A stretch of DNA of 64,000 nucleotides from the NCBI GenBank assembly GCA_041650515.1, contig JBAZLA010000002.1, positions 167,659 to 231,658 on the forward strand, read 5' to 3'. A model generated the notes under the pieces. That model was not told where the DNA came from. It searched no databases and saw nothing but the letters and a program-made list of their open reading frames with translations. Below, piece after piece: positions 1-64,000 of this stretch. This stretch comes from Patescibacteria group bacterium (GTDB lineage Bacteria > Patescibacteriota > Patescibacteriia > JACRDY01). The position numbers and the translations under genes are program-made. Every line of letters starts with the position of its first letter. Position 1 is the first letter of the stretch.

Positions 1-71
1 TATAACTACAAAAAAAATAACAACTTGTTTTTTACTTAGATAATCCAAAATGTTCATATTTTAAAAAATTA

Positions 72-2936
72 TTACAGCACCTTCCTCAAAAACTTCCCAG
101 TATAACCCTGCGTATCCTTAGCCAATTGTTCGGGTGTGCCAATGGCAATCACTTTGCCGCCCTTGTCACCGCCCTCGGGTCCCAAATCAATAATCCAATC
201 AGCGCATTTGATGACTTCTAAATTATGCTCAATAACCATCACCGTATTGCCTTTATCAACCAACCGATTCAAAATACCCAGCAAGCGCTCAACATCGGCA
301 AAATGCAAACCAGTGGTGGGCTCGTCTAGTATATATAGCGTACGCCCGGTGTCGCGTTTTGACAACTCCGCGGTTAGTTTGATCCGCTGGGCTTCGCCGC
401 CCGAAAGCGTGGTAGCGGATTGACCAAGCTTGATATAACCTAGGCCGACGTCCATCAATGTCTGCAGTTTATTATGAATCCGCGGAATGGGTGCAAAAAA
501 CTGCCAAGCCTCTTCCACGGTCATGTCTAGCACTTGAGCGATATTTTTGTCTTTGTAGATCACCTGCAGCGTTTCCTCATTATAGCGCTGGCCGTGGCAC
601 TGCTCGCAAGTGACATAAACATCAGGCAAAAAATGCATTTCGATTTTAATCAAACCGTCGCCGGAACAGTTGCCGCAACGACCGCCTTCAACATTAAAAC
701 TAAATCGACCCGGACCATAGCCGCGGATCTTAGCTTCTTTGGTCTGGCTAAATAAATCGCGGATATGAGTAAACACGCCGGTGTAGGTGGCGGGATTACT
801 GCGCGGCGTCCGACCGATCGGCGATTGGTCAATAATAATCACCTTATCAACGTAACCAAAATTTTCAATCTGGCGATGAGCACCCGGCGTGACTTTAGCG
901 CCGTAGAGTTTTTTGGCTAAGGCTGGATATAGCGTATCGGAGACTAAAGAAGATTTGCCTGAACCAGACACGCCAGTCACCACCGTCAAGACTTCCACCG
1001 GAAAATCAACGTTAATTTTTTTCAAATTATTATGCTCGGCACCTAAGAGACTAATAAATCCCCGCGGCTTGCGCCGCTTAGCTGGGATGGGAATCTTTTT
1101 CCGACCAGAAAGATATTGGCCGGTGAGCGATTTTTTGTCCGCCAAAATTTGTTTGGGTGTGCCTTGGCTGACAATATGACCACCATGCACCCCGGCCCCG
1201 GGTCCAATATCAATCACTTGATCAGCTGCCAAAATGGTTTCGGCGTCGTGCTCCACCACAATCACGGTATTGCCCAAATCGCGCAAACCGTACAGAGTTT
1301 TGATTAATTTTTGATTATCGCGCTGGTGCAGGCCGATCGACGGTTCGTCAAGAATGTACATTACCCCGCGCAGCTCCGAGCCGATCTGCGTCGCTAGCCT
1401 GATCCGCTGGGCCTCGCCACCCGAAAGTGTGCTGCCCCGCCGTGACAGATTAAGATAATCTAAACCCACGTCGAGCAAAAACCCGCAGCGACTGTTAACT
1501 TCCTTAAGAATTAATTTACCGATTTCGTGCTGGGTTTTATTAAGCTTTAAATCAGCTAAAAATTGGGCTAGTTCGCTGATCGGCATCTGGCTAAGCTGGT
1601 GAATATTCTGCTGACCTAAAGTCACGGCTAAACTCTCGGGCTTAAGCCGCTGGCCCTGGCAGGCGGTACAAGGTTTCTCGATCATATAACGTTCCATTTC
1701 CTGCCGCCGCATTTCTGATTCGGTTTGTTTATAAAGCCGCTCCAGACGCGGAATAATTCCTTTCCAAGTACCAGTCCACTCCCAATAACTATCACTACTC
1801 CGCGAATCAAACCGCCAGTCGATTTCATCTTCCGTACCAAACATTATAATATCGATTGCTTTTTTTGGTAGCCGCTCGGCGGCCACGTCCAGACTAAAAT
1901 GATATTTCTGGGCCAACTTTTCCAGCATCTGACCAAAATAACCCTCCACATTATAACCCTGGGGTTTGATCGCCCCTTCGCTTAGGCTCAAAGTTTTGTC
2001 CGAAATAATTAAATCAGGATCAAATTTCTGAATAAACCCTAGGCCGTGGCAAATCGGGCAAGCGCCAAACGGCGAATTAAAAGAGAAAAGACGCGGCTCG
2101 AGTTTATCTAGATTGATACCACAATCCGGACAAGCTAAATGCTGGGAATAAATTTTTTCTTCCACTTTGGGCCGGTTAACATTATGAGCCGCTGCTGTTT
2201 TAGTAATCAGAACTAAGACCAAACCACTAGCTAGTTTAAGCGCCGTCTCGACCGCACTCTGCAGCCGGCTTTTGTTAGCCGAATCAGCAGTTAGCTTATC
2301 GACCACCACCTCAATATTATGCGGCGCGTAGCGTTCAATGGTTTTTTTGCCTTCGCCTAAATAATCAGTCACCTCGCCCTCCACGCCGTCCACCCGAACT
2401 TTGACGTAGCCTTGGGTGTTAAAAGTATTAAACAGCTGTTCGTAATTACCCTTCTTGCCCCGAACCACTGGCGAGAGGACCTCCACTTTACGACCGTTAA
2501 ACTCACTCAACAAAGTTTTGGTGATTTGCTCGGCATCCTGCGAAGAAATCTCCTGGCCGCATAACGGACAGTGCGGCGTGCCAATCCGGGCGTAGAGCAA
2601 CCGCAAATAATCATAAATCTCCGTCACTGTGCCGACGGTCGACCGCGGATTATGCGAAATGCTTTTTTGTTCAATCGAAATGGCCGGCGAGAGCCCCTTG
2701 ATACTATCAACATCCGGCTTGCCCATGATACCCAAAAACTGCCGAGCATAGCTGGACAAACTCTCCACATAGCGCCGCTGGCCTTCAGCATAGATTGTAT
2801 CAAAAGCTAAAGTGCTTTTACCCGAACCAGATAAGCCGGTAATCACAATCATTTTGTTAATCGGTAAATCAACATTAATGTTTTTAAGGTTGTGCTCACG
2901 TGCCCCGCGGACTTGAATGTATTCTGGTTGGGTCAT
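72..2936 (-). CDS. uvrA: Excinuclease ABC subunit A (UvrA)
   Basis: 954 aa. N-terminus [25 protein letters not shown], and duplicated ABC ATPase Walker A motifs [16 protein letters not shown] and [11 protein letters not shown]. Zinc-finger Cys clusters CPLCGQ and CPDCG. Typical UvrA length and architecture. Confidence 0.95.
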
Positions 2937-2943
2937 ATTTAAA

Positions 2944-4863
2944 TTATTCTTTTTTAAGTTGTTTAATCTTCTCTCGCAGCTCGATCGCCCGTTCGAAATC
3001 TAGCTCTTCGGCCGCGGCTTGCATCGCTAATTCCAATTCAACAATCAGCTGTTCCCGATCTAATTCTTTACCTTGGAGATCGGGCAGAATCACTTCTTCC
3101 TGGATTTTAATTTCTTTAATAATCGACTGCGGGGTAATGCCGTGTTTCTGATTATATTCTTGTTGAATCAACCGCCGACGGTTAGTTTCGTCAATTGCTT
3201 CCTTGATCGAGCCGGTCTCTTGATCAGCGTACATAATCACGCGAGAATTAACATTACGCGCCGCCCGACCAATAGTTTGAATCAAGCTGCGAGCGTTGCG
3301 CAAAAAACCTTCTTGATCGGCGTCAAGAATCGCCACCAGAGCCACTTCGGGAATATCTAGTCCTTCGCGAAGTAGATTAATACCAACCAAAACATCAAAC
3401 TTACCTAAACGCAGATCCTGAATAATTTTGGTCCGCTCCATCGTATCAATTTCGCTGTGCATGTAGCGGGCTTTAATTTTTTGCTCCAACAGATAGCTGG
3501 TTAGATCTTCAGCCAAACGTTTGGTCAAAGTGGTGACTAAAACACGATAACCCTGATCAACGGTTTTGTTGATTTCTGCTTGCACATCCTGCACCTGCCC
3601 GGTTGCTGGTTTAATAATAATTTCTGGGTCCACCAAGCCAGTCGGCCGAATAATTTGCTCAACTACTTGGCCAGAATTTTGAAATTCATAATCAGCTGGC
3701 GTCGCGGAAACATAGATTACCTTATTCAAATACTTTTCAAACTCATCAAAAGTCAGTGGTCGGTTGTCATAAGCCGATGGCAAACGAAAACCATGATCAA
3801 TCAGATTAGCCTTACGCGAACGATCACCGCCGTACATCCCGTGCACTTGAGGCAAGCTAACATGACTTTCATCGATTACCAATAACCAATCACCCTTGGA
3901 TTTAAAATAATCTATCAAAGTATAGGGTTGCTCGCCTGGCTGCCGACCGTCAAAATGTCGCGAATAGTTTTCAATGCCCTTGCAATAGCCTAGCTCCTGG
4001 ATCATTTCCAAATCATAATTAGTCCGTTTTTCCAGCCGATAAGCCTCAATTTGACCCAACTGAGGCAAACGCTCTTTAAGCTCTTGGCGGATATCTCGCA
4101 GCGCCTGATCACGACCTGTTTCCGAAATGACAAAATGTCGCGCTGGGAAAATCCAAATATTGCGCAGTTCGCCGATTTTTTTAAACGAAATCGCTGTTAG
4201 CTCCGTAATCTTGATCAGCCGACTTTCATCAAACTCTAAACGCCAGACCGCCGTACTCGAAGCGGCCACCAGCTCAACAATACTGCCACGCACCCGAAAA
4301 CTACCACCTTTTAAACGGGCATCGTGGTTCTCGTACTGAATACTAACCAACATCTCAACTAATTCACGCGGGGTTAATTTCTGACCGACTTTGAGTTCAA
4401 ACGCGCTGGCTTTAAAATTATCCGGCTTGCCCAAACCGTAGATACAGGAAACCGAAGAGATAACGATCACATCATCTCGTGACATCAAACTGGCCGTTGC
4501 TTCTAATCGTAGCTGCTCAATTTTTTCATTGATTTGAACATCTTTCTCAATGTAAGTGTCGGTAATCGGCAGATAGCTCTCCGGCTGATAATAATCATAA
4601 TAAGAAACAAAAAAACAAACCTTATTATCAGGAAAAAAAGCCCGAAACTCATTATAGAGCTGGGCGGCCAAAGTTTTATTGTGCGACAAAACTAGAGTCG
4701 GCCGGTTGATCTTGTTGATCACGTTAGCCACGGTAAAAGTTTTGCCCGATCCGGTGACACCTAAAAGCGTCTGCTGACCATACTTTTTATAGCCAGAAAT
4801 TAAATCCTTGATCGCTTTAGGTTGATCACCCTTAGGCTCAAATTTGGTTTGTAGATTAAACAT
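2944..4863 (-). CDS. uvrB: Excinuclease ABC subunit B (UvrB)
   Basis: The tracked ORF runs to 4947. Its first 28 codons (MKYKGLNSTFVGHNFPLYSILHTLYFKN) are encoded by an intergenic heptad-repeat hairpin. The canonical UvrB N-terminus [21 protein letters not shown] begins at the ATG whose complement 'cat' is at 4861-4863. Helicase motifs [12 protein letters not shown] and QTIGRAARN, and a C-terminal UvrB/UvrC interaction helix (ELREKIKQL). Confidence 0.93.
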
Positions 4864-4868
4864 ATTCT

Positions 4869-4966
4869 TAAAGTATAGAGTATGAAGTATAGAGTATAGA
4901 GGGAAATTGTGCCCCACGAACGTGGAATTAAGCCCTTTATACTTCATACTCTATACTGCATACTAA
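4869..4966. repeat. Heptad-periodic inverted-repeat hairpin element (GTATAGA/GTATGAA arrays)
   Basis: Left arm aagtatagagtatgaagtatagagtatagag. Right arm tatacttcatactctatactgcatacta. Central ~36 nt has its own small hairpin ccacgaacgtgg. Lies between the uvrB start and the terminator of the HD gene. Confidence 0.75.
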
Positions 4967-5162
4967 AATAGGGCACCGGTATTTAGAGCCATACCCGCGC
5001 TCGGACCAAAATTAGATTGTTCAGTCATTTTACTACAGCTATTTAACTTAGTCAAAACCATCTTTACAGCCTTGGTTAAATAGGCTAAAATTCTTTGTGC
5101 GGACCTGAAGTCGATACCCTTGCATTACTCAAAGTTAGGGGTTCATCCCTTCAGGCCGCTTA

Positions 5163-5190
5163 AAAAACCCGCTAGTTAGCGGATTTTTTA
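5163..5190. terminator. Bidirectional intrinsic terminator downstream of the HD-domain gene
   Basis: aaaaaa-cccgctagttagcggg(a)-tttttt. Confidence 0.6.
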
Positions 5191-5198
5191 GTCTAAAT

Positions 5199-6059
5199 TT
5201 ATTCTCTAATAACTTCCAAGTAGCGTCGCGCTACCGCAATACTAGTTGGGTTTTGTTTGATCGCTCCAACTAACCGCGAATCCAAACCTTGCTTCTTAAC
5301 TAAGGCTTCAATTTGCGGCGTTTGAGCCTCAACCTCAGCGTCAGTAGCGGCAGTAATCCTAGGCTCAACCTTAGATAGGCTATCACCCAAAAATAAAACG
5401 CCGATTTCTTCTTTAAAATCGGGAAATTTATCAGCAATCAGGCGACAAATCTCGGCGCATTGATCGCTGGCGGCAAAAGCTAAATTATATTCTTGATCAG
5501 ACTCTTTTACCCGATCTCGCGCTTCACCTAGTTCATAGTGTAAACCAGCACAGCGAGCCACATACTCAATCTGTTGCTCGGTTAGGCCACAATCTCGACG
5601 TAATAAACTTTGAATCTGGGGACGATGCAAAATAAAATCTTCCGATCGGCCTTCGTGCCCGCCATAATTTGGACGACCGCCTTTTTTCTTAAAATAACGT
5701 TTGAATTTACCTACGTCGTGCAGAGCCACCGCGATTGTCAACAACTCATCTTTACTTCGACCATCAATTTGCTGCGCCAACTTCTGATCAATCTGTGGAG
5801 CTACTCCCCACTGCTCTAAATATTGAGGAATCTCTTTTTGGTAAACTTCGAGAAATTTTTGAGTATGAGTAATAATTCCCCACTGATGCCAACGCGGCTC
5901 ATGCTCTTGGGGATCATCGGGATTTTTTTTAAAATTAATATTCTCCGGCCGATCATCAATAATCGCTCGGGCGATCTCTGGCAAATGGCCAACTATATCT
6001 TTAGCCGCCTGGTCACGAGTATCTGTAAGAGTATATTCTTGGCCGCTTTCACGCACCAT
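5199..6059 (-). CDS. HD-domain-like hypothetical protein (putative metal-dependent phosphohydrolase)
   Basis: The ORF continues to 6104, but that would overlap the topA stop. The internal Met (MVRESGQEY) at 6059 leaves a 4-nt gap after the topA stop. Contains an HD-like motif LHDVGK. No closer family assignment is possible by eye. Confidence 0.55.
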   Translation of the reverse strand: MVRESGQEYTLTDTRDQAAKDIVGHLPEIARAIIDDRPENINFKKNPDDPQEHEPRWHQWGIITHTQKFLEVYQKEIPQYLEQWGVAPQIDQKLAQQIDGRSKDELLTIAVALHDVGKFKRYFKKKGGRPNYGGHEGRSEDFILHRPQIQSLLRRDCGLTEQQIEYVARCAGLHYELGEARDRVKESDQEYNLAFAASDQCAEICRLIADKFPDFKEEIGVLFLGDSLSKVEPRITAATDAEVEAQTPQIEALVKKQGLDSRLVGAIKQNPTSIAVARRYLEVIRE

Positions 6060-6063
6060 ATTA

Positions 6064-8271
6064 TTACTTCTTATTAGTTGAGCACTCTTTATTACTACAG
6101 CCAACCTTACCCTGTTTTTGGTAAACCATCAAACTATTGCAAATCGAACATTTGGCGCCAGTTGGTTTAGTCCACACGGTAAATTTACAATCAGGGTAAC
6201 GGCTACAACCGTAAAAAGTGCCTCGCTTGCTCCGTCGCTCAATGATATCACCGCTGCCACATTCTGGACACTTAACTCCAGTGGGCTTCAATATCTGCTT
6301 AGTTGTTTTACACGCTGGATAATCGGAGCAAGCAATAAATTTACCAAACCGACCGGTCTTCATTATCATCGGCTTACCGCATTTGGGACATTGTTCATCA
6401 ATCACCTCAGCTGGCTCAGCCTGTCCCTCACCATTAATATTTTTGGTATTTTTACATTCGGGATAACCAGTACAGGCCAAAAATTTGCCAAACCGGCCGG
6501 TCTTGATAATCATCGGCTGACCACATTTTTCACAAACTTCATCAGTTTTTTCATTCACTAGCTCATCTTTGCTAACTTCCTCATATTTCTTTTCTAAATT
6601 TTGGCTAAATGGTTCATAAAACTTTTTAATCATCGGCTGCCATTCTAGCTCGCCTTCGGCAACACTATCTAGCTCTTCTTCTAGCTCAGCCGTAAAATCA
6701 TAATCAACCACCTGCGGAAAATGCTCCACCAATAGATCGCTGACCAAGAAGGCAATATCCGTGGGTTTAAGACGACGGCCATCACGCTCAACATAGTGTC
6801 GAGTGATAATGGTCGCGATAATTGGCGCGTAAGTTGATGGCCGGCCGATCCCCTTTTCTTCCAGGGCTTTAACTAAGGTCGCGTCGCTATAACGCGCTGG
6901 CGGCTGAGTAAAATGCTGTAATGGTTCTAATTTTAATAAATCCAAAACCTCGTCTTTTTGAACATCGGGCAAAATTACTTCTTCGCTGGACTGTGGATAA
7001 ATTTTCAAAAAACCGGCGAATTTAATTACCTGACCAGTGGCGCGGAAAATATAATTAGTCTTATCGTTTTTAACATCAACCGCCGTGTTAGCCAAAACCG
7101 CCCCGGCCATCTGGCTGGCAATCGTCCGCCGCCAAATTAAATCATACAGTCTATATTGTTGTGGACTTAAAAACTCTTTGATTTGCTCGGGCAGGTTGTT
7201 CGGATCAGTGGGGCGGATTGCTTCATGAGCCTCCTGGGCGCCCTTGCTATTATTCTTAAATCGCCGCGGTGAACCCAAACTAAACTCTTGGCCATACTGG
7301 CTTTTAATGAATTGACTAGCTTCATTTAAAAAACGATCGGCTAAAATTAAAGAATCCGTACGCATGTAAGTGATCAAACCAATTTGCCCTCGCGAACCCA
7401 GTTTAATACCTTCATAAAGCTGCTGAGCAATCATCATGGTTTGTTTGGCTGAGAAGCCCAAACGACGATTGGCTTCTTGCTGCAGGGTAGAAGTCCGAAA
7501 TGGCGGCAGCGGACTTTTTTGAGTTTCTTTTTTCTCTACCTCGGCCACTTGATAAACCGCGCTGATTAATTTATCCGTAATCAATTTAGCTTCTGTCTCA
7601 GACTTAATCGCCAGCTTATCCAAAACCTTGTCATCCACCTTATGCAGCTTAGCGCGAAATTGACCGTCACCTGTCTTTTGTAAATCAACCTCAACACTCC
7701 AGTATTCTTCCTTAATAAATTTATCAATCTCCCGCTCGCGTTCAACGATTAAACGAACCGCTACTGATTGCACCCGGCCGGCTGATAAACCACGCACCAC
7801 CTTTTTCCAAAGAAACGGTGACAATTTATAACCAACCAAACGGTCCAAGACTCGCCGAGCTTGTTGCGCATCAACTAAATGAGAATCAATCTGCCGCGGA
7901 TTTTTGAGCGCTTCGGCCACCGCCTCATTAGTAATTTCGTGAAAAGCAATCCGCGACTGCTTGTCTTCTGGTAATTTAAAAATCTGCGATAAATGCCAAG
8001 CAATCGCCTCGCCCTCGCGGTCCTCGTCAGTAGCGTAGTAGACTTTATCAGCCTTGGCGGCTTCTTTTTTAAGCGCCGTCAACCTTTTTTGGTTTGCCCG
8101 AAAAACAATATATTTGGGTGTAAAATTGTTATCAACATCCACCCCCAGCTGCGATTTGGGCAAATCACGAACGTGGCCATAAGATGAATCAACTTTAAAA
8201 TCACGACCCAAAAATTTACTAATGGTTTTGGCCTTAGTTGGTGATTCGACAATAACTAGATTCTTAGCCAT
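6064..8271 (-). CDS. topA: DNA topoisomerase I
   Basis: 735 aa. Toprim N-terminus MAKNLVIVESPTKAKTISKFLG with active-site region YMRTDS. C-terminal region has several C4 zinc ribbons (CEKCGQPM, CPKCGKPM, CPECGSG). Lies in the conserved dprA-topA neighbourhood. Confidence 0.93.
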   Translation of the reverse strand: MAKNLVIVESPTKAKTISKFLGRDFKVDSSYGHVRDLPKSQLGVDVDNNFTPKYIVFRANQKRLTALKKEAAKADKVYYATDEDREGEAIAWHLSQIFKLPEDKQSRIAFHEITNEAVAEALKNPRQIDSHLVDAQQARRVLDRLVGYKLSPFLWKKVVRGLSAGRVQSVAVRLIVEREREIDKFIKEEYWSVEVDLQKTGDGQFRAKLHKVDDKVLDKLAIKSETEAKLITDKLISAVYQVAEVEKKETQKSPLPPFRTSTLQQEANRRLGFSAKQTMMIAQQLYEGIKLGSRGQIGLITYMRTDSLILADRFLNEASQFIKSQYGQEFSLGSPRRFKNNSKGAQEAHEAIRPTDPNNLPEQIKEFLSPQQYRLYDLIWRRTIASQMAGAVLANTAVDVKNDKTNYIFRATGQVIKFAGFLKIYPQSSEEVILPDVQKDEVLDLLKLEPLQHFTQPPARYSDATLVKALEEKGIGRPSTYAPIIATIITRHYVERDGRRLKPTDIAFLVSDLLVEHFPQVVDYDFTAELEEELDSVAEGELEWQPMIKKFYEPFSQNLEKKYEEVSKDELVNEKTDEVCEKCGQPMIIKTGRFGKFLACTGYPECKNTKNINGEGQAEPAEVIDEQCPKCGKPMIMKTGRFGKFIACSDYPACKTTKQILKPTGVKCPECGSGDIIERRSKRGTFYGCSRYPDCKFTVWTKPTGAKCSICNSLMVYQKQGKVGCSNKECSTNKK

Positions 8272-8274
8272 ATT

Positions 8275-9561
8275 TTAAACTGTTCTTTCTTTTAAAATTT
8301 TAGTCTCCGAACGCCAGTGCCGCCGTAACTGACCAGCTAAATAGAATGAACCAGTAACAACAATTAAATCCTGCGGTTTAGCTAATTTTAGAACCAGCTG
8401 CAGAGCCTTAACTGGATCCGGGATTACTTTCACTTTTTTGCTACAACCCATTTGTTTAGCTAACTGTTGGGGCGAATAACAATGACGCTGCGTCGAACGA
8501 TAACCAGTAACTAGGATTTGGTCAGCCACCTTTCTAATCCCGGCGGTGATTTCTTCCACCGGCCGGCCACTGGTCAGAGCAATAATAAAATATAACTTTT
8601 GGTATGTCAAACTTTTGATCGCGGCGAGTGTCGTTGTCATCTTCGAAGTATTATGAGCGCCATCTAGAACTATCAACGGCTTTTTCTGAACTATTTCTAA
8701 GCGGCATGGTAATTTAACTTTGACTAAACCGCGTTTAATTTTGATTAGACTAATACCCAAAAACTTGGCTACCGCTACGGCTAAAGCGGCATTATTCTGT
8801 TGGTGTTGACCCAACAAATTTAATTGATAAATCTGCTTAGCTGGTTGAATTAGATTGAATGGTACCTTATGTTGATGACAAGTTTGGCGAAAAACTGCCA
8901 AAACTGCTGGCCTTTGGGTAATGGTAAAAAAATGGGTTCCAGGTTTAATAATACCCGCTTTCTCAAAGGCAATCTTTTTTAAATTATGGCCTAGAATTTC
9001 AGTATGATCATAATCAATTAAATTAATCACTGTGGCCACCGCTGGGGGAATAATATTGGTCGCATCATAACGTCCACCCAAACCAACTTCAAGCACGACA
9101 TAGTCACACTTCTTCCGCCAAAAATAAAGCAAGGCCAAAGCAGTCCAAATCTCGAAATAAGACGGGCAGCCATAAGGTGAATGCGCAGTCGCCCAGTCGA
9201 TCATCGGTTTAAGCTCATTAACCAAATTAACAAAATCGTTCGGGCTAATTAACCGATTATCAATCTTTATTTTTTCAATCGCCGTGGTAATCTCCGGCGA
9301 AGTATACAATCCGACGCGATATCCCGCCTCGGTCAAAATAGACTGAATCATCGTCGCCACCGATCCTTTACCGCTAGTACCGCCAACGTGGATAAACTTG
9401 AGTTTTTTTTCGGGATTACCCAGTAATTTTAAAAAATAAGCTAAACGTTTCAAAAATAGTTCGCCCTGCTTATCGCCAACCAAGTAATCAAATTTAGTTC
9501 GCTGAAAAATTGAATCTAAGTATTGAAGTGCCGCTTGATATTTTTTTAGGTTTAATGCCAT
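8275..9561 (-). CDS. folC: Mur-ligase-family protein, FolC-like (folylpolyglutamate / dihydrofolate synthase-like)
   Basis: 428 aa. P-loop HVGGTSGKGS, and a DGAHN motif (LIVLDGAHNT) typical of FolC / Mur ligase family. Confidence 0.7.
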   Translation of the reverse strand: MALNLKKYQAALQYLDSIFQRTKFDYLVGDKQGELFLKRLAYFLKLLGNPEKKLKFIHVGGTSGKGSVATMIQSILTEAGYRVGLYTSPEITTAIEKIKIDNRLISPNDFVNLVNELKPMIDWATAHSPYGCPSYFEIWTALALLYFWRKKCDYVVLEVGLGGRYDATNIIPPAVATVINLIDYDHTEILGHNLKKIAFEKAGIIKPGTHFFTITQRPAVLAVFRQTCHQHKVPFNLIQPAKQIYQLNLLGQHQQNNAALAVAVAKFLGISLIKIKRGLVKVKLPCRLEIVQKKPLIVLDGAHNTSKMTTTLAAIKSLTYQKLYFIIALTSGRPVEEITAGIRKVADQILVTGYRSTQRHCYSPQQLAKQMGCSKKVKVIPDPVKALQLVLKLAKPQDLIVVTGSFYLAGQLRRHWRSETKILKERTV

Positions 9562-9574
9562 GAGTAGTAATTAA

Positions 9575-10693
9575 TTACTCTCTATTAATATCCTCACCAA
9601 CTGATTCTGTCAAATCAGCCGCTGAATAAATATCGCCATTGATTAAATCAATCTGGGTAAAAATTTTGGCTGCTTCGGTTTGAGTCGCCAGCCGCGGCGT
9701 GGAATAATTTTCAATAATCACTGGCTGTAATTTTAGAGAAACCAACTTTTTATTCTCCCAAATGGCCTGCAAAACCAAACCTTCCTTAGTTTCCTGTGAC
9801 CATTCCTGATCAAAAACAAAATTACCCAGGGAATAAAAAATCCAGCCTTCATTATATTGCTCAACTAGCTGTGTTACATGTGGATGGTGACCAATAATTA
9901 AGCTGGCGCCAGCCTCAATCGCCCGGTGAGCAAAATCCTGCTGCTGCTGGTTAGGCAAAAAAGTATATTCAATGCCAGCGTGCATGGAAACAACGATAAT
10001 ATCCGCTTCTTTTTTCAATTGAGTAATATCTTGACTAAGCTGCTCGAAATCAAAATTATTTAGAACTGGTGAAGAATAATTAACAATCGGTTCATAAGTA
10101 TAAGCTAAAAAGCCAAAAGTGGTATCATTAACTTTAATTTTGACCCCTTGGTGAGCGGTAATAAAATCAACGCCCGCGCCAATCGGCAAAATACCATTAT
10201 CATTTAAATAATCTAATGAATAAAGCAAGCCTTGGCGACCCTGATTTAAATTATGGTTATTAGCTAATGATAAAACATCAAAACCAGCCAATTTTAACCC
10301 AGCTATGGCCTCGGGCTGAGCCTTAAAACTCATACCTTCAAAGATCGGCTGACCAGTAGCAAACGGCGACTCTAAATTGCCAAAAGTAATATCGGCTTGG
10401 CTAAGTAGCGGTGCCAAATTTTTAAAAGGTAGGGTGAAATCGTCGGCTTGATGCATCTGCCAAGCTACGTGTCGCGAAAGCATAATATCGCCCACCGCCA
10501 CTAGGGTAATCGTGGCCGGCTGGGCAGGCTCCAACTTATTTGGAACATCAACTATATTATTAATAGTATAACTAGCCGACTCGACCGAACCACCGCTAAG
10601 CTGATAAACCAAAGTTAAAATCAAAATCACCCAAACAAGGGGTAATAAAACCATCGCCACTATCAAACCGATTTCTTTTCTATTCTTAAGCAT
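9575..10693 (-). CDS. CapA/PgsA-family metallophosphatase-like protein (poly-gamma-glutamate synthesis family)
   Basis: 372 aa with an N-terminal TM helix. Motifs VAVGDIMLSRHV, GNLESP, NNHNLNQG, MHAGIEY and GHHPHV match the CapA/PgsA calcineurin-like family. Confidence 0.72.
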   Translation of the reverse strand: MLKNRKEIGLIVAMVLLPLVWVILILTLVYQLSGGSVESASYTINNIVDVPNKLEPAQPATITLVAVGDIMLSRHVAWQMHQADDFTLPFKNLAPLLSQADITFGNLESPFATGQPIFEGMSFKAQPEAIAGLKLAGFDVLSLANNHNLNQGRQGLLYSLDYLNDNGILPIGAGVDFITAHQGVKIKVNDTTFGFLAYTYEPIVNYSSPVLNNFDFEQLSQDITQLKKEADIIVVSMHAGIEYTFLPNQQQQDFAHRAIEAGASLIIGHHPHVTQLVEQYNEGWIFYSLGNFVFDQEWSQETKEGLVLQAIWENKKLVSLKLQPVIIENYSTPRLATQTEAAKIFTQIDLINGDIYSAADLTESVGEDINRE

Positions 10694-10762
10694 AAATATA
10701 ATTTGTTCGCTGCAAGTTAATCAATATTTATTAATTCCAAAGCGCTAGACCTATAAACCCAA

Positions 10763-10932
10763 CGGGGGTTTGGGGGTGGGCTCGGCGCAGAATCCCGCCC
10801 CGACCTTGCTGACCCTAGCTAAGGGGCGGGACGGGTTAAACCGTAAGAAGATGAACAATGAATCGCGCCTCATGAGCCCCAGTCCGCCAGCTGGCGGATC
10901 TTTTGCTACTTTTTTGGCTTCAAAAAAGTAAA
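10763..10932 (+). repeat. ~160-nt structured intergenic repeat, copy A (diverged core)
   Basis: Begins GGGGGTTTGGGGG. Internal hairpin TCCCGCCCC...GGGGCGGGA. Ends CCCC-A-GT...CTACTTTTTTGGCTTCAAAAAAGTAAA. The 5' and 3' arms are complementary (a closing helix). Confidence 0.75.
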
Positions 10933-11078
10933 TAACTTTATGGTATAAACGTTCAGATCCCTCGACTCGGAGTTTACCCTGAGCGCAGCGAAGGGGTCGG
11001 GATGACAAATTGAATGGGCCTCGTGGAGTAGACGAAGATTGCTTCACCAGCTCACAATGACATATCAAATAATTAACT

Positions 11079-11114
11079 ACATGCTATGTACTGCGTACTA
11101 AGTACTAACATACA
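11079..11114. repeat. Single-arm GTACTNN heptad array fused to the dprA stop codon
   Basis: On the coding strand the dprA 3' end reads ...ATG TAT GTT AGT ACT TAG TACGCAG TACATAG. TAG plus the (TACNNAG) heptads is the same motif that follows the ppsA, O-antigen-ligase and FG-GAP-protein stops. Confidence 0.6.
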
Positions 11115-12192
11115 TCTGATTACCCAAATTTTTTACCTTACCCTTCATCTCCATCATCACCAAAACCGAGTTGACCACGCTAATTATTAAACCGCTCTGA
11201 GCGACTAATTCATCAATATGGACTGGCTCTTTAGACAGCAGAGACAAAATCACTGCCTCGGTTGGTGTTTCAGCTAGTACCTGTCGATTGGTAATATAAT
11301 TTTTGACTTGGCCTAGATTTAAAGCTTCCAAGATCTCACCAGCACCAGTAATTAACTTAGCTCCTTGTTTAATCAGATTATTAGGACCAACCGAGTTGGG
11401 GCTATAGATACTACCGGGCAAAGCAAAAACTTCGCGGTTTTGATCCAGCGCCGACTGAGCAGTGATTAAGGCGCCACTATCCTCAGCGGCCTCCACTACT
11501 ACGGTACCTAAACCTAGCCCAGAAATCAAGCGATTGCGTTGCGGAAAATTTTGGCGGTGACCCGGCATGCCGCAGGGAAACTCTGAAATTATCGCTCCAC
11601 CAGCAGCAACAATCTCTTTAATTAAATTTCGATTAGCGGCTGGATAAACGCTGTGCCAATCTAAACCCGTACCCAAGACGGCAATGGTGCGGCCGCCGGC
11701 AGCTAAAGTTGCCTGATGGGCAATCGAATCAATACCAAAAGCTAAACCACTGATCACCGTCACTTGATTGGCCACCAAACCTCTAACAATTTCGGCAGTT
11801 GTCTGCTGACCATAAATAGTTGGCTTGCGACTACCCACTACCGCTATACTAAACTTATCAGCCGCCGCCAACTGACCACGAATATAAAGCAAAGGTGGAT
11901 AATCATAAATTTCTTTAAGTAACGCTGGATACTCTTCGTCTTGATAATCTATCACTCTAATCCCCTCCTCGATTAATTGCTCAACTAAAAAGTCTAAATC
12001 TAGTCTCGCCCGATCAGCAACAATCTTCTGGGCGACGGCTAAGGAAAAACCAACGTTAATTAAATCACTTAAACTGGCTTGAAAAAAACTAGCCGCTGGT
12101 TTGAACCTGCTTAAAATCCGCACAAAACGCCGTGGGCCGATTGCCTCAATAGCTGAAATTCCCAACCAATATTTAAGCTCATTTTGATCCAT
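11098..12192 (-). CDS. dprA: DNA processing protein A (DprA/Smf)
   Basis: 364 aa. Rossmann-like core IAVVGSRKPTIYGQQ...VISGLAFGIDSIAHQ, and C-terminal winged-helix region. Upstream of topA on the same strand, as in many bacteria. Confidence 0.85.
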   Translation of the reverse strand: MDQNELKYWLGISAIEAIGPRRFVRILSRFKPAASFFQASLSDLINVGFSLAVAQKIVADRARLDLDFLVEQLIEEGIRVIDYQDEEYPALLKEIYDYPPLLYIRGQLAAADKFSIAVVGSRKPTIYGQQTTAEIVRGLVANQVTVISGLAFGIDSIAHQATLAAGGRTIAVLGTGLDWHSVYPAANRNLIKEIVAAGGAIISEFPCGMPGHRQNFPQRNRLISGLGLGTVVVEAAEDSGALITAQSALDQNREVFALPGSIYSPNSVGPNNLIKQGAKLITGAGEILEALNLGQVKNYITNRQVLAETPTEAVILSLLSKEPVHIDELVAQSGLIISVVNSVLVMMEMKGKVKNLGNQMYVST

Positions 12193-12250
12193 AATTTTGG
12201 CTTAAAATAACAAAATTTATTTAAAATAAGCTAAAATTTTCCACCTACCA

Positions 12251-12285
12251 TTGACAAAAAAATATAAGTATGCTAATATACAGTG
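12251..12285 (+). promoter_or_regulatory. Near-consensus sigma-70 promoter (TTGACA - 17 nt - TGcTAATAT extended -10) on the plus strand with no downstream ORF
   Basis: ttgaca at 12251-12256, then a 17-nt spacer ending in TG-c, then taatat at 12274-12279. The predicted TSS is about 12286. Confidence 0.5.
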
Positions 12286-12500
12286 TTATATACCGGTCAT
12301 TAAATTAATCTAAACTTTTCGTCCGTCTATTTGCCGGCGGTGAAATCAACGGAACCCCTCCTAACCGGAGAAAGTAACCACCAAGCCAAGGTTGGCTGGA
12401 TTTTTCCAGTTTGATCTTGCGCCGGCTAATAGGCGGAAGAACCGCCTAATTGTTCATTTAACTAAATGCAAAACCCCCGAGTTCGGGGGTTTTGTGTTAG
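12286..12500 (+). ncRNA. Candidate small RNA (~210 nt) delimited by the promoter above and a plus-strand intrinsic terminator
   Basis: No ORF on either strand. Internal helices: gccggcg / cgccggc enclosing about 80 nt, agccaagg/ttggct, and ctgga-tttt-tccag. The terminator aaaCCCCCGAGTTCGGGGGTTTTGTGTT at 12471-12498 reads best on the plus strand. Identity unknown. The SRP-RNA GGAA/AGCAG core is not seen. Confidence 0.35.
12471..12498. terminator. Intrinsic terminator (GC stem CCCCCGAGTTCGGGGG + T-run), downstream of pth and of the candidate sRNA
   Basis: 5-6 bp G/C stem, 4-nt loop, TTTTGTGTT on plus strand. Weaker U-run on minus strand. Confidence 0.65.
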
Positions 12501-12519
12501 TCAAAAATTATTTTTCCGA

Positions 12520-13080
12520 TTAATTAAACTGGCTCATCGCTTCTTGATAGCCTTGCTCAATAATTACTTTCACCGCCTCAGCCGCTTCGATGATAACGCC
12601 AGTTAATTCTTTTTTCTCACTCGCGCTAAATCGCTCCAGGACAAATTGGTCCGCTGGGATTTTAGCCGCTAGTTCATTCTTGATCCCCAATCGAACACGA
12701 ATAAAATCCTGACTGCCCAAAGCAGTAATAATTGATTTAACGCCGTTGTGTCCCGCTGCGCTGGCGTCTTTAGAAATTTTAATCTGCTCAAAAATTAAAT
12801 CCTTATCATCATGAATGATAATTAAATCGCTCAGCTTTAAACGTGGGTTTTTCTTTTTTAAAAACAAAAAAGTCTGGCCAGAATTATTCATAAAAGTTGT
12901 TGGTTTGACCAACATTATCTCTTGACCGGCTAATTCTATCTCATAATATAAACCAGGCAGACGCTTATTTTCTTTCCACTCCCCTTTACCAGCCAGTTGA
13001 TCCAAAACCAGCCAGCCAAAATTATGGCGGGTTTTTTGATATTGTCTGCCAGGGTTACCTAGACCAATAATGAGCTTCAT
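12520..13080 (-). CDS. pth: Peptidyl-tRNA hydrolase
   Basis: 186 aa. MKLIIGLGNPGRQYQKTRHNFGW is the Pth signature N-terminus, and the HNG motif (AAGHNGVKSI) is present. Confidence 0.9.
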   Translation of the reverse strand: MKLIIGLGNPGRQYQKTRHNFGWLVLDQLAGKGEWKENKRLPGLYYEIELAGQEIMLVKPTTFMNNSGQTFLFLKKKNPRLKLSDLIIIHDDKDLIFEQIKISKDASAAGHNGVKSIITALGSQDFIRVRLGIKNELAAKIPADQFVLERFSASEKKELTGVIIEAAEAVKVIIEQGYQEAMSQFN

Positions 13081-13088
13081 ATTAACAT

Positions 13089-13400
13089 TTAATAAGCGAT
13101 TTGCGCGCCCGGACAGTTAACCTCAACCCACTGACAATAAGCCGCCTCATCCTCGGTCATCATCGGCATGCAGCTAAGCCACTCACCAGCCGCTGGACAT
13201 TTAGGCGTCACCTTGGCGGTGACCGGCTGACTGGTATCGGCTGGCGCAGTTATATCAAGCGACGCCGGACCAACCACTGACTGATTAACTGCTGGCTCAT
13301 CAATGATGGGTTGATCATTATCAGCCGCTGGCTTTTTAGCGCAACCAGCCAAAACTACCAAACTAACTACAAATAATAAAATAAAGGCAGTTCGTCGCAT
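13089..13400 (-). CDS. Small lipoprotein, hypothetical
   Basis: 103 aa. Signal peptide plus lipobox MRRTAFILLFVVSLVVLAGC. Cys-containing C-terminal region. Confidence 0.5.
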   Translation of the reverse strand: MRRTAFILLFVVSLVVLAGCAKKPAADNDQPIIDEPAVNQSVVGPASLDITAPADTSQPVTAKVTPKCPAAGEWLSCMPMMTEDEAAYCQWVEVNCPGAQIAY

Positions 13401-13401
13401 A

Positions 13402-14280
13402 TTATAAACGCTTAATTAATGACTGCAATTCATCCTCGGAATAAAATTCAATTATAACTTTACCTCGGCCATTTTTCTTCTCAATTTTAACTTTAGTCCC
13501 TAGTTTACGCCGTAGTTCCTCTTCTTGGGCTAATAAATTAGCATCGGGTAATAGCGGACTACCATCAGCCTTAACCTTAGCTGGTTTGGCCGCTTTGATG
13601 TGCTGCTCAGTCTGTCGAACACTTAGCTCTTCTTTGATAATTTTCTTAAAAAATTTTACCTGCTCATTCGGATCTTCAATACCCGCCAACACCTTAGCAT
13701 GGCCCTCAGAAATTTTTTCCTGACTAATTGCTTCTTGAACCTCAGCTGGCAAATCTAACAACCGTAAGGTGTTAGCCACCGCCGCCCGCGATTTACTTAC
13801 TTTCTGGGCGACCTCTTCCTGAGTCAAAGAAAACTCATCAAGCAGCCGCTGATAAGCCACTGCTTCTTCGATAGGGTTTAGATCCTGGCGTTGCACATTT
13901 TCAATAATTGCCAACTCCAACTTTTGGCTCTCGCTAGCCTGGCGAACAATCGCCGGCACCGTTGCTAACGTCAAAACTTTGGCGGCTCGTAATCGTCGCT
14001 CGCCAGCAATCAATTCATAGCCAGCACCTTCTTGAGTAACAATTAATGGCTGCAGAATGCCGTGTTCTTTGATCGAATTGATTAATTCTTCCAAAGCGCT
14101 ATGACCAAACTCTTGCCGCGGCTGGTGGGGATTAACACTAATTTTTTCCACCGGCAACAACAAAATTCGTTCACCACCGATAGTCTCGTCGGGTTTATCC
14201 ACCGCCGGCATAGTCGGCAAAATAACTTTTTTGGGGATTAAGGAATCCAGACCTCTGCCTAATGACATAAATAAATCCAA
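13402..14280 (-). CDS. parB: Chromosome partitioning protein ParB
   Basis: 292 aa. ParB box GERRLRAAK (LIAGERRLRAAKVL), an HTH region, and a C-terminal dimerisation domain. Immediately downstream of parA. Confidence 0.87.
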   Translation of the reverse strand: MDLFMSLGRGLDSLIPKKVILPTMPAVDKPDETIGGERILLLPVEKISVNPHQPRQEFGHSALEELINSIKEHGILQPLIVTQEGAGYELIAGERRLRAAKVLTLATVPAIVRQASESQKLELAIIENVQRQDLNPIEEAVAYQRLLDEFSLTQEEVAQKVSKSRAAVANTLRLLDLPAEVQEAISQEKISEGHAKVLAGIEDPNEQVKFFKKIIKEELSVRQTEQHIKAAKPAKVKADGSPLLPDANLLAQEEELRRKLGTKVKIEKKNGRGKVIIEFYSEDELQSLIKRL

Positions 14281-14354
14281 TATTTGTTATTTGATATTTA
14301 TTATTTGATTATCTGTCTCAACCTTCCAAATAACAAATATCAAATAGCTAATAT
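14281..14354. promoter_or_regulatory. Heptad-periodic palindrome (TATTTGN x4 / CAAATAN x3) filling the parA-parB intergenic gap; operator-like
   Basis: tatttgttatttgatatttattatttga ... caaataacaaatatcaaatag. The arms are reverse-complementary. The same core (ATATTTGTT..AACAAATGGCAAATATC(AAATATC)x3) recurs upstream of ppsA at 61281-61345. Confidence 0.55.
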
Positions 14355-15116
14355 TCACTCCGTCGCTAAAATTTCTCGCGCTAATCTTTCGTAGGCTCGC
14401 GCCCCTTTAGAAAACGGCCGATAATGCAATATTGACTGGCCATAGGATGGCGCCTCGGCTAACTGCACCGTCCGCGGAATAATCGACCGAAAAATCCGAT
14501 TAGGAAAATAACGATATAACTGCTCCATCACCTCGGTCGATAGTTTGTTACGACGATCATACATCGTCAGCACCGCGCCCAGAACTTTCAAATCAGGCTT
14601 CAGATTATCCCGAACTAAATTAATCGTATTGAGTAACTGGCCCAAACCTTCCAAGGCGTAGTATTCGGCCTGCACCGGGATTAACACTTCTTGGCCGGCC
14701 GTCAAACTATTAATAGTAATTAAACCTAGAGAAGGCGGACAATCAATCAGAATATAATCATACCCACCATGGCCTTCGAGCAAAGCCTGATGTAACTTAT
14801 ACTCCCGTTCGTTTTCGTTAACTAATTCAATACCCGCGCCAGCCAAAGAGATAGTCGCCGGTGCCACCTTTAGACCAACGTGTTTAGTCGGTATAGTCAC
14901 CTGGCTCAATCGATGTTGACCAGTCAGCACTTCATAAATACCCTTGCTCAAACCTTGATGATCAATCCCCAGACCCGAAGTAGCGTTAGCTTGCGGGTCC
15001 ATATCAACTAATAAAACGTTCTGGCCAGCTTGGGCTAAATAAGCAGCTAGATTAACAGCCGTGGTGGTTTTACCCACCCCGCCTTTTTGGTTAACAATCG
15101 AAATAATGCGTGCCAT
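14355..15116 (-). CDS. parA: Chromosome partitioning ATPase ParA/Soj
   Basis: 253 aa. Deviant Walker A motif NQKGGVGKTTTAVNLAAYLA. Confidence 0.9.
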   Translation of the reverse strand: MARIISIVNQKGGVGKTTTAVNLAAYLAQAGQNVLLVDMDPQANATSGLGIDHQGLSKGIYEVLTGQHRLSQVTIPTKHVGLKVAPATISLAGAGIELVNENEREYKLHQALLEGHGGYDYILIDCPPSLGLITINSLTAGQEVLIPVQAEYYALEGLGQLLNTINLVRDNLKPDLKVLGAVLTMYDRRNKLSTEVMEQLYRYFPNRIFRSIIPRTVQLAEAPSYGQSILHYRPFSKGARAYERLAREILATE

Positions 15117-15119
15117 AAT

Positions 15120-15199
15120 AAATCACCTAACGTGAGACGCCTAACTCCTAACAAAATTATGTACTTTTGTTACGTATCTCATGTTACGTGTTACGTAAA
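15120..15199. repeat. Heptad tandem arrays (CCTAACN and GTTACGT) between parA start and upstream gene
   Basis: cctaacgtgagacgcctaactcctaac ... gttacgtatctcatgttacgtgttacgtaa. Same 7-nt periodicity, but a different unit from the GTACT family. Confidence 0.5.
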
Positions 15200-16522
15200 T
15201 TAAGAAGTGATTTCCGCCCCGTCCGGATAGCTCTCCCAATCCGGAATTGTAATAATCTCATCCCAGTGATAGCCCAGACCCAGAAAAACAGTTTCATTTA
15301 GAATATGCCGTCGCTGCCCATCGGCAGTAATTAAAAAAACTTGAGGATAAGTCTGATATTTAATCAAAGTCCCAGCTGGATGGCGATAAGTAATAATCAA
15401 ATCCGCGCCAGCGGTGTAGCGGTTTAGCTCGGTTTCACTAATAGTCTGTATCTTGTCCCAGTGATAACCCAAACCAAGAAAAACCGCCTCGCTAGTAATC
15501 CAGCATTTTTGGCCATTACTTAAAACATAGATTTGTGATCCTGCCGCCCCTTTGATCAAGGTACCATCTTTTAAAATCGGCATCGATTCCTCAACCGGCG
15601 GCGTTGATGGTTCAACGTTTTTAGTATAATTAACTATCGTTATTGAGCTATAACCAATATTACCAGAATTATCAGTCGCTTCGGCTTTCAAATAATAGAT
15701 GCCCTCGGCTAGCGGCGTCCAACCATATTGCCAGGCTAAATAACTCGCTGAGCTAATAGATAAAGTTGACCAGATTAGGTTAGCCTCGCTAGTGCCAATA
15801 CCTAAACGAACGCTAGTTATATTCCCCCGTCCTTGATCACGAGTCTCGCCGCTGATAGTAATCGGCAAACTGCTCAAACTGACGCCGGCAGCTGGCGTAT
15901 TAATAATAATCTGAGGTGCCAAAAAATCGATAGTGGAAGTATTCACCGCTTGTAAATTGGAGCTTAATAAATCGCCGTCGGTTGGACCATCGTGTGGTGA
16001 AGCTAAATATAGACCAGCATCGCTCAGATCAAAAACGCCGTTATCATTATTATCAACTAACGCCGGCACATAGAACTGAAGCGTTTTTCGGCTGTTAATC
16101 GAAACCGCCGTATCAATAGTAGCAAATAATCGTAGGCCGTTAGTGCCGACCGTAGCCGCTAAATTATTCAGATACCATAAGCTATTGTTACCATCATAAG
16201 TGGCGGTACCTAATAATTGATCCGTCCCCCAGCCTTGCCAGCCGGCCGACCCACCATCCGCCCAGACCTTAACTGCTGCAATCTCATAGCTTACTCGCGC
16301 GTTACCATTATTTTTAAAAGTAATCGCCTGCAAAGTGTCATTTGTCCCATCAGTTTTTAGATTAGGAACAGTGATATCCAAAACTAAATTATCCCAAGTC
16401 GTGGGATATAAAAAATCAGTGGCGGTATCATTAACTGTAAAATCACTAATCACCGCCGCTGAGACGCTACCAACTGCTAAGGCCAAAAATAAAAAACACA
16501 CTAAAGCAATTTTTTTAAACAT
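15200..16522 (-). CDS. Secreted hypothetical protein with C-terminal paired ~45-aa repeat module
   Basis: 440 aa. Signal peptide MFKKIALVCFLFLALAVGSVSA. The C-terminus has two copies of the motif ...ETVFLGLGYHWDxI.... The same module recurs in the 1238-aa and 1830-aa proteins. Confidence 0.55.
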   Translation of the reverse strand: MFKKIALVCFLFLALAVGSVSAAVISDFTVNDTATDFLYPTTWDNLVLDITVPNLKTDGTNDTLQAITFKNNGNARVSYEIAAVKVWADGGSAGWQGWGTDQLLGTATYDGNNSLWYLNNLAATVGTNGLRLFATIDTAVSINSRKTLQFYVPALVDNNDNGVFDLSDAGLYLASPHDGPTDGDLLSSNLQAVNTSTIDFLAPQIIINTPAAGVSLSSLPITISGETRDQGRGNITSVRLGIGTSEANLIWSTLSISSASYLAWQYGWTPLAEGIYYLKAEATDNSGNIGYSSITIVNYTKNVEPSTPPVEESMPILKDGTLIKGAAGSQIYVLSNGQKCWITSEAVFLGLGYHWDKIQTISETELNRYTAGADLIITYRHPAGTLIKYQTYPQVFLITADGQRRHILNETVFLGLGYHWDEIITIPDWESYPDGAEITS

Positions 16523-16542
16523 AAATTTTTTATAATAAAATC

Positions 16543-17211
16543 CTATTGAGTCAATTTGGCCCGAACCTCAGCCAATTCCTCCGCCGCGGCTACGTTATTG
16601 GGATCGAGTACTACTAATTGTTCGTAATATTTAATCGCTTCTTGCAAATTATCAATGTCTTTATAGAACACCGCCAACATAGCAACAAACTCGCGCTGAT
16701 TATCCGGATTCATCGCCAGGCCGTTAAGTAATATCGGACCAAGACTGGTATATTTTTCGGGCATCTTATATTGATATAAATCAGCCAAATCACGATAAGT
16801 ATTTAACCACTTCGGATTAAACTGAATAATTTTGAGATAAAGCTCCTCGGCTTGGTCATACTCACCGATTGAATAATAAACACCAGCCAAATTACTCATC
16901 GCCAAAGTGTCATTGGGCTTTTTGTCCAGCGCTTTTTTGTATAGCTTGACCGAACCATCCGGGTCGCCGCCGTAATCACGCAACCGGGCCAACTCAATAA
17001 CCGAGATAACATCCTGGTCATCTTGTTGTACTTTATTCACTACTTCCTGATATTCCACTTTCTGTTCAGGGGTCAATTGCAAATCATCTGGTTTGGTCCA
17101 GTCAAAGTTAGATTCGTGGGTGTTCGACCGCCAAACAAAAGTACCCAGAAGCACTACAAAAACTACTCCAATAATGATAAAAGGCAAGCTATTTTTGATC
17201 TTTTTGAACAT
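16543..17211 (-). CDS. TPR-repeat protein with N-terminal TM anchor
   Basis: 222 aa. TM helix LPFIIIGVVFVVLLGTFVW, then TPR-like repeats (AMSNLAGVYYSIGEYDQAEELYLKIIQFNP...). Confidence 0.6.
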   Translation of the reverse strand: MFKKIKNSLPFIIIGVVFVVLLGTFVWRSNTHESNFDWTKPDDLQLTPEQKVEYQEVVNKVQQDDQDVISVIELARLRDYGGDPDGSVKLYKKALDKKPNDTLAMSNLAGVYYSIGEYDQAEELYLKIIQFNPKWLNTYRDLADLYQYKMPEKYTSLGPILLNGLAMNPDNQREFVAMLAVFYKDIDNLQEAIKYYEQLVVLDPNNVAAAEELAEVRAKLTQ

Positions 17212-17321
17212 AAATTGTCCTCTCTTTCTTACTTTATTCTAGCATAATATTTTAATTTAGTTAAGCACGGATTAAACTTCCATTTTATCCTTTATAAAGC
17301 AATTGAGCAGATACAAAATAG

Positions 17322-17478
17322 TGGGGGTTTGGGGTTGGCACGGGGCAGAGCTGAGCTCCAACCGTTTCTGATTACGTCGAGGAGCGAGGCGGGTAAAACC
17401 GTAGGCAGACCAACAATACTTTACCCCTTGCCAACCCAAAAACTTTTTTGATTACTTTTTTGGTTACAAAAAAGTAAT
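17322..17478 (+). repeat. ~160-nt structured intergenic repeat, copy B
   Basis: GGGGGTTTGGGGTTGGCACGGGGC...TTCTGATTACGTCGAGGAGCGAGGCGGG...GCCCCTTGCCAACCCAAAAACTTTTTTGATTACTTTTTTGGTTACAAAAAAGTAAT. Confidence 0.8.
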
Positions 17479-17485
17479 CACATAC

Positions 17486-17513
17486 AAAAACCTCCGATTG
17501 CTCGGAGGTTTTT
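17486..17513. terminator. Bidirectional intrinsic terminator downstream of the 1238-aa surface protein gene
   Basis: aaaaa-cctccgattgctcggagg-ttttt. Confidence 0.7.
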
Positions 17514-17554
17514 GGGCAGTTTTGAAAAAGATGCTGCCAAACTCGATGAGACTA

Positions 17555-20500
17555 CTAGAAGCTGATCGTACCACCAGTAACCGGTAGGTTCTTGGTTAGA
17601 GCGCTGTCAACGTTAGAGCCGGATTCGGACACTAACTCAGCATCTCGCCATTCCAAACCAGCAGTAGTGGAATTGCCCGCCGCTGGAGCACTAACAGCCA
17701 CCTGTAATGTCTTGTCGCTAGCACCACCAGTGGTGTCACCAACTAAGACAACATTCAAGCTAGTGCCTTCAGCAACCTGTAGATTGCTTGTGGCAGCAGT
17801 TGAACCGAAGAGCGAAGTCGCATCGGCAGTGGCGTTAAAGTCAGAGGCATTCAACCAAGCTGTACCAGTTGCCCAGTGAACATACTTGACGCTAGTATCA
17901 GCCGTACAAGTAGTACCACCGTTGGTTGTACCATAGAGATACATTACGCCGGTACCAGTAATGGTTGAAGTACCGCTACGGACGAATTCAATGTCTTCGA
18001 CATCGACGTCCGCACCAGTCGCGGTCAAAGTCAGACAGAGGACACTGTTGCCAGTACCCGGAGTCTTAACACCCGAAGGTGAACCGCTGGCCAAAGCTAC
18101 GGTTAGAACACCATCATAAGCGTAGAAGGTGTTAGAACCATAAACACTACCGCTACCATCACCGACGCTGTCGATGTTGGCTTTGGCAATAGTCTGACCA
18201 GAGCTAGCGCCGGTCGCTACGATATAGTAGTTACCAACACCGCCCCATTCATTACCACCATTGTAACTAGCCGCTGGTGTCGTGCTGTCAGAAATACCGA
18301 TGACGATGGAGTCACCAGAATTTAGGTTGGCCTTAGCTGAAAGGTCAGCCTTGATTGACAACACTTTGTAACCATCGCGAGGAACCACGAAGGTACCAGG
18401 ATTAAGAACAAAGGTAGCATACTTATCAGCATTCAAATTTAAGGTCGAACCAATCTGAGTCGCGCCGTCATACAATTTGACGTTAGCGAAGTCAGCAACA
18501 GTACCGTTTAAGTAAACAGTAATTTGGCTGACATCAATCGGTTCATAAGAAGCCTCAAACTTGTACTTCATCAATAGGTTGCCAGTCGAAGCCGCAACTA
18601 ATTGAGAAGCCGCTGGGTAGTCAGAAGCGCGATTAACTTTCAAGATACCATTGTCAGCTAGGGTCTGGGCTTGGCCATTACCAGAGTAAGATTTACTCGG
18701 GGTTTGACCAGTCGACCAACCAACAGCGGTAACATTGTCGGAAGCAATATTGTAAGCGTGAGAACCGCTACCAGCATTACCGACCACATCAGCCTTCAAG
18801 GTTAAACGGCTAACATTTGATTTGCTAACCTTTAATGGGCTCTTGAAGGTGAAAGTAACGGTATTAGCATTGGTAGAAGTGGAGGTTGAAGTCTGCAACA
18901 TAACGTTCTCAGCTGTTGCATCAGTATTGTCTGGGTCACCCCATAACTCTAGGTTGGCTAAGTCGGCATAAGCCGCAGCGCCACCCAAAGTGTCGGTAAC
19001 AATCAGCTGAGTTATCTTGATATCTTCACCACCATTGGTAGCGTCAAAATCAAAATAAGCAAAACTCTGGTCCATACCATTGGTCACCATTGTGCCGACG
19101 ACCGGAATGGTCGCAGTGCTAATCGCCAAGGCTGGGCCTTGAACGGTCTGAACATTACCATCAACCGTCGAAGCGGTTGTCGAGGTAACGGTCTTACCAG
19201 AGTTAGCACCCTTAACGGTCAACTTGGTCGCTGGAGTGTTCAATTTGATTTGAGCAGTATCCAACGCCGAAGTGCCTGTTGAAACATCGGCTTTAATGGT
19301 GTAAGTGGTCGTACCAACCGGCACCTGAACAGAATCAGTAAAGGTGACGGTGTTGCCTGAGCTGGTATCAACTGGACCAGCAACGATTAGACCATTGGGG
19401 TCATACATCGTCACGTTGGTCAATTGATCATAAGTCATGGTACCAAAGGTCACACTATAGATCTGATTGGTAACATTGATTGGCTCACCAGTAACCACGA
19501 AATCATAAGCCACTAAGGCAGCTTGAGTGCCACCCTGAGCGATATAACCAGTCGCTGGGGTTGAGGAACTCTTGTTGACCTGTAAAGTGCCCTGATTAAT
19601 GGTTTGGGTCTGGCAAGTACCAGCCGCGGCGCAGAAATTATTTCTAGTGGGAGTGAGACCATAACCGTAGGTCAAACCCTTGGCCATAATGGTGTAAGCA
19701 ACGCCATCATGAAGATCAAAGGCAACCGTGCGGCCGGAACCACTACCAGTCAAAGAAGCTAAGATACTCAATTCAATTGATTGCCCCTTGGCAATATCAA
19801 CATTCAAGCCAGAGAAGACAGCCTTACCATTGCCGTCCAAAGAAGCCACAGTGGCTAAAGTGGTACCGGCAGTATCATTGACCAATTTGATGTCTTTGAT
19901 ATCGCTGGCAGCAGCTGTACCGTTCTTAATCGCGGTTAACTGAGTGATTTTGACACCCTCAGCACCACTGGCCGTAATCTTGATTTGAGTTAAGCGAGCA
20001 TCAACCGCATTGGGGTCAATACCAGTATCAGAACTGGGATTGAGCGTACCATTATACAATTGAGCGGCACCAATACCAACTGAAGAAATGGTCATCACAT
20101 TACCCATAATCGGGAATGTGCCACCAACAGAGGCAGTGGTAGTCAAATCGCTGGCAGCGTTAATCGCTAAACCAACTTGATGACCAGAAACCGCACCAGT
20201 AGGAGTACAAAGAGTACCACCAGTAACATCAGCAATATCAGCAGCTAAACCCAATTTAACCGTGCTATTAGCAGGAATGGCTAAATTGATGTTGTTGAAA
20301 GCGGCTTGATGAGCTGAATTCAAATTCTGGGAAGTACCCAATTGAATACCATCTTTATATAATTTAACGCTACCTAGGTTAGCATCAGCACCTAAACCGA
20401 CGCGAGTAACTTTCAAAGAAGTTAAAGTCGCGGCGTCAGCGCCAGCCGTCAAATTGACATAAGTCATGACGGTATTGGCTGCACAGTAAGGTACTGAACC

Positions 20501-21271
20501 AGCCGCTGGAGTCTCAGAGGCCAAAGACAAGGTCAACGCGCCAGTGGTAACTGGACCGATGGGTTGTTGAGCTGTATTGGTCAAATTCATCTCAGCGCCG
20601 GTGATTGCAGCACCGTCGGAATAAGTTAAAGTGTCAGAAATAGTCAAAACATCACTTAACTTATAGCGATTCGCGGTGAAGGCATCTTGAGAAGCAAAAG
20701 CTCTCTTTAAGCCACCATCCGCCATGTAATACATAGTAGCGCCACTAGCATACTTGACTAATGAACCGGCTGGGTGAACGTTAGAAGCTAAAGCTGTACC
20801 AATTGTGTAATTGGTAAAGAAAGCATCTGGAACGTCAACAACCCGTTGGGCCCAGTTAGCGCCATACAAAGTGGTCGCGCGAGCTTCACTATCAATGTGT
20901 CGTAAAACACCATTGGGTTCGACAGCGTAGACTTTGGGGTCAGTAGTGATTTTGGCCAATTTAGTACCTGGTCTCATCACTACGTTACCGCCCAAAAGAT
21001 AGGACTCTAATTCAGAAGCGTCGATAGTCTTAACACCAGAGAAGTCACTGTACCATGAAAAGTAAGTAGCTTCATTGGGGAAGACATATCTCTTGCCACC
21101 ATAGAAATAATACAATGAAGGCAAGCCGTCTTTCTTAATTAGGTCGCCATCTAAAGCTGCAGCGCCAGCACCCATAGGCAATAAGGCCGCTAAGCCAATC
21201 GCCCAAAAAATGGTGGTCACAACAACAGAGACGGTGAAAACTTTTTTAATTAATTTTGTCATATTAGACAT
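17555..21271 (-). CDS. Giant secreted Thr/Gly/Ala-rich surface (S-layer-like) protein
   Basis: 1238 aa. Signal peptide region IFWAIGLAALLPMGAGAAA. The N-terminal region carries the shared ~45-aa paired repeat (KRYVFPNEATYFSWY...VKTIDASELESY). The rest is a low-complexity T/S/G/A-rich beta-type region. A terminator hairpin lies at 17486-17513. Confidence 0.65.
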   Translation of the reverse strand: MSNMTKLIKKVFTVSVVVTTIFWAIGLAALLPMGAGAAALDGDLIKKDGLPSLYYFYGGKRYVFPNEATYFSWYSDFSGVKTIDASELESYLLGGNVVMRPGTKLAKITTDPKVYAVEPNGVLRHIDSEARATTLYGANWAQRVVDVPDAFFTNYTIGTALASNVHPAGSLVKYASGATMYYMADGGLKRAFASQDAFTANRYKLSDVLTISDTLTYSDGAAITGAEMNLTNTAQQPIGPVTTGALTLSLASETPAAGSVPYCAANTVMTYVNLTAGADAATLTSLKVTRVGLGADANLGSVKLYKDGIQLGTSQNLNSAHQAAFNNINLAIPANSTVKLGLAADIADVTGGTLCTPTGAVSGHQVGLAINAASDLTTTASVGGTFPIMGNVMTISSVGIGAAQLYNGTLNPSSDTGIDPNAVDARLTQIKITASGAEGVKITQLTAIKNGTAAASDIKDIKLVNDTAGTTLATVASLDGNGKAVFSGLNVDIAKGQSIELSILASLTGSGSGRTVAFDLHDGVAYTIMAKGLTYGYGLTPTRNNFCAAAGTCQTQTINQGTLQVNKSSSTPATGYIAQGGTQAALVAYDFVVTGEPINVTNQIYSVTFGTMTYDQLTNVTMYDPNGLIVAGPVDTSSGNTVTFTDSVQVPVGTTTYTIKADVSTGTSALDTAQIKLNTPATKLTVKGANSGKTVTSTTASTVDGNVQTVQGPALAISTATIPVVGTMVTNGMDQSFAYFDFDATNGGEDIKITQLIVTDTLGGAAAYADLANLELWGDPDNTDATAENVMLQTSTSTSTNANTVTFTFKSPLKVSKSNVSRLTLKADVVGNAGSGSHAYNIASDNVTAVGWSTGQTPSKSYSGNGQAQTLADNGILKVNRASDYPAASQLVAASTGNLLMKYKFEASYEPIDVSQITVYLNGTVADFANVKLYDGATQIGSTLNLNADKYATFVLNPGTFVVPRDGYKVLSIKADLSAKANLNSGDSIVIGISDSTTPAASYNGGNEWGGVGNYYIVATGASSGQTIAKANIDSVGDGSGSVYGSNTFYAYDGVLTVALASGSPSGVKTPGTGNSVLCLTLTATGADVDVEDIEFVRSGTSTITGTGVMYLYGTTNGGTTCTADTSVKYVHWATGTAWLNASDFNATADATSLFGSTAATSNLQVAEGTSLNVVLVGDTTGGASDKTLQVAVSAPAAGNSTTAGLEWRDAELVSESGSNVDSALTKNLPVTGGTISF

Positions 21272-21475
21272 TAATCTCCTTTAATCCAGTACTCACTGCT
21301 AATGCCCAATTGGGTCGCACCAACAGCTTTATACTAGAATTTTTTAATTATGCAAAAGCATTCCCCCTTTGGAGAATCCGACCTTTAGAGCTTTTACAAG
21401 TTAATAACATATAAATTTTTAACCCTTATCGACGTTACCGACTTGGGCTAAAATTTAATTAATTATTTTTTTACA

Positions 21476-22639
21476 TTAATTATTAGTGTTGGTCACCGGA
21501 ACGGTAGAGCTAGTATTGGTATTAGTCACTGGGATAACCGGAGCGATATTAGTATTGGTATTAGTATTATCTATTGGAACTGTTGAATCGGGCACGACTG
21601 GATTGCTCTCTTGTTTAATAATAACCGCTTCAATATTACTTAAAATCTCTTGACTAAATTGCACTTTGGCTAAGGAACCGTTTAAATCACTGGCTAGTAA
21701 TAACTCTTTGGCTTCGGCTAATAGTTTTTCAGCCGCTGTTAATTCTTCAGCTGGATCCAAACTGGTTGGCGGCAACTCGGCCGAAGTGGTGGCCGTCACC
21801 GCGGTATCTTCAACTTTAACTAAATCTTTAATCAACTGATTAATTTTATTGATTCGTTCCTCGGTGCTACTAATCTTTTCGTTTAAGGTGCCAGCGACTT
21901 CTTGAGAAATAGCCGCACCCGCTTCACCGGCTTTATAGTTTTCAACGATTACCACTAAGGCCTTATCACTGGTCGCTTCGGAAACTTTTAATGATTCCTG
22001 AACCGCTGGGGTGTTATCTTCAATATTCTCTTTATTTAAAATGTCGGCGTACTCTTTAGTCTGTTTACTAATTGTCCCCGCCAAGGCAGTCGCCTCCTGG
22101 GTCTGACCAGCGGACTGTAGTTTTTCTAAACGGCCAGCGGCGGTAGTTAAATTATCTTGGAAATTTTTCAAAGGTTCTTGAACTTTGGTCTGGTCTTCTT
22201 TAACTTTTTTAAACTCTTCCAACCGGCGACCAGCAAACTCAACCTCTAGATTGGCCTTATCCTGATCGGCCATAGTCAAGGCGACCTGCATCCGTTCGGT
22301 AGTCAATTTGACCGGATACAAAATATCACCGGGCAAACTACGATCAGCCCAAACGGTAGTGATCGAAGAACCAAAGACCAAAACGAACATTACAAAAATT
22401 GCCGCCGTTACTTTAGCCGCCAGCCGACTCGGAAAAAACAAAGTAACAGCTTGCCAGGTAAAATTGGCGCCGGCTTTAGAAAAAATTTGGAGATCAGCTC
22501 CGCGCTGCGCTTTAATAACGGATAACAAAATATCCCGGTTTTTACCTACCCACTCGGGGTTAGGCTGACCGGTTTTTAATTCTTTGATACGTTTGATGAG
22601 CAAATTGTTATTCATCAGATAAAGGTTTAGAAGATTCAA
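21476..22639 (-). CDS. Putative membrane-anchored anti-sigma factor
   Basis: 387 aa. Overlaps the stop of the upstream ECF sigma gene by ~30 nt. Single TM helix (AIFVMFVLVFGSSITTVWA), a coiled-coil-like extracytoplasmic domain, and a C-terminal NTNTN low-complexity tail. Assignment is by context only. Confidence 0.4.
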   Translation of the reverse strand: MNLLNLYLMNNNLLIKRIKELKTGQPNPEWVGKNRDILLSVIKAQRGADLQIFSKAGANFTWQAVTLFFPSRLAAKVTAAIFVMFVLVFGSSITTVWADRSLPGDILYPVKLTTERMQVALTMADQDKANLEVEFAGRRLEEFKKVKEDQTKVQEPLKNFQDNLTTAAGRLEKLQSAGQTQEATALAGTISKQTKEYADILNKENIEDNTPAVQESLKVSEATSDKALVVIVENYKAGEAGAAISQEVAGTLNEKISSTEERINKINQLIKDLVKVEDTAVTATTSAELPPTSLDPAEELTAAEKLLAEAKELLLASDLNGSLAKVQFSQEILSNIEAVIIKQESNPVVPDSTVPIDNTNTNTNIAPVIPVTNTNTSSTVPVTNTNN

Positions 22640-23180
22640 TAATATCTTTTAAAGCTTTAATGGCTCGATAGGCCAATACCCGAACGTTGCCCTTAGTTTT
22701 GTTGGTCACCCGCGCTACCTCGCCAGTCGACAGGCCATCCAGGTAACGTAGAATGATAATCTCGCGGTATTCATCTTTTAATTTGCGAATCGCTTTTTCT
22801 AGCACCTCAGCATCAGCCTGTAGATCTAACTGCTGATCAACGGCCAAACGGTGATCTGGTATTTGTTCCAACATCTCTTGGTTATCATCTTCTCTAACTA
22901 TCTTCTGCTGCGACTTTTGGCGGTAGTGGTCAACCACTAAGTTTCTAGCCACCTGATAGACAAAAGCGTTGAGGTGATCAATTTTTTTATTATCAGCGAG
23001 ATGCTGCCAAATTTTTAAGAACACTTCTGAGGTCAGGTCTTCGGCCTCTTCAGCCGAAGAAACTTTGTAGAAAATGAAGCGATAAATCTTGCTAACATAC
23101 AAATCGTAAAACTGTCCAAAAACTTCTGGGTCCTTAGTTTTGAGCTTTAACAAAAAAAATTTAGGAAAGAGATTGGACAT
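22608..23180 (-). CDS. ECF-type sigma-70 family RNA polymerase sigma factor
   Basis: 190 aa. Region 2 motifs FGQFYDLYVSKIYRFIFYKV...DLTSEVFLKIW. Region 4 HTH TGEVARVTNKTKGNVRVLAYRAIKAL. Confidence 0.8.
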   Translation of the reverse strand: MSNLFPKFFLLKLKTKDPEVFGQFYDLYVSKIYRFIFYKVSSAEEAEDLTSEVFLKIWQHLADNKKIDHLNAFVYQVARNLVVDHYRQKSQQKIVREDDNQEMLEQIPDHRLAVDQQLDLQADAEVLEKAIRKLKDEYREIIILRYLDGLSTGEVARVTNKTKGNVRVLAYRAIKALKDIIESSKPLSDE

Positions 23181-23317
23181 TAATTTAGACGTAATAAAGG
23201 TAAAAACGTTACAGTATTATAATATAGGGTTTGGTAAAAGTAAAACGATTTAGATTTAATTTTAAACATAATTTCAACCTAAATACAAAAATTTAGCAAA
23301 CTAATAACAATACCATC

Positions 23318-23415
23318 ATTGCGAGAACTCCGATGTAAATCGGAGGACGAAGCAATCTGGTGGATCATCCAGGAGATTGCTTCGCTCCGCTGGCTGGCGA
23401 AGCTCGCAATGACAT
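23318..23415. repeat. Palindromic element family 'TCATTGCGAG...CGAAGCAATCT', copy 1
   Basis: tcattgcgag...cgaagcaatct-ggtggatcatccagg-agattgcttcg...ctcgcaatgaca. Nested inverted repeats. In the divergent sigma-factor / HTH promoter region. Confidence 0.7.
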
Positions 23416-23540
23416 TTCTTGTTTTTTGTCCACAATATTCTAGACAAACATCAATAAAATATGCTATAATAACCTTATAAAACCTACTAATTATAAAAAT
23501 CTGGGATAGGATATATTATCTCGTCCCCACCCTAAATATT

Positions 23541-23852
23541 ATGCCCACTCCCCCGCTGCGACTAAGTATTTCTGAGGCCGAAAAACTCTTTGGCCTCAGC
23601 TCAAAAACCCTGCGCCGGGCCATCAAGAATGGCGAAGTTAACTACATTGTAGTTCGCGGTCGTTATCGTCTTAATTTTGATAACCTCTTAAAATGGTCTC
23701 AAAAACGCCCAACCACCAAAAATAAGCTAGAACATCAAGGACTTGGTCAATATGTGGAAAAATGGAAAATCAACAATAAATATTATTCCCCTAACCCCGA
23801 ATTGGCTAAGTTATCCACAGTCAAAATAGATAAAAAAAACACCAAAAAATGA
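23541..23852 (+). CDS. Small HTH DNA-binding protein (excisionase/MerR-like), hypothetical
   Basis: 103 aa. LSISEAEKLFGLSSKTLRRAIKNGEVNYIVVRGRYRL resembles an HTH_17 / excisionase-type helix-turn-helix. Divergent from the sigma-factor gene. Terminator at 23962-23990. Confidence 0.45.
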   Translation: MPTPPLRLSISEAEKLFGLSSKTLRRAIKNGEVNYIVVRGRYRLNFDNLLKWSQKRPTTKNKLEHQGLGQYVEKWKINNKYYSPNPELAKLSTVKIDKKNTKK

Positions 23853-23961
23853 TATAATTAATAAGGTAATAATAATCACCTCTATGAATCGACCTGGAGA
23901 CTCGATTAATTTATTTGGTACTAAATCTAATTTTTTAAATATTCTAATAACTAATAAATAG

Positions 23962-23990
23962 AAACGGCGTTCAGCCGTTTATTTTATTTC
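23962..23990 (+). terminator. Intrinsic terminator after the HTH gene
   Basis: aaacggcgttcagccgttt followed by attttattt. Confidence 0.55.
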
Positions 23991-24000
23991 TCAAAAAAAT

Positions 24001-27000
24001 ATGGAAAAAGTAAAAAAATTTCCAAAAACACACTCGCGTCTTTTCTTAACCGGAGCGGCCGCCCTAGTTTTAGTTATCGGTATCTATTCCGCTGTGCTTT
24101 ATCCCCTAACCGGAACTAAAGCTATACCACTGCCCCCGAGTGAATTAGCTGACGCCTCTGCTGCTCCTCAAGGATTAGCTGATGGCGTGACTGGTGCCGA
24201 AGACACCACCTGGACTTTTACTTTTGATAATACTGGCGGCGAGGCTTTGACTGCTTTTGATCCGCCAGGAGTGATGACTCAAGACATGATTAAAATCACC
24301 CTGCCTAACGTTGAGCAAGGTAGCCCGTGGTTTTCTAGTCCTGATGATTTGGTGGTGACCGCTAACCCAGGGGCCACGGGTTTAATTTTCCAAGGTAATT
24401 TTTATGCCAACGACGCTCGGCTCACCTATGACGGTCAAGAATATGTTAATTCGACCGAGGACGGAGATGAAACTGCCATTTACTACAACGGCGGTGGCAT
24501 GGACGGTATGATTTCAGTTAGCGAGGACAATACAGAAATTGATCTGGCCGACGGCATTAATGATTTTAATTTAGCTCTCTGTGAAGTTGTTGTTTCAGCT
24601 GGAGGAGAACCAGTAATGAGCTTTCCCACAACCCTTTTTGCCAGAAATGATAATTATCCTGACGCTGCTACCTTGGAGACAGAAGTCGATTCTTGGACAA
24701 TGGACGACGGGGAAGGCGGCGAGATGACAATCGACTTAACCATCGACCTCTGGGCACCAGCGGCTTTAACTGCCAACGGCGCTAATACTGCCTATACCTG
24801 GAATACACCTGATGGTGTTACTTTTGATCAAGAACCGACCCTATATTTCGACGCTCAAAAAATTCTAGATCATTCTCAGCCAGATGGCCCGCCAGATATT
24901 ATCAAAATCCCGTTAGTGGACGGCCAAGATGCTCTGGGTGAATTTAGTATAACCATAGTTGGTTTAAATGTGCCTACTGCTCCCTTGGCTAATTTAGAAG
25001 ATCTAGAATTTATGCTAGAAACCTGCCGTTTAGCCGACCCGACGCAGCCGGATAGCGAGTGTGCTACTCTGGAAAGCGGTGTCTCGGTAGTCACTGTCGA
25101 CCGGCTGGGGGAAATGATTCCTTATAATGCCGATTTTGATCTTTATCCGGCCAACTACGCTACTGGGGAAAACACCAACTATACCATCTCTTTCACTGCC
25201 CCAAGCGGCTTAAGTGACACTAATAAAATTGTTTGGCAGTTCCCCGGCGGCTTTATCCTAACAGCGGCTGACGTGGAATTCGGCCTGCCTGACATTAATG
25301 GCACTGGCGCTGACACACCAGCCATTGCCCCGGACGATAACTCTGGTCTAGGCGGCGGCATCTATGCCAATACTATCAATGGCAAAAACCAACTGGAATT
25401 AACGGTCACCGGCACAGTCAATCCTGGCGATCAGGTCACAATTACAGTTAAAGACATCTATAATCCCAACATGGTGGATGTCTATCGCGGTTTTGGTATT
25501 TACACTGCCCTAGCTAACGGTGGTATTATTGATGGCTTACCAGCTAACGCCGGCCAAGAACCAGAAAGAAACGGCCCATCATTGCTTGAATCCCTGCCGA
25601 TCGGCGGCACTAATACAATCATCGGCACGGTGAAAAAAGACGAAGGCGCCGGCCCAGTCCCCTTGGAAGCGGACGAAGCAACCCAAATTATGATTGGCCT
25701 AGGCTGTCCAGATAAAGGCTACTTTGTTGGCCAAAAATATCTACAACCAGATGGCAGCTTCACCTACAATAATTTATTAGACTGTAACTACAAGATGAAT
25801 ACCGAACCGACTGATAAAGAAAATAACCCGACCTTCTTTATGGATTTTCTCCAGCCAGCGATGCTGGATATCCCGGCCCAAGGCGGGCAATCTTTCACTG
25901 TTGATCCGACTTTTATTGTGCCCGACGCTTACATCAGCGGCACGATAACTAGTGATGATTCAGTCGGCGGCAGTCAAATAGTTTTTATGAATGCTTTTAA
26001 TAGCACTCACATGTCCTGGTCACCAGTTTTTCAAGAAGACCCGATAGCTAATCCGGCCGCGGCGCCGGGTTTGACGGCGGAAGGCACTGGTTATTTTGTT
26101 CTGCCGGTCAAAAGCGACTACACCTGGTCAATCAACATCATGATAAATAACCAGACTCAAACGCTTATTGATCTAATAACTGATGACGAATACTGGCCAC
26201 CGGTGATTAGCCCGGTGGTAGTAGCTGAGGCCGGGGAAACTTATGATATTGGCGCGAACGCTTTTGTTAAAGCAGATAAAACCCTTAATATTTTTCTCCG
26301 CAACGCCCAAAACGACCAGATTATGAACTCAGCCTGCGTGGCGGTCCGTCGACCCAACCCGATGGGCTTTATGGGCGGTTTTGCTAAATGCTCCTCGCAG
26401 AATATCGGCGATGTTCAGGGCTACCAATTTAAAGTTCCTTCGGGCGCGCTTTTAGTGGATATCGGCCAATGGGGACTGGGTAAACCAATCCAGAAACAGA
26501 TTACCGTCAAAGCTAGCGACAATGCCGTGGATAAAACTTTTTATCTGGAAATGCCAACCTCCCATATTGACGTGACGGTCGAAGATAGTGATGGCAATCC
26601 CCTTAACCAGGTTTCGCTCTTTGCCCACGGCTCTAATGGCTTTGGCCAGGCGGTTACTGGTTCTCAGGGCCAAGCCACAATTTACGTTCGCGAAGGTGTT
26701 TATCGAGTAGAAGGGTTCGTACCTAACCTCGGCCAACTGGATGACCAAGATGGTATAGTCGTTAACGAGGAAACTAGCCCAGAAATAACCTTCACTGTTG
26801 ATGTTAGTGAATTAAATATTATTTCTGGCGTTGTTTATATTGATGCTAATAGTAATAGCGAATATGACGCTGGCGAAGGCGTTAGCGGCGCCCAAATCGG
26901 CTGCCATGGTCCTGATGGCGGTAACGGCACAGTCACTCTGACTGACGGCACTTACCAGTTGCGGGTCAAGGCCGGCACTTATAAAGTCGGCGGCTGGTCC

Positions 27001-29493
27001 AACCAAACCGGCGGCCTGCCGGAGCAAGAGATTGATGCCAGCGGCGGCGATGTGGAAGATGTTGACTTTGCTATCAGCTCGCCGGGTACTCTGCGGATCA
27101 CGGTGGAAGGCGCGGCCGGTCTGGAATTTTTTGCCGGCGCCCATAACCCGACCACCCATAAAGGCAATGGCACTAACGTCTGGACAACCACCGGCGACAA
27201 TCTAGTTACCACCCTGCCTTTGCCCGAAGGTACTTATAATCTTCATGTCGGTTCCCCGGCTTTCGGCGAGATATCTAATCCGGGTGGCGATCAGGCTACT
27301 ATTGTTGCCGGCCAAACCACAGCTGTCAGCTACACCTTGCCTGACTTTAACACCTTAAGCGGCACGGTCACTGACGGCACTGATCCAGTGGAAAATGCTG
27401 AGGTCTGGGCAGCCAATAAAAACGGCCCGGGTTTTGGCAAAACCTTAACTGACGCTAACGGCGACTATTCACTGAAATTAACTGCCAATTTTGACTATGA
27501 TGTCGGCGCTAACGTACCCGGTTATATCTCAACGGTTAGCAATATTGAAGATTTTGACGGCGATGTTGCCGACTACGATCTGGTGATCACCGAAGCTACC
27601 GGCGTTATTACCGGCACCGTAATTGATGGCGGCGGCGACCCATTAAACCAGGGTTTTGCCTGGGCGGAAAAATCTGGCGAGGATGCTTGGGTCGGCGCAC
27701 CAGTGGAAGCTAATGGCACTTTTGAGCTGCCAGTTGATGACGGTATTTGGGTTGTTCATGCTGATTCGCCTTGTTACCAGCCGGATTTTGAGGGCAACGA
27801 AGCCCAAGACGGCGATGATTTGGAAATTGAATTGACTTATATGGAAGGCTGCGAACCACCCAAGCCAAAAATGAACGCCATTACCCCGGCTTCCGGCGGC
27901 ACTATTTATAATGATGAAGACGAAGACGGTACTAATGATGTGGAAGTGGTTATTCCCGCTAATGCCCTGGGCACCGGCAGTGATAATGTCACCTTCTCGG
28001 TCACGCCCAATGACAATCCGATCTCGACTCCTAATGCCACGCCCTTAAAAGCCGAGGATTTAGACGCCACCTCTGCCAGCGGCGGGGCGATCTCCAGTCT
28101 CAATACTAATATTGAAATAACCATTGATTATGGCTCTTTGGATCTGCCTGATGATTTTGATGAATCAACCATGCAGTTGGCCTACTTCGACAGCGCCAGC
28201 AATAACTGGGTAGCTATTGCCTCAACAGTCAACACCAGTAATGAAACTATCACCGCGCAGGCCGACCACTTAACTACTTTTGGCATTATTACCAATGTCC
28301 CAGACGCACCAACTAGCCCCAGTGCTGAAGCGGACGGCACCGAGATCACTCTATGCTGGAACACTTCAACCGGCGCCACCAGTTACAACGTCTATCGCAG
28401 TGATGAAGAAGACGGCACCTATACCGCTGTTGGCTCAAACGAAAGTACCGGCTACACTGATTCTGACCTAGAAGGCGAAACCACTTATTACTATAAAATA
28501 ACGGCTGTTAACAGCGCCGGCGAGTCAGCTTACTCCGAGGATACTAACGCTACCACGGGCGCAGCTAGCGGCGGCCGCAATGACGTGCCAGGTGGCGGCG
28601 GATCCGCTACTGTCCCAACTACCCCGACTGCTCCAACCACTACTACCGCTGGCTCAACCGCTCTAACTGTTGGCCAGGGCGGAACAACAACTGCCACCAC
28701 GAGCACGGGTTCAACACTCGTGATCAATGTTCCCGCTGGCGCCATGACCTCTGCCACTACCCTCTCGGTTACACCTCAAACGAACGCCGAAGCCGCCGCG
28801 CCCGCGCCAGCGGCCACTAGCGGTTTATTTATGGTTGGTAACTTAGTATTTGAGATCGATAATTCTAGCGGTCAAAAAACCTTTACGACCCCCCTAACTC
28901 TAACCTTTAATTATACCGACGCTCAAATCAGCGGCCTTGATGAGAATAGTTTGAAGGTTTATTGGTACGATCCCGTCACTAGCCAATGGCAACAGCTAAC
29001 TACTACTATTAACACAGCCACTAATACTCTAACGGCAACGATTAGTCATTTAACCGTCTTTGGTATTTTAGGTACAGCCACGACCACCGAGCAACCTGAA
29101 GGGCCAGCTGAACAAACCCTGCCAACCGGGATTAAGCTCTACCGTTCACCCAGTGTTTCAACTGTTTTCTTGATCGACGAAACAGCTAAGACCAAACGGC
29201 CCGTCTTTAATGAGATTGTCTTTCTAGCTATGGATTATAATTGGTCAGATGTCCAGTTCGTATCGGAGAGTAAGCTAGCTGAATATACTTTAGGTAAGAT
29301 GCTGCTCTACCCCGAAGGATCGGTAATTAAGTTCTTAACTTCACCTAAAGTTTTTAAAGTCGGCGCTGACTATATGCTCCATTGGATTACTAACGAAACC
29401 GTCTTTAGCCGATTGGGCTACAGCTGGAACCAGGTTAAAGATTTAACTGACTCTTTCTGGTCGCTCTTCAAAGAGAGTACGGACGTTAATTAG
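24001..29493 (+). CDS. Giant secreted cell-surface protein with FN3 and Ig/CarboxypepD_reg-like domains
   Basis: 1830 aa. Signal/TM LFLTGAAALVLVIGIYSAVL. Fibronectin-III-like segment (PDAPTSPSAEADGTEITLCWNTSTGATSYNVYRS...TTYYYKITAVNSAGES). A T/A/G-rich linker. The C-terminus carries the shared ~45-aa paired repeat (IVFLAMDYNWSDVQFV...ETVFSRLGYSWNQVKDL). Confidence 0.7.
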   Translation: MEKVKKFPKTHSRLFLTGAAALVLVIGIYSAVLYPLTGTKAIPLPPSELADASAAPQGLADGVTGAEDTTWTFTFDNTGGEALTAFDPPGVMTQDMIKITLPNVEQGSPWFSSPDDLVVTANPGATGLIFQGNFYANDARLTYDGQEYVNSTEDGDETAIYYNGGGMDGMISVSEDNTEIDLADGINDFNLALCEVVVSAGGEPVMSFPTTLFARNDNYPDAATLETEVDSWTMDDGEGGEMTIDLTIDLWAPAALTANGANTAYTWNTPDGVTFDQEPTLYFDAQKILDHSQPDGPPDIIKIPLVDGQDALGEFSITIVGLNVPTAPLANLEDLEFMLETCRLADPTQPDSECATLESGVSVVTVDRLGEMIPYNADFDLYPANYATGENTNYTISFTAPSGLSDTNKIVWQFPGGFILTAADVEFGLPDINGTGADTPAIAPDDNSGLGGGIYANTINGKNQLELTVTGTVNPGDQVTITVKDIYNPNMVDVYRGFGIYTALANGGIIDGLPANAGQEPERNGPSLLESLPIGGTNTIIGTVKKDEGAGPVPLEADEATQIMIGLGCPDKGYFVGQKYLQPDGSFTYNNLLDCNYKMNTEPTDKENNPTFFMDFLQPAMLDIPAQGGQSFTVDPTFIVPDAYISGTITSDDSVGGSQIVFMNAFNSTHMSWSPVFQEDPIANPAAAPGLTAEGTGYFVLPVKSDYTWSINIMINNQTQTLIDLITDDEYWPPVISPVVVAEAGETYDIGANAFVKADKTLNIFLRNAQNDQIMNSACVAVRRPNPMGFMGGFAKCSSQNIGDVQGYQFKVPSGALLVDIGQWGLGKPIQKQITVKASDNAVDKTFYLEMPTSHIDVTVEDSDGNPLNQVSLFAHGSNGFGQAVTGSQGQATIYVREGVYRVEGFVPNLGQLDDQDGIVVNEETSPEITFTVDVSELNIISGVVYIDANSNSEYDAGEGVSGAQIGCHGPDGGNGTVTLTDGTYQLRVKAGTYKVGGWSNQTGGLPEQEIDASGGDVEDVDFAISSPGTLRITVEGAAGLEFFAGAHNPTTHKGNGTNVWTTTGDNLVTTLPLPEGTYNLHVGSPAFGEISNPGGDQATIVAGQTTAVSYTLPDFNTLSGTVTDGTDPVENAEVWAANKNGPGFGKTLTDANGDYSLKLTANFDYDVGANVPGYISTVSNIEDFDGDVADYDLVITEATGVITGTVIDGGGDPLNQGFAWAEKSGEDAWVGAPVEANGTFELPVDDGIWVVHADSPCYQPDFEGNEAQDGDDLEIELTYMEGCEPPKPKMNAITPASGGTIYNDEDEDGTNDVEVVIPANALGTGSDNVTFSVTPNDNPISTPNATPLKAEDLDATSASGGAISSLNTNIEITIDYGSLDLPDDFDESTMQLAYFDSASNNWVAIASTVNTSNETITAQADHLTTFGIITNVPDAPTSPSAEADGTEITLCWNTSTGATSYNVYRSDEEDGTYTAVGSNESTGYTDSDLEGETTYYYKITAVNSAGESAYSEDTNATTGAASGGRNDVPGGGGSATVPTTPTAPTTTTAGSTALTVGQGGTTTATTSTGSTLVINVPAGAMTSATTLSVTPQTNAEAAAPAPAATSGLFMVGNLVFEIDNSSGQKTFTTPLTLTFNYTDAQISGLDENSLKVYWYDPVTSQWQQLTTTINTATNTLTATISHLTVFGILGTATTTEQPEGPAEQTLPTGIKLYRSPSVSTVFLIDETAKTKRPVFNEIVFLAMDYNWSDVQFVSESKLAEYTLGKMLLYPEGSVIKFLTSPKVFKVGADYMLHWITNETVFSRLGYSWNQVKDLTDSFWSLFKESTDVN

Positions 29494-29504
29494 CTGATAA
29501 TAAT

Positions 29505-29537
29505 AAAAGAGGCTCCCGTTGGGAGCCTCTTTTTAGT
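29505..29537. terminator. Bidirectional terminator between convergent 1830-aa gene and GT4 gene
   Basis: aaaagaggctcccgttgggagcctcttttt. Confidence 0.75.
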
Positions 29538-29546
29538 TAATTTAAT

Positions 29547-30692
29547 TTAAGCTTGTTGGGAAGAATAACTAACTAACTTCTTGTAACCCATTTCCTCATC
29601 GTAGACAACTTGAATCTTCTGAACGATATCATCCCAATTATAATTCTCCATCACATAACCACGCGACTGGCGGCCAATCTTACGAACCAATAGTGGCTGG
29701 CCCAAGAGAAATTTTAACTTTCTTTCTAAATCACTAACGCTTTTATTACGAAAGCTAAAACCATTACCTTTGACCACTTCCAGATTCTCCGCAATGTCTG
29801 AAGCTAGTACTGGCGTACCGTAACTCATCGCTTCGAGAACGGCTAAAGGCAACCCTTCGGATTCGGACGGGTGAACCACTAAAAAAGCGTTATTAAATAA
29901 TTGATCTAACATTTTACCTTCCTGATAACCAGTAAAGATAATCTGCGGACTATTAGCCGCCAGTTGCTTTAACTCATCAACATAATCATCAGTAAAGGCG
30001 GAGCCACCAACAATCACTAACTTTTTGTTAGTGTGTAAATGCTGATAAGCCTGAACTAAATAATGAATACCTTTATGGCGAACCAGCCGAGCGACAGCCA
30101 AGATATAGCTACCTTTTTCTAGGGCAAATTTTTGTTTGATTAGATTATCATCGTATTTACCTTTGGGGCTGACACCATTAGGAATATAGACGGTATCACA
30201 ATTAAAAATCTGCGAACAATAATATTGCAGTGTCTTAGAAACAGTAATAGTTTTGTGGGGAAAATAACACGCCGCGGCTTCACCCAGCTTTAAAGATAAC
30301 CGAGCGAACCAACCCCACTTCTGGTGCTTGCGATCAATACAGTGAAAAGTAACGATTACCTTGGTTTTGGGCTTAAAAATCCGCGGAATAAAAGATAATA
30401 GAGCCGGGCCAACACCATGATAATGAATAATATCATAGTCCTGGGTTAGAGCATGCAAGGTCGAGATTAAGGTATGGGAGATAGCATCTAAATGCTTCCT
30501 TTGGATCGAGGGCAAGGTAACTAAATTAATCCCTTGAAAGCGGGATCGATTTTTAGGTGTATACCAAGGCCGACAGTAAACAAAAACTTGATTACCAGCT
30601 TTAACCAAACGACGGCTTAATTCTTCCACATGACGCTCGATGCCGCCAAATTTGGTGGGAATTCCTTTTTGTCCGATAAAGGCAATACGCAT
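29547..30692 (-). CDS. Glycosyltransferase family 4
   Basis: 381 aa. GT4 C-terminal motif EGLPLAVLEAMSYGTPVLASD. N-terminal GT-B fold. Confidence 0.8.
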   Translation of the reverse strand: MRIAFIGQKGIPTKFGGIERHVEELSRRLVKAGNQVFVYCRPWYTPKNRSRFQGINLVTLPSIQRKHLDAISHTLISTLHALTQDYDIIHYHGVGPALLSFIPRIFKPKTKVIVTFHCIDRKHQKWGWFARLSLKLGEAAACYFPHKTITVSKTLQYYCSQIFNCDTVYIPNGVSPKGKYDDNLIKQKFALEKGSYILAVARLVRHKGIHYLVQAYQHLHTNKKLVIVGGSAFTDDYVDELKQLAANSPQIIFTGYQEGKMLDQLFNNAFLVVHPSESEGLPLAVLEAMSYGTPVLASDIAENLEVVKGNGFSFRNKSVSDLERKLKFLLGQPLLVRKIGRQSRGYVMENYNWDDIVQKIQVVYDEEMGYKKLVSYSSQQA

Positions 30693-30770
30693 AATTTAGA
30701 CTAATAATACTCTTGATTTTTAATCTCTTACCTTAGCATAATTCAATTTCTTTGTCAATACCCAGCACCT

Positions 30771-30803
30771 AAAAAAAGTTAGCCCCCAATGGGCTAACTT
30801 TTG
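30771..30803. terminator. Bidirectional terminator downstream of the 622-aa gene
   Basis: aaaaaaa-gttagcccccaatgggctaac-ttttg. Confidence 0.7.
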
Positions 30804-30828
30804 TCTTAGCTAAATTGACTAAAATTGG

Positions 30829-32697
30829 CTAAAAATCAACCACTTTACCACCCTGATTACTAGCTCGCTTATCACTATACAAATCAGTCGTAACTGTCCC
30901 AACATACTTTTCAATAATTCGACCGGTGATTTTATCTTTGCCAGTAATCTTAATATCTTGAATAAGCGGCGCCAGTCTGCCGATCTGATCGACTCGAGGG
31001 GTCAAGATAACAGCAAAACCAGCTTGCGGCGCGATACTCAAATCACCGGCAAATTTGGCCACTTCCCCCGGTTGCCAGCTAATCTCGCGCGTAACCACAT
31101 CAAAGGCTTGGCTAGCGCCCTGACCAACTGATTCCTTGGCTAACCAAGTTACATTATTAGGCAAAGTACCAGACACTCGAATATCAGTGACGTCGTTGTA
31201 AGAATTTAAAATTTTACCCATGATCCAGTACTTAGTTTCGACACCAACTACTGGCGGCAACGGACCAATGCCTAGCTGTTCGCCCTCCAAAGTATAATAA
31301 CGAGCTAGAACAACCAGCTCTAAATTAGTAGTCATAATATTATTAATCGGAGATAACTCGGCGTCAAAAGCGGTTTTTTGGCCTTGGAACTCCAAAGTGT
31401 AATTAACTTTAGGCACTAAAGTTAAATAGGCCGGCGACTCCGAACCAATAGTTTTGGTCTGAGTTTTTATTTTAAATTTCACTTCACCACCTTGACCCGG
31501 CTCCAACCGAGCTAAATCGGGAAAATTATCTGGGTTGAGGATCAAGGTTTTACCCGTCAAACTAATCGACTGCTCGGTGCTAAAAGTGCTGACGTTATAC
31601 AATGGGTCAGATAAATCTAAAGTAATATTAACATTTTCAATCGTCTGGTTTTCCTGATTCGAATATTTAATCAAATATTCAACCTCTTCACCAGGTAATG
31701 GCGAATAATCAGCTAGACCATTGACCAGGGCCGCCACTAAAAACTTGGGGTAGAAGATATTAGTTGATAAAACAGCTTGATTAGCCAAAAGCGGTTGCTC
31801 TTGGTGATTACAAAAGACTTGGAAGGTAGTTTTAACTTTAACCGGCGACTCAGCCTTATCCGAATTAATTTTTCCCCGGACTTTGATCGCTTTAGTCTCG
31901 CCAGCTTCTAACGTAGCTAGCGACCAGGCGCCACTAATTACCTGGGTGTCAGAATTAATCAGCGTGAAGTCACTAGACCATTGTGGTATCAGCTTAATAT
32001 TATTCAATGGTTGAGAATAATTGTTTTGGATAACCAGATAAAAATCAAACGGGCTATTACTAGCGACCACCAACGGCGCCTCAACTTTTAGATCCAAAAC
32101 TGAACCTTCAACTTGGTAATTAGCCTGAGCGGTTCTTTCTTCAAACCAATTCATATCGCGGCCCGATACGGCCTGCTGATAATAATCCAGGCGAGCGATG
32201 ACTTTTTGCTTTGTTTGATATGGCGCCCAAACCTCGCCGGTTAACTCGAGCTGACCACCGGTTTTGGGCGGTAAATCGCCAATTAATAAAATATGCTTCT
32301 CTGGATCATAACGCTCGTCATTGGCTTTGATAAACACAAAATCAGCTGGCAAATTCATAACTATCCTAGCGGCCGTCAACTCCTGACTGCGACTAGAATT
32401 ATGGTAATAAACCGTATAAATCGTCTTGGCACCACTAAGCACTGGCTGACTGACACTAATATCTAGCTTAACTTGCAACGAGACCACCCACTTAGTAAAA
32501 ATAAAAGAAATAAACACATTAATCAGAATCAAACTAACAACCGCTAGACCAAGGATTAAATCCGCAATCAAATGCTTACGGTTATACTTATAACGAACTC
32601 GATAACGCCTACCCAGCCGCTCAACCGTAAAATTAAAAGGACCAATGACGAGCTGACGAATAATTTTTTTGTGGATATCCATATAATTGTGGTACAC
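30829..32697 (-). CDS. Membrane-anchored hypothetical protein (possible surface/adhesin-like beta-rich protein)
   Basis: 622 aa. The tracked start is GTG-encoded, and an internal ATG (MDIHKK) is plausible. TM helix LILGLAVVSLILINVFISFIF. No recognisable catalytic motif. Terminator at 30771-30803. Confidence 0.5.
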   Translation of the reverse strand: MYHNYMDIHKKIIRQLVIGPFNFTVERLGRRYRVRYKYNRKHLIADLILGLAVVSLILINVFISFIFTKWVVSLQVKLDISVSQPVLSGAKTIYTVYYHNSSRSQELTAARIVMNLPADFVFIKANDERYDPEKHILLIGDLPPKTGGQLELTGEVWAPYQTKQKVIARLDYYQQAVSGRDMNWFEERTAQANYQVEGSVLDLKVEAPLVVASNSPFDFYLVIQNNYSQPLNNIKLIPQWSSDFTLINSDTQVISGAWSLATLEAGETKAIKVRGKINSDKAESPVKVKTTFQVFCNHQEQPLLANQAVLSTNIFYPKFLVAALVNGLADYSPLPGEEVEYLIKYSNQENQTIENVNITLDLSDPLYNVSTFSTEQSISLTGKTLILNPDNFPDLARLEPGQGGEVKFKIKTQTKTIGSESPAYLTLVPKVNYTLEFQGQKTAFDAELSPINNIMTTNLELVVLARYYTLEGEQLGIGPLPPVVGVETKYWIMGKILNSYNDVTDIRVSGTLPNNVTWLAKESVGQGASQAFDVVTREISWQPGEVAKFAGDLSIAPQAGFAVILTPRVDQIGRLAPLIQDIKITGKDKITGRIIEKYVGTVTTDLYSDKRASNQGGKVVDF

Positions 32698-32781
32698 AGT
32701 ACTCAGTACATAGTACCTAGGAAGCCGCTAGTCTAGCGCTAATTAACTTCCTAAAGTACTGGGTACTATGTACTGGGTACT
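32692..32781. repeat. Heptad-periodic inverted-repeat hairpin element (GTACTNN arrays)
   Basis: Left arm gtacacagtactcagtacatagtacc. Right arm agtactgggtactatgtactgggtact. The arms are reverse-complementary. The inner loop taggaag...cttccta is itself palindromic. The element fills the whole gap between the stop of one minus-strand gene and the start of the next. Confidence 0.8.
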
Positions 32782-32783
32782 TT

Positions 32784-34793
32784 TTAAAATACACTCAAAC
32801 TGGTGGTTAAAATTTCTTTTTGGTTATCACCATTAATATCATTAACCATTACTTCGATCCCATCACGGTTACCGACGTCGAAAGCCAAAAAGGTGTTACC
32901 AAGCTGTTTACCTCGAGAATCATAAACTTTAACCTCGGGCTTACCACCATAGCCAGGTGCCGCTACAATCTCGGCTGCCCCGTCGCCATTAATATCCCCC
33001 ACCGCGACATTAACCCCGCCACGAAAATTAGCATCAAAAGCAAACCAGCCGGCCGATAGTAGTTTACCATCTTTATTAAAAATCCGAATCTGTGGCCCGC
33101 CGCCAACGCCAGCACCGGCGATAATCTCGCTGGTGCCATCGCCATTAAGATCGCCCACCGCGACATTAACCCCGCCACGGTAGTCAGAACCATAAGCGAA
33201 AAAGCCCGGATTAATCAATCTACCCTGAGCATTAAAAACTCGAATCTGCGGCCCGCCGCCTTTTTCTGTGCCAGTAATAATCTCAATCGTACCATCGCCA
33301 TTAAGATCGCCAAATGACAAATTAATCCCCTTATTATATTTCTCGCCATAAGGATAAAAAGTAGTTTCTAACGTGCCAGCCGAGTTATAAATAGCCACCG
33401 AGCGATCACCGGCGATCAAAGTCTCCAGTGAACCGTCAACATCAATATCGGTAGTCAGAATTTGGCTACTGCCGGGATATTGAGCTTTATAGGTAAAAAA
33501 CCCACCCCGCTGCCGCTGACCGGTATTATCAAAAATACGCACAAACGACCCGTTAACAAAAGTAGAGCCAATGATCTCGGCCAATGGCTTAAGCAGTAAA
33601 ATGCCATCATTAGAATTTAGCCTTAAATAATTGATAATCGAGCCATCGTTGGTCAATGGATCTTGGGTACCTTTAATTTTTTCCAGCTCTTCACGACCCA
33701 AGTTGACTGCCTGACGGTCGTTAGTTGAATTGACAAACACAACACCTTTCTCAAAATCCCGACGCCAAACGCCGCTACTAATTGTCGTACTATTATTATG
33801 TAAGACATCCTGCGGTCCAGAAGTTGGTTGGCCCAAAGCAACATCATACTCGTCAAACCACCAAGTTTGGCCATGGCTAGTATCACCAAAATCAAAACTA
33901 TACAGACCATTACCTAATAAAGTGCTAGTTAGACCAAAACGCATCTTCTGATAATCAGCCTGGTTACCGGTATTAGCGGTATTAGCATTAACAATATGCA
34001 AAATTGTGCCAGAATAAGCCGACGTCTTGAGATAGTTACTTTGATCATTCGACCAACTATACGGAAAATTTTCAAAAACAACGCCGTTAAGCCGGTTGCC
34101 AAAACAAGTTGTACCGTTACCAATAATTATTTTGTCTTTCCCAATCAGGTTGCGAGTCTGATCAATAATTACCGCCTCACCGTTGCGCCAGGCTGGATCC
34201 GCCACGCTAGCCGTATCCTGACTACAGTTATTGTCCAAATCATAATTACTAATAAAGTAGCTAATATTATCCCAAGTATTATCCAATAAAACACCGTCCC
34301 AAAGACCACTGCTCATGATTTTGGTATTGATAAATTTAGGCAAAAAAGTATTCCAGCGGTCACCGTTAACCAAAGGACAATAGTCGCTGATATTTAATAG
34401 CCAACTACCTGACCACCAGCTGATTTTGTTTCCTGCTGCGTCTTTGAGATACCAAGCTACCGGGATACTATCCGCTAATTGACGCGAGAGCAAATAACTC
34501 TCACTGGTCAAATTAACCTCTTTGATTTCCTGACTAGCTAAATAAGCTAAAATTTTTATTTGCGGATTTAATTGGCGCAGACGGCGAATCTTATCCGGAT
34601 TGCGCACCTGTTGATCCATATCCAAAACGACTAAATCCCATTTGGCTAAATTGGTAATATCCTGATCACTTAATTGCCAACTATAAAAAAGATTAGCCAA
34701 TTTGGGGTACTCCTCCATCTGGCCAAAATTTAGTGGATATAAAAAAGAGGTTAGAATTAAAATAGCAATAATTGTGGGGAAAATACGTTGCAT
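32784..34793 (-). CDS. Secreted protein with N-terminal glycoside-hydrolase-like TIM-barrel-type domain (tentative) and C-terminal FG-GAP/VCBS repeats
   Basis: 669 aa. Signal peptide MQRIFPTIIAILILTSFLYPLNFG. Repeated GDLNGDGTIEIITG, GDLNGDGTSEIIAGAG and GDINGDGAAEIVAAPG motifs are FG-GAP-like. The N-terminal domain call is low confidence. Confidence 0.6.
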   Translation of the reverse strand: MQRIFPTIIAILILTSFLYPLNFGQMEEYPKLANLFYSWQLSDQDITNLAKWDLVVLDMDQQVRNPDKIRRLRQLNPQIKILAYLASQEIKEVNLTSESYLLSRQLADSIPVAWYLKDAAGNKISWWSGSWLLNISDYCPLVNGDRWNTFLPKFINTKIMSSGLWDGVLLDNTWDNISYFISNYDLDNNCSQDTASVADPAWRNGEAVIIDQTRNLIGKDKIIIGNGTTCFGNRLNGVVFENFPYSWSNDQSNYLKTSAYSGTILHIVNANTANTGNQADYQKMRFGLTSTLLGNGLYSFDFGDTSHGQTWWFDEYDVALGQPTSGPQDVLHNNSTTISSGVWRRDFEKGVVFVNSTNDRQAVNLGREELEKIKGTQDPLTNDGSIINYLRLNSNDGILLLKPLAEIIGSTFVNGSFVRIFDNTGQRQRGGFFTYKAQYPGSSQILTTDIDVDGSLETLIAGDRSVAIYNSAGTLETTFYPYGEKYNKGINLSFGDLNGDGTIEIITGTEKGGGPQIRVFNAQGRLINPGFFAYGSDYRGGVNVAVGDLNGDGTSEIIAGAGVGGGPQIRIFNKDGKLLSAGWFAFDANFRGGVNVAVGDINGDGAAEIVAAPGYGGKPEVKVYDSRGKQLGNTFLAFDVGNRDGIEVMVNDINGDNQKEILTTSLSVF

Positions 34794-34996
34794 AGTGTTG
34801 TTACCTTTTTGAAGACAAAAAAGTAGCCAAAAAATCGCTGGGGCTCATAAGGCGCGACTCACTGTTCAACCTTAGTTCATCCTACCCATCCCGCTCCCAA
34901 GGAAAGATCAAAAAAGCCGGGACGGGACTACGCGCCATATTCGCCCCAGACCCCAATTATTTCTAAATGTTCAACGCGACTAAATAATTAAACTCG

Positions 34997-35155
34997 GCGG
35001 GGTTTGGGGTCGGCACGGGGCCGGAGCCGAGCTCCGACTCGTTCTGATTACGCCGAGGAGCGAGGCGAGTTAAACCTTCAGCGGGTAAACAACGCTTTGC
35101 CCCTTGCCGACCCCAAAACTTTTTTATGTTACTTTTTTAGTTATAAAAAAGTAAC
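34997..35155 (+). repeat. ~160-nt structured intergenic repeat, copy C
   Basis: GGGGTTTGGGGTCGGCACGGGGC...TTCTGATTACGCCGAGGAGCGAGGCGAG...GCCCCTTGCCGACCCCAAAACTTTTTTATGTTACTTTTTTAGTTATAAAAAAGTAAC. Compared with copy B, the T-to-C change in the 5' arm is compensated by A-to-G in the 3' arm. Confidence 0.8.
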
Positions 35156-35157
35156 AA

Positions 35158-36375
35158 CTAAACACCAACTAACGTGGTATAAACCTTCATCAACTCTCCA
35201 TAATGCTTCTCCGGACTGTAATTAAGCCGAGCGCGAGCGCGAGCTTGTTCACCACGCAAAACTAATTCGGAATCGCTTAACTTATAAATCTTTTCTAAAA
35301 CCAGTTTTAATTCATCAACTACACCGGCAGAAAAAACAAAACCATCATATTGGTCGGTGATCAACTCGGGTAAACCACCCAACTTGGTCGCCACCACCAC
35401 TTTGCCCAATGCCTGGGCCTCCAGTACCGAATAAGGATTGTTCTCATACCATTCTGATGGTACTACCACTGCCCGAGCACCACTGATAATTTCTTTAACC
35501 TGATCACCAGCCACTCGACCTAAAACCTTAATGTTTTTTTGCCCTTTAGTCAAGGCTAAAATCTCGTCTTGAAGCGGGCCCTCGCCTAAAATTTGCAATT
35601 TAGCCTGCGGCAGAGCCAAAACCGCCTTAACCAAAGTCAGAATCCCTTTTTCTGGAACCAACCGCCCGGCATAAACTAAATAATCGCCCACTGTAGAAAT
35701 AGCTTCAAACTGAGCCAAATCAATAAAATTATAAATCTGCCTAATTTCTTTTTTGACCCCCCAATCCTGACAGACCTCTTGCATAAATTTACTCGGTGCG
35801 ATATAGGTCTGGATGCCCCGACGATAGCCACCATAAATTTTGACCGCTGTCTGCTCGAGGCCGGCCCAAGCGCCTTGTAGATAAGAATTATGAACGCAGC
35901 GATGTAAACAAGCGTTATAATAATGATATCGATAGCAGCGATCACAAACCGCGCCTTGGGTATACAGCCGATAGTTAGGACAAATCAGCTGATAATCATG
36001 CAACGTCCAAACCACTGGAATCTTATGTTTTCTAAAAACAGAAATTATTGACGGCGTCAGCTGGTGAGCAAAATTTTGCAGATGGACAACATCAGGCTTA
36101 AAATCTTTAACTAAAGCGGCCACTTTCTTTTTGGCTTCTAGCGAATAAAAATAATGGCCCGCCGTTTGGAGATCTTTAGCCAAACCCTGTTGCTGGTCGA
36201 GCTTAACTTCCGAGATAAAATATTTACTCCAGGGTGAGGGTAAATTATCCGGGTGAGCCATGCTAAAAATCGCCACTTCGTGGCCATGGGATTTTAGTAA
36301 TTCGGCTAGACTTAAAAGATAAGTCTCAGCACCGCCGCGACGGTAATAAAATTTATTAACTAATAAAACTTTCAT
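35158..36375 (-). CDS. Glycosyltransferase family 4
   Basis: 405 aa. GRLVPEKGILTLVKAV...LGGLPELI are GT4 signatures. Confidence 0.8.
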   Translation of the reverse strand: MKVLLVNKFYYRRGGAETYLLSLAELLKSHGHEVAIFSMAHPDNLPSPWSKYFISEVKLDQQQGLAKDLQTAGHYFYSLEAKKKVAALVKDFKPDVVHLQNFAHQLTPSIISVFRKHKIPVVWTLHDYQLICPNYRLYTQGAVCDRCYRYHYYNACLHRCVHNSYLQGAWAGLEQTAVKIYGGYRRGIQTYIAPSKFMQEVCQDWGVKKEIRQIYNFIDLAQFEAISTVGDYLVYAGRLVPEKGILTLVKAVLALPQAKLQILGEGPLQDEILALTKGQKNIKVLGRVAGDQVKEIISGARAVVVPSEWYENNPYSVLEAQALGKVVVATKLGGLPELITDQYDGFVFSAGVVDELKLVLEKIYKLSDSELVLRGEQARARARLNYSPEKHYGELMKVYTTLVGV

Positions 36376-37429
36376 ATAATTTTTGATATTCGCTAATCAT
36401 AGTTTCTAGGCCAAATTTTTCTTTGGTCAAAGCCTGACCTTGCAAACCAAGGCTCTTTCTTAATTCCGGATCTAGAATTAATTGACGCAGAGCCTGAGCT
36501 AAGTTTTTTTCATCTTTGGCTGGTACCAAAATCCCAGTTTGGTTAGGTAAGACCACCTCAGGAATACCACCAACCCGAGTAGCCACCACCGGCAACCCCG
36601 CCAACCCCGCCTCGATTAGAGCAATCGATAATCCTTCTTCTAGCGAAGGTAGGACAAAAATATCCATCTGCTCTAGATAACGTTTGATATCCAACTGCCA
36701 ACCAAAAAACTTGATTCGGTGATCTAGATCAGAGCGCCGCGCTAAGTCTTCGAGCCGGCCACGGTCCGCTCCGTCACCTACCAACCAACATTCCCAATTT
36801 AATTCCCGGATCCGATCTAGGGCCTTAATTAAATAAGTATAACCTTTATCTCGCTCGAGCCGACTAATCGAGCCAATGATCAACCGATTGTGCTGGCGTT
36901 GTTTTTCCAGCTTAGCCATTTTAACACCATTATGGATAACGCTAATCTTGTTTGGTTCGATTTTTTCTACCTGCACCGAATAGCCCTTAGCGGCTTGAGA
37001 GACCGCCACAATCCGCTGAGTTACTTTGGCTAAGCGATATTTCAACCATTTTTTTATCTTGCCTTCTTGATAATTTAAACTATGCTCAGTGGAAATAATA
37101 ATTGGCTTACCGTCGCGTCTCGCTAGCCAAGCGGCCAAGCGGCCATAGGTATCAGCGCCAAATAAATGAGTGTGAATAATATCCGGCTGTTCGGCTTTTA
37201 AATATTGATATAACCGCCATAAAGTACCCAAACCTAATTTGGTCGATTTGCCAATGATTTTAACTTCAATCCCCTGCTGCAGAAGTTTTTCCGCCAAAAT
37301 CCCGCCCCGGACCACCGCCACGACTTTAACTTGGTATTTATCTCTGGGTAAATGAGTGGCCAAATCCACCACCATTTTTTCGGCGCCACCAATACCCAGG
37401 GTCGCTACAATTTGAATTATTTTGATCAT
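36356..37429 (-). CDS. Glycosyltransferase family 4
   Basis: 357 aa. N-terminal VATLGIGGAEKMVVDL, and EGLSIALIEAGLAGLPVVATRVGGIPEV. Overlaps the next GT4 gene by 20 nt (operon). Confidence 0.8.
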   Translation of the reverse strand: MIKIIQIVATLGIGGAEKMVVDLATHLPRDKYQVKVVAVVRGGILAEKLLQQGIEVKIIGKSTKLGLGTLWRLYQYLKAEQPDIIHTHLFGADTYGRLAAWLARRDGKPIIISTEHSLNYQEGKIKKWLKYRLAKVTQRIVAVSQAAKGYSVQVEKIEPNKISVIHNGVKMAKLEKQRQHNRLIIGSISRLERDKGYTYLIKALDRIRELNWECWLVGDGADRGRLEDLARRSDLDHRIKFFGWQLDIKRYLEQMDIFVLPSLEEGLSIALIEAGLAGLPVVATRVGGIPEVVLPNQTGILVPAKDEKNLAQALRQLILDPELRKSLGLQGQALTKEKFGLETMISEYQKLYESFIS

Positions 37430-37434
37430 GAGCT

Positions 37435-37559
37435 AGTGCTTAATACATAGTACATAATACAATAGTAACAAATAACTAACTTCCCCGGTCAACTGCAACC
37501 TTGGAATTCACCGAATAATACTGGAATTAGTAGCTGCGTACTAGGTACTGTGTACTAGG
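37435..37559. repeat. Heptad-periodic inverted-repeat hairpin element (GTACTNN arrays)
   Basis: Left arm atacatagtacataatac. Right arm gcgtactaggtactgtgtactagg. The right arm contains the TAG stop (complement at 37555-37557) of the O-antigen-ligase gene. Confidence 0.65.
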
Positions 37560-38916
37560 TGCTATTTTTAACAAACTTCGTCGCGGCTAAAGCAACGCCT
37601 AACGGAAACCACATTTTGGAAACAAAATAAGACGTCTGAAAAAGCTGAAAAACCATAGCGCCAATAGCGACCACTAAACAAATCAAAACCACGCTCGACC
37701 ATGGGTCCTGTCTAGTCAAGGCAAATCGGTAAGCCCAGACAATCCGCCACAAAACAAAAACCAATAATAAAGTAAAGGTAAACAAACCCAGAACGCCCGA
37801 CTCAGCCAATAGTTTTTGGATCACTCCGTGCGACTCTTGAGTATCGCCAAACTCCAGCATAAAAATCGGATCACTGGCTACCAGCTCAGTAAAACTACCT
37901 GCGCCATTACCTAATAATGGATGTTTGTGCCACGACTGGATGGCAATCGTTGTCAGATACAATCGATGCCAATTAGAGCTCTGGGCAATATAGCTGGTCG
38001 AAAACAAATACATATAAATCAAAGCCGGCGAGAGACAAATAGCGATCAAGACTGTGTAAACCACAATCTTTTGCCACTGGCGCCAGTACTGGATTAGAAA
38101 TAAGATTAATAACTCCACAATCAAGGCAATCCAGCCTGTCCGCGAAAAAGTCGCTAAATTAATCAAAACCATTAATAAGACACCCAAAAATAACCAACGT
38201 TTTCTGTTGCCTTCTCTAGCCTGCCAAATCAAAATTACGCTAAACGGAATAGCGGCGATCAGCACCTCGGCAATCAGATTATGATTCCAGCCTAATGGCC
38301 GGATACCAAAGAGCGCTAACGGCACCGCCCGCCGAAAAAAGCCCTCAGCGCCGACACCAGCTATCAACGACCAGAGACCCATGATCGCCACACTAATACC
38401 CAAGAAATAAAAAATCTTAAAAATGTTTTTGAGGATTTTTTTGTCCTCAATCAGATTGTAAGGCAAGATAACAAACATCAGATAAAAAAATGACAACGGC
38501 CGCAGAATATATTTGATAGTCAAAAGATTGTCAGCCGCATTAATCAATGACAAACTAGAAGCAATAATAAACAAGACAAAATAAAATAAACCCGGGAAAT
38601 TGGCCCAAGATAGCTTTTGTTCACCTTTGAAATGGCGCACTAACGCCTTGATCGCCCAAGCGACAAAAACTACCATTGCTAAGACATCAACATAGGGCAC
38701 GTTTAAGTCTTTATAAATTATTTCCAGATAAGTCAGCGGGTACAAAAAAGTAATCAAATAAAGGCCCAGGGTGGTATAACGGTAAAAAAGGCCAATTGCC
38801 AAAACCAGAATTAGGACAAATAAAATATAGCTGGGTTTTATTATCACAGCTAAAACCGCCAAAATTACCAAAAAAATGGCTAGCAAATAAATTTGGGCCT
38901 GATTTTCTTTGTTCAT
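37555..38916 (-). CDS. O-antigen ligase / Wzy-like polytopic membrane protein
   Basis: 453 aa, roughly 10-12 predicted TM helices, and a large periplasmic loop with H/R-containing motif typical of the O-antigen ligase (Wzy_C) family. Sits in the glycosyltransferase cluster. Confidence 0.62.
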   Translation of the reverse strand: MNKENQAQIYLLAIFLVILAVLAVIIKPSYILFVLILVLAIGLFYRYTTLGLYLITFLYPLTYLEIIYKDLNVPYVDVLAMVVFVAWAIKALVRHFKGEQKLSWANFPGLFYFVLFIIASSLSLINAADNLLTIKYILRPLSFFYLMFVILPYNLIEDKKILKNIFKIFYFLGISVAIMGLWSLIAGVGAEGFFRRAVPLALFGIRPLGWNHNLIAEVLIAAIPFSVILIWQAREGNRKRWLFLGVLLMVLINLATFSRTGWIALIVELLILFLIQYWRQWQKIVVYTVLIAICLSPALIYMYLFSTSYIAQSSNWHRLYLTTIAIQSWHKHPLLGNGAGSFTELVASDPIFMLEFGDTQESHGVIQKLLAESGVLGLFTFTLLLVFVLWRIVWAYRFALTRQDPWSSVVLICLVVAIGAMVFQLFQTSYFVSKMWFPLGVALAATKFVKNST

Positions 38917-39007
38917 TAACTTAATTATATCCTATTTAAGCCAAAAAATAAAGATTAGTCCGTCCTCAGCCCATAGTAATCCGTATGTCATGACGGTGGA
39001 TCACCCA

Positions 39008-39505
39008 TCATCCACGATTATTCCGATCCTTACCCCAATTTTTGGGGTTATTTTTAATATATTGGTAAATTTTTTGATATTCCCATTGGTTACGGATAAC
39101 CCGGTCATGGAACGACCGTTGCCATTGAAAATGGAAATCACGGGAACGAATTTGTTTGGTCACAACATTTTTAAATGAATTAACAATTTTCGATAACAAA
39201 CCATATCGCATTGTAGGGACAGGGCATTGCCCTGTCCCTACGGGATCATCAATCATAATTATTCCGTGTAAATGGTTGGGCATAACGACAAAAATATCAA
39301 TTTGAATATTTAAATAATGTTGGGGTATTTGTTGCCAACATTTTTTGGCGATTTTACCATATTCATTCAATACCATTTTCCCGTTGATAACATCGCCAAA
39401 AACCATTTCCTTATTGTGGGTGCAAATGGTAATGAAATATTGGCCAATTTGGGAATAATCATATCCTAACCAACGGTTTAATTTGCGTTCACGGTATTCA
39501 ACCAT
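39008..39505 (-). CDS. tnpA: IS200/IS605-family Y1 (HUH) transposase, REP-associated tyrosine transposase-like
   Basis: 165 aa. HUH motif MPNHLHGII. C-terminal catalytic Tyr region QWQRSFHDRVIRNQWEYQKIYQYIKNNPKNW matches the Y1_Tnp/RAYT pattern (WQ..YHD..IR....Y.YI..NP). No tnpB partner. A perfect 29-nt palindrome lies inside the CDS at 39213-39241. Confidence 0.8.
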   Translation of the reverse strand: MVEYRERKLNRWLGYDYSQIGQYFITICTHNKEMVFGDVINGKMVLNEYGKIAKKCWQQIPQHYLNIQIDIFVVMPNHLHGIIMIDDPVGTGQCPVPTMRYGLLSKIVNSFKNVVTKQIRSRDFHFQWQRSFHDRVIRNQWEYQKIYQYIKNNPKNWGKDRNNRG

Positions 39506-39555
39506 AGTGCCATGATAAATGGCTGGGGATTAAAAAAATCTAAAATATTTTATCA

Positions 39556-39583
39556 ATAAAAAAACCCGTACGGAGTACGGGAC
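39556..39583 (-). terminator. Terminator downstream of the island Cys-rich lipoprotein gene; also upstream flank of the transposase gene
   Basis: aaaaaaa-cccgtacggagtacggg. The palindrome contains GTAC twice. Confidence 0.6.
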
Positions 39584-39639
39584 CTGCTCCACTGAGGAAG
39601 ATCAGGGTTTGGTAATGGTTCCCTCCTGGGGAAATGGGG

Positions 39640-41280
39640 TCAGGGCGCGTAGTTGGCCCGGACCATGTACTCCTCGGTCCACGCCGGGTTGGAGTAGTAG
39701 TCCTCCAGCCAAGCGTCGGAACATTCATCAAGCGGGAGCACGGTGGGCGGCGTGGTGCAGGACGACGCGTAGTACTCACCCAGACCGGCGGGGCTGGCCT
39801 TCCAACGGAGTTGGCTCCACTGTCCCAAATGGACGACGGTGAAGACTCCATTGATGTCCAACCCGCAGTCTTGGCAGTTGCAGATGAGCTGCGCCGCGAA
39901 GGGGTGCTCGTCGGTGCCGTTGCAGCGGTCACCCGGCGGGGTGCCCGACTCGGTCACCGCCACCAGGAATTCCACCGTCGCGCTGGCCGCGCCGCACGTG
40001 TCGATGAAGTACAGCCGCAGAACGTGAAAGCCGACGGTCAAAGAAGCGGTGCCGTAGTGGTACTCGTAGGGTCCTTCGCCCTGCGACCACGAGGAACAGA
40101 CAACCGTCGGGGGTAACAACGACGGCACATAGGCGCTGCCGTCCACGGCGAACTGCACCCGGCCGCGCTCGGTGACGCTGCTCAGGTTGCAGTCGGCGTC
40201 CAGGTAGTTGACCACAATGTCCAGGTTCGCGCCCTGGGCAAAAATGATCGGGTCGCTGGCCGGCACGCCGTCGACCAAAACCTGGTTGAGCCCGATGATC
40301 GGCGCCGTGTTGTCCTGGCACTCGGTGCTGATGGTGGTACATGAGTCGTTGCCCTCGTCGCACTGTTGCGTCAAGGGGTTGCACTCGTCCGGGCCGACGT
40401 TGACGCACTGGCCAACCTGGCACTCGTCCAAACCGTCGCACCAGTAGCCGTTGTTGCAGGCGCTGCCGTTGATCTTGTCGGTCCAGCCCGTGGGGTTGAG
40501 CCCGGGCTGGCACTCTTCGCACTGATTCAGGGGGTTGTCGTCCCCGGTCTGGTAGACGTACCCGCTGATCGTGCACTCGGTGGGCACAGGGATCAGATCG
40601 CATTCGTCGTTGCTTTCGTCACACACCTCGGTGATCGGATCGCACTCGTCGGGACCCACGTTGGCGCAGACGCCGGCCTGGCACTCGTCCAAACCGTCGC
40701 ACCAGTAACCGTTGTCACAAACCGCACCGTTGGGACGGACGGTCCAGCCCGTGGGGTTGAGCCCGGGCTGACATTCTTCGCAGGGATTCGCGGGGTTGAT
40801 GGCGCCGCTCTCGTAGTGATAGCCGTTGATGATGCATTCGTTGTCGTCGTCATCGTCGTCATCGTCACCCAACGGATCGCATTCATCCGCGGACTCGTTG
40901 CAAACCTCCGTGAGGGGGCTGCACTCGTCCGGCCCGACGTTCACGCAGTCGCCGGCCTGGCACTCGTCCGGGCCGTCACACCAATAGCCGTTGCTGCAAA
41001 CCGCACCGTTGGGACGGACGGTCCAGCCCGTGGAGTCGAGCCCGGGCTGACATTCTTCACAGGAATTCGCGGGGTTGATGGCGCCGCTCTCGTAGTGATA
41101 GCCGTTGATGATGCATTCGTTGTCGTCGTCATCATCCAGGGAGATGTCATCATCGGTGTCGCCACCGTTGTCGTCGTCATCGCCGCCGCCGTACTCGCAG
41201 GCGACAACGAAGCCGACAATCAGGAAAAAGAACAAGGCGACCAACAGTCCGTTGGTCAGGGGGGTTCTCGTCGTCTTCAT
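39640..41280 (-). CDS. Secreted Cys-rich lipoprotein with three tandem ~90-aa Cys-rich modules and poly-Asp linkers (GC-rich island)
   Basis: The ORF is tracked to 41307, but the RBS 'ggagg' lies 7 nt before the ATG at 41280 (MKTTRTPLTNGLLVALFFFLIVGFVVAC = signal plus lipobox). Repeats: NECIINGYHYESGAINPAN.CEECQPGL..TGWTVRPNGAVC.NGYWCDG.DECQAG.C.NVGPDEC. Poly-D runs DDDDNGGDTDDD and DDDDDDDD. The region is much more GC-rich than the rest of the window. Confidence 0.6.
   Translation of the reverse strand: MKTTRTPLTNGLLVALFFFLIVGFVVACEYGGGDDDDNGGDTDDDISLDDDDDNECIINGYHYESGAINPANSCEECQPGLDSTGWTVRPNGAVCSNGYWCDGPDECQAGDCVNVGPDECSPLTEVCNESADECDPLGDDDDDDDDNECIINGYHYESGAINPANPCEECQPGLNPTGWTVRPNGAVCDNGYWCDGLDECQAGVCANVGPDECDPITEVCDESNDECDLIPVPTECTISGYVYQTGDDNPLNQCEECQPGLNPTGWTDKINGSACNNGYWCDGLDECQVGQCVNVGPDECNPLTQQCDEGNDSCTTISTECQDNTAPIIGLNQVLVDGVPASDPIIFAQGANLDIVVNYLDADCNLSSVTERGRVQFAVDGSAYVPSLLPPTVVCSSWSQGEGPYEYHYGTASLTVGFHVLRLYFIDTCGAASATVEFLVAVTESGTPPGDRCNGTDEHPFAAQLICNCQDCGLDINGVFTVVHLGQWSQLRWKASPAGLGEYYASSCTTPPTVLPLDECSDAWLEDYYSNPAWTEEYMVRANYAP
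40300..41130. repeat. Tandem ~280-bp DNA repeats (3 copies; the two at higher coordinates are near-identical) inside the Cys-rich lipoprotein gene
   Basis: Blocks such as cgcggggttgatggcgccgctctcgtagtgatagccgttgatgatgcattcgttgtcgtcgtcatc occur at 40791 and 41071. accgttgggacggacggtccagcccgtgg occurs at 40726 and 41006. The period is 280 bp. Confidence 0.8.
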
Positions 41281-41337
41281 TTCGAAACCTCCGTTTGCAG
41301 AAGACATTACTCACTTCGTTTCTGTCGCTTCGGTGTT

Positions 41338-42888
41338 TTACCAGGAAATTACGATTCGTCCCGCGCCACCGAAATAGCGGGATTCATCGGTTACCAGGGG
41401 GTTATCAAAGTCGGGCGACCATTGTCGCCAGCCAAAGGCCGGTCCGAGCATCAGCCGAATCGGGTGTTGCCCGAAGAGCCAGTACTCATAACCGATACCC
41501 AGGCTGACAAATTGGTCAAGACCATACGGTCCGCCCTGACTGCCCAGACTCTCCGAGATGGCGTTGCCGCTCACCTCAAAGGCCAGATAGTGGGACGGGG
41601 TAATGGCCCAGGCCGCGCCAAGATGGCCGCTCCCAATGAGGGAGTTGTGATAGCCATACCCGACGTAGCCACCGACCCGAAGCACGTTGGGTTGTCCGGC
41701 GATGGTGAAATCGCCCTCAACCTCGAGAACGCCGAAACCGCTTGCGTGTTGCGCATTCGCGGTAACGACACCTCCAGCACCAACGTGCAGAAATTTCGGC
41801 CAAGACACAGTAACCGGAACAGGAACAAGAACAGGAACTTTTCCCGAGGGACGTTGCGTCCGCTCGGCTGCGAGTCGCTGACCCGATTCTGCCGTGTTAA
41901 GGGCAGCTTGGGCCCGGGCTCGCAGATCCGCAAAGTCATCCCCGGTGTAGATCCGGAGGAAGGCTTGGCCTCGGTCTTGAACCTTGGCCCAGTCTTTTGA
42001 CTTTACTGCGGCTTCAATCTCTTCGACCTCCTCTTCCGCCAGTTGGCGGTTGACTTGCCCCACCATCTCAGGCAGGGTGCCCCTGGTGATCACCAGGGCG
42101 GTGACCGCCGTAGGCGGAGTGAGGTCAGGCGGGGTAGTGGTGGGTTCTTCTGTCTCAGACGGCAGATTAGGCTCAGCCTGCGCCAAGACCCTTTCCGACC
42201 ACCGAGACGTCTCTGGCTCTGGGGCGTTAGTCACCCGGTAGCGCTCACCTGGCGGCGGCGCCGACACGGTGTACTCCCGATAGCCCCCTTGGCCGTAGAC
42301 AAGTTGGAACTCATCATTAAGCCAGTGAACTGCCGGGGTTGTACTAACGTCCCAGATCTCCACCCAAACTTCTTCTTCCAGCACATCGCTGCCCAAGGTG
42401 AGCATAATGGCCTCACCCTTGTACGGATATTCGGTCCACTGACCGTCCACCAGTACGCGGGCAATGATCCGACCGTCACGTGGTGTCTCCTTAAACCGCA
42501 GCTCTAACCGGTCGGAATTGGGCGGCGGGGTAAAGGTTCTGATGCACGGGCCGGCATCAATCGGTATTTCCGGCCCGTCATATCCGGCAGATTGCACCCG
42601 GATGGCCTCAGCCACGCCCAAATACCCGTAGAGCGTGACCTCCGCGACTTCGGTTACCGGTTTAGCCAGGATATGATGCCAGACCTGGTACTTGTACGTA
42701 CCGGCCGTGACTGTCGCTTTCCAGGGATGGTTGCTGTCAAATGGATGGCTCTCGGGATCCCTATTTCCCGGTCGCCACAACCTCAGCTCATACACGCCGT
42801 CAGGGCAGATTGCGCTGGTGGCGCATTGAATCCCGATCACGGGCGGTTTGAGTTTCGGTGGTGAACCGCGAGCAACCGCTTCCTCCAC
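41338..42888 (-). CDS. Putative outer-membrane beta-barrel-like protein (GC-rich island); start uncertain
   Basis: 516 aa as tracked, but the start is actually GTG-encoded. An in-frame upstream extension encodes KTKGKFLIAVFLLLIFGSV (signal peptide) with an AGGAGG RBS near 42945, so the true start is probably non-canonical and upstream. The C-terminal ~180 aa are rich in alternating G/Y/aromatic beta-strand residues and end in ...GRIVISW (OMP-like C-terminus). Confidence 0.5.
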   Translation of the reverse strand: MEEAVARGSPPKLKPPVIGIQCATSAICPDGVYELRLWRPGNRDPESHPFDSNHPWKATVTAGTYKYQVWHHILAKPVTEVAEVTLYGYLGVAEAIRVQSAGYDGPEIPIDAGPCIRTFTPPPNSDRLELRFKETPRDGRIIARVLVDGQWTEYPYKGEAIMLTLGSDVLEEEVWVEIWDVSTTPAVHWLNDEFQLVYGQGGYREYTVSAPPPGERYRVTNAPEPETSRWSERVLAQAEPNLPSETEEPTTTPPDLTPPTAVTALVITRGTLPEMVGQVNRQLAEEEVEEIEAAVKSKDWAKVQDRGQAFLRIYTGDDFADLRARAQAALNTAESGQRLAAERTQRPSGKVPVLVPVPVTVSWPKFLHVGAGGVVTANAQHASGFGVLEVEGDFTIAGQPNVLRVGGYVGYGYHNSLIGSGHLGAAWAITPSHYLAFEVSGNAISESLGSQGGPYGLDQFVSLGIGYEYWLFGQHPIRLMLGPAFGWRQWSPDFDNPLVTDESRYFGGAGRIVISW

Positions 42889-42958
42889 TGACCCGAAGAT
42901 CAGCAGGAGGAAGACGGCTATCAGGAACTTTCCTTTGGTCTTCGTGACTTCCTCCTTT

Positions 42959-44014
42959 CTAGAAGCGGTAACCGACCCGGAACATCACCCCGTAGGGGAT
43001 GGTGACGCGCGTAACGTCTTCCTGGGCCGGGCTCTTGGACTCGAACTGGAGTCCGCAGTTGGGGCCAACACCCCAGATCAGCCGATCGTCGAAGTGACGG
43101 CCAACCAGGCCGGCGTTAAGGATCGGAAACCCCCAGCGATCGGTATGGTTGCCGTGCTCGACTTGGAACCACCGCGAGGTGATCCCAGCTTCGAAACCGG
43201 CCCAGCTCTCGCCGAAAATACGGTACCCGCCACCGACCTCGGTGTCGAGACCCGCATGTTGGTTGGGGCCCAACCCGCCGTGGAAGAAGAACTCGTGCCT
43301 TCCCCACAGCAGGTCAAACCCGCCTTCGGCGATGAAGTAGGAGTAATTGCCGTTGCTGTCCATGTAGGTTTGGTAACCCGCGTACAGCAGAGCGCTCACC
43401 CCGTCGCCGCCGCTCGCACCCGCAGCACCCGGTCTGGCGGTCGGCATGAAGATCCGCGAGATGATGCCTTGCGGGCTATCCCGGTTCTCCACCCGAACTT
43501 CTTCATCCGGATCAACCGGTTCGATCTCAACGTCCGCAATCCCGCGGCCACGCTCACCCGGAGCGCCAGCCGCACCGCTGGTCGGCGGTTTGCGAACATA
43601 AATCCGAACCACCCGGTTTTTGTTGCGGAAGTTCCCGTCGGCATCGCACAAAGTTTGTGCCTCGGGGAGACCAGCCTCAATCTCAACTCGCTTTACCTCA
43701 GTTGCCCGCAGGTGAGCGAGTTGGCCGTTGCCGGTGAAGCCGCTGGTTTCGCCGTGGTAATCGGCGTAACCAGTAAACTTCACTTCCCAGCCCGGGTAGT
43801 CGGACCTAATCTTGGCGGCGACCGCCTTCAGCTTATCCATCTGTGCCTGACGCACATTGGACGGAAAAGCTTCCGGCAATCGCCACTCGTTGATCGTAAA
43901 ATCGGCGGTGGCGTGGATCAGGATCCACCCATCGCCGGCCTCTGCCGTTTTGGCACTTGCCAGGATGGCGAGCGCCACGATGGACAATGCCACCGCCAAC
44001 AGGATTCTTCGCAC
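42959..44014 (-). CDS. OmpA/MotB-like peptidoglycan-binding domain protein with C-terminal beta-barrel-like region (GC-rich island)
   Basis: 351 aa. Signal peptide MRRILLAVALSIVALAILASAKTAEA. OmpA_C-like motif FTGYADYHGETSGFTGNGQLAHLRATEV...NRVVRIYV. The C-terminus ...MFRVGYRF ends in Phe like diderm outer-membrane proteins. Confidence 0.6.
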   Translation of the reverse strand: MRRILLAVALSIVALAILASAKTAEAGDGWILIHATADFTINEWRLPEAFPSNVRQAQMDKLKAVAAKIRSDYPGWEVKFTGYADYHGETSGFTGNGQLAHLRATEVKRVEIEAGLPEAQTLCDADGNFRNKNRVVRIYVRKPPTSGAAGAPGERGRGIADVEIEPVDPDEEVRVENRDSPQGIISRIFMPTARPGAAGASGGDGVSALLYAGYQTYMDSNGNYSYFIAEGGFDLLWGRHEFFFHGGLGPNQHAGLDTEVGGGYRIFGESWAGFEAGITSRWFQVEHGNHTDRWGFPILNAGLVGRHFDDRLIWGVGPNCGLQFESKSPAQEDVTRVTIPYGVMFRVGYRF

Positions 44015-44078
44015 AATTGCCTCCTTCCTACGTCTTTTGCGTAGGTATCAGAAAGGTTGAATCACCGTTTTAAGACTC

Positions 44079-44127
44079 ATCTAGCACTAACTTCTGCCAA
44101 ATAACTTATCAAACAAAAGTTAGTGCT
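44079..44127. repeat. 49-nt hairpin with conserved 27-nt loop, copy 1 (boundary of GC-rich island)
   Basis: ctagcactaac-ttctgccaaataacttatcaaacaaaa-gttagtgctag. Perfect 11-bp stem. Confidence 0.65.
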
Positions 44128-44258
44128 AGATTGCTAGAGTTAAAAACACTAATGACAAAAATTAACACTTTATAATAACTTTATAACTTTTGAACTTTAT
44201 AACTTGTTTTTGATGTCTCTCTACACTGACATGTTTGTCAACGAACTAACCAGCCAGC

Positions 44259-44307
44259 CCTAGCCTTTGCCAAATAGCTTATCAGACAAAAGCTAGAGCT
44301 GGGTAAA
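44259..44307. repeat. 49-nt hairpin with conserved 27-nt loop, copy 2
   Basis: cagccctagc-ctttgccaaatagcttatcagacaaaa-gctagagctg. The stem sequence differs from copy 1, but the loop is conserved at 23 of 27 positions. Confidence 0.65.
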
Positions 44308-44389
44308 AGCACTCAGTCTGGTCTATTAACCGCTAGGCTAACAGACCAATTCAATGCTTTTTTGTTTTCTTGCTTTTTTGCTTTCTTGA

Positions 44390-45403
44390 TTAGACTTCAA
44401 TCCCTCGGCTGTCTTCCTCCGTGGAAACCGGATACGCCCAGTGGTCGTACATTGTTTCAATTTTATCATCAGTCAGATCTGACTCCATCACCGACGCCAC
44501 TGGCTCAGCCGCCACTCGCACCGGCACCAATTGCGGCTCAGCTGAATTCAAAATATTCTCGATACTAATTTTGGTCTTAGCTACTTCGCCATCATTACTA
44601 AACCGCACCGGAATCACCGCCTCATCATCAATCGTCTCTTGAGCTAAAACCGATTGAGATTGTGGTCGAGCGTTGACTAATGTTTTATTTAGAGCCGCCG
44701 CCAGATCGCTATTCAATCTAGTTGTAGCTACTGTTTTATTTTTTTCTTCGCCCAATAAATAAATCACGGCTAGACTTAAAACTGCACCTAGCGCTAGGGC
44801 GATCCCCAGATTTATAACGATGTTAGGCTGGACTGGGTAACGTGAAGTTAACGGCGCATCAATATTTTTGATTCCAACTTCTTGGCCACCGCCATGATAC
44901 TCTGATCCCTGGTTAACCAAAACCGAGGAGATCGCTTGGGCGTAGGCAATCGCCTGATTGCGATTGTGATGATAGACCTCGATTTTTAAAATACCGGTCT
45001 CGGGCACCACCTCGGCGTTGACTGTCCGCTGCCATTCTTTTTTGCGCTCGATCGGATCAATCGATAGATCATCTTTGAGGGTGGAATTAGTCTGCGTCAC
45101 CCGATCTAGAAAAGATGAGGTATAAACCACCGAAGCTAGATTACTAGCCATCTTCTCAGCGGAACGCAAGGCCGTATAGGCATCAATCGAGGCCCCCTGC
45201 TTTTGGATAACCAAAAGCTGGATGGTCGAACGGTATTTGAAAGTCTGGACCAAGGTCAAAACCAAGGTAATAATCAAAATACCGCCGATAATACCAACTA
45301 AAATTTGGTAACGACTTTTCACTAGTTTTAGATACTGATTTAAATTCATAAATTTAAATTTAGATTTAAATAAATTATAAATAAATAACCGATCAAATAA
45401 CAC
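44390..45403 (-). CDS. Polysaccharide co-polymerase (Wzz/chain-length determinant)-like protein
   Basis: 337 aa. Two TM helices (ILVGIIGGILIITLVLTLV near the N-terminus, NLGIALALGAVLSLAVIYLLG near the C-terminus) flanking a periplasmic domain. This is PCP/Wzz architecture, and the gene sits in the polysaccharide locus. Confidence 0.65.
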   Translation of the reverse strand: MLFDRLFIYNLFKSKFKFMNLNQYLKLVKSRYQILVGIIGGILIITLVLTLVQTFKYRSTIQLLVIQKQGASIDAYTALRSAEKMASNLASVVYTSSFLDRVTQTNSTLKDDLSIDPIERKKEWQRTVNAEVVPETGILKIEVYHHNRNQAIAYAQAISSVLVNQGSEYHGGGQEVGIKNIDAPLTSRYPVQPNIVINLGIALALGAVLSLAVIYLLGEEKNKTVATTRLNSDLAAALNKTLVNARPQSQSVLAQETIDDEAVIPVRFSNDGEVAKTKISIENILNSAEPQLVPVRVAAEPVASVMESDLTDDKIETMYDHWAYPVSTEEDSRGIEV

Positions 45404-45632
45404 GCGTAATTATTTAGCTAAAATTAGCCAATTTTTTTCGCTGTTAATTCTAAAAATGATCTTTACTTTTAATCCCGTACCTTAGCATAAACATGAATCT
45501 TTGTCAACAAGAAGTCTTTTGGGGATAAATGAGCTCCAGCACCTTCATATTTATAATGCCACCGAACAAAAAAACAAACATCAAAAAAGGACCACTTCGA
45601 TCCCCTTTTTTATTAAATAATCTTTATTAAAA

Positions 45633-46886
45633 TTATTCTCCCAACTTCTCCAATTTAACCGTTATTTTAAGCTCTTGACCCTCAGGCACGGCGGCTGATT
45701 GGCGCCAAACGGTCAGACTAACTTCGTCGCCCACTTTATAGCCCTGAATTAACTGCGCCAAACTTTGACTTTCGTTTATCTCTTCGCCTTCAACTTTTAA
45801 GATAACATCGCCAACCAATAAACCAGCGCTCTCGGCCGGACTCTTTGGCCGGACGCCAAGAATGTTCAAACTTTTATTACTATAAAGCAACGCTCCCCTA
45901 CCGAGCTGACGAACTTCTTTGGCTGCGTCCGCAGCCAAAACTAAATGCGACAGATCTAAATAATTTACACCCAAATAAATACGTTGAACCTGCTGATCTT
46001 TTAAGACTTGATTAATTAAAACCGCAAAATTATTCAGAGGCAAAATCACTTTAGCTTTTTCCCAACTAACAACCAAACCAATCACTTGCCCTTGGTCGTC
46101 AATCACCGGGCTACCAATCGGCGCGTCAGCTAAGTCCTCATTGGTTAAAATATAATTATCCAATTGCTCCGACGACATCACTCGATCTGCTGATTGATTA
46201 GCTGGCTGATAAAAAGTATTTTGAATATTAACAATTTTGGTGCCGCCAGCGCCGCCCAACGTTAGGCTAACTTGACCAGGCTGGATAATCTGACTTTTGT
46301 TAAAATGCAGAATCGGCAAATTAGTCGCGGCGATTTTACAAAACACAGCCTCAGTCAAAGAGTCGGCAATTACTCGCTCAATAGAATATGTCTCGCCGCG
46401 TTTGGTCGCTACAACATAGTTTGCATAATTGCCTTTTATAACCTGCTTGGTCGTTACCAACCAACCGTCATTAGTCAAAATAAAACCTCGACCCAAACTC
46501 TCGTCATCAAAGTAAGAGCTAAGCAAAACATCCGAACCGGCGTTATCTTTTTTTACAAAAAAATTGACTGTCCCCTGTTCCAGATTATCTAACAAACCAC
46601 CAACTTGAATCTGTTTAGCTGTTCCCAGTAGTGAATTCTCCGACCGACGAATAACAATCTCTAATGGCTCTTCACCACCGCTCTGGGATATAAATTTATA
46701 CTGACTCAACAACTCATAAAAGTTGCTGTTCAAGTCTTGGAGTAAACGAGTATCCAAAAAATAATTAAGAAACAACGACCGAGAAGAAAAATTACCCACC
46801 GCTCCAGCGGCAAAACCGACAATCATCGAAATCAATAAAACCAAAATGATAATTTTTGACCGTTCATTTTTATATTGATCAAACAT
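45633..46886 (-). CDS. Trypsin-like (S1C/HtrA-like) protease homologue with C-terminal PDZ domain and N-terminal TM anchor
   Basis: 417 aa. TM IIILVLLISMIVGFAAGAVG. Trypsin-fold segments GFILTNDGWLVTTKQV and DAPIGSPVIDDQGQVIGLVVS. PDZ-like domain GVRPKSPAESAGLLVGDVILKVEGEEI. The canonical catalytic His is not obvious (TTKQV where TNNHV is expected). Confidence 0.6.
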   Translation of the reverse strand: MFDQYKNERSKIIILVLLISMIVGFAAGAVGNFSSRSLFLNYFLDTRLLQDLNSNFYELLSQYKFISQSGGEEPLEIVIRRSENSLLGTAKQIQVGGLLDNLEQGTVNFFVKKDNAGSDVLLSSYFDDESLGRGFILTNDGWLVTTKQVIKGNYANYVVATKRGETYSIERVIADSLTEAVFCKIAATNLPILHFNKSQIIQPGQVSLTLGGAGGTKIVNIQNTFYQPANQSADRVMSSEQLDNYILTNEDLADAPIGSPVIDDQGQVIGLVVSWEKAKVILPLNNFAVLINQVLKDQQVQRIYLGVNYLDLSHLVLAADAAKEVRQLGRGALLYSNKSLNILGVRPKSPAESAGLLVGDVILKVEGEEINESQSLAQLIQGYKVGDEVSLTVWRQSAAVPEGQELKITVKLEKLGE

Positions 46887-46948
46887 AGGTTACTCTATTT
46901 AATACCCAATTAAAGAATACGTCAACTACCTAGCCACCGCTCAGACGA

Positions 46949-47749
46949 TTACATCCACTGGGCGGTCGCCAAGACCAAAACTAAAATGCTCAAACTAACA
47001 ATCAAATAACGCTTAATCATCTCCGGCTGTAAAATTTTTAATAGCCAATTACGCGACAAATTGATTACCGAATAATAAACCACGGTCAAAACTAAAGCCT
47101 TAATATAGAACGTATTAGGCAAAAAATTTAATACCCAAAAAAGCTCGATCATCACCAAACTGTCGATTAGAATAAACAGCCAACTCTGGCCCAATTTAAG
47201 CCCGGCGATCCACATACTTTGATAAAAAAGTAAAATACAGCAAGCCAAAAGTAGAATCGCTACCACATAAACCGCCCAGTTTAAAAAAACAATCAAACTA
47301 TAGAGAACCGTCGTCAGAACAAAAATAGATAACGTATTGATATTATTAGAAATAATCTCAAACGATCGAGCCGAATAGCTGGCCCCACGATAAAACCGAT
47401 CAAATAAATTCTGGAGGGTAGCTAAAATAACAACGGCGCTTAGCCAAACTAGTACTTGCTGCCACCAAGTCGACTCCAAAATCACTAAGAACCCAAAAAT
47501 AGCCACCACAAAAAATAACGGGCTGAGCGAAAAACGCCAAAATTCCCGGCGATGAAAACTCGACTGTAGTTGACTGACCGCTAGCGGCCGCAGCGTCAAA
47601 TACCAAATCGCTAGAGCAATAACTAATATGGTTAGACAAAAGGCTTCGACAATCGCCAAAGGTTGACCAAGCCAAATTTCCCAAATAACCACCAGCAAGG
47701 CTGGCGCTAAAAAAACGGTTAATCGTTTTAACAAAATATTATCCTTCAC
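46949..47749 (-). CDS. Polytopic membrane protein, hypothetical
   Basis: 266 aa. About 7 hydrophobic helices. No motif recognised. Confidence 0.45.
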   Translation of the reverse strand: MKDNILLKRLTVFLAPALLVVIWEIWLGQPLAIVEAFCLTILVIALAIWYLTLRPLAVSQLQSSFHRREFWRFSLSPLFFVVAIFGFLVILESTWWQQVLVWLSAVVILATLQNLFDRFYRGASYSARSFEIISNNINTLSIFVLTTVLYSLIVFLNWAVYVVAILLLACCILLFYQSMWIAGLKLGQSWLFILIDSLVMIELFWVLNFLPNTFYIKALVLTVVYYSVINLSRNWLLKILQPEMIKRYLIVSLSILVLVLATAQWM

Positions 47750-47757
47750 AATGATTA

Positions 47758-48507
47758 TTATTTGGCCGACTTCGGGACCAAATTTAATTTAATTATCCCC
47801 GGCTCAAGGCTAATCCCTTTTAATTCCAAGGGCACGCCGCTCAATTTACTTAGTTCCGAAGCCAGCATCTTTTGGACATAAGACTCGCCAATAAAACGCG
47901 GGATAACCAAATTACCGATCTTGAGCTGGTTGACCTTAATCTTTTTTTCGTCATCTAATAATGGCACAATATTAACTGTCAAAAAACCGCGCAGTGGTTT
48001 TTCTAATTGAACAAAAAACTCAATCCCACTATCGGCAACGGCCACTTGAACATAACTAACAACCAAACTTTCGCTATCACTCTCCAAAAAACCATTCTGC
48101 ACTACGGCGGTCAACTCGGCCTCGGTTAAACTGAGATCTATTTCTTTAGCTCCCAAGATAACACTTTGGCCCAGCTTATTATTAAAACTCTCCAAATCGC
48201 TCGGCGTGGCTGTTACCAAATGACTCGGCGCCGGGGTCTGGTAAAACAGAGCCGAAAAAATAGGGATCTGGAATAGGCCAGTTCTAGCTAGAGTATAACC
48301 AGCTAGACTGCTAAAAAGTAAAAGCAAAACTAACAAAAAAAGAACGCAATTACCGCAGCTAAATAAGCTTCTTTTTTTGATAACCGTTTTTTCTGGTCGC
48401 AGCTTCTGTGCTTCTTCTTTAATCGCTTGTTGGATATCGGCTGGCGCGCTGGCCAAAGATTGATTGTCGTCTAGGCGAGTCATTATTTTGCTTCTCCTTT
48501 TAGCCAA
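47758..48507 (-). CDS. Hypothetical protein with single TM anchor
   Basis: 249 aa. TM CVLFLLVLLLLFSSLAGYTLA. Extracytoplasmic domain of unknown function. Confidence 0.45.
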   Translation of the reverse strand: MAKRRSKIMTRLDDNQSLASAPADIQQAIKEEAQKLRPEKTVIKKRSLFSCGNCVLFLLVLLLLFSSLAGYTLARTGLFQIPIFSALFYQTPAPSHLVTATPSDLESFNNKLGQSVILGAKEIDLSLTEAELTAVVQNGFLESDSESLVVSYVQVAVADSGIEFFVQLEKPLRGFLTVNIVPLLDDEKKIKVNQLKIGNLVIPRFIGESYVQKMLASELSKLSGVPLELKGISLEPGIIKLNLVPKSAK

Positions 48508-48980
48508 GGATTGTCGGTCAAAATTTGGTCTAACCGAGCATTAGCCTCGTCAACTCGGTCACTATCACCTTGCAACCCTTGCTCTAAAATATTAAAAGTA
48601 ATAACTAGATCTAAATGGAGTCCCTGATATTTGGCGGGCAACTTTAGATCCAACAATTGGTTTTTGGTCTGAGTCGCTAGCGCCAGCCACTTTGATTCAT
48701 CTTGATCATTTGCTAAAATAGCGCTTCGTTGCTGTAGATAGCTAGAAATAATCTCAGTGCTTTTGGCCTGATAATTAGCCGCTAAATCCTGAGTAGCTAC
48801 CTCTTTTTCCGCTTCTGTGGCGGCCTGCATCTCTTGAATCGTCTGAGAACTATCCGGCGAACCAACAACCGGTAGACTATCATTACTCAAACTAGCTAAT
48901 ATTATCAAGATCAAACCAAAGGTCACCAGCACCGCTAATAATAAAACAACGACTTTGTTATTGGCATCTTTCCAAGGCAT
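48483..48980 (-). CDS. Hypothetical membrane-anchored protein
   Basis: 165 aa. TM VVVLLLAVLVTFGLILIILASL. Overlaps the next gene by 25 nt. Confidence 0.4.
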   Translation of the reverse strand: MPWKDANNKVVVLLLAVLVTFGLILIILASLSNDSLPVVGSPDSSQTIQEMQAATEAEKEVATQDLAANYQAKSTEIISSYLQQRSAILANDQDESKWLALATQTKNQLLDLKLPAKYQGLHLDLVITFNILEQGLQGDSDRVDEANARLDQILTDNPWLKGEAK

Positions 48981-49013
48981 ATTTTGTTTTTATTTAATTA
49001 TTTATTACTTAAT

Positions 49014-50062
49014 TTAATTTTCTTCCAGCCGTTCAAAAAAATCAGCCGTAATCACCATCAGAGCCGTCGCTACCGGAATAGCTAATAAAATCCCGATCAA
49101 ACCACCAATCTTAGCGCCAATCATTAGGGCAATGATTGTCACTACTGGATTAAGCCCAACGGCCCGCCGCATAACCTGGGGCACCAGAATATTATTTTCT
49201 AACCACTGCATCACAACATAAAAAATCAAAACAAACAAAGCTAACGACGGTGAAACGGTAAAAGCGACAAAAATCGCCGGGATAGCCGAAAGAATCGGCC
49301 CCAAATATGGAATAAACTCACCCAAAAAAGCGATCAAAGCTAAGACCAAAGCAAACTGACGCATAGTTGGATCAATAAAACCAAACCCGTTCATGCCAAT
49401 AAAAACTAAACAGCCAACAATTAATGACAGAACCACCTGTCCTCGCAGCCAGAGACCGATTTTATCTTTAACCTTGTAGATCAACTGAGTCAAATAAGGC
49501 TGATATTTAGCCGGCGCCACCAGCCGCAGGATTCTTTTAACCGCATTTTCTTCGACAATAATATAAAAAGTAATAACCAAAATGACACAAAAAGAAATTA
49601 CCCCGCCAAAAATGCTAATCACAGTTGATAATACACTCTGACCGCTGTTTTCTAAAGTTAGCTGCAACGATTTTAAGCTCTGCTGAATACTGTCGCCTAA
49701 TCCATGCTGACGAGAATAGTATTAATATTAGATAAACTAGTATCAATCTTCTGCCAATAAGCCGGAAAATTGGAAGAAAACTTCTGAATCTGGTTAGAAA
49801 CTAACGGCACAAATAAAATAATAACTAAACTGATCAAAACGATCAGCGTTAGATAAATCGTCAAAACGCTGACCCAAGCCGGTATCCGATGGCGCCGAAG
49901 CCAGCTAACCAGCGGATCAATAGCCGAAACAAAGATTAAAGCCACAAATAAAATAATCAAAATCCCTTTGATCAAATACAAAAACCATAATAACAAAATT
50001 ACGGCCACGATTTTAAAAATCGAAGAAGTGGAAAGCTCAATTTTGACCTTTTGGTCCGGCAT
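49014..50062 (-). pseudogene. AI-2E family (UPF0118/PerM-like) transporter, interrupted by a frameshift
   Basis: The N-terminal 121-aa ORF (49697-50062) and the C-terminal 217-aa ORF (49014-49667, PYLGPILSAIPAIFVAF motif) together make one ~345-aa AI-2E transporter. The downstream reading frame stays open across the junction (RQHGLGDSIQQSLKSLQLTLENS) but in a different frame from the upstream ORF. That means a single frameshift, or a sequencing error. Confidence 0.55.
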
Positions 50063-50193
50063 AGTAATTTGCTCTAATTATACAAAAAATAAAGCAAAAT
50101 AACAACTTAACCAACCAGCATCCCACTTCTTAGAGAATTGACAAAAACTGATAATCAGTTAATATTATCTTAACCTCAAATAAGGAGTTGCCG

Positions 50194-50457
50194 GTGAGTA
50201 ACAAAAGTTTTGCTATCTGCATGGCTATTGGCGCTCTGATCATCGTCCTACTGTTCTGGGTTACTGACTGGGGACAACACCCCCTCTTCGGCACCCTGGG
50301 CGGTGAAGAAACAGCTTCCACCCCGGCGATAGCCGCGCAGCCAGAGCCAGCCGATTCACCAAGGCCTGATGGTGGCAGCCAAACAACCGAACCAGAATGG
50401 GTCCTGGGCCAAGAAATAGTGGTCCACGGCCGTCGATCAGACGCAAAAACTCAATAA
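50194..50457 (+). CDS. Small membrane-anchored hypothetical protein (GC-rich islet)
   Basis: About 88 aa. RBS aaggag, then a probable GTG start at 50194 (the tracked ORF starts with TTG at 50188). TM AICMAIGALIIVLLFWV. Pro/Glu/Ala-rich tail. Own intrinsic terminator at 50474-50498. Confidence 0.35.
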   Translation: MSNKSFAICMAIGALIIVLLFWVTDWGQHPLFGTLGGEETASTPAIAAQPEPADSPRPDGGSQTTEPEWVLGQEIVVHGRRSDAKTQ

Positions 50458-50473
50458 CCAGGAGGACGCAACT

Positions 50474-50498
50474 AGCGGTTTAGCCGCTTTTTTTTATT
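50474..50498 (+). terminator. Intrinsic terminator after small GC-islet gene 1
   Basis: agcggtttagccgct-tttttttt. Confidence 0.7.
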
Positions 50499-50554
50499 GA
50501 CAGCCGCATATCCATTATTTAAAATATAGCCAACTATCTCAGGAGGATTTTTTT

Positions 50555-50998
50555 ATGAAGCGGACAACTAGCGCGATGTTGGTGATCTTGGCTGGAATGG
50601 TTTTGCTCCTGGTCAACGGACAGGAGCGGTCAGATTACATCAACATGCAGAGCAGTGATAACGCTAATGACAGCAGCAGTATCGCCATCCGATCTATTGG
50701 TCAATCGGCTACCGAGACCGAGACTATCCTGTCGGAATTGGATGTAGTCGTCACCTGCATCGATGCCTATAGCGTTGCCTACTGCGACTGCAGCGCGGAC
50801 ACGCTGTTGACCGAGGAGATGGAACGAGCAGTAGAGCTCTGTGAAACCGGTCATCCGGCCTACGGCGGTGTCTACCTGCAATGTATCATCGACCACTACG
50901 ATGATGCTGATTGTCAGGAGTTGATGGACTGCCTGGAAGAAGTCAGTCAGCCCTATGCTCCAGTGACATTTTCTCCCACCAAAACCACCATCGGGTAA
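50555..50998 (+). CDS. Small secreted Cys-rich hypothetical protein (GC-rich islet)
   Basis: 147 aa. RBS aggagg 7 nt upstream of the ATG. Signal peptide MKRTTSAMLVILAGMVLLLVNG. Ten Cys in the mature part. Own terminator at 51022-51046. Confidence 0.5.
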   Translation: MKRTTSAMLVILAGMVLLLVNGQERSDYINMQSSDNANDSSSIAIRSIGQSATETETILSELDVVVTCIDAYSVAYCDCSADTLLTEEMERAVELCETGHPAYGGVYLQCIIDHYDDADCQELMDCLEEVSQPYAPVTFSPTKTTIG

Positions 50999-51021
50999 CA
51001 GCCAACGCGCTACTACCTCTA

Positions 51022-51046
51022 ACGGGACCTTCCCGTTTTTTTTATT
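51022..51046 (+). terminator. Intrinsic terminator after Cys-rich GC-islet gene
   Basis: acgggaccttcccgt-tttttttt. Confidence 0.75.
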
Positions 51047-51162
51047 GGCTAAATATCCACAATTTAATCTAAAAATCTATTGACTTTTTTATAAAAATAT
51101 TCTACAATTTGATGTCCTTAATTCTAAGGACAAACCGAAAACAACCGCGTAAAGGAGGGTAC

Positions 51163-51789
51163 ATGAACGCGGATGGTCCTAGTTCGACCGAACGGCAGTT
51201 GCGGTTACTTCGCTGGGTGATTGCCCTGAACGTCCTGGCGACAGTAATCGAAATCTTCGGCTTCTGCCAGACATTCAGCCTGGCAGTAGTCGTCAATGTA
51301 GTCATGGGGCTGGTAGATGCCAGCGCCTTGGGCCTCAACTACTACGGTAGGAGGCTCGAGGAAAAAAACGGCCAGCGCAAGGCCAAAGAGGACCGGGCGA
51401 AAAAAATCGCCCACTACTCCAATTTGGCTATCGGTGCCATTTGCCTCGCACCCATGATTTCCGCGGCGTACCGGCTGTACGTCAACCAAACAACCGGCGA
51501 GGTCTTGCCGTTCAACGGCACTCTGATCATGCTGGTTGCCGGCCTCGGACTGCTCTGTGATGGGATCTCCCTTAAGATCTATCCGGAGCAAAACGGCAAC
51601 GAGAGTTCGCCGAATATCCGGTCTGGGAAGATCAAAGTGATCAACGGGGTTGTTAGTTGCGGTACCTCGTTTATCACTGGCGCCATCATCTGGCGCTTCG
51701 GCTTCCATTGGCTGGATTCAGTCGCCGCCATCGGCGTCGGTGGCTTCATCCTGTGGTTGCTCTGGGACGAATTCCGGAACAATCACTGA
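51163..51789 (+). CDS. Polytopic membrane hypothetical protein (GC-rich islet)
   Basis: The tracked ORF starts at 51109, but the RBS aaggagg precedes the ATG at 51163 (MNADGPSS...). Four to five TM helices. No family recognised. Confidence 0.5.
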   Translation: MNADGPSSTERQLRLLRWVIALNVLATVIEIFGFCQTFSLAVVVNVVMGLVDASALGLNYYGRRLEEKNGQRKAKEDRAKKIAHYSNLAIGAICLAPMISAAYRLYVNQTTGEVLPFNGTLIMLVAGLGLLCDGISLKIYPEQNGNESSPNIRSGKIKVINGVVSCGTSFITGAIIWRFGFHWLDSVAAIGVGGFILWLLWDEFRNNH

Positions 51790-51799
51790 TCACCAACCT

Positions 51800-51834
51800 T
51801 GGCCTAAGCTAACCACGCTGCGGCCTTTTTTTAT
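51800..51834 (+). terminator. Probable terminator after GC-islet membrane protein gene
   Basis: ggcc...cacgctgcggcc followed by tttttttatt. The stem is weaker than the others. Confidence 0.4.
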
Positions 51835-51839
51835 TGATT

Positions 51840-51938
51840 AGTACACAGTGCAGAGTACTATAGTACACAGTAACTTATAACCCAGCGACGACAGATTTTA
51901 GATTTCTATGGACTATGTACTAGGTACTGTGTACTATT
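51840..51938. repeat. Heptad-periodic inverted-repeat hairpin element (AGTACNN/GTACTNN arrays)
   Basis: Left arm agtacacagtgcagagtactatagtacacagta. Right arm ctatgtactaggtactgtgtactat. Lies between the GC-rich islet terminator and smpB. Confidence 0.7.
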
Positions 51939-51950
51939 TCTTGGTATAAT

Positions 51951-52424
51951 ATGATTACTTCTATGCCCATTCTTGCTGACAATAAAAAAGCCCTTTTTGA
52001 CTACCAAGTCGTTAAAACTTGGGAAGCGGGTTTGATTTTGACTGGCCAGGAGGTCAAATCTGTTCGCAATAAACAGCTTAGCCTTAAAGAATCTTACGTG
52101 GTTATTAACTTAACCGCTAACCGGTCGCCTCAAGCTTATCTGCTCAACTGCCATATCTCGCCCTACAAAATGGCCGGCCACTTAACTGGCTATGATCCGA
52201 CTCGCACTCGCCGCCTCTTATTACACCAAAAAGAGATCAATTCGCTTTATGGCCAAGCGCAGCAAGCTGGCTTGACATTAATCCCCTTACGAGTGTATAC
52301 TAAGGGAACTAAAATTAAAGTTGAAATTGGCTTAGTTAAAGGAAAAAAACAGTTTGATAAGCGAACGGCCATCAAAAAACGTGAGGTCGACCGCGAACTC
52401 CGCCGTAAATTGAAAAATATCTAG
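51951..52424 (+). CDS. smpB: SsrA-binding protein SmpB
   Basis: 157 aa. DYQVVKTWEAGLILTGQEVKSVR and the C-terminal basic tail (KREVDRELRRKLK) match SmpB. tmRNA lies directly downstream. Confidence 0.9.
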   Translation: MITSMPILADNKKALFDYQVVKTWEAGLILTGQEVKSVRNKQLSLKESYVVINLTANRSPQAYLLNCHISPYKMAGHLTGYDPTRTRRLLLHQKEINSLYGQAQQAGLTLIPLRVYTKGTKIKVEIGLVKGKKQFDKRTAIKKREVDRELRRKLKNI

Positions 52425-52543
52425 TTCTTTATGTGGACCTGTCCCCCTGTTTCGGCGCATCTTAAATTGATAGAACCACAAAGTGAGGCGCCAGCCGCTC
52501 CCACTCCTAAGGTTTTTAAAATGCTTAAGGTGAATGGAAATGG

Positions 52544-52941
52544 GGGGATGACGGGTTTCGCTAGGAAGATTATTGATTAAACTAGGCAAGTCGAGCTAGT
52601 ACTCTCGTAAAACAGGCTAAAAAATATAAGTGCCAACTTATACAACAAAGCCAAACAAGCAGTAGCTTCGCTATTTGCTGTTCCGGCCTTTGCTCCAGTC
52701 GTCGCCTAATTGCGTACGACTCATCGGTCCCTGATGTCTAATAGGGGTTTTACCGGTGTTATACCTTAGACTAGATAAACCGGACGGTCTGGGGCCGTTT
52801 ATCAAAAATTACCAGACTAGGTAAGCTCGGGTTTTGTCCGTTTTCCACTTAGCTGACCGAACCAAACCAAATGTGACTACGCTTGTAGAGCTAGCTTATT
52901 CAACTTTCTAGACGTGGGTTCAACTCCCACCATCTCCACCA
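52544..52941 (+). ncRNA. ssrA: tmRNA (ssrA)
   Basis: 5' end GGGGAUGACGGGUUUCG pairs with the 3' acceptor strand CAUCUCC-A-CCA. tRNA-like T-arm GGGTTCAACTCCCACC. CCA is encoded. Directly downstream of smpB. A candidate tag ORF ends ...AFAPVVA-TAA, but the frame is not verified. Confidence 0.85.
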
Positions 52942-53057
52942 CGTAAAGTCGCGCCTTTGGCGCGACCACGTGGCGCAGCCACGAGGCGACGAAGTCGCTT
53001 TACGTGGTGCCCCGTGTTCCGTGTAGCGGAACTTTACGGGGCGAGACAAGAGTAATT

Positions 53058-53318
53058 ATGTATTATATCGTTTACATCCTAGAAAATAGTAACAAAACTT
53101 GGTACACTGGTTTTACTACTAACTTAAAACAAAGAATAAAACAACACTTACAAAAAGTATCGCCCTTTACCGCCAAAAAATCCGGCTGGAAACTGATTTA
53201 TGCAGAACTATATTTAAATAAAAATGACGCCCTGGGTAGAGAAAAATTTCTCAAAAGCGGTGCCGGCAAAAGATTCATCAAAAAACAGTTAAAAAATTAT
53301 TTAGTAAATAAAAGTTAG
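53058..53318 (+). CDS. GIY-YIG nuclease-family small protein
   Basis: The tracked ORF starts at 53004 inside a GC-rich hairpin. The probable start is the ATG at 53058 (MYYIVYILENSNKTWYTGFTTNLKQRIKQH = GIY-YIG motif, with conserved R and H). Confidence 0.7.
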   Translation: MYYIVYILENSNKTWYTGFTTNLKQRIKQHLQKVSPFTAKKSGWKLIYAELYLNKNDALGREKFLKSGAGKRFIKKQLKNYLVNKS

Positions 53319-53329
53319 TTACAAAAAAA

Positions 53330-53875
53330 ATGCGTAAAAGTTATCATCGTCGCCCCGCTCCGATCGCTCAACCCCTTTATCGGGTTAACGAAAGAATTCG
53401 CGTACCACAAGTTAAATTAATTGATGAGAGCGGCCAAATGGTCGGCGTGGTTAGTATCGAAAAAGCCCTCCAGATGGCCCACGACGTCGAGATGGATCTC
53501 GTCGAAGTTTCACCCAAAGATAACCCGCCAGTAGTCAAAATTTTAGACTACGGCCAATTCAAATACCGCAAAGAAAAGGAACAAAAGCAACAAAAGACTA
53601 AACAAAAAGCTAGCGAGACTAAGGGTGTCCGTCTATCTTTCCGCATCGGCCAACACGACCTGGATATCCGTCTCAATCAAGCCAAAAAATTTTTAGAAGA
53701 CAAGGATAAAGTCAAAATCGAAATGATGCTTAAAGGCCGCGAACGTCAACACGGCGACCAAGCCAGGGAAATTATTAATCAGTTTATCAAAAACCTAGGT
53801 GATGGAATCGGAATAGAACAACCGCTGACTAAACAAGGCGGTAAACTAATCGTCATTATTGCTCCTAAATTGTAA
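53330..53875 (+). CDS. infC: Translation initiation factor IF-3
   Basis: 181 aa. INERIRVPQVKLIDESGQMVGVVS...MDLVEVSP...PPVVKILDYGQFKY are IF3 N- and C-domain signatures. infC-rpmI-rplT operon order. Confidence 0.9.
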   Translation: MRKSYHRRPAPIAQPLYRVNERIRVPQVKLIDESGQMVGVVSIEKALQMAHDVEMDLVEVSPKDNPPVVKILDYGQFKYRKEKEQKQQKTKQKASETKGVRLSFRIGQHDLDIRLNQAKKFLEDKDKVKIEMMLKGRERQHGDQAREIINQFIKNLGDGIGIEQPLTKQGGKLIVIIAPKL

Positions 53876-53899
53876 ACCAATAATTAATGAGATATCTAT

Positions 53900-54097
53900 A
53901 TGTCTAAATTAAAAACCCATAAAAACGTTGCTAGCCGGATTAAGATCACAAAAAATGGTAAAATGTTTATTCGCAAGGGTGGCCAAGATCATTTTAATGC
54001 TCGCGAATCAGGCAAAGTCACTATAGCTAAAAGACGGAATCATCGTCTAGCCAAAACCGAAGAAAACACCATCAAAAAGCTTCTCCCGTATTCTTAA
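53900..54097 (+). CDS. rpmI: 50S ribosomal protein L35
   Basis: 65 aa. MSKLKTHKNVASRIKITKNGK is the L35 signature. Confidence 0.9.
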   Translation: MSKLKTHKNVASRIKITKNGKMFIRKGGQDHFNARESGKVTIAKRRNHRLAKTEENTIKKLLPYS

Positions 54098-54137
54098 CCT
54101 TTAAACTTGCTATTTAACTTTTTAAATTTGTTATTTT

Positions 54138-54485
54138 ATGCCCCGAGTCAAAAGAGGAGTCCTCAGAATCAAAAAAAGAAAAGCTCTACGCCAAAAAGCT
54201 AAAGGTTTTCGCGGCCGGAATAAAAACCTAATCCGCATGGCCCGTCCGACGGTCACCAAAGCCGGTAAACAAGCTTTTGCTGGTCGCCGCGTCCGCAAAC
54301 AAGAAATGCGCCAGCTTTGGCAGATTCGGATCAACGCCGCCGCCCGCCTACATGGTCTAACTTACAGCAAATTAATGGCTGGACTCAAAAAGAATAAAAT
54401 TGACATCGACCGCAAAATTCTCGCTCAGCTAGCTAACGAACAGCCAAAGATTTTTACCGCTATCATCGAAGCTGCCAAAAAATAA
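54138..54485 (+). CDS. rplT: 50S ribosomal protein L20
   Basis: 115 aa. MPRVKRGVLRIKKRKALRQKAKGFRGR is the L20 signature. Terminator at 54498-54528. Confidence 0.92.
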   Translation: MPRVKRGVLRIKKRKALRQKAKGFRGRNKNLIRMARPTVTKAGKQAFAGRRVRKQEMRQLWQIRINAAARLHGLTYSKLMAGLKKNKIDIDRKILAQLANEQPKIFTAIIEAAKK

Positions 54486-54497
54486 ACTTCAAACAAA

Positions 54498-54528
54498 AAT
54501 CGGCCCGCTAAATATCGGACCGATTTTT
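54498..54528. terminator. Bidirectional terminator after the infC-rpmI-rplT operon
   Basis: aaaatcggcccgctaaatatcggaccgattttt. Confidence 0.65.
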
Positions 54529-54539
54529 ATATTATTATT

Positions 54540-55820
54540 TTATTCATTAGCTGCCTTTTTATCCCTATCTGTCTCTAAACTATCAAGCAACAGTTCGCGT
54601 GCCTGAGGTAATAAATTTTTATTTTTACCCCGAGAATAAAGACGCATCTTCTCGGCAAAATCTCTTAACTTTTCTCTTGGCACCTTCAGACCATTGCCTA
54701 AATCAACTTCATCACCGGTCGGCGTTTGCCGAAAATTATTAAAAATTTGCTCCAAAACACTATTGGTTAAATAAGTAATTAATTCTACTTTGGGATTAAT
54801 TTCTTTCTTAAAACCTGACTTAGCCCGAGCGGACTTATCAACTTCAGCACGACTAGCTTTAAAAATATTTAATAACTCATGAGTGATCGACTCAACATCA
54901 GTTTTTAAGCCAGCAGTTTTCAAGGCCGCCATCAAATCGCTATCGGCTTGAATTCGCTCATTTAAACTAGCGCGGTCCTCAGTCAACGAGGATAGAAGAT
55001 TTAAAGCCCGAGTAGCGGCATTAAAATCCTTAAGATGTAAGGCGTCAACGAGACTACCACGGAATTGTTCCCATTCTTTTTCGGCCCGCTCCTGACGTTT
55101 ATGAGCTAGCTCCTGACGTTTACGCAGATGAGCAACTTCCGTTTCCTCAGGAGTTAATCGTTTTTTCTCTGGCTTGGTGGTGCTAAACCAACCACCGACT
55201 TTTTCTTTTATACTGCCCCATAAAGTTTTTTTAGGTTGAGCCGCTCGATATTCAACCAACTGCTCGGCAACACTTTTAGCTGGTTTAGCGATTTTGGTCT
55301 CATCAATTTTTTCACTTAATATCCAATCTTTTAGAATAAGGCCGGTCCGATAAATATCATCCAATTTAGATACTCGGTCGCGTTCATCTTTGATTTGGCT
55401 CAAACCCTTAAAACTCTGCAACCATTCGAGACGCTGCGCGGCTAAATGTGCTGGTACGACTTTACCACCAAAGTCCCGCATTAATTCCAAAATCTGATCA
55501 CGTAGAGCCTGCTCGGCTGGTGAATATTTTAATTCTTGTTTGGCAATATTATCAGCCGGCTGAGTCTCAATCTCTATTTCTATTTCTTCTGGCTGACCTT
55601 TCTTTTCGCTATCAAAGGGTCGTCCGCCACGGCGTTCGCGGATATTATTAACTGCCTCGGCCGAGGCCGGATATTCTGGATCGCCTGGTAAACTGCCCTC
55701 AAATCTTAACAACTTAGGCGCATCATGTCCTAACATTGGCTGGTTTTTACCGCCTTCGATCTTAGTCAATCTTGGTCTGGGTTGGATATCGCGTTCGGGA
55801 TTAATATAGGCTTCAGCCAT
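54540..55820 (-). CDS. Hypothetical charged (K/E/R-rich) soluble protein
   Basis: 426 aa. No recognisable motif. Flanked by terminator-like hairpins. Confidence 0.5.
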   Translation of the reverse strand: MAEAYINPERDIQPRPRLTKIEGGKNQPMLGHDAPKLLRFEGSLPGDPEYPASAEAVNNIRERRGGRPFDSEKKGQPEEIEIEIETQPADNIAKQELKYSPAEQALRDQILELMRDFGGKVVPAHLAAQRLEWLQSFKGLSQIKDERDRVSKLDDIYRTGLILKDWILSEKIDETKIAKPAKSVAEQLVEYRAAQPKKTLWGSIKEKVGGWFSTTKPEKKRLTPEETEVAHLRKRQELAHKRQERAEKEWEQFRGSLVDALHLKDFNAATRALNLLSSLTEDRASLNERIQADSDLMAALKTAGLKTDVESITHELLNIFKASRAEVDKSARAKSGFKKEINPKVELITYLTNSVLEQIFNNFRQTPTGDEVDLGNGLKVPREKLRDFAEKMRLYSRGKNKNLLPQARELLLDSLETDRDKKAANE

Positions 55821-56013
55821 ATTTTTAGCTAAAATTACTATTTTTTATACTTTTAATGTAACTTGTTGATAAGTTAATGTCAATCTGATACCAACCTTTA
55901 CATGATACCACAAATATAAAAAATAGTCAAGTTTGACACCTTCATTTAATTAAAATATAATAAGGCCGAACTACTCAGAATTGACTTAAAAATTTTAAAA
56001 ACAACCTGATGCT

Positions 56014-56089
56014 GGGTCCGTGGTGTAGTGGTTAACATGCCTCCCTGTCACGGAGGAGATCGCCGGTTCGAATCCGGTCGGGCCCGCCA
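56014..56089 (+). tRNA. tRNA-Asp (anticodon GTC)
   Basis: Cloverleaf is readable by eye. Acceptor GGGTCCG/CGGGCCC. Anticodon stem CCTCC/GGAGG with loop cTGTCAc. T-arm CCGGTTCGAATCCGG. 3' CCA is encoded. Confidence 0.9.
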
Positions 56090-56914
56090 TTAGGTTGTTT
56101 TTTTGTTTCTAAAAAATTGAACCAACCAAAATACCAGGATACCAACAAAAATTATTGCCGAGACCAATTGCGCCCAACGCACGCCAAAAACCACTGGCGA
56201 GCTATCCAACCGCAAAAACTCCATATTAAACCTAACTACCGAATACAGCAGCAAAAAGCTCAGGGTAATATTTCCTCTACTCACCCATCTTTTATCCTCT
56301 GTCCGGCCTAATCTCCGACGATGCAGGAGCATCAACACGCCAAATACTATCAAATCAAGCAAACTCTCATACAAAAACGTCGGGTGAAAATATTCAAAAT
56401 TCTGATACGCCGCTGGTCGGTTAAACCAACTGATACCAATCCCCCAAGGTAGATTGGTTGGCCGACCAAAAAGCTCCTGATTAAAATAATTACCCCACCG
56501 ACCAATAGCTAAACTCAGCGGCACGGCGGTCGCTATGATATCAGTTAATAAACCAAAAGAATATTTCTTCTGTCGACAATAAAAATACAAAGTTACTAAC
56601 GCGGCAATAATGGCACCATGGATGGCTAACCCACCCCGCCAGACCTTGATCACCTCCGACAAATGCTGGCTATAATATTCCCAAGAATACAAAACATAAT
56701 AAATCCGCGCACCGATTAGGCCAAAAATGATTAAATAAAAAAACAAATCATAGGCCTGGTTGACTGGTAAACTATACTTTTTGAATAAATAAACCACTAC
56801 TGCTAACCCAGCCAAAAACCCCAAAACTACCAACAGACCATACCAGTGGATGTTAACCGGCCCGAGGCTTAGTAAAGTCGGCGAAGGATAGTAACTATGG
56901 AACCAACTAATCAT
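56090..56914 (-). CDS. lgt: Prolipoprotein diacylglyceryl transferase
   Basis: 274 aa. VNIHWYGLLVVLGFLAG...GARIYYVLY...WRGGLAIHGAIIA...GRWGNYFNQELFGRPT are Lgt signatures. Confidence 0.85.
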   Translation of the reverse strand: MISWFHSYYPSPTLLSLGPVNIHWYGLLVVLGFLAGLAVVVYLFKKYSLPVNQAYDLFFYLIIFGLIGARIYYVLYSWEYYSQHLSEVIKVWRGGLAIHGAIIAALVTLYFYCRQKKYSFGLLTDIIATAVPLSLAIGRWGNYFNQELFGRPTNLPWGIGISWFNRPAAYQNFEYFHPTFLYESLLDLIVFGVLMLLHRRRLGRTEDKRWVSRGNITLSFLLLYSVVRFNMEFLRLDSSPVVFGVRWAQLVSAIIFVGILVFWLVQFFRNKKTT

Positions 56915-57560
56915 TTTTTTGTACCGCGATTAGATGCAAAATCTGCTGATTTAAACTCTGCCAACTGCTACCCAAGTTCTGCTCATTAATAAAAATAGCT
57001 GGCGCACTAGTCGCCCCTCGACTAGTAGCTTGTCCAGAATCAGCCGAGACGACCCTAGCAGTCGCCTGACTATCTAGACACTGATTAAAAACTGTCATTT
57101 CCAGACCTGAATCCTGGGCATAGCGTTTCAGATTATCACTACCAAAGGCCGGCGCTTTACGGAAGAGTATATCTGCATAAGGCCAAAACTTGTTCTGCTG
57201 ATTGGCGCACTCAGCAGCGATCGCAGCTAAAAAAGTATCATTACTCAACGGCAAATAGCGAAAATCTAGTCTCACTTGATCGCCAAAAAGTTGTTGAATT
57301 TTTTTTATCTCTTCGGTTGCCTGTCGACAATGAGGGCAACTAAAATCAACGTATTCAGTAATCACGATCGTTGCCTCCTTGCCGCCCAAAAAAGGCCGAT
57401 CGGTTTGTACTAGATCTTCTTGACTGGTTTTCACCGGCACCTTGCTACTAAGCCAAATTAAGGTAACAAAAATCAGGGCTAAGGTAATAAAAAAAATAAA
57501 TTTAGTCTGGGGTTTAAGCATAGCTGTGATCAGTATAGCAAAAACTGGATTGATTTTCAA
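56907..57560 (-). CDS. DsbA/thioredoxin-fold thiol:disulfide oxidoreductase, membrane-anchored
   Basis: 217 aa. TM anchor, and the CxxC active site FSCPHCRQ. Confidence 0.7.
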   Translation of the reverse strand: MKINPVFAILITAMLKPQTKFIFFITLALIFVTLIWLSSKVPVKTSQEDLVQTDRPFLGGKEATIVITEYVDFSCPHCRQATEEIKKIQQLFGDQVRLDFRYLPLSNDTFLAAIAAECANQQNKFWPYADILFRKAPAFGSDNLKRYAQDSGLEMTVFNQCLDSQATARVVSADSGQATSRGATSAPAIFINEQNLGSSWQSLNQQILHLIAVQKND

Positions 57561-57586
57561 AAGTACACTAAAAAATATAAACCCAG

Positions 57587-57746
57587 CGGGGGCTTGGGGG
57601 CAAGCTAGGCGCTAAGTCCCGCCCCGGCCTTTTCTGATTACGCCGAGAGGCGGGACGGATAAGGCAAACCGTTGACTAACAATGAATTGCGCCTAGCTTG
57701 CCCCCAAAACTTTTTTTGATTACTTTTTTAGTTATAAAAAAGTAAT
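57587..57746 (+). repeat. ~160-nt structured intergenic repeat, copy D
   Basis: GGGGGCTTGGGGGCAAGCTAGGCGC...GTCCCGCCCCGGCCTTTTCTGATTACGCCGAGAGGCGGGAC...GCGCCTAGCTTGCCCCCAAAACTTTTTTTGATTACTTTTTTAGTTATAAAAAAGTAAT. Perfect 17-bp closing helix. Confidence 0.85.
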
Positions 57747-57832
57747 TTTAGATAAAAAAAGTCCCCCGCCGAGTACACCACCAAAGCGCCGAAGCACTAT
57801 GGAGTGACTAGACAGGGGCAGGGACAAAGTCC

Positions 57833-58483
57833 CTAGTTTGGGCGGTCAGGATTCTGACGGCGTGCGCGGATTTTGTCCGCGTCAGCCACCAGATGCGCCC
57901 AGTAGGCGTGCCACCTCTCCAGCCAGATAGGGCCGTGTTCCCGGATCAGTCCAACCCCGCCGATCGAGGCCGCAAAGATCACGGTGAAAAACGTCCAGTC
58001 CGGCCAGAAGCCGTAAAGCCACGCCGGCGCGAAACGCCAGCAAGACAGCACGGCAATGGCGAAGAAGAACACCGGAGTTCCCAGCCAGAAACCGACGAAC
58101 AACCGGAAGTCATGGCTAGTGTGAATCACTACCCACTGGTAGATGTGGGAACGTCGCCAGGGGCGAGGCGACCATATCTTTTCCGTTGTTCGATGCAACT
58201 TCGGCCCATGGTAAGGCCGAATGAGCAGAACCAGACCGATGACCGTGGCGATGGCGCCAACGATAATCTGGTAGCTCCAGCCCTGCGGAGGCCGTGGCTC
58301 GCCCAGAACACCGGTCCAGTGGCTCCAAGCCACATAGACCAACCACAGCAACATCCCGCCGCCGAGGCTGAACCAGAAACCGACCGTCTGCTGCTTGTTC
58401 AGTTGCTTGGACACAGTAAACCTCCTTGCTCGATGATTGAGCGTAGGGACTACTCTTGGAACTGATTTATTGTACGCTACCAT
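57833..58483 (-). CDS. GC-rich polytopic membrane hypothetical protein
   Basis: 216 aa. Trp/Arg/Pro-rich, with about 4 TM helices. Composition by eye is clearly GC-richer than its neighbours. Flanked on both sides by copies D and E of the ~160-nt repeat. Confidence 0.45.
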   Translation of the reverse strand: MVAYNKSVPRVVPTLNHRARRFTVSKQLNKQQTVGFWFSLGGGMLLWLVYVAWSHWTGVLGEPRPPQGWSYQIIVGAIATVIGLVLLIRPYHGPKLHRTTEKIWSPRPWRRSHIYQWVVIHTSHDFRLFVGFWLGTPVFFFAIAVLSCWRFAPAWLYGFWPDWTFFTVIFAASIGGVGLIREHGPIWLERWHAYWAHLVADADKIRARRQNPDRPN

Positions 58484-58545
58484 TTTTTATAATTACTGTC
58501 AAGCATAAATTCAAAACCACTTTCTAAAAATCTAAGAAAATAAAC

Positions 58546-58705
58546 CCGGTTGGGGTCTGGGGAGAATACGGCGCAAAGTCCCGCCCCAACCTTTTCTGAT
58601 TACGCCGAGGGGCGGGACGGGTAGAACGATAAAAAGTTGAACAATGAATCGCGCCTTATGAGCCCCAGAGCTTTTTTGTTACTTTTTTGGCTTCAAAAAA
58701 GTAAA
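58546..58705 (+). repeat. ~160-nt structured intergenic repeat, copy E
   Basis: TTGGGGTCTGGGGAGAATACGGCGC...GTCCCGCCCCAACCTTTTCTGATTACGCCGAGGGGCGGGAC...TTGAACAATGAATCGCGCCTTATGAGCCCCAGAGCTTTTTTGTTACTTTTTTGGCTTCAAAAAAGTAAA. Shares the TTGAACAATGAATCGCGCCT(C/T)ATGAGCCCCAG block with copy A. Confidence 0.85.
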
Positions 58706-58904
58706 GAGGCTTCGTAGATGGGAAAGAGATCCTTCGCTTCGCTCCTGACACATGGGTCAGGAGCTACACTCAGGATGACGAATTAAAAAATTCTCAATGA
58801 CAACAAAAAACGGCCCCCTCGGACCGTTATTTTGAAATCTTGCTTTTTTTCTTGTCCTTCGGCTCCGCTCAGGACAGGCTTTATTGCTTTTTCAATTCTA
58901 TAAA

Positions 58905-58927
58905 CTCTGTACTGTGTACTAAGTACT
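58905..58927. repeat. Single-arm GTACTNN heptad array fused to the ppsA stop codon
   Basis: Coding strand: ATG AAA TAG TACTTAG TACACAG TACAGAG. Nearly identical to the sequence after the dprA stop. Confidence 0.6.
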
Positions 58928-61277
58928 ATTTCATTTTACTCACGGCCTGCCAAGTTTTTAAAACTGAATCGGAAGTCAGCGATAACGAATCAATCCCGGC
59001 TTTGACTAAAAATTTAGCAAAGTCTGGAAAGTCCGATGGCGCTTGGCCGCAGATACCAATTTTGCGTTTGGCTCGATGGGCTTCTTTAATCACCTGCTTA
59101 ACCATTATTTTGACCGCTTCATTGCGTTCGTTACCAACCGTAGAGACCAAAGTGGAATCACGATCAAGACCCAAAACTAATTGGGTTAAATCATTAGAAC
59201 CAATTGAAAAGCCATCAAAAATCTTAGCAAACTCCTTAGCCAAAATAACATTAGACGGAATCTCGCACATCACATAGAGTTCTAAACCATGCTGACCGCG
59301 TCGCAGACCGTTCTGAGCCATGATTTTAACCACCTTTTGTCCTTCTTCTGGCGTCCGACAAAAAGGAATCATCACCGTCACATTAGTTAGACCCATCTCT
59401 TCGCGCACCTTTTTGATTGCCTGACATTCTAATTCAAAAGCCGGCTGGTAACTCTCACTGTAATAGCGCGACGCGCCCCGCCAGCCAATCATCGGATTTT
59501 CTTCTTTTGGTTCGTAGAGCTTGCCGCCGATCATCGTCGCGTATTCATTAGTTTTGAAATCCGAAGTCCGGACAATCACTGTTTTGGGGTAAAAACCAGC
59601 CGCCAGCCGGGCAATACCATGCGCTAGACGATCAACAAAATATTCCCGCTTATCTTCGTAACCAACGGTTAGTTTATCAATTTTATTTCTCAATCGCCGG
59701 TCTTTAATCTTCTTATAATTTAATAAAGCCAGAGGATGAACCTTAATATAATTGGAAAAAATAAACTCTAATCGAGCTAACCCCACCCCGTCATTAGGAA
59801 TCTGACAATCAGTAAAGGCCAGCTCTGGGTTGCCAAGATTCATCATAATCTTGATTCTGGGCCGACCCAGTTTTTTAAGATTAATCTTGCGTACTTTGAA
59901 TGGCAATAACCCTTGGTAAACATTTCCCCGCTCGCCCTCGGCGCAACTAACCGTTACTTGATCCCCATTTTTAAGTTTACGGGTAGCGTTTTTAGTGCCA
60001 ACAATACAAGGAATGCCCAGTTCGCGGGAAACAATCGCTGCGTGAGATGTCCGGCCACCTTGATCAGTGACAATCGCCGCGGCCACTTTCATCACCGGTT
60101 CCCAATCTGGGTCAGTAATGGTGGTCACCAAAACTTCGCCACGCTTAAAACGACTAATCTCTCTGACATTTTTGATTACTCGCACGCCACCTTGACCGAT
60201 CTTAGAGCCAATAGCCAAACCAGACAAAATCGCCTTGCCTTTATGAGTTAAATAGTATTCTTCAAAAATATTCTGGTCCCGGGTTGACTCCACTGTTTCC
60301 GGCCGCGCTTGAACGATATAAAGCTTTTTATTCAGACCATCCTTAGCCCATTCAATATCCATGGGCATCTTATAATGCTGCTCAATAATTTGCCCCCACT
60401 TAGCGAGTTGATCGATCTCTCGATTATTCAAAACAAAACTCTGCCGTTGCTTTTTGGGCGTATTGATATTAATTGTCGCACCAGTCAAACCAAATTTATT
60501 TGCATAGATTAATGTTTTCTCCTTACTGCCTAGCTCTTTAGAAATAATCGCGTTGGTTTTTTTAAAATATAAATACTCATCAGGGACTACTCGGCCCTTA
60601 ACGACATTTTCCCCCAGCCCCCAGGCCGCATCAATCATCACCACATCGCGAAACCCCGAATCAGTATCCAGAGTAAACATTACGCCCGACGAGGCTAAAT
60701 CCGAACGCACCATTTTTTGCACGCCAACGGAAAGAGCCACCTGATTATGCAAAAAACCCTTATCCACTCGATAAGAAATCGCTCGATCAGTAAATAGTGA
60801 AGCAAAACAACGCTTGCAAGCTAGTAGAATATTCTCTTTACCTACGACGTTTAAAAAAGACTCTTGCTGACCAGCAAAAGAAGCGCCGGGCAGATCTTCA
60901 GCGGTTGCTGACGACCGCACGGCCACACTGCCACCGCCAAGCTTTTTATAATCAGCCAAAATTTGTTTTTCCAGATCGGCTGGCCAAGCACCAGCTAAAA
61001 TCAGTTGTCGGATCCGATTGCCGCGTCGGCTGAGATCTTTAACTTGCCTAATATTTAAACCAGCCAAAATTTGTTTGATTGGTTTTTCCAAAGAATTAAA
61101 GCGTAAGAAATAACGATAAGCCGCGGCCGTAATGGCAAAACCATCAGGAATACTAATACCCCGTTTAGTCAGCTTATTATACATTTCACCTAACGAAGCG
61201 TTCTTGCCGCCGGCTAAAGCTAGATCACCAATACCAATTTCCGAAAACCACAAGATTAATTGGTCTCTTTTAAACAT
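58926..61277 (-). CDS. ppsA: Phosphoenolpyruvate synthase (pyruvate, water dikinase)
   Basis: The ORF is tracked to 61313 with a probable start at the internal Met (MFKRDQLILWFSE) at 61277. PEP-utilising enzyme His domain GGRTSHAAIVSRELGIPCIVG. ATP-grasp N-terminal and PEP-binding TIM-barrel C-terminal (ICGQAPSD). Confidence 0.85.
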   Translation of the reverse strand: MFKRDQLILWFSEIGIGDLALAGGKNASLGEMYNKLTKRGISIPDGFAITAAAYRYFLRFNSLEKPIKQILAGLNIRQVKDLSRRGNRIRQLILAGAWPADLEKQILADYKKLGGGSVAVRSSATAEDLPGASFAGQQESFLNVVGKENILLACKRCFASLFTDRAISYRVDKGFLHNQVALSVGVQKMVRSDLASSGVMFTLDTDSGFRDVVMIDAAWGLGENVVKGRVVPDEYLYFKKTNAIISKELGSKEKTLIYANKFGLTGATININTPKKQRQSFVLNNREIDQLAKWGQIIEQHYKMPMDIEWAKDGLNKKLYIVQARPETVESTRDQNIFEEYYLTHKGKAILSGLAIGSKIGQGGVRVIKNVREISRFKRGEVLVTTITDPDWEPVMKVAAAIVTDQGGRTSHAAIVSRELGIPCIVGTKNATRKLKNGDQVTVSCAEGERGNVYQGLLPFKVRKINLKKLGRPRIKIMMNLGNPELAFTDCQIPNDGVGLARLEFIFSNYIKVHPLALLNYKKIKDRRLRNKIDKLTVGYEDKREYFVDRLAHGIARLAAGFYPKTVIVRTSDFKTNEYATMIGGKLYEPKEENPMIGWRGASRYYSESYQPAFELECQAIKKVREEMGLTNVTVMIPFCRTPEEGQKVVKIMAQNGLRRGQHGLELYVMCEIPSNVILAKEFAKIFDGFSIGSNDLTQLVLGLDRDSTLVSTVGNERNEAVKIMVKQVIKEAHRAKRKIGICGQAPSDFPDFAKFLVKAGIDSLSLTSDSVLKTWQAVSKMK

Positions 61278-61280
61278 AGA

Positions 61281-61345
61281 TATTTGTTCCAAATAACAAA
61301 TGGCAAATATCAAATATCAAATATCAAATATCAAATATCAGCAAT
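61281..61345. promoter_or_regulatory. CAAATAT heptad tandem array (x4) plus inverted ATATTTGTT half-site upstream of ppsA, downstream of pyk
   Basis: tatttgttccaaataacaaatggcaaatatcaaatatcaaatatcaaatatcagc. Related to the parAB intergenic palindrome. Confidence 0.55.
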
Positions 61346-62773
61346 CTTCACCAGATTAAGATTCTCCTTGCTACCGACTGGATAAGCCGAGGCAATGATA
61401 ATTTTATCTCCCTTTTTACCAATTTTTTCTTGATGAACTAGGCTCACCGCCTGCTGAATCAATTTATTGAGGTTATTTTGAACTTTGATTAATCGAGCTT
61501 CCACTCCCCAGACCAAAGTTAATTGTTGCTGAGTGGCCTGATCTTCGGTCATCACCAAAATTTTAGTCTCCGGCCGAAAGCGAGCAATGATTCTCGCCGT
61601 ATGGCCAGAATTAGTCGCGGCCACAATAGCTTTGATATGTAATTTTTTAACCAGATGGTGGATCGAATCCGCCGCCGCTACCGCTACCGACTCATAAGCT
61701 GGCAAGCTAGTTTCGAGTAAATCATCATAAGGAGAACTCTCGGTTCGACTAATAGTCTTAGCCATAATCGTTACGGCCTCGACTGGGAAATTACCCGTGG
61801 CTGTTTCGCCCGAAAGCATCACGGCATCGGTGTGGTCAATAACGGCATTAGCAACATCCGAAACTTCGGCCCTAGTTGGCCGAGGGTTAACCATCATTGA
61901 TTCGAGCATCTGGGTGGCCACAATCACCGGCTTGGCTACGGCCAAACATTTTTCAATAATTTTCTTTTGAATTAACGGGATCTGCTGCGCTGGCAACTCA
62001 ATACCCAGGTCGCCTCGCGCGACCATTACGCCATCAACTACGGCCAAAATTTGATCAAAATTATCGACTGCCTCTCGTCGCTCGATTTTGGCCATCACCT
62101 TAACTTGACTATGCGGCTGGTAGGTTTTAATTAATTTTCTTAAGGCAACCACATCTTTGGCTTCTTTAACAAAAGACAACGCCACCCAATCAACATTTTG
62201 CTTTAGGCCAAAACGCAAATCTTCTTTATCTTTGCTAGTAATTACATCGGCCTGAATTTTGACCCCAGGTACGTTCATCCCCCGGAAAGAAAAAATCGTC
62301 CCGCCCCGAACTACTACGCAAGAAATCAACGATGATAGTTTTTTAACCTTACGAACTTTTAGCTCAATTAAACCGTCACTAATCAAAATCTTGGAGCCGG
62401 GTTTGACCTCTTTAACTAAAGCCTCATATTGGATCGGCAAAATTTTATCGCTCGAAGCCGCTAGTAATTGATAGTTAATCTTTGATTCGGGGATTAGAAT
62501 AACCTTATCACCGCGCGCAATACTCAGACCAACTTGAGGCAATTTACCCACTCGAACGCGTGGACCCTGCAGATCCTGTAACAGCCCGACTGGCTGACCA
62601 AGCTTCCAACCCACCTCGCGGATATTTCTAATTAACAGTTCGTGATTTTTATAATTACCATGAGAAAAATTAAGCCGAGCCACATTCATGCCGGCATTAA
62701 TCATTTTTTCCAAAACTACCCGGCTTTCCGAAGCCGGCCCAATGGTACAAACAATTTTTGTTCGTTTAGTCAT
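61331..62773 (-). CDS. pyk: Pyruvate kinase
   Basis: 480 aa. MTKRTKIVCTIGPASESRVVLEKMINAGMNVARLNFSHG and MVARGDLGIE are PK signatures. Confidence 0.92.
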   Translation of the reverse strand: MTKRTKIVCTIGPASESRVVLEKMINAGMNVARLNFSHGNYKNHELLIRNIREVGWKLGQPVGLLQDLQGPRVRVGKLPQVGLSIARGDKVILIPESKINYQLLAASSDKILPIQYEALVKEVKPGSKILISDGLIELKVRKVKKLSSLISCVVVRGGTIFSFRGMNVPGVKIQADVITSKDKEDLRFGLKQNVDWVALSFVKEAKDVVALRKLIKTYQPHSQVKVMAKIERREAVDNFDQILAVVDGVMVARGDLGIELPAQQIPLIQKKIIEKCLAVAKPVIVATQMLESMMVNPRPTRAEVSDVANAVIDHTDAVMLSGETATGNFPVEAVTIMAKTISRTESSPYDDLLETSLPAYESVAVAAADSIHHLVKKLHIKAIVAATNSGHTARIIARFRPETKILVMTEDQATQQQLTLVWGVEARLIKVQNNLNKLIQQAVSLVHQEKIGKKGDKIIIASAYPVGSKENLNLVKIADI

Positions 62774-62785
62774 AGCATCTCTCCG

Positions 62786-62865
62786 TCATTGCGAGCGGAG
62801 CGAAGCAATCTCCCGGGTAACCAACCAGATTGCTTCGTCGCTTTGCTCCTCGCAATGACAATATA
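62786..62865. repeat. Palindromic element family 'TCATTGCGAG...CGAAGCAATCT', copy 2
   Basis: gtcattgcgagcggagcgaagcaatctcccgggtaaccaaccagattgcttcgtcgctttgctcctcgcaatgaca. Lies between the pyk start and the upstream gene's stop. Confidence 0.7.
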
Positions 62866-62868
62866 GCT

Positions 62869-63189
62869 TTATAAATTAATCTTCTCGGCGTAATTACCAA
62901 TTATTGGCATCTTCCAATACTCACCATTGAGAACTTTGACAATACCAATGATTGACACGACGACAAACACGATGGTGAATAGTGGCAGTAAAAACCAAAC
63001 CAATGAGCAAACTACTTCCAGGGCAAAAAGAATTAAGCCCTGTTTAGCGTGGAATTGGGCAAATTTACTCTCTTTCTTGCTAAGCAGCGGCACTAAACAT
63101 AGTACCCAAAAATAGCTTAAAGCAGCGACGATCTTATTATCGTCAATGTCTTTTTGGTCAACACTATTGACCTTCTTTTCTTCGGCCAT
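62869..63189 (-). CDS. Small membrane protein, hypothetical
   Basis: 106 aa. Three hydrophobic helices. Confidence 0.4.
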   Translation of the reverse strand: MAEEKKVNSVDQKDIDDNKIVAALSYFWVLCLVPLLSKKESKFAQFHAKQGLILFALEVVCSLVWFLLPLFTIVFVVVSIIGIVKVLNGEYWKMPIIGNYAEKINL

Positions 63190-63190
63190 A

Positions 63191-63661
63191 TTATTGCTCC
63201 TTATTGGTGGAAGATTGTGAGCCTTCCCCGATTTTATTTTTTATTTGAAAAATTCTACTCACCAGCCAGGCCAAAATTAGACCCACTAAAGCCGTCAAAA
63301 CCGGCTCGACTATCAAATTAACAATTTGCCACCAGCTAAAAAACCAAATTGATTTCAAAATAGCGACTAACAAACCAAGGCCTAACCCAGCAATCGCCGC
63401 GGCCGTCATCGGATGACGAACGTCGGCTTTCTTTTCTTTACTGATTACCCAACTAATATAAATAGCAACAATAATCTTAACCCCCCAGCTCAAATAGTTT
63501 AGAACTGCTTTGGACCAATCTAAAAAGCTAACCAAGCTAATCAGATAGAAAAGCGAGATAACCAAAAACCCAATAAAAAAAGGTTTCCTAATTACCTTCA
63601 AATAAAAACGCAAATCTTTAGCTTCTTCGGCTTCTTGCCAATAGTTTTGTTCGGCAATCAT
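63191..63661 (-). CDS. Membrane protein, hypothetical
   Basis: 156 aa. Four hydrophobic helices. Confidence 0.4.
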   Translation of the reverse strand: MIAEQNYWQEAEEAKDLRFYLKVIRKPFFIGFLVISLFYLISLVSFLDWSKAVLNYLSWGVKIIVAIYISWVISKEKKADVRHPMTAAAIAGLGLGLLVAILKSIWFFSWWQIVNLIVEPVLTALVGLILAWLVSRIFQIKNKIGEGSQSSTNKEQ

Positions 63662-63704
63662 AGGTTTAAGGTAACCTCATTATAACATAAAATCAATCTG
63701 CGTG

Positions 63705-63810
63705 GTACTAACATAAGTATGCGGTATGCAGTATGCGGTATACAGGGACTAAACTCCACCATTCGTGTAGATTAACCCCCGCATACTGCATACTAATCCC
63801 TGCATACTAC
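63705..63810. repeat. Heptad-periodic inverted-repeat hairpin element (GTATGCN arrays)
   Basis: Left arm agtatgcggtatgcagtatgcggtatac. Right arm cgcatactgcatactaatccctgcatactac. Upstream of the 156-aa membrane protein gene. Confidence 0.75.
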
Positions 63811-64000
63811 TAAAAACCCCACCGTCCTAGTTAACAGGAAATCGGCGGGGTCTTAGAAAAAACTTTAAATTTTAGCAACCTACATTCCCATATCCATGCC
63901 GCTCGGCCCTTGGCTCTCACGGCAACAGCTCTTTTTATCAGGTAAATCAGTAACCACCGCTTCAGTAGTAATAAAAAGTGAAGCAATTGAAACAGCATTC

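Follow-up and report, generated by a model that had tools for sequence, protein, structure and literature searches.

Patescibacteria have a documented record of genomic islands and of transfers between phyla: hundreds of islands were described in 125 genomes, making up to 13% of genome length (PMC12455944). An outer membrane has been proposed to be absent from these bacteria (PMC12102498). Y1 genes of the RAYT class are single-copy, domesticated and normally non-mobile, with no evidence of self-mobility (PMC5581495, PMC6006769), and Y1 enzymes act on DNA hairpins (PMC6006769). Here we describe a segment of a 64-kb window (the whole stretch of DNA analysed) from a low-GC Patescibacteria MAG (NCBI 'Patescibacteria group bacterium'), in which a Y1 gene lies beside a block of DNA of strongly deviating composition. 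The features discussed below are as follows.

37555..38916, minus strand: Wzy_C / O-antigen-ligase-like membrane protein, 453 aa, backbone flank (Pfam Wzy_C, E 1.4e-13).
39008..39505, minus strand: RAYT-like HUH/Y1 gene, 165 aa (NCBIfam REP_Tyr_transpos, Pfam Y1_Tnp).
39213..39241, no strand assigned: perfect 14+14 REP-like palindrome, GTAGGGACAGGGCA-T-TGCCCTGTCCCTAC, inside the RAYT ORF.
39555..39581, minus strand: intrinsic terminator of the island operon (terminator scan, fold, sequence).
39557..44047, minus strand: high-GC island of ~4.5 kb, a three-gene operon for exported envelope-type proteins.
39640..41280, minus strand: gene 3, lipoprotein, 546 aa from the second ATG (41280); the maximal ORF reaches 41307.
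40335..41136, no strand assigned: three tandem ~262-nt DNA repeats (repeat family D1, repeat search) coding for Cys-rich modules.
41338..42945, minus strand: gene 2, ORFan, 516 aa from GTG 42888 or 535 aa from ACG 42945.
42959..44014, minus strand: gene 1, 351-aa ORFan with a signal peptide, an OmpA-like segment, a linker and a Gly/aromatic-rich tail.
44048..44389, minus strand: low-GC structured spacer between the Wzz-like gene and the island (GC 22-44%; RNA fold).
44079..44131, minus strand: hairpin 1, 18-bp stem and 17-nt loop, folding better on the minus strand.
44252..44303, minus strand: hairpin 2, same loop as hairpin 1, full stem on the minus strand only.
44390..45403, minus strand: Wzz/CpsC-like chain-length determinant, 337 aa, backbone flank (NCBIfam TIGR01006).

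The flanks of the island form one continuous polysaccharide locus, and the island occupies the intergenic gap between its Wzy-like and Wzz-like genes, co-directional with both. The Wzy_C gene has a GC content of 41% and a GC3 of 0.48; the Wzz-like protein matches NCBIfam TIGR01006 (polys_exp_MPA1) with an E-value of 4.5e-8, under the model cut-off, and the gene order p266, HtrA, Wzz is conserved in a distant relative (L068). Relatives of the host locus are ~45% identical and their contigs end short of the insertion site, with no 'empty site' among them. The initial annotation, made from the sequence alone, was correct in describing the backbone as low-GC and CPR-like.

It had also reported an abrupt, large rise in GC content at 39540-44040. 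Sliding-window GC, GC3 and tetranucleotide analyses showed that the shift is real: the island has a GC content of 60.6% compared with 43.8 ± 1.9% for the backbone (n = 46 backbone windows), and its tetranucleotide distance lies 8.7 SD out (z = 8.7). The step starts at about 39565-39600 and ends at about 44047, with 100-nt windows of 53-74% GC within the island and 22-46% beyond it. GC3 values of the three island ORFs, all on the minus strand, are 0.83, 0.64 and 0.73 (0.40-0.48 in backbone genes), and a GGAGG ribosome-binding site at 5-7 nt spacing precedes all three, compared with 2 of 40 backbone ORFs. Directly 3' of the last island gene, the terminator (CCCGTAC-TCC-GTACGGG, then TTTTTTTATT) coincides with the left compositional boundary. 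As had been proposed, the segment is foreign to the low-GC backbone, judged by its GC, its GC3, its tetranucleotides and its signals for translation initiation. The reading that we prefer, with a probability of roughly 0.78, is a horizontally acquired, compositionally unameliorated island, in which a three-gene operon was captured from a high-GC diderm bacterium and inserted between the Wzy-like and Wzz-like genes.

An assembler splicing a fragment of a co-occurring high-GC genome into the CPR contig could account for a compositional switch as extreme as this one; moreover, the organism is found in only one sample, and no independent sample confirms the join. Such a chimera, however, would take two false joins returning to one backbone position, and the two sides share no sequence able to mislead a de Bruijn graph. 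The insert is also a tidy operon with ribosome-binding sites, three genes and a terminator, placed intergenically on the same strand as its flanks. Logan contig L002 covers window positions 52887-41104 and L004 covers 40445-35131, so that the Logan assembly is interrupted only within the internal 262-nt repeats and never at the junctions, while a 200-kb ENA contig covers everything. The Logan, MEGAHIT-type ENA and window sequences (the last being probably the contig of the NCBI MAG) agree in every base across the island and both junctions, and in the three assemblies CPR genes adjoin the island without a break at either end. Because SRR8542065 / ERZ27247363 is probably the single sample behind all assemblies, this agreement is assembler-independent, not sample-independent. 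With junctions base-identical in the Logan, ENA and NCBI assemblies and flanks that continue one locus, the chimera left as an option by the initial annotation is therefore very unlikely.

Gene 1 starts with GTG, 5 nt downstream of GGAAGGAGG. Behind its signal peptide, the product has a divergent OmpA-like peptidoglycan-binding domain (~38-140), which a Gly/Pro/Ala linker connects to a Gly/aromatic-rich, Cys-poor C-terminal region of 150 aa that ends in VMFRVGYRF. The terminal VGYRF has hydrophobic residues at -3, -5, -7 and -9; the E. coli proteins OmpX and OmpW end in GVGYRF and AGYRF, respectively. Residues 53-128 match Pfam OmpA below threshold (E 8.6e-4, 20 bits, cut-off 27.2) and six NCBIfam OmpA-type models with E-values of 0.002-0.09. 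The earlier OmpA_C-like assignment thus stands as to the domain, at sub-threshold level, but the domain is N-terminal (53-128) rather than C-terminal. Gene 1 shares with the OmpA family the signal peptide and an OmpA-like segment, whose sequence shows the pattern G-Y-A-D ... N-x-x-L-x-x-x-R-A-x-x-V and N-R-V-V-R-I. Compared with E. coli OmpA, the order is inverted, the peptidoglycan-binding part coming first and the putative barrel last; unlike OmpA/Pal/OmpX/OmpW-type proteins, it has only sub-threshold profile scores, no barrel-family match and no usable model (AF2 pLDDT 33). A phmmer search of 1.84 billion representatives returned gene 1 itself only.

The 516-aa ORF of gene 2, as called, has no signal peptide, and one is encoded in frame just upstream: AAAGGAGG is followed by 5 nt, ACG, and then the in-frame peptide KTKGKFLIAVFLLLIFGSVEEAVA. 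The signal peptide is therefore present only in the extended form, behind a non-canonical ACG. A Pro/Thr linker joins the beta-rich N-terminal part of the protein to a helical hairpin, after which comes a Gly/aromatic-rich C-terminal region of 160 aa with W as the last residue. Its sole match among 5.8 billion proteins is itself, no match was obtained in Pfam, PDB or PHROG, and the AF2 model (pLDDT 38) is confident only for helices 272-345. The porin-type beta-barrel suggested earlier found no profile, PDB or structure support and is an impression given by composition and the C-terminal motif. A crude amphipathicity test was applied to the C-terminal regions of genes 1 and 2, and its OmpX control failed.

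Gene 3 most likely starts at the second ATG, 41280, which has GGAGG 7 nt upstream. Besides a lipobox (VVAC) and poly-Asp linkers, its product has three ~80-aa Cys-rich modules beginning at residues 65, 158 and 245, and a 225-aa C-terminal region for which no relatives were found. The earlier description of a lipoprotein with three Cys-rich modules is borne out, the modules corresponding to the three 262-nt repeats; the poly-Asp runs said to separate them exist, but only before modules 1 and 2. A TIGR02232-like repeat had also been suggested, and neither TIGR02232 nor any other NCBIfam model matched at E <= 0.1; Pfam likewise gave no family match.

The Cys-rich modules are the only part of the island with relatives. 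Of the 58 GTDB loci in which they were found, almost all belong to Myxococcota or 'Deltaproteobacteria', and the median GC per locus is 70%. The best full-length relative of gene 3, P0004, is an M64 peptidase from Myxococcota (35% identity, E 7e-42). Elsewhere the module occurs in extracellular proteins, as a fusion either to FG-GAP repeats or to an M64 peptidase that carries a sorting tail at its C-terminus. This Myxococcota extracellular repeat, itself absent from Pfam and NCBIfam, and the repeat of gene 3 are the same ~80-aa module, present as tandem copies in secreted proteins, 35-50% identical and sharing C-x-I-x-G-x(5)-G-x(2)-N-P-A-N-P-C-E-x-C-Q-P-G ... W ... D-G-x-x-C-x-G-x(3)-C-x-x-G-x-C. 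Unlike the Myxococcota modules, the gene 3 copies lack the second Cys (Y-H-Y or Y-V-Y replaces x-C-x) and come with poly-Asp linkers, a lipobox and an unrelated C-terminal domain.

Since genes 1 (351 aa) and 2 (516 aa) have no relative at database-scale E-values and are absent from all 58 Myxococcota loci, none of which holds the same three genes, the donor assignment depends on one promiscuous repeat module. This traceable module points to Myxococcota or a neighbour, and the donor, as yet unsampled, was probably distant and myxobacteria-like. Composition, GC3, the GGAGG sites, the OmpA-like domain of gene 1, its terminal VGYRF, the gene 3 lipobox (the last three being diderm-type features) and the Myxococcota-type module make lateral acquisition from a high-GC diderm-type donor the best reading of the sequence, in agreement with what the initial annotation had proposed.

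That annotation had further considered a transposase with passenger cargo, its 165-aa HUH Y1 gene without a TnpB-like neighbour being confirmed here. The gene matches REP_Tyr_transpos below the cut-off (1.3e-14, 54 bits, cut-off 80) and Y1_Tnp with an E-value of 0.0039; H78 and H80 (HUH) and the Y149-I-x-x-N-P motif are invariant in an alignment with relatives from Bacteroidota and Chloroflexota. Like RAYT / TnpA_REP proteins (PMC2817692, PMC5581495, PMC6006769), it has HUH and a catalytic Tyr, ~165 aa, no TnpB and a single copy. In Spirosoma (L072) and Fulvitalea (L070, four copies), the RAYT genes have near-identical GTAGAGACA(A/T)GGCA palindromes on their flanks, and such GTAG-initiated palindromes are the classic REP/RAYT arrangement. 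It differs from RAYT in scoring below the NCBIfam equivalog cut-off, in having its only cognate palindrome (DNA fold z = -6.4) inside the ORF instead of flanking it, and in the lack of a visible REP population within 64 kb.

If this Y1 enzyme had mobilised the three genes, the hairpins at the island's far edge would be the element ends; the gene and the island do share a strand and are 52 nt apart, and DNA hairpins are a known substrate of Y1 enzymes (PMC6006769). The two copies of a 49-nt hairpin noted earlier are real and share a 25-nt loop motif. Hairpin 1 folds at -14.9 kcal/mol on the minus strand and -13.8 on the plus strand; hairpin 2, with three two-sided compensatory changes in its stem, folds at -13.6 compared with -9.8, G.T wobbles allowing the full stem only on the minus strand. 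The spacer that holds them is itself highly structured as minus-strand RNA (-128 kcal/mol vs -84 ± 4.8 for shuffles, z = -9.1) and may serve as a leader or promoter region of the island operon. Both hairpins lie in low-GC DNA at one boundary of the island, and therefore are not its two ends; no copy lies beyond the RAYT gene or elsewhere within 64 kb, and they are unrelated to the GTAG palindrome, so the suggestion of element ends or att-like sites is not supported. The RAYT-clade palindrome GTAGrGACArGGCA occurs once, within the RAYT gene and at neither island edge. The gene, at 35.7% GC (GC3 0.34), is host-like or lower and has no Shine-Dalgarno / GGAGG site; a 36% GC gene of this kind is unlike the cargo, and the cargo's own terminator stands between them. 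Around the RAYT gene plus island we found no terminal repeats, target duplication or shared hairpins, and no flanking direct or inverted repeats of at least 10 nt; no second copy of the unit turned up anywhere searched, the island has no phage or viral relatives, and the class shows no evidence of self-mobility (PMC5581495, PMC6006769). Transposition of the three genes as cargo is very unlikely. The RAYT-like gene would be a Y1 gene of the domesticated type, independent of the island and with a GTAG palindrome of its own, and its adjacency may reflect a permissive insertion spot rather than vehicle and cargo.

For the preferred lateral acquisition, we found neither an integrase nor an att repeat, a target duplication or the ends of a transposon, and therefore infer that captured DNA, obtained for example by natural competence or by contact with a host or neighbour, was taken up through illegitimate recombination. 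The predicted products all carry Sec or lipoprotein export signals (gene 2 via its extended form), and the cargo may be an envelope module of the donor, in which an OmpA-like protein tethered to peptidoglycan goes together with a surface lipoprotein and a second protein that possibly forms a small beta-barrel. This cargo is probably poorly functional or decaying in the present host, which is thought to have no outer membrane; in gene 2, ACG stands at the position where a start codon is expected from the ribosome-binding site and the signal peptide. Alternatively, the CPR cell could express the donor-type proteins adaptively, for example as adhesins or mimics engaging a diderm host at its peptidoglycan or outer membrane. 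The three intact ORFs with export signals and strong ribosome-binding sites are consistent with this, as are the position of the island co-directionally downstream of a surface-polysaccharide gene and behind a highly structured leader, and the extracellular use of the Cys-rich module elsewhere (with M64 peptidase and sorting tail, or FG-GAP repeats). On the other hand, no canonical start codon precedes the gene 2 signal peptide, the unameliorated composition argues for a recent arrival with little time for selection, and no relatives were found in other Patescibacteria. Nor is any BAM-type machinery known in this group, for which the outer membrane has been proposed to be absent (PMC12102498). 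Adaptive use is unlikely.

Compared with the islands described in Patescibacteria (PMC12455944), the present one has an unusually large GC jump (+17 points), two of its three genes have no detectable relatives anywhere, and its cargo is of an outer-membrane type that should be unusable by a monoderm-like host. It shares with them a deviant block of a few kb in a streamlined CPR genome, cargo from another phylum, no need for an obvious integrase, and a cell-surface/polysaccharide locus as a typical landing place. The acquired island looks like one of a known kind in Patescibacteria, a product of ordinary gene capture.

The island, a high-GC block at 39557-44047, deviates sharply from its host in GC content, codon-position composition and oligonucleotide usage, and its boundaries are discrete, as in a genomic island. 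In 1-kb windows the GC content is 58-63% at 40001-44000 and 39-50% elsewhere; in 100-nt windows it rises from 38% (39500-39599) to 60% (39600-39699) at the left edge and falls from 64% (43900-43999) to 22% (44100-44199) at the right one. From the sequence itself, the block can be delimited at about 39557-39565 on the left and 44047 on the right. The block as a whole contains 60.6% GC, compared with 43.8 ± 1.9% (maximum 49.5%) in 46 backbone windows of the same size, and its tetranucleotide distance lies 8.7 SD above the backbone mean. The three minus-strand island ORFs have GC3 values of 0.83, 0.64 and 0.73, as against 0.40-0.48 in six backbone genes, and the GC excess is not caused by amino-acid content. 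The abrupt GC rise claimed in the initial annotation is therefore borne out by sliding-window GC, GC3 and tetranucleotides alike, and by their GC1/GC2/GC3 pattern the minus-strand frames are better supported than the long plus-strand shadow ORFs. The next most deviant composition in the window (GC up to 52%, tetranucleotide distance 0.024-0.029 versus a mean of 0.015) was observed in the regions of two giant ORFs, 24001-29493 on the plus strand (1830 aa, with CarboxypepD_reg/fn3 matches) and 17555-21271 on the minus strand (1238 aa); the former is the sole long plus-strand gene within a run of minus-strand genes of about 50 kb.

The three genes are laid out as an operon, with a strong Shine-Dalgarno site before each and an intrinsic terminator at the end:

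44014, minus strand: GTG start of gene 1 (351 aa), 5 nt from GGAAGGAGG
42945, minus strand: ACG in the start region of gene 2 (516 aa as called), 5 nt from AAAGGAGG
41280, minus strand: ATG start of gene 3 (lipoprotein), 7 nt from ACGGAGG
39581-39565, minus strand: intrinsic terminator with a T-run at the operon end

GGAGG or AGGAG was found no more than 22 nt upstream of all three island genes, whereas just 2 of 40 backbone ORFs have such a motif. Initiation in the host seems to be independent of Shine-Dalgarno sites, and the contrast is a second, independent sign of foreign origin.

The island proteins are deposited in NCBI as hypothetical proteins WC480_02400, WC480_02405 and WC480_02410 of 'MAG: Patescibacteria group bacterium'; their contig is 243.5 kb long. 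An ENA assembly, ERZ27247363 (k141_1227450, 200 kb), also contains this DNA, as do Logan contigs from run SRR8542065. One Logan contig corresponds to window positions 52887-41104 and runs from the backbone over the 44047 junction into the island, while a second (40445-35131) runs from the island over the 39560 junction back into the backbone; both are identical to the window across the island. Both junctions are base-identical in the ENA contig, the Logan contigs and the window, the last being probably the NCBI contig itself. The sole Logan break falls within the lipoprotein gene, in its three 262-nt tandem repeats, a feature at which assembly with short k would be expected to end. The island is thus physically continuous with the host chromosome at the level of the ENA, Logan and window assemblies. 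Exact-protein look-ups of the flanking genes returned only the ERZ27247363 and SRR8542065 contigs, probably from one sample, so that the confirmation of the junctions is independent of the assembler and not of the sample. The flanks belong to one surface-polysaccharide locus, with GT4 glycosyltransferases and a Wzy_C gene on one side and a Wzz/CpsC-like gene and an HtrA-like protease on the other; the gene order p266, HtrA, Wzz is preserved in one distant relative. An assembly chimera, in which a high-GC fragment was falsely joined into a CPR contig, had been offered as an alternative and is unlikely: it needs two false joins back into one and the same intergenic gap, the junctions are identical across assemblers, and the two boundary regions have no above-chance repeat in common. 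The other explanation offered, lateral acquisition from a high-GC Gram-negative donor, agrees with the composition, GC3, Shine-Dalgarno sites and contiguity. We conclude that the island was probably acquired horizontally, a known kind of event in Patescibacteria, where genomic islands and cross-phylum transfers are well recorded: islands number in the hundreds in 125 genomes and make up as much as 13% of genome length, and the donors include diderm phyla (PMC12455944). Comparison with the ENA and Logan assemblies also revealed that the window lacks one A at about 49718 (GAATAGT versus GAATAAGT), which splits an AI-2E-family transporter gene (349 aa in ENA/Logan) into the ORFs 49014-49667 and 49697-50062.

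The 165-aa HUH gene beside the island (39008-39505, minus strand) had been read as a Y1 transposase carrying the island as passenger cargo. The gene does possess an HUH motif (H78-L-H80) and a single catalytic tyrosine (Y149-I-x-x-N-P), both invariant in an alignment with three relatives. It matches Pfam Y1_Tnp (E 0.0039) and, much better, NCBIfam REP_Tyr_transpos (NF047646, E 1.3e-14), scoring 54.3 bits against the 80-bit equivalog cut-off of the latter; PDB yielded no relative by sequence. Judged by these motifs and profiles, the gene is RAYT-like rather than an IS200 transposase. Within the 64-kb window it is single-copy and has no TnpB partner, its neighbours being Wzy_C and the island. 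RAYT-class genes usually occur as single, domesticated copies, and there is no evidence that they mobilise themselves (PMC5581495, PMC6006769). The RAYT gene, with 35.7% GC and a GC3 of 0.34, lacks a Shine-Dalgarno site and is located downstream of the island terminator, and nothing but proximity ties it to the cargo. An IS200/IS605 transposon with passenger genes is not supported: no LE/RE hairpins bracket the transposase and cargo, the two hairpins present (49-53 nt, 44079-44131 and 44252-44303) both lying in the spacer between the island and the Wzz-like gene, with no relatives at 38917-39007 or elsewhere in the window. Nor were further copies found: a close search of GTDB species representatives returned no close RAYT relative, the island proteins are unique among the 5.8 to 15 billion proteins searched, and the hairpin motif was not seen in metagenome or viral collections. 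No flanking repeats, att sites or target duplications above chance were detected at the island boundaries. The RAYT gene may itself be a separate insertion, in which case the Wzy-Wzz gap would be a permissive spot. A tmRNA-targeted island was likewise rejected, since 8.5 kb, including conserved backbone genes, separate ssrA from the island. The tmRNA gene (144 bits) adjoins smpB (52544-52941 and 51951-52424).

Relatives of the RAYT with 32-41% identity were found by tblastn against plasmids in Fulvitalea and Spirosoma (both Bacteroidota), Leptolinea and others. Those of Spirosoma and Fulvitalea are flanked by GTAGAGACA(A/T)GGCA palindromes: in Spirosoma (locus L072, 1075-1108) the palindrome GTAGAGACAAGGCA/TGCCTTGTCTCTAC begins at the stop codon, and in Fulvitalea (locus L070) four copies bracket the gene (332-357, 474-503, 1110-1137 and 1268-1296), which is the classic REP/RAYT arrangement (PMC2817692, PMC5581495). 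In the window, the matching palindrome, GTAGGGACAGGGCA-T-TGCCCTGTCCCTAC, a perfect 14+14 GTAG-initiated one, occurs once in 64 kb, at 39213-39241, within the RAYT ORF itself; its translation, V-G-T-G-Q-C-P-V-P-T, belongs to the variable loop that separates the HUH motif from the Tyr motif. These palindromes indicate that a putative REP sequence has been kept together with this RAYT clade in different phyla, from Bacteroidota to Patescibacteria, and that here it lies inside the coding sequence. The GTAG-palindrome RAYT clade is one of two by-products of this work of possibly more lasting use.

The two hairpins share a 25-nt loop motif, which is found twice in the window versus none expected by chance. 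Their stems differ by three two-sided compensatory changes and their loops at two positions; for both, folding is more favourable on the minus strand, with G.T wobbles there in place of A.C mismatches. An RNA, or a single-stranded DNA of one specific strand, running the same way as the flanking genes would fit this. The 340-nt low-GC spacer is strikingly structured overall (RNA fold z = -9.1) and contains further elements:

44306-44356: third hairpin, with a T-rich stretch after it on the plus strand
44168-44205: three AACTTTATAA direct repeats
within 44015-44395: small hairpin beside the ribosome-binding site

A hairpin covariance model detected no additional copies, either in the window or in any fetched locus, the loop motif was absent from the JGI metagenome and IMG/VR collections, and Rfam gave no family for the hairpins or spacer, all matches being chance-like and far below the gathering scores. 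Since both hairpins flank the island on the same side and bear no relation to the GTAG palindrome, they are neither island ends or att sites, as had been proposed, nor REPs of this RAYT. The hairpins and spacer possibly represent a structured leader or processing region of the island operon, or a small PATE-like remnant.

Gene 1 encodes a signal peptide followed by a divergent OmpA-like domain. Pfam OmpA (PF00691) matches residues 53-128 with an E-value of 8.6e-4 and 20.0 bits, under the gathering threshold of 27.2, and six NCBIfam OmpA-type models match the same residues (E 0.002-0.09). BLASTP against the E. coli OmpA C-terminal domain was not significant. The peptidoglycan-contact pattern of the OmpA family is G-x-T-D ... 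N-x-x-L-S-x-x-R-A-x-x-V, and the gene 1 segment G-Y-A-D-Y-H-G ... N-G-Q-L-A-H-L-R-A-T-E-V ... N-R-V-V-R-I seems to resemble it, as judged by eye rather than in a scored alignment. The domain is followed by a Gly/Pro/Ala linker and a tail of 150 residues (18% Gly, 17% aromatic, one Cys) that terminates in V-M-F-R-V-G-Y-R-F. Hydrophobic residues occupy positions -3, -5, -7 and -9, as is classical for the C-terminus of outer-membrane proteins. The GYRF end described in the initial annotation is present, but the OmpA-like domain is N-terminal and falls under the Pfam threshold.

Gene 2 was called by ORF callers, including that of NCBI, as a protein of 516 aa starting from GTG at 42888, and in that form it has no signal peptide. 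The frame is, however, open further upstream (42889-42958, minus strand), where, beginning at the ACG, it encodes T-K-T-K-G-K-F-L-I-A-V-F-L-L-L-I-F-G-S-V-E-E-A-V-A, predicted to be a textbook signal peptide. From the sequence, the ACG would either serve as a non-canonical start codon or be what remains of a mutated ATG, and with such a mutation the product would be poorly made or not exported. The remainder of the protein has an N-terminal portion rich in beta structure, a Pro/Thr linker, a helical hairpin predicted with confidence (272-345) and a Gly/aromatic-rich tail of 160 residues with no Cys and the C-terminal end R-I-V-I-S-W. Gene 3 encodes a lipoprotein with the lipobox V-V-A-C, poly-Asp runs, three Cys-rich modules of about 80 aa and a C-terminal region of 225 aa.

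A signal peptide combined with an aromatic C-terminal beta-signal, necessary and not sufficient for membership among outer-membrane barrels, is present in gene 1, and in gene 2 only if translation starts at ACG 42945. Single-sequence AlphaFold2 models (pLDDT 33 for gene 1 and 38 for gene 2) were unusable, as there are no homologues from which to build an alignment. For the two tails, a measure of alternating hydrophobicity reached z = 2.6 and 1.6; it was discarded, the OmpX control having z = 0. BLASTP detected no similarity between genes 1 and 2. By eye, eight plausible strands can be placed in each tail, and together with composition, export signals and aromatic C-termini these are suggestive of small, putative beta-barrels.

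A word-indexed search of 5.8 billion proteins returned only genes 1 and 2 themselves, and in an exhaustive phmmer search of 1.84 billion representatives gene 1 matched nothing but itself. The island proteins are unique among 5.8 to 15 billion proteins, at database sizes where significance requires about 45 bits or more and relatives below roughly 25-30% identity are invisible. Apart from the OmpA-like hint in gene 1, neither gene 1 nor gene 2 matched Pfam, NCBIfam, PHROG or PDB; for Pfam and PDB this held even for their isolated C-terminal regions. Pfam at E <= 10 gave nothing relevant for isolated C-terminal regions, the N-terminal region or a single Cys module, and no match for the whole lipoprotein. 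The TIGR02232-like Myxococcus cysteine-rich repeat, also suggested earlier, found no support in NCBIfam including TIGRFAMs (E <= 0.1), with either the lipoprotein or a single module. Among relatives of the module, a Myxococcota M64 metallopeptidase ranks first (35% identity across half of the query, E 7e-42), with four weaker metagenomic proteins after it. A scan with the pattern NPANPCExC, using one genome per GTDB species, confirmed 58 loci, nearly all in Myxococcota or 'Deltaproteobacteria' (Sandaracinaceae, Polyangia, Myxococcales, Anaeromyxobacter, Corallococcus, Bradymonadales) and two in Phycisphaerae, with a median GC of 70% and a few at 55-58%. Gene 1, gene 2 and the lipoprotein C-terminus found nothing in these 58 loci by tblastn. 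Likewise, no viral or plasmid relatives of the island were found, and a search for an empty site through the HtrA-like neighbour in JGI metagenomes returned only short contigs of about 45% identity that end before the site. The donor was most likely an unsampled high-GC diderm, with Myxococcota, to which the shared module weakly points, as the leading candidate. The module itself follows the pattern C-x-I-x-G-x-C ... N-P-A-N-P-C-E-x-C-Q-P-G ... W ... D-G-x-x-C-x-G (Myxococcota loci L005-L063; window 40335-41136) and is widespread as tandem arrays in secreted proteins of Myxococcota, where it is fused to M64 peptidase, FG-GAP repeats and others. This undescribed Cys-rich extracellular module is the other by-product of possibly more lasting use.

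The likely loss of the gene 2 start codon and the lack of amelioration suggest that the capture was recent and probably non-adaptive. A functional role of the island proteins, for example as host-derived adhesins, is possible but unlikely. A far bolder reading is that an episymbiont captured and uses a diderm envelope module of a Myxococcota-like host or prey lineage. In this module an OmpA-like anchor to peptidoglycan, with a small beta-barrel fused to it, would be joined by another barrel protein and by the Cys-rich lipoprotein, and the proteins would be used for docking onto, or inserting into, the outer membrane or cell wall of the host. Separately, the REP of the RAYT clade would have colonised its own coding sequence. 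We regard this reading as very improbable; if true, host-derived outer-membrane proteins would serve as the attachment device of a monoderm-like parasite. If the simple reading of recent lateral capture holds, the island is another clean case of a streamlined CPR genome keeping DNA of a distant diderm. Patescibacteria are thought to lack an outer membrane (PMC12102498), and the island has no bearing on this question in CPR, because its genes are unameliorated, occur in one genome only and include one without a canonical start. It may serve as a marker of neighbouring organisms, a Myxococcota-like partner being a testable lead. For MAG curation it carries a caution: a real island can be told apart from a chimera by junction checks that do not depend on the assembler, by ribosome-binding-site usage and by GC3. 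Compared with the islands known from Patescibacteria, this one is unusual in the size of its GC jump, in its outer-membrane-flavoured cargo in a monoderm-like host and in two genes without relatives.

Follow-up and report, generated by a model that had tools for sequence, protein, structure and literature searches.

Within the 64-kb window (i.e., the whole stretch of Patescibacteria DNA analysed here), a perfect 29-nt palindrome lies in frame inside a RAYT-like gene; it is very probably a double-foot REP seated in the loop-encoding variable region of a tnpA_REP gene of the subclass 2.4 type and a putative substrate of the cognate enzyme. Since the palindrome, the protein motifs, and the loop site fit subclass 2.4, the locus represents a further example of the arrangement described in 2018, and this documented REP-in-RAYT arrangement accounts for the unusual GC-rich palindrome as well as for the low-complexity VGTGQCPVPT peptide that it encodes. 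Taken alone, this would be routine annotation; comparison with homologs makes two modest additions, i.e., (i) that the REP-in-RAYT arrangement extends to Patescibacteria, with the internal copy being the sole one in 64 kb, and (ii) that the internal REP is held far tighter at the nucleotide level than the surrounding gene. The use of both stop-free reading frames, along with Watson-Crick-only pairing, sharpens the question of why subclass 2.4 keeps a substrate in its own gene.

Quentin et al. (2018; PMC6006769), whose Table 1 treats subclass 2.4 as equivalent to Group 4 in the RAYT classification by Bertels et al. (2017), characterise the subclass by NH[IFV]H, WQ, and YIxNNP motifs, a protein whose median length is 194 aa, highly variable inserted sequence between β3 and αC, and "double foot" REPs with a 5' GT[AG]G and a 3' C[TC]AC. 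[quoted passage not shown] Group 4 genes are common in Cyanobacteria, Chlorobia, and Caldilineae, with their flanking 16-mers only modestly repeated (Bertels et al. 2017). A literature search for later work on in-gene REP function in subclass 2.4 returned none.

A perfect double-foot palindrome in the window

A sequence-only reading of this DNA had reported a perfect GC-rich palindrome at 39213-39241, and its sequence (GTAGGGACAGGGCATTGCCCTGTCCCTAC), coordinates, and arms are borne out. The two 14-bp arms (GTAGGGACAGGGCA at 39213-39226 and TGCCCTGTCCCTAC at 39228-39241) are 100% complementary around a single T, which reads as A on the coding (minus) strand. In its footed form (GTAG-GGACAGGGCA-T-TGCCCTGTCC-CTAC), the element pairs at 14 of 14 positions and carries the 5' GT[AG]G and 3' C[TC]AC feet of the double-foot type. 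Feature coordinates are collected in Table 1.

The palindrome (GTAGGGACAGGGCANTGCCCTGTCCCTAC) is single in the window, even with up to 3 mismatches allowed, and 100 shuffles yielded no match to the 29-mer at this same tolerance. Perfect hairpins with arms of at least 14 bp never arose when the window was simulated 200 times with a first-order Markov model, and a GTAG...CTAC double-foot scan returned 1 match in the window versus 0.24 in shuffles; a chance origin is thus ruled out by shuffles and simulation alike. Besides 39213-39241, no second GTAGGG...CCCTAC hairpin was found across the window, the remaining long perfect hairpins of which are mostly AT-rich, terminator-like stems. The GC content of the palindrome is 62%, versus 33-40% for the host gene. 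Its predicted fold reaches -16.3 kcal/mol as single-stranded DNA (z -5.6) and -27.1 kcal/mol as RNA of the sense transcript (z -4.7). A promoter inside the palindrome was also considered and rejected, with just a 9/12 consensus match detected, i.e., at chance frequency.

Table 1. Features of the window (positions are those of the 64-kb stretch).
Feature	Position	Strand	Remarks
tnpA_REP / RAYT-like gene	39008..39505	minus	165 aa; subclass 2.4 (Group 4) type
Tyr motif Y149-I-K-N-N-P154 (YIxNNP)	39044..39061	minus	Y149 invariant
Q127-W128-Q129 codons	39116..39124	minus	W128-Q129 is the W-Q motif of class 2 TnpA_Y1
Loop codons, residues 86-102	39200..39250	minus	between HUH strand (E78-85) and helix 103-120
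REP-encoded decapeptide V89-T98	39212-39241	minus	within loop 86-102
Double-foot REP	39213..39241	.	both strands read alike bar the central base
HUH motif H78-L79-H80 (within MPNHLHGI)	39266..39274	minus	P76, H78, and H80 invariant in 66 sequences
AT-rich hairpin family members	17449-17480, 35127-35156, 57719-57746		

The host gene and its predicted product

Together with base 39212, the palindrome supplies ten codons (V89-G-T-G-Q-C-P-V-P-T98) of an uninterrupted 165-aa ORF, the product of which has the same sequence as P0001, recorded as "MAG: transposase [Patescibacteria group bacterium]". As the sequence-only reading had proposed, the palindrome falls between the HUH motif and the catalytic-type Tyr of a RAYT-type HUH/Y1 gene, with H78-H80 and Y149 located on either side. 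Among aligned relatives, W128 and Y149 are invariant, while Q129, I150, and N153 are conserved in at least 90% of sequences. Scores against curated family models fall short of their cut-offs, both for NCBIfam NF047646 REP_Tyr_transpos (54.3 bits versus 80) and for Pfam PF01797 Y1_Tnp (17.7 bits versus 23); these two models are centred on other subclasses, and a precomputed PF01797 match is present in many of the homologs.

Comparison of a homolog profile against solved structures gave a sole match, to E. coli TnpA_REP (4ER8, E 5.4e-7). The AlphaFold model of the 165-aa protein (mean pLDDT 88, pTM 0.83) shows an HUH-Y1 fold: all 30 of the Foldseek matches at E <= 0.001 were IS200/IS605-type transposases or TnpA_REP, and the best superposition was again with 4ER8 (TM 0.61/0.61, rmsd 4.0 over 163 columns). 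Residues 92-98 form the only internal low-confidence stretch of the model (pLDDT <50), and their placement within loop 86-102 suggests that the palindrome encodes a disordered surface loop.

At the sequence level, the gene displays the features of subclass 2.4, with L as the middle HUH residue. Shared traits include (i) the HuH, WQ, and YIxNNP motifs, (ii) a variable insertion between β3 and αC, (iii) a long perfect REP with both feet, read in frame as part of a peripheral loop that separates HuH from Y, and (iv) a scattered distribution over many phyla. Differences from the published description are an HUH motif that reads NHLH where NH[IFV]H is listed, a length of 165 aa as opposed to the 194-aa median, and a Patescibacteria (CPR) MAG as host, a group that is not named in the text of that paper. 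The middle L recurs in many homologs that align end to end. The gene can be labelled as encoding a TnpA_REP of subclass 2.4, as opposed to a generic "transposase".

Recurrence of the palindrome in one loop

Protein relatives numbered 203, from which an alignment of 66 sequences was built; this was conserved throughout, bar a stretch directly following the HUH strand that was variable in both length and sequence. From genomes, 80 homologous loci were retrieved; 69 genes could be parsed, and in these the HUH-to-WQ stretch of DNA was analysed. Host phyla comprised Chloroflexota, Bacteroidota, Cyanobacteria, Nitrospirota, Chlorobiaceae, Pseudomonadota, and CPR, amongst others. A GTAG/CTAC-footed palindrome was present in the corresponding loop of 35 of the 69 parsed genes, and the in-gene copy was confined to this one loop, being absent elsewhere in the coding sequence. 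Across homologs, the window, and six metagenome genes, palindromes were 28 nt long in 23 cases and 29 nt long in 16, with a median offset of 54 nt past the start of xPNHxH.

The segment is an insertion relative to the shortest family members, a point that the earlier reading had suggested checking by family alignment: the HUH-to-WQ distance is 53 aa in the window protein compared to 45-47 aa in palindrome-free homologs (e.g., L073, L071, L065, and L018). That reading had also envisaged a nested hairpin insertion with adjacent duplication. Its insertion component essentially holds, with the inserted DNA being a double-foot REP, which is the minimal non-autonomous element of this enzyme family (Quentin et al. 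2018); the duplication component does not, as none is detectable in the window and tandem half-repeats beside the hairpin are restricted to some homologs (e.g., L095). An intact palindrome was absent from 34 of the 69 genes, all of which retain HUH and WQ and nearly all of which retain the Tyr motif, and many homologs without an intact copy contain decayed palindrome remnants.

Two further observations concern the architecture of the loop. Tandem half or whole hairpin copies are often present therein (L095, L027, L042, L050, L051, L058, L064, L002, and L005), encoding repeats such as QCPVPT x3 in L095, GPCAVPK x4 in L027, and VGEGLKPSPT x2 in L058, which suggests slippage or repeated insertion at the site. 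Dyad symmetry also reaches 3-8 bp past the GTAG/CTAC feet in several loci (L029, L031, L043, L050, L052, L067, and L002), giving arms of up to 22 bp in which the sequence of the extension is locus specific; this fits an origin as an inverted REP dimer or a palindrome extension.

Constraint on nucleotides as opposed to peptide

The inner sequence of the palindrome varies widely yet remains complementary (e.g., GTAGGGGCGGTTCGCGAACCGCCCCTAC, GTAGAGACGTTGCATGCAACGTCTCTAC, and GTAGGGACAGGTCGCGACCTGTCCCTAC). For an alignment of 30 palindromes, 98.3% of cells were paired, 9 of the 14 stem pairs had changed on both sides, and no stem pair varied on one side only; since these sequences were picked for being palindromic, the statistics describe the set and are no test of it. 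Invariant positions were G1-T2-A3 and C26-T27-A28-C29 in the feet. Over 48 hairpins, pairing amounted to 644 Watson-Crick, 1 G.T, 8 A.C, and 9 other combinations. A double-stranded operator for a dimeric regulator could be envisaged given that perfect dyad symmetry is typical of operators; however, an inner sequence that is free to vary so long as it stays complementary follows hairpin logic and not that of sequence-specific double-stranded DNA recognition. We consider it very improbable that the palindrome is either such an operator or a product of chance or misassembly, with the latter two being contradicted by the simulations, the agreement of Logan SRR8542065, and the presence of the exact 29-mer in 22 other contigs.

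Reading frame provides a separate view. Frame 0 (GTA GGG, "VG...") is used in 30 genes and frame 1 (xGT AGG, "xRG...") in 12, with no case among the homologous genes of frame 2, which would yield a TAG stop. An identical palindrome (GTAGGGGCACGGCATGCCGTGCCCCTAC) thus yields RGTACRAPT in two genes (L024 and L037) but VGARHAVPL in a third (L034). Identity of 28-mers at 100% was found between diverged genes (L006/L069, L022/L043, and L024/L034/L037) that otherwise share 56-65% aa identity, 61-68% nt identity, and 38-51% identity at third positions. Use of two frames, complementary changes, and 28-mers that outlast gene divergence together indicate, from sequence comparison, that the constraint falls on DNA complementarity and the feet, as opposed to the peptide. 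The three genes with the identical 28-nt GTAGGGGCACGGCATGCCGTGCCCCTAC (L024, L034, and L037) come from Dehalococcoidia, Anaerolineales, and Chlorobiaceae genomes, with proteins that are ~56% identical and two frames in use.

These same data bear on whether VGTGQCPVPT is a conserved functional peptide for which palindromy is incidental. Close homologs do have VGTEQCSVPT- or VGTGQCPVRT-type peptides in common at the V89-T98 position of the window protein. These variants are, however, also palindromic at the DNA level, their G/P to E/S changes being paired; a single palindrome can be read in two frames to give unrelated peptides; and the segment is missing from many homologs and predicted to be disordered. 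Conservation of the segment in homologs lacking a palindrome, which the sequence-only reading had named as grounds for abandoning its proposal, was not encountered; VGTxQCxVPT in close homologs is always accompanied by the nucleotide palindrome, and more distant homologs keep the palindrome with another sequence or reading frame. The frame data effectively refute a conserved peptide motif, which we judge to have next to no likelihood.

Structure at the mRNA level is another alternative, whereby a transcript hairpin (as a translational roadblock, RNase III site, or stabiliser) would set the level of the enzyme. The predicted sense-transcript hairpin is very stable, and REPs elsewhere affect mRNA fate (introductions of Di Nocera et al. 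2013 and Corneloup et al. 2021). Yet only 1 G.T pair stands against the 644 Watson-Crick pairs, no stem pair varies on one side only, and A.C outnumbers G.T on the sense strand, opposite to the prediction for selection on RNA. A generic RNA hairpin would also require neither conserved GTAG/CTAC feet nor fixed 14-bp arms, and the identical sequence also occurs outside of genes. We thus regard an mRNA-level role as improbable.

The two feet are not equivalent. On the sense strand, the 3' CTAC is invariant (30/30), while the 5' GTAG varies at position 4, reading GTAA in four loci and GTAC in one (L003, L007, L036, L047, and L057); consequently, a canonical 5' GTAG is always kept on the antisense strand only. 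In 5 of 5 cases of single-foot loss, it is the antisense-strand GTAG that survives, and sense-strand mismatches comprise 8 A.C versus 1 G.T.

REP copies beside and away from RAYT genes

The same or a near-identical palindrome is found just upstream and/or downstream of the gene in eight homologous loci (L037, L057, L078, L055, L031, L072, L006, and L022), including copies at 4919, 5278, and 5584 in L037, while L040 has flanking copies only. Approximately 20 loci resemble the window in having a perfect in-gene palindrome without a flanking copy in the DNA examined. Around the window gene, neither a GTAG...CTAC hairpin nor the 29-mer with up to 3 mismatches was found as a flanking REP in 64 kb, a difference from REPtrons, in which flanking REPs lie within ~1 kb. 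Further REP copies thus number 0 in the 64 kb of a 243.5-kb contig that the window covers, a span in which multiplicity in the host genome is not seen.

With any central base permitted, the exact 29-mer of the window was recovered from 22 metagenome contigs, six of which carry it in apparently intact RAYT-like genes and three or four in truncated RAYT fragments. In ~12-13 of these contigs (roughly ten distinct loci), which derive from other organisms, the 29-mer is outside any RAYT-like ORF; such copies are mostly outside ORFs altogether, typically 2-80 nt from ORF ends, with some overlapping or within an ORF. Palindrome type follows enzyme lineage (Mantel r 0.33; 0 of 5000 permutations as high), as expected under enzyme-hairpin co-evolution.

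In the RAYT fragments (L081, L083, L085, and L099), similarity to intact genes stops close to the REP. L081 and L083 consist of the 3' half only, while L085 and L099 retain a ~30-aa remnant and have a second double-foot REP (GTAGGGAACAGGCATGCCTGTTCCCTAC) ~137 nt off. Ends of this kind may reflect REP-associated rearrangement or assembly breaks. At 1684-1712 of L094, the exact palindrome of the window, with G at its centre, falls within an ORF of 603 aa that does not resemble RAYT; this may be an intragenic REP carried in frame by a different gene.

A putative substrate copy: probably a tolerated passenger, possibly a selected cis element

Binding of single-stranded REPs, with GTAG-dependent cleavage and strand transfer, is known only for the E. 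coli, S. maltophilia, and Marinomonas enzymes, which belong to Groups 2 and 3. E. coli TnpA_REP binds a folded single-stranded REP, for which it needs the GTAG and the hairpin, and it cleaves single-stranded DNA at CT on either the 5' or the 3' side of the REP; enzymes of Groups 2 and 3 have co-evolved with their REPs (Corneloup et al. 2021). By analogy, we infer that the hairpin in the window may be a substrate of the encoded enzyme, which makes plausible the enzyme-bound site that the sequence-only reading had offered as one option. In single-stranded DNA (e.g., the lagging-strand template), either strand would form a 14-bp stem carrying GTAG as its 5' foot. As extrapolated from E. coli TnpA_REP biochemistry, and from Groups 2 and 3 in general to subclass 2.4, the encoded enzyme would then bind the folded REP, cleave the adjoining DNA, and rejoin it.

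Presence of the REP inside the gene would follow if a copy had entered a permissive loop, for which the gene of the enzyme itself would be the nearest target. The copy would persist so long as it lay in any stop-free frame, all of which would be tolerated with the peptide as a passenger, and its sequence would be kept by cognate-enzyme recognition and/or gene conversion, as for the uniformity of REP families. With no second copy in 64 kb, homogenisation by other copies is not demonstrable here. A tolerated passenger is our preferred reading of the in-gene location because half of the homologs have lost or eroded the REP and because the loop gathers tandem partial copies.

The fixed loop position and perfect conservation without flanking copies would also fit a selected cis function. 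In one variant, the in-gene REP would act as a private "seed", moving wherever the gene moves and able to found a REP population after transfer; in another, the enzyme would sense, limit, or inactivate its own gene by binding or cleaving the single-stranded DNA thereof. Retention of the in-gene REP because it is useful to the system is consistent with its restriction to one loop of the coding sequence, its perfection in the ~20 loci (and the window) for which no flanking copy was seen in the DNA examined, and its 100% conservation between genes with third codon positions near saturation. The foot asymmetry (antisense GTAG kept 5/5, sense-strand A.C:G.T of 8:1) and the three or four truncated fragments that break beside the REP (L081, L083, and L085/L099) may point in the same direction. 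Against this, the lack of an intact palindrome in 34 of 69 homologs, many with decayed remnants, marks the element as dispensable and erodible; tandem duplication of half or all of it makes the number of copies per loop differ, as would be expected of unstable passenger DNA; and the strand-asymmetry and truncation counts are very small. We regard a selected cis element as the less likely reading.

More specifically, the in-gene REP might serve subclass 2.4 enzymes as a "private substrate" that selection maintains at a fixed position, a proposal that we hold to be rather unlikely. If true, any inheritance or transfer of the gene would be certain to bring one REP copy along, from which a new population could be seeded or through which the enzyme could act on its own gene. 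The antisense would then be the functional strand, its GTAG foot being always retained, and the window would represent a minimal state, i.e., a small CPR genome with the enzyme and just one REP, internal to its gene.

Relationship to known REP and hairpin systems

The E. coli REPtron (4ER8; subclass 2.2, Group 2; REP/BIME) resembles the system described here in its HUH/Y1 fold (TM 0.61), GTAG-tagged hairpin substrate, and single-copy, domesticated-transposase behaviour. E. coli REPs are, however, extragenic and single-footed with an essential bulge, and the E. coli gene has only ~10 residues where the family of the window has its REP-bearing loop; moreover, of the two enzymes, activity has been demonstrated only for E. 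coli TnpA_REP. TnpA proteins of IS200/IS605 (IS608 and ISDra2) have the same fold, with the top Foldseek E-values, and recognise subterminal DNA hairpins on single-stranded DNA. These nonetheless belong to true insertion sequences, present in multiple copies, with hairpins at the element ends and none inside tnpA; their enzymes are dimeric and possess a Y...Q motif instead of Y...NP.

GTAG REPs inside other genes have been catalogued (Di Nocera et al. 2013). Such intragenic REPs, as well as Rickettsia palindromic elements (RPE), are similar in that a short in-frame palindrome is tolerated in a flexible part of a protein. In those cases, the element sits at varying positions in genes that have no connection to it (among them uvrA/B, dnaE, and recB), whereas in the window the host gene is that of the putative enzyme of the element itself, with a position that is fixed across the subclass.

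Surroundings of the gene

Related hairpins had been suggested for the flanks of the gene by the sequence-only reading (39556-39583 and near 38980), but neither has GTAG/CTAC feet. Within the former, 39565-39581 is a minus-strand terminator-like stem (CCCGTAC-TCC-GTACGGG followed by a T-run) that lies between a GC-rich ORF and the RAYT start, following the upstream gene; it was thus rejected as a flank REP. The latter is a weak 6-bp stem and was likewise rejected as a related element.

A 4.5-kb GC-rich island (39600-44080; 54-66% GC versus 32-44% on either side) adjoins the 5' side of the RAYT gene. Logan SRR8542065, an independent assembly, matches window positions 37008-40445 with 0 mismatches, ruling out an assembly artefact or chimera at the adjacent island, and reproduces the RAYT-side junction exactly. 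The island contains three minus-strand ORFs (39640..41307, 41338..42888, and 42959..44014), for which a Pfam search detected nothing bar a sub-threshold OmpA match. The first of these encodes a 555-aa product with Cys-rich repeats (GYWCDGxDECQAGxCxNVGPDEC) and poly-Asp linkers. The island possibly represents horizontally acquired surface-protein genes.

Elsewhere in the window, an AT-rich family of perfect hairpins (TTACTTTTTT-(A/G)GTTA-(C/T)AAAAAAGTAA) with 12-14-bp arms occurs three times (Table 1), and is probably a shared terminator or regulatory motif.

Follow-up and report, generated by a model that had tools for sequence, protein, structure and literature searches.

A GC-rich three-gene islet in the AI-2E/smpB interval of a Patescibacteria genome, and its variant of the CDF fold

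What is the origin of a short run of GC-rich genes lying between an AI-2E family transporter gene and smpB in a Patescibacteria genome, and what could its products do? The locus is part of a window of 64 kb, the whole stretch of DNA that was analysed. Three plus-strand ORFs of 87, 147 and 208 aa (g1, g2 and g3) were present at 50194-51789, each with a Shine-Dalgarno site, in agreement with a preliminary description that had placed three small genes between these two neighbours; the GC-rich islet that they form measures 1.65 kb (Table 1). Two other assemblies match the window except for one base, ruling out an assembly chimera or artefact. The AI-2E gene, described earlier as frameshifted, is indeed split in this assembly, but the split comes down to a single missing A relative to these two otherwise identical assemblies. 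The islet had also been said to run against the surrounding genes. This is true of the genes on its left; those on its right (smpB, tmRNA, infC, rpmI and rplT) share its direction.

Table 1. Features of the islet and its borders (positions in the window)
Feature	Position	Strand	Description
AI-2E family transporter gene (left flank)	49014..50062	-	interrupted in this assembly by the loss of 1 nt at 49719
P1, promoter-like site of g1	50138..50165	+	TTGACA-16-TAATAT, 10/12 matches; -10 ends 29 nt before GTG 50194
g1	50194..50457	+	87-aa membrane protein; one N-terminal hydrophobic segment; tail acidic and rich in Pro/Glu (7 Pro, 6 Glu)
T1, terminator	50474..50496	+	6-bp GC stem, 3-nt loop (50474-50488), T8, then ATTGA
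P2, promoter-like site of g2	50497..50525	+	TTGACA-17-TAAAAT, 11/12 matches
g2	50555..50998	+	147 aa; N-terminal signal/anchor (residues 2-24), Ser/Asn/Thr-rich linker, acidic C-terminal domain with 7 Cys
T2, terminator	51021..51045	+	7-bp stem, 3-nt loop (51021-51037), T8, then ATTGG; z = -2.1
P3, promoter-like site of g3	51080..51108	+	TTGACT-17-TACAAT, 10/12 matches
Hairpin in predicted g3 5' leader	51113..51132	+	8-bp hairpin, fold prediction
g3	51163..51789	+	208-aa six-helix CDF-fold membrane protein without C-terminal domain; quartet M48, D52 / K158, G162
T3, terminator	51801..51832	+	interrupted 4+3-bp stem (51801-51825), T7, then ATTGA; -10.5 kcal/mol, z = -1.8
Host-type long hairpin	51838..51936		AGTACAC-like 7-mers; fold -31.4 kcal/mol, z = -3.2
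smpB (right flank)	51951..52424	+	followed by tmRNA at 52544-52941

Each gene had its own set of predicted expression signals. The promoter-like sites P1, P2 and P3 were near-consensus and of the sigma-70 type, and the -35 box of P2 overlapped the tail of T1. Between 49000 and 53000, three of the five plus-strand sites with at least 10/12 matches sat 29-55 nt upstream of the starts of g1-g3; 12 promoter-like sites were detected, compared with an expectation of 5.9 +/- 2.1 from shuffles. A TTG at 50188 abuts the AAGGAG site of g1, and the GTG at 50194, with a 5-nt spacer, gives the 87-aa protein that agrees with the gene calls in the two other assemblies. The ribosome-binding site of g2 was AGGAGG, 8 nt upstream of its ATG, and that of g3 was AAGGAGG. 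A textbook terminator with GC stem and T-run, claimed for every gene, was found after g1 and g2. T3, with its interrupted stem, was weaker and was missed by the rules of the terminator scan. All three 3' modules carried a common tail, T7-8 ATTG[AG]. Since every gene has a promoter, an RBS and a terminator to itself, g1, g2 and g3 are predicted to be independent transcription units. A riboswitch upstream of g3 was considered and rejected, as there was no Rfam match at E <= 1. The long hairpin downstream of T3, in front of the smpB promoter, marks the right border and lies outside the cargo; its AGTACAC-like motif recurs in the window at 32691-32781, 37547 and 58904-58920.

The composition of the islet deviated clearly from that of its host. 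GC was 0.55 (more exactly 0.553), 0.53 and 0.56 in g1, g2 and g3, compared with 0.42 (sd 0.03) on average in the host, and GC3 was 0.51 (0.511), 0.64 and 0.73, compared with 0.42 +/- 0.04 in 41 host genes (z-scores of +2.4, +5.7 and +7.8). Synonymous codon usage of the islet correlated with that of the host at only r = 0.35; when host genes were compared with the rest of the host, the mean r was 0.90 and the minimum 0.71. The atypical GC noted earlier was thus upheld by the comparison of both composition and codon usage. The correlation of the islet with two other GC-rich islets of the window was higher (r = 0.84 and 0.68). The codon usage and 3' regulatory modules shared by these islets point to a common source.

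In seven relatives (L014, L015, L101, L103, L104, L107 and L109), the AI-2E gene and smpB were direct divergent neighbours, 53-334 bp apart, indicating that the islet is an insertion. The earlier proposal of acquired cargo is therefore supported, both by composition and codon usage and by the empty site in these relatives, and the islet can be regarded, from its sequence, as horizontally acquired DNA placed in the divergent AI-2E/smpB intergenic region. The closest relative, L012 (SmpB 72% identical), had a rearranged AI-2E/smpB locus, and no relative with SmpB identity above 72% was present in either genome collection searched. A different 2-kb insert occupied the site in L013, which is closer (SmpB 64% identical) than the seven relatives with an empty site. 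This insert encodes three anchored, acidic, Cys-rich proteins, each built of anchor, acidic linker and Cys-rich domain; no similarity to g1 or g2 was detected by BLASTP or phmmer, and the likeness is one of architecture only. Domain and repeat searches of the islet detected neither an integrase or transposase nor direct repeats at its flanks, and no integrase was recognised among the listed ORFs of the window, about 13 of which were domain-scanned. Two known kinds of element were rejected. A tmRNA-targeted island does not fit, since the islet lies upstream of smpB, not at the tmRNA gene's 3' end, and has neither integrase nor direct repeats. Nor does an integron cassette array, since each ORF is preceded by a promoter, the hairpins behind the ORFs are short terminators with a T-run, and there is no attC.

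HMM searches of the three proteins, as the preliminary description had proposed, matched g3 to the CDF family and left g1 and g2 without homologues. The description of g1 as a single-TM Pro/Glu-rich peptide held; the 89-aa form starting at TTG had a pI of 4.67 and a single hydrophobic segment at residues 2-30. Compared with every ORF of the window and of the retrieved loci, it matched only itself. The acidic g2 (pI 4.05) contained 24 Asp/Glu against 6 Lys/Arg, 2 His, and Cys at 68, 77, 79, 96, 110, 120 and 126, seven rather than the ten counted before. A k-mer/HMMER search of 5.8 billion proteins returned g2 only, and there was no meaningful match in plasmids, viral contigs, Pfam, NCBIfam, PADLOC or PHROGs. 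Its single-sequence structure model (pLDDT 47) was too poor for use. As neither protein has homologues, the roles suggested for them derive from composition and topology only.

By contrast with g1 and g2, g3 could be assigned to a fold. It scored 39.5 bits against Pfam PF01545 (Cation_efflux; cut-off 26.6) over profile positions 4-193 of 198, which is the membrane domain only, and 50.9 bits against NCBIfam TIGR01297, below the cut-off of 82.35. The structure model (pLDDT 86) contained six helices, not the 4-5 TM segments first supposed, and its 36 best PDB matches by Foldseek were all CDFs (best TMq 0.74), including YiiP, SLC30A10 and ZnT1/3/7/8. The g3 protein thus shares the six-helix membrane-domain fold of the CDF family (PF01545; YiiP/FieF, CzcD, ZitB, ZnT/SLC30). 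Members of that family have a site A of the form HD-HD or DD-HD and a cytoplasmic C-terminal domain, whereas g3 has MD-KG and no C-terminal domain: the Pfam scan gave no match to PF16916 (ZT_dimer), the reading frame closes 2 residues beyond TM6, and the terminator stem begins 12 nt past the stop codon. In the YiiP alignment, only one of the four metal ligands of site A was kept, a departure from the CDF pattern; the Asp residues of TM2 and TM6 (D49 and D185 of YiiP) were retained. PMC8341793 describes conservation of the A-site throughout the CDFs, and the published site-A quartets include no Lys (PMC5703985). A class of CDFs lacking the C-terminal domain, like g3, ends right after TM6. According to a passage of PMC8341793, citing Kolaj-Robin et al. 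2015, this class carries an N-terminal tail rich in Cys, Asp, Glu and His that is proposed to chelate metals. No such tail was present in g3, whose N-terminus, MNADGPSSTERQLRLLRW, has 1 Asp, 1 Glu, no Cys and no His in its first 18 residues; moreover, g3 has lost the quartet, a loss that the CDF reviews consulted do not report for that class.

The altered site was shared by a rare group of proteins. Searching 1.84 billion representatives with g3 gave 75 proteins at E <= 1e-3; 14 sequences found among these representatives formed its clade. The quartet [M/T/V/I/L]D-K[G/S] occurred in 14/14 members (the two TM2 positions were readable in 12), and the 25 ordinary CDF matches of the same alignment all had an HD-HD-like quartet. 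Lys took the His position of site A in every clade member. S154 and K158 (g3 numbering) were invariant, and D52, S154, K158, N45 and N59 were conserved across a clade whose members are only 22-37% identical to g3. The clade profile scored members at 169 bits or more and ordinary CDFs at 67 bits or less; PF16916 was present in the ordinary matches and absent from the members, which are 183-216 aa long. No relative of this subgroup was found among 185,579 GTDB species representatives or in viral contigs, and the plasmid search matched ordinary plasmid CDFs. On these sequence criteria, the clade is a small, previously undescribed variant of CDFs without the C-terminal domain. Replacement of the metal quartet by [M/T/V/I/L]D-K[G/S] makes it improbable that g3 is a Zn/Co/Cd exporter of the canonical kind. 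No conserved neighbour emerged from seven further genomic contexts of clade genes. In one of them (L094) the clade gene was divergently paired with an Nramp gene, and in another (L006) genes for an ArsR-type regulator and CorA lay about 5-7 kb away; these cation-related neighbours leave room for a role connected with metals.

The islet might instead be a working cassette for metal resistance or homeostasis, with g3 exporting a divalent metal and the acidic, Cys- and His-bearing g2, possibly with g1, binding or buffering it at the cell surface. The CDF fold of g3, the content of Cys, His and Asp/Glu in g2 (7, 2 and 24 residues), the neighbours in L094 and L006 and the occurrence of plasmid CDF genes in metal-resistance clusters are consistent with this, but we consider it unlikely. 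Site A has lost three of its four ligands, with Lys at the His position throughout the clade; g3 has neither the C-terminal domain nor the metal-rich N-terminal tail of CDFs without that domain (PMC8341793); there is no metal riboswitch before g3; a g2-like neighbour was absent from the seven other clade contexts; and the three genes are predicted to be transcribed separately. A slightly less probable reading has g3 as a non-transporting, CDF-like partner that modulates a canonical CDF encoded elsewhere. A passage of PMC5357649 describes CDFs as working as dimers, and a degenerate quartet would suit such a subunit. There is a parallel in mammalian ZnT6 (SLC30A6), a eukaryotic CDF with a degenerate transport site that is reported to pair with and modulate ZnT5. 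Like g3, it combines the CDF fold with non-canonical site-A residues; unlike g3, it keeps its C-terminal domain, and the g3 clade has a conserved Asp/Lys/Ser/Asn set rather than a mere loss. Conservation of the replacement residues at such low identity favours a functional polar site over a dead one. In addition, no canonical CDF was recognised in the ORF list of the 64-kb window, and g3 lacks the C-terminal domain with its contribution to the dimer.

The remaining two alternatives concern the islet as a whole. It could be native, a fast-evolving surface-protein locus of the lineage, with a high GC that would result from its amino-acid usage or from a mutation bias acting locally. In favour of this, proteins built alike occupy the site in L013, and the first two codon positions are rich in GC for Asp, Glu, Gly, Pro and Ala. 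However, the GC excess was strongest at third codon positions (most of all in g3) and in synonymous codon choice, and the site is empty in seven relatives. The nearest relative of g3 (37% identical) is a gene with a GC3 of 0.755 in a different low-GC genome, which, given such divergence, vertical descent within low-GC genomes hardly explains; a native origin is accordingly given little credence. Least probable is the bacteriocin or toxin locus suggested earlier, with g2 as the secreted toxin and g1 and g3 providing immunity or export. Apart from the presence of small secreted or membrane-bound proteins in an acquired islet, the evidence spoke against it: g2 is strongly acidic and has an ordinary N-terminal hydrophobic signal/anchor instead of a double-glycine or other bacteriocin leader, no family match was obtained in Pfam, NCBIfam, PADLOC or PHROGs, and g2 had no relatives in plasmids or viral contigs. 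The islet contained no ABC/C39 exporter, modification enzyme or immunity-type partner, the supposed partner g3 has a CDF fold, and no g1- or g2-like gene adjoined the clade members in the seven other contexts.

The explanation that we prefer for the whole, and regard as fairly probable, joins an acquired AI-2E/smpB insertion, three independent envelope-gene units and a CDF variant with an altered metal site. The lineage would acquire DNA at the short divergent AI-2E/smpB region, which also holds other cargo, and the islet would deliver three separately transcribed genes for cell-envelope proteins: g1 with one membrane segment, the secreted or anchored g2, and g3. These would not make up one functional system but may have been captured separately from a similar GC-rich source. 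In the clade of g3, the metal site would be replaced by the conserved Asp (TM2) and Lys (TM5), together with Ser and Asn; judging from the YiiP alignment and the model, the tethered Lys may fill the place of the metal ion and pair with the Asp. The protein would thereby no longer act as a Zn/Co/Cd-proton antiporter and would transport, or be gated by, a different species, our best guess being a proton-coupled monovalent ion or small solute. Cation-mimicking basic residues in a transporter ion site are found in the LeuT fold, namely Lys158 of ApcT and Arg262 of CaiT. As proposed for K158 of g3, a positive charge is tethered there where relatives bind a cation; fold and family differ, and any analogy would be one of mechanism. 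More tentatively, and as a possibility that we rate as rather doubtful, the xD-K(G/S) proteins may have branched off within the CDF superfamily as a functionally distinct group, in which the tethered Lys replaces the transported metal at the central site and substrate or coupling ion is altered, and which is passed among ultra-small, low-GC bacteria as a mobile, GC-rich unit of one gene.

Horizontally transferred islands are common in Patescibacteria, where genes transferred singly are also described, and cation transport is among the transferred functions reported for them (PMC12455944). Like those islands, the islet is a segment of atypical composition between conserved genes of an ultra-small genome; it differs in being only 1.65 kb long, in having no mobility genes and in carrying a promoter and a terminator for each gene. 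Since foreign DNA of this kind is already documented in the group, the islet itself is ordinary: it is a modest horizontal-transfer islet, and the CDF variant g3 is its one unusual part. For this Patescibacteria lineage, the AI-2E/smpB intergenic region appears to be a recurrent landing site for genes of envelope proteins. For the CDF family, the clade departs from two features regarded as near-universal, a transport site with four ligands and a C-terminal domain, and conserves a new Asp/Lys/Ser/Asn set. If the new site is functional, it would represent a natural experiment in the repurposing of a metal antiporter scaffold.

As the preliminary description had proposed, three plus-strand ORFs (g1, g2 and g3), each with a strong Shine-Dalgarno site, were present within the GC-rich segment 50188-51835 (the islet). 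In addition, each had a promoter of the sigma-70 type, close to consensus, 29-55 nt upstream. The promoter scan returned 12 such sites in 4 kb, compared with 5.9 ± 2.1 in shuffles. The GTG start is the most plausible one for g1 because AAGGAG lies 5 nt upstream of it, abutting the mechanical TTG start at 50188. Textbook terminators followed g1 and g2; the one after g3, which had also been called textbook, had an interrupted stem. When 41 genes of the window served as the host reference (GC 0.422 ± 0.030, GC3 0.417 ± 0.040), the composition of the islet was confirmed as atypical. Its synonymous codon usage correlated with that of the host at r = 0.35; single host genes compared with the rest of the host gave a mean of 0.90 and a minimum of 0.71. 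Correlations with the first and third GC-rich islets of the window were 0.84 and 0.68. These figures establish the deviation as a real one in synonymous codon choice, and the GC-rich islets of the window have it in common.

Features of the islet and of related elements, with base composition where determined
Feature	Position	Strand	Details	GC	GC3	GC3 z-score
g1	start GTG 50194	+	87 aa; same length called in two other assemblies	0.553	0.511	+2.4
g2	50555-50998	+	147 aa	0.525	0.642	+5.7
g3	51163-51789	+	208 aa; same length in NCBI annotation	0.557	0.727	+7.8
g1 promoter-like site	50138	+	TTGACA-16-TAATAT			
g2 promoter-like site	50497	+	TTGACA-17-TAAAAT			
g3 promoter-like site	51080	+	TTGACT-17-TACAAT			
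Terminator 1	50474	+	GC stem, 3-nt loop, T8			
Terminator 2	51021	+	GC stem, 3-nt loop, T8			
Terminator 3	~51801	+	interrupted stem, then T7			
smpB promoter region	51940-51965		extended -10			
tmRNA	52544-52941	+				
DsbA-like gene	56907-57560					
First GC-rich islet	39640-44014	-	three genes	0.59-0.63	up to 0.83	
Third GC-rich islet	57833-58417	-	single gene, 194 aa	0.60	0.75	
~150-nt repeat, four copies	~17290-17470, 34966-35146, 57556-57736, 58518-58698	-	intergenic			
7-mer hairpins, window	51838-51936, 32691-32781, 58895-58925, 37547		intergenic			
7-mer hairpins, other loci	L013 4037-4170; L104 465-700; L008 7730-7870, 8635-8750, 9462-9560					

The islet and the first GC-rich islet also shared sequences at the 3' ends of genes. 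The motif TTTTTTATTG[AG] occurred five times in the window versus 0.5 expected, and four of these copies followed GC-rich genes, namely g1-g3 and, in the first islet, the gene for the 555-aa protein; the other clean terminators found by scanning the window had tails unlike it. ATATCCAnnATTTAA occurred exactly twice, directly after terminators 1 and 2. These modules are compatible with descent from one source or with duplication of a regulatory module.

The window belongs to a MAG that NCBI assigns to Patescibacteria. smpB loci were taken from GTDB species genomes and JGI metagenomes, and the AI-2E transporter gene was then located in them. In seven relatives (L014, L015, L101, L103, L104, L107 and L109; SmpB 56-59% identical) the two genes were directly adjacent and divergent, 53-334 bp apart. 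A Falkowbacteria MAG (L013; SmpB 64% identical) kept the left-hand synteny and carried a different 2-kb insert with three plus-strand genes at exactly this site. The locus was rearranged in the closest relatives, L012 and L099 (SmpB 72% identical). These comparisons indicate that the islet is an insertion between the AI-2E gene and smpB, and the empty sites in seven relatives together with the different L013 insert show this spacer to be a place where envelope-protein genes have landed repeatedly, with g1-g3 as one filling. No integrase, transposase or flanking direct repeats were found at the islet; its right border was a host-type hairpin of AGTACAC-like heptamers. The earlier suggestion of acquired cargo is thus supported by the deviant composition and codon usage and by the empty site.

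The polarity of the islet was opposite to that of the left-hand genes only, and not of all neighbors as first described; smpB, the tmRNA, a GIY-YIG gene, infC, rpmI and rplT on the right have the same orientation. The reported AI-2E frameshift was present in the window, where one missing A at 49719 splits the gene. Two assemblies from the same population (ENA ERZ27247363 and Logan SRR8542065), otherwise 100% identical to the window over 12-20 kb, had an intact gene of 349 aa, and the missing A is due to an error in the assembly or represents a minor variant. An extended -10 promoter (TGGTATAAT) appears to drive smpB; because this promoter reaches the annotated ATG 51951, the true start is probably ATG 51963, with a very short leader.

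The 555-aa protein of the first islet combined three Cys-rich repeats of ~87 aa with a poly-Asp stretch and a lipobox-like anchor. The 516-aa protein ended in ...VISW and the 351-aa protein in ...GYRF, the latter also carrying a signal peptide and matching OmpA weakly (E = 8.6e-4); these two proteins have outer-membrane-protein-like features. Patescibacteria are thought to be without an outer membrane. The third islet encoded a His/Trp-rich membrane protein with no family match and with codon usage similar to that of the other islets; its gene was flanked by two copies of a structured ~150-nt repeat. The apical loop of this repeat (CGGCGTAATCAGAA) was identical in all four copies; its stems were nested, 9 of 29 predicted pairs showed compensatory changes, and Rfam gave no match. 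Long intergenic hairpins of tandem inverted 7-mers were also observed, their motif AGTACACAGT giving 16 matches versus 1.5 expected. Hairpins in relatives had the same architecture with other 7-mers and stood in comparable locations, and they appear to be a lineage-wide class of element.

No homologue of g1 was detectable in Pfam, NCBIfam, PADLOC, PHROGs or the ORFs of the fetched loci. Likewise, g2 had no detectable homologues, large protein collections included, and family, defence, phage, plasmid and viral matches were all absent (Pfam, NCBIfam, PADLOC, PHROGs, plasmids and viral contigs). In its 89-aa TTG form, g1 had a single hydrophobic segment (residues 2-30), and its tail was acidic, containing 7 Pro and 6 Glu. 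In g2, a signal or anchor (residues 2-24) was followed by a polar linker and then by an acidic domain carrying seven Cys (68, 77, 79, 96, 110, 120 and 126) rather than the ten first counted; its single-sequence structure model was too poor to use. A toxin or bacteriocin-like peptide with membrane partners had been proposed on the basis of the Cys-rich product. This was not supported: g2 is acidic (pI 4.05), it matched no family, and no exporter, peptidase or immunity-type gene was found within the islet. An anchor, an acidic stretch and a Cys-rich domain recurred in the 555-aa protein and in each L013 insert protein (N-terminal membrane anchor, poly-acidic linker). Two of the three L013 proteins were mutual paralogues, and the three had no detectable sequence similarity to g1 or g2. 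The recurring layout suggests surface proteins of one class, in which disulfide bonds are most likely present; the window also has a DsbA-like gene.

g3 matched Pfam Cation_efflux, the membrane domain of cation diffusion facilitators (CDFs) only, with 39.5 bits (cut-off 26.6) over profile positions 4-193 of 198; its TIGR01297 score was under the cut-off. Plasmid CDFs matching at 25-28% identity were full-length (296-320 aa). Instead of the 4-5 TM segments first described, an AlphaFold model that used the clade alignment as input had six helices (pLDDT 86, pTM 0.79), and its 36 best PDB matches were all CDFs (YiiP, SLC30A10 and ZnT1/3/4/7/8; TMq ≤ 0.74). Alignment with E. coli YiiP placed M48/D52 at D45/D49 and K158/G162 at H153/D157, the site-A metal ligands. 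When 1.84 billion representatives were searched exhaustively with HMMER, only 75 proteins reached E ≤ 1e-3. Together with a follow-up profile search, this defined a clade of g3 and 13 further short proteins or fragments (full-length members 183-216 aa). In the joint alignment, the TM5 positions were Lys and Gly/Ser in 14/14 members and the TM2 positions were [M/T/V/I/L] and Asp in all 12 members covering TM2; S154 and K158 were invariant, and N45, N59 and P141 nearly so. By contrast, the ordinary CDF matches had an HD-HD-like quartet in 25/25. Clade-profile scores were at least 169 bits for members versus at most 67 bits for ordinary CDFs.

The published quartets (HD-HD, ND-DD, DD-DD, DD-HD, EN-HD, HH-DH and HD-ED) contain no Lys (PMC5703985), and the metal site has been stated to be conserved across all CDFs (PMC8341793). 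The known CDF class lacking the cytoplasmic C-terminal domain (CTD) has a metal-rich N-terminal tail (PMC8341793), whereas g3 does not. K158 would occupy the place of the metal, paired with D52, which would make canonical Zn/Co/Cd antiport unlikely. Because the replacement residues are conserved across the clade, they argue for a working rather than a dead site.

The closest full-length relative (P0004, 37% identical, ~204 aa, true start L008:7950) is encoded by a gene with GC3 0.755 in a low-GC genome (neighbors 0.30-0.45), with further GC-rich genes nearby, one of them for an MFS permease. The clade gene of L007 was likewise GC-rich within a low-GC genome. In both loci (L008 9782-12076 and L007 639-3999), a GC-rich MFS permease and small unknown genes adjoined the clade gene. 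In L008, a tyrosine recombinase gene was present 1.2 kb upstream. The remaining members lay on contigs of 49-55% GC with modest GC excess or none, except L093 (GC3 0.75 versus 0.54-0.70 in neighbors). Neighbors included Nramp, MFS, ftsW/rplY, rpsP, dnaJ and efp; no conserved neighbor and no g1- or g2-like gene was found in the contexts examined. Since GC3 was 0.56-0.71 in the host genes of L013, a related genome, higher-GC Patescibacteria are plausible donors of the islet, in agreement with the mostly intra-phylum transfers reported for this group (PMC12455944). The islet represents an ordinary kind of event for Patescibacteria. Its one noteworthy element is g3, a novel form of CDF that combines a predicted Asp-Lys central site with the lack of a CTD.
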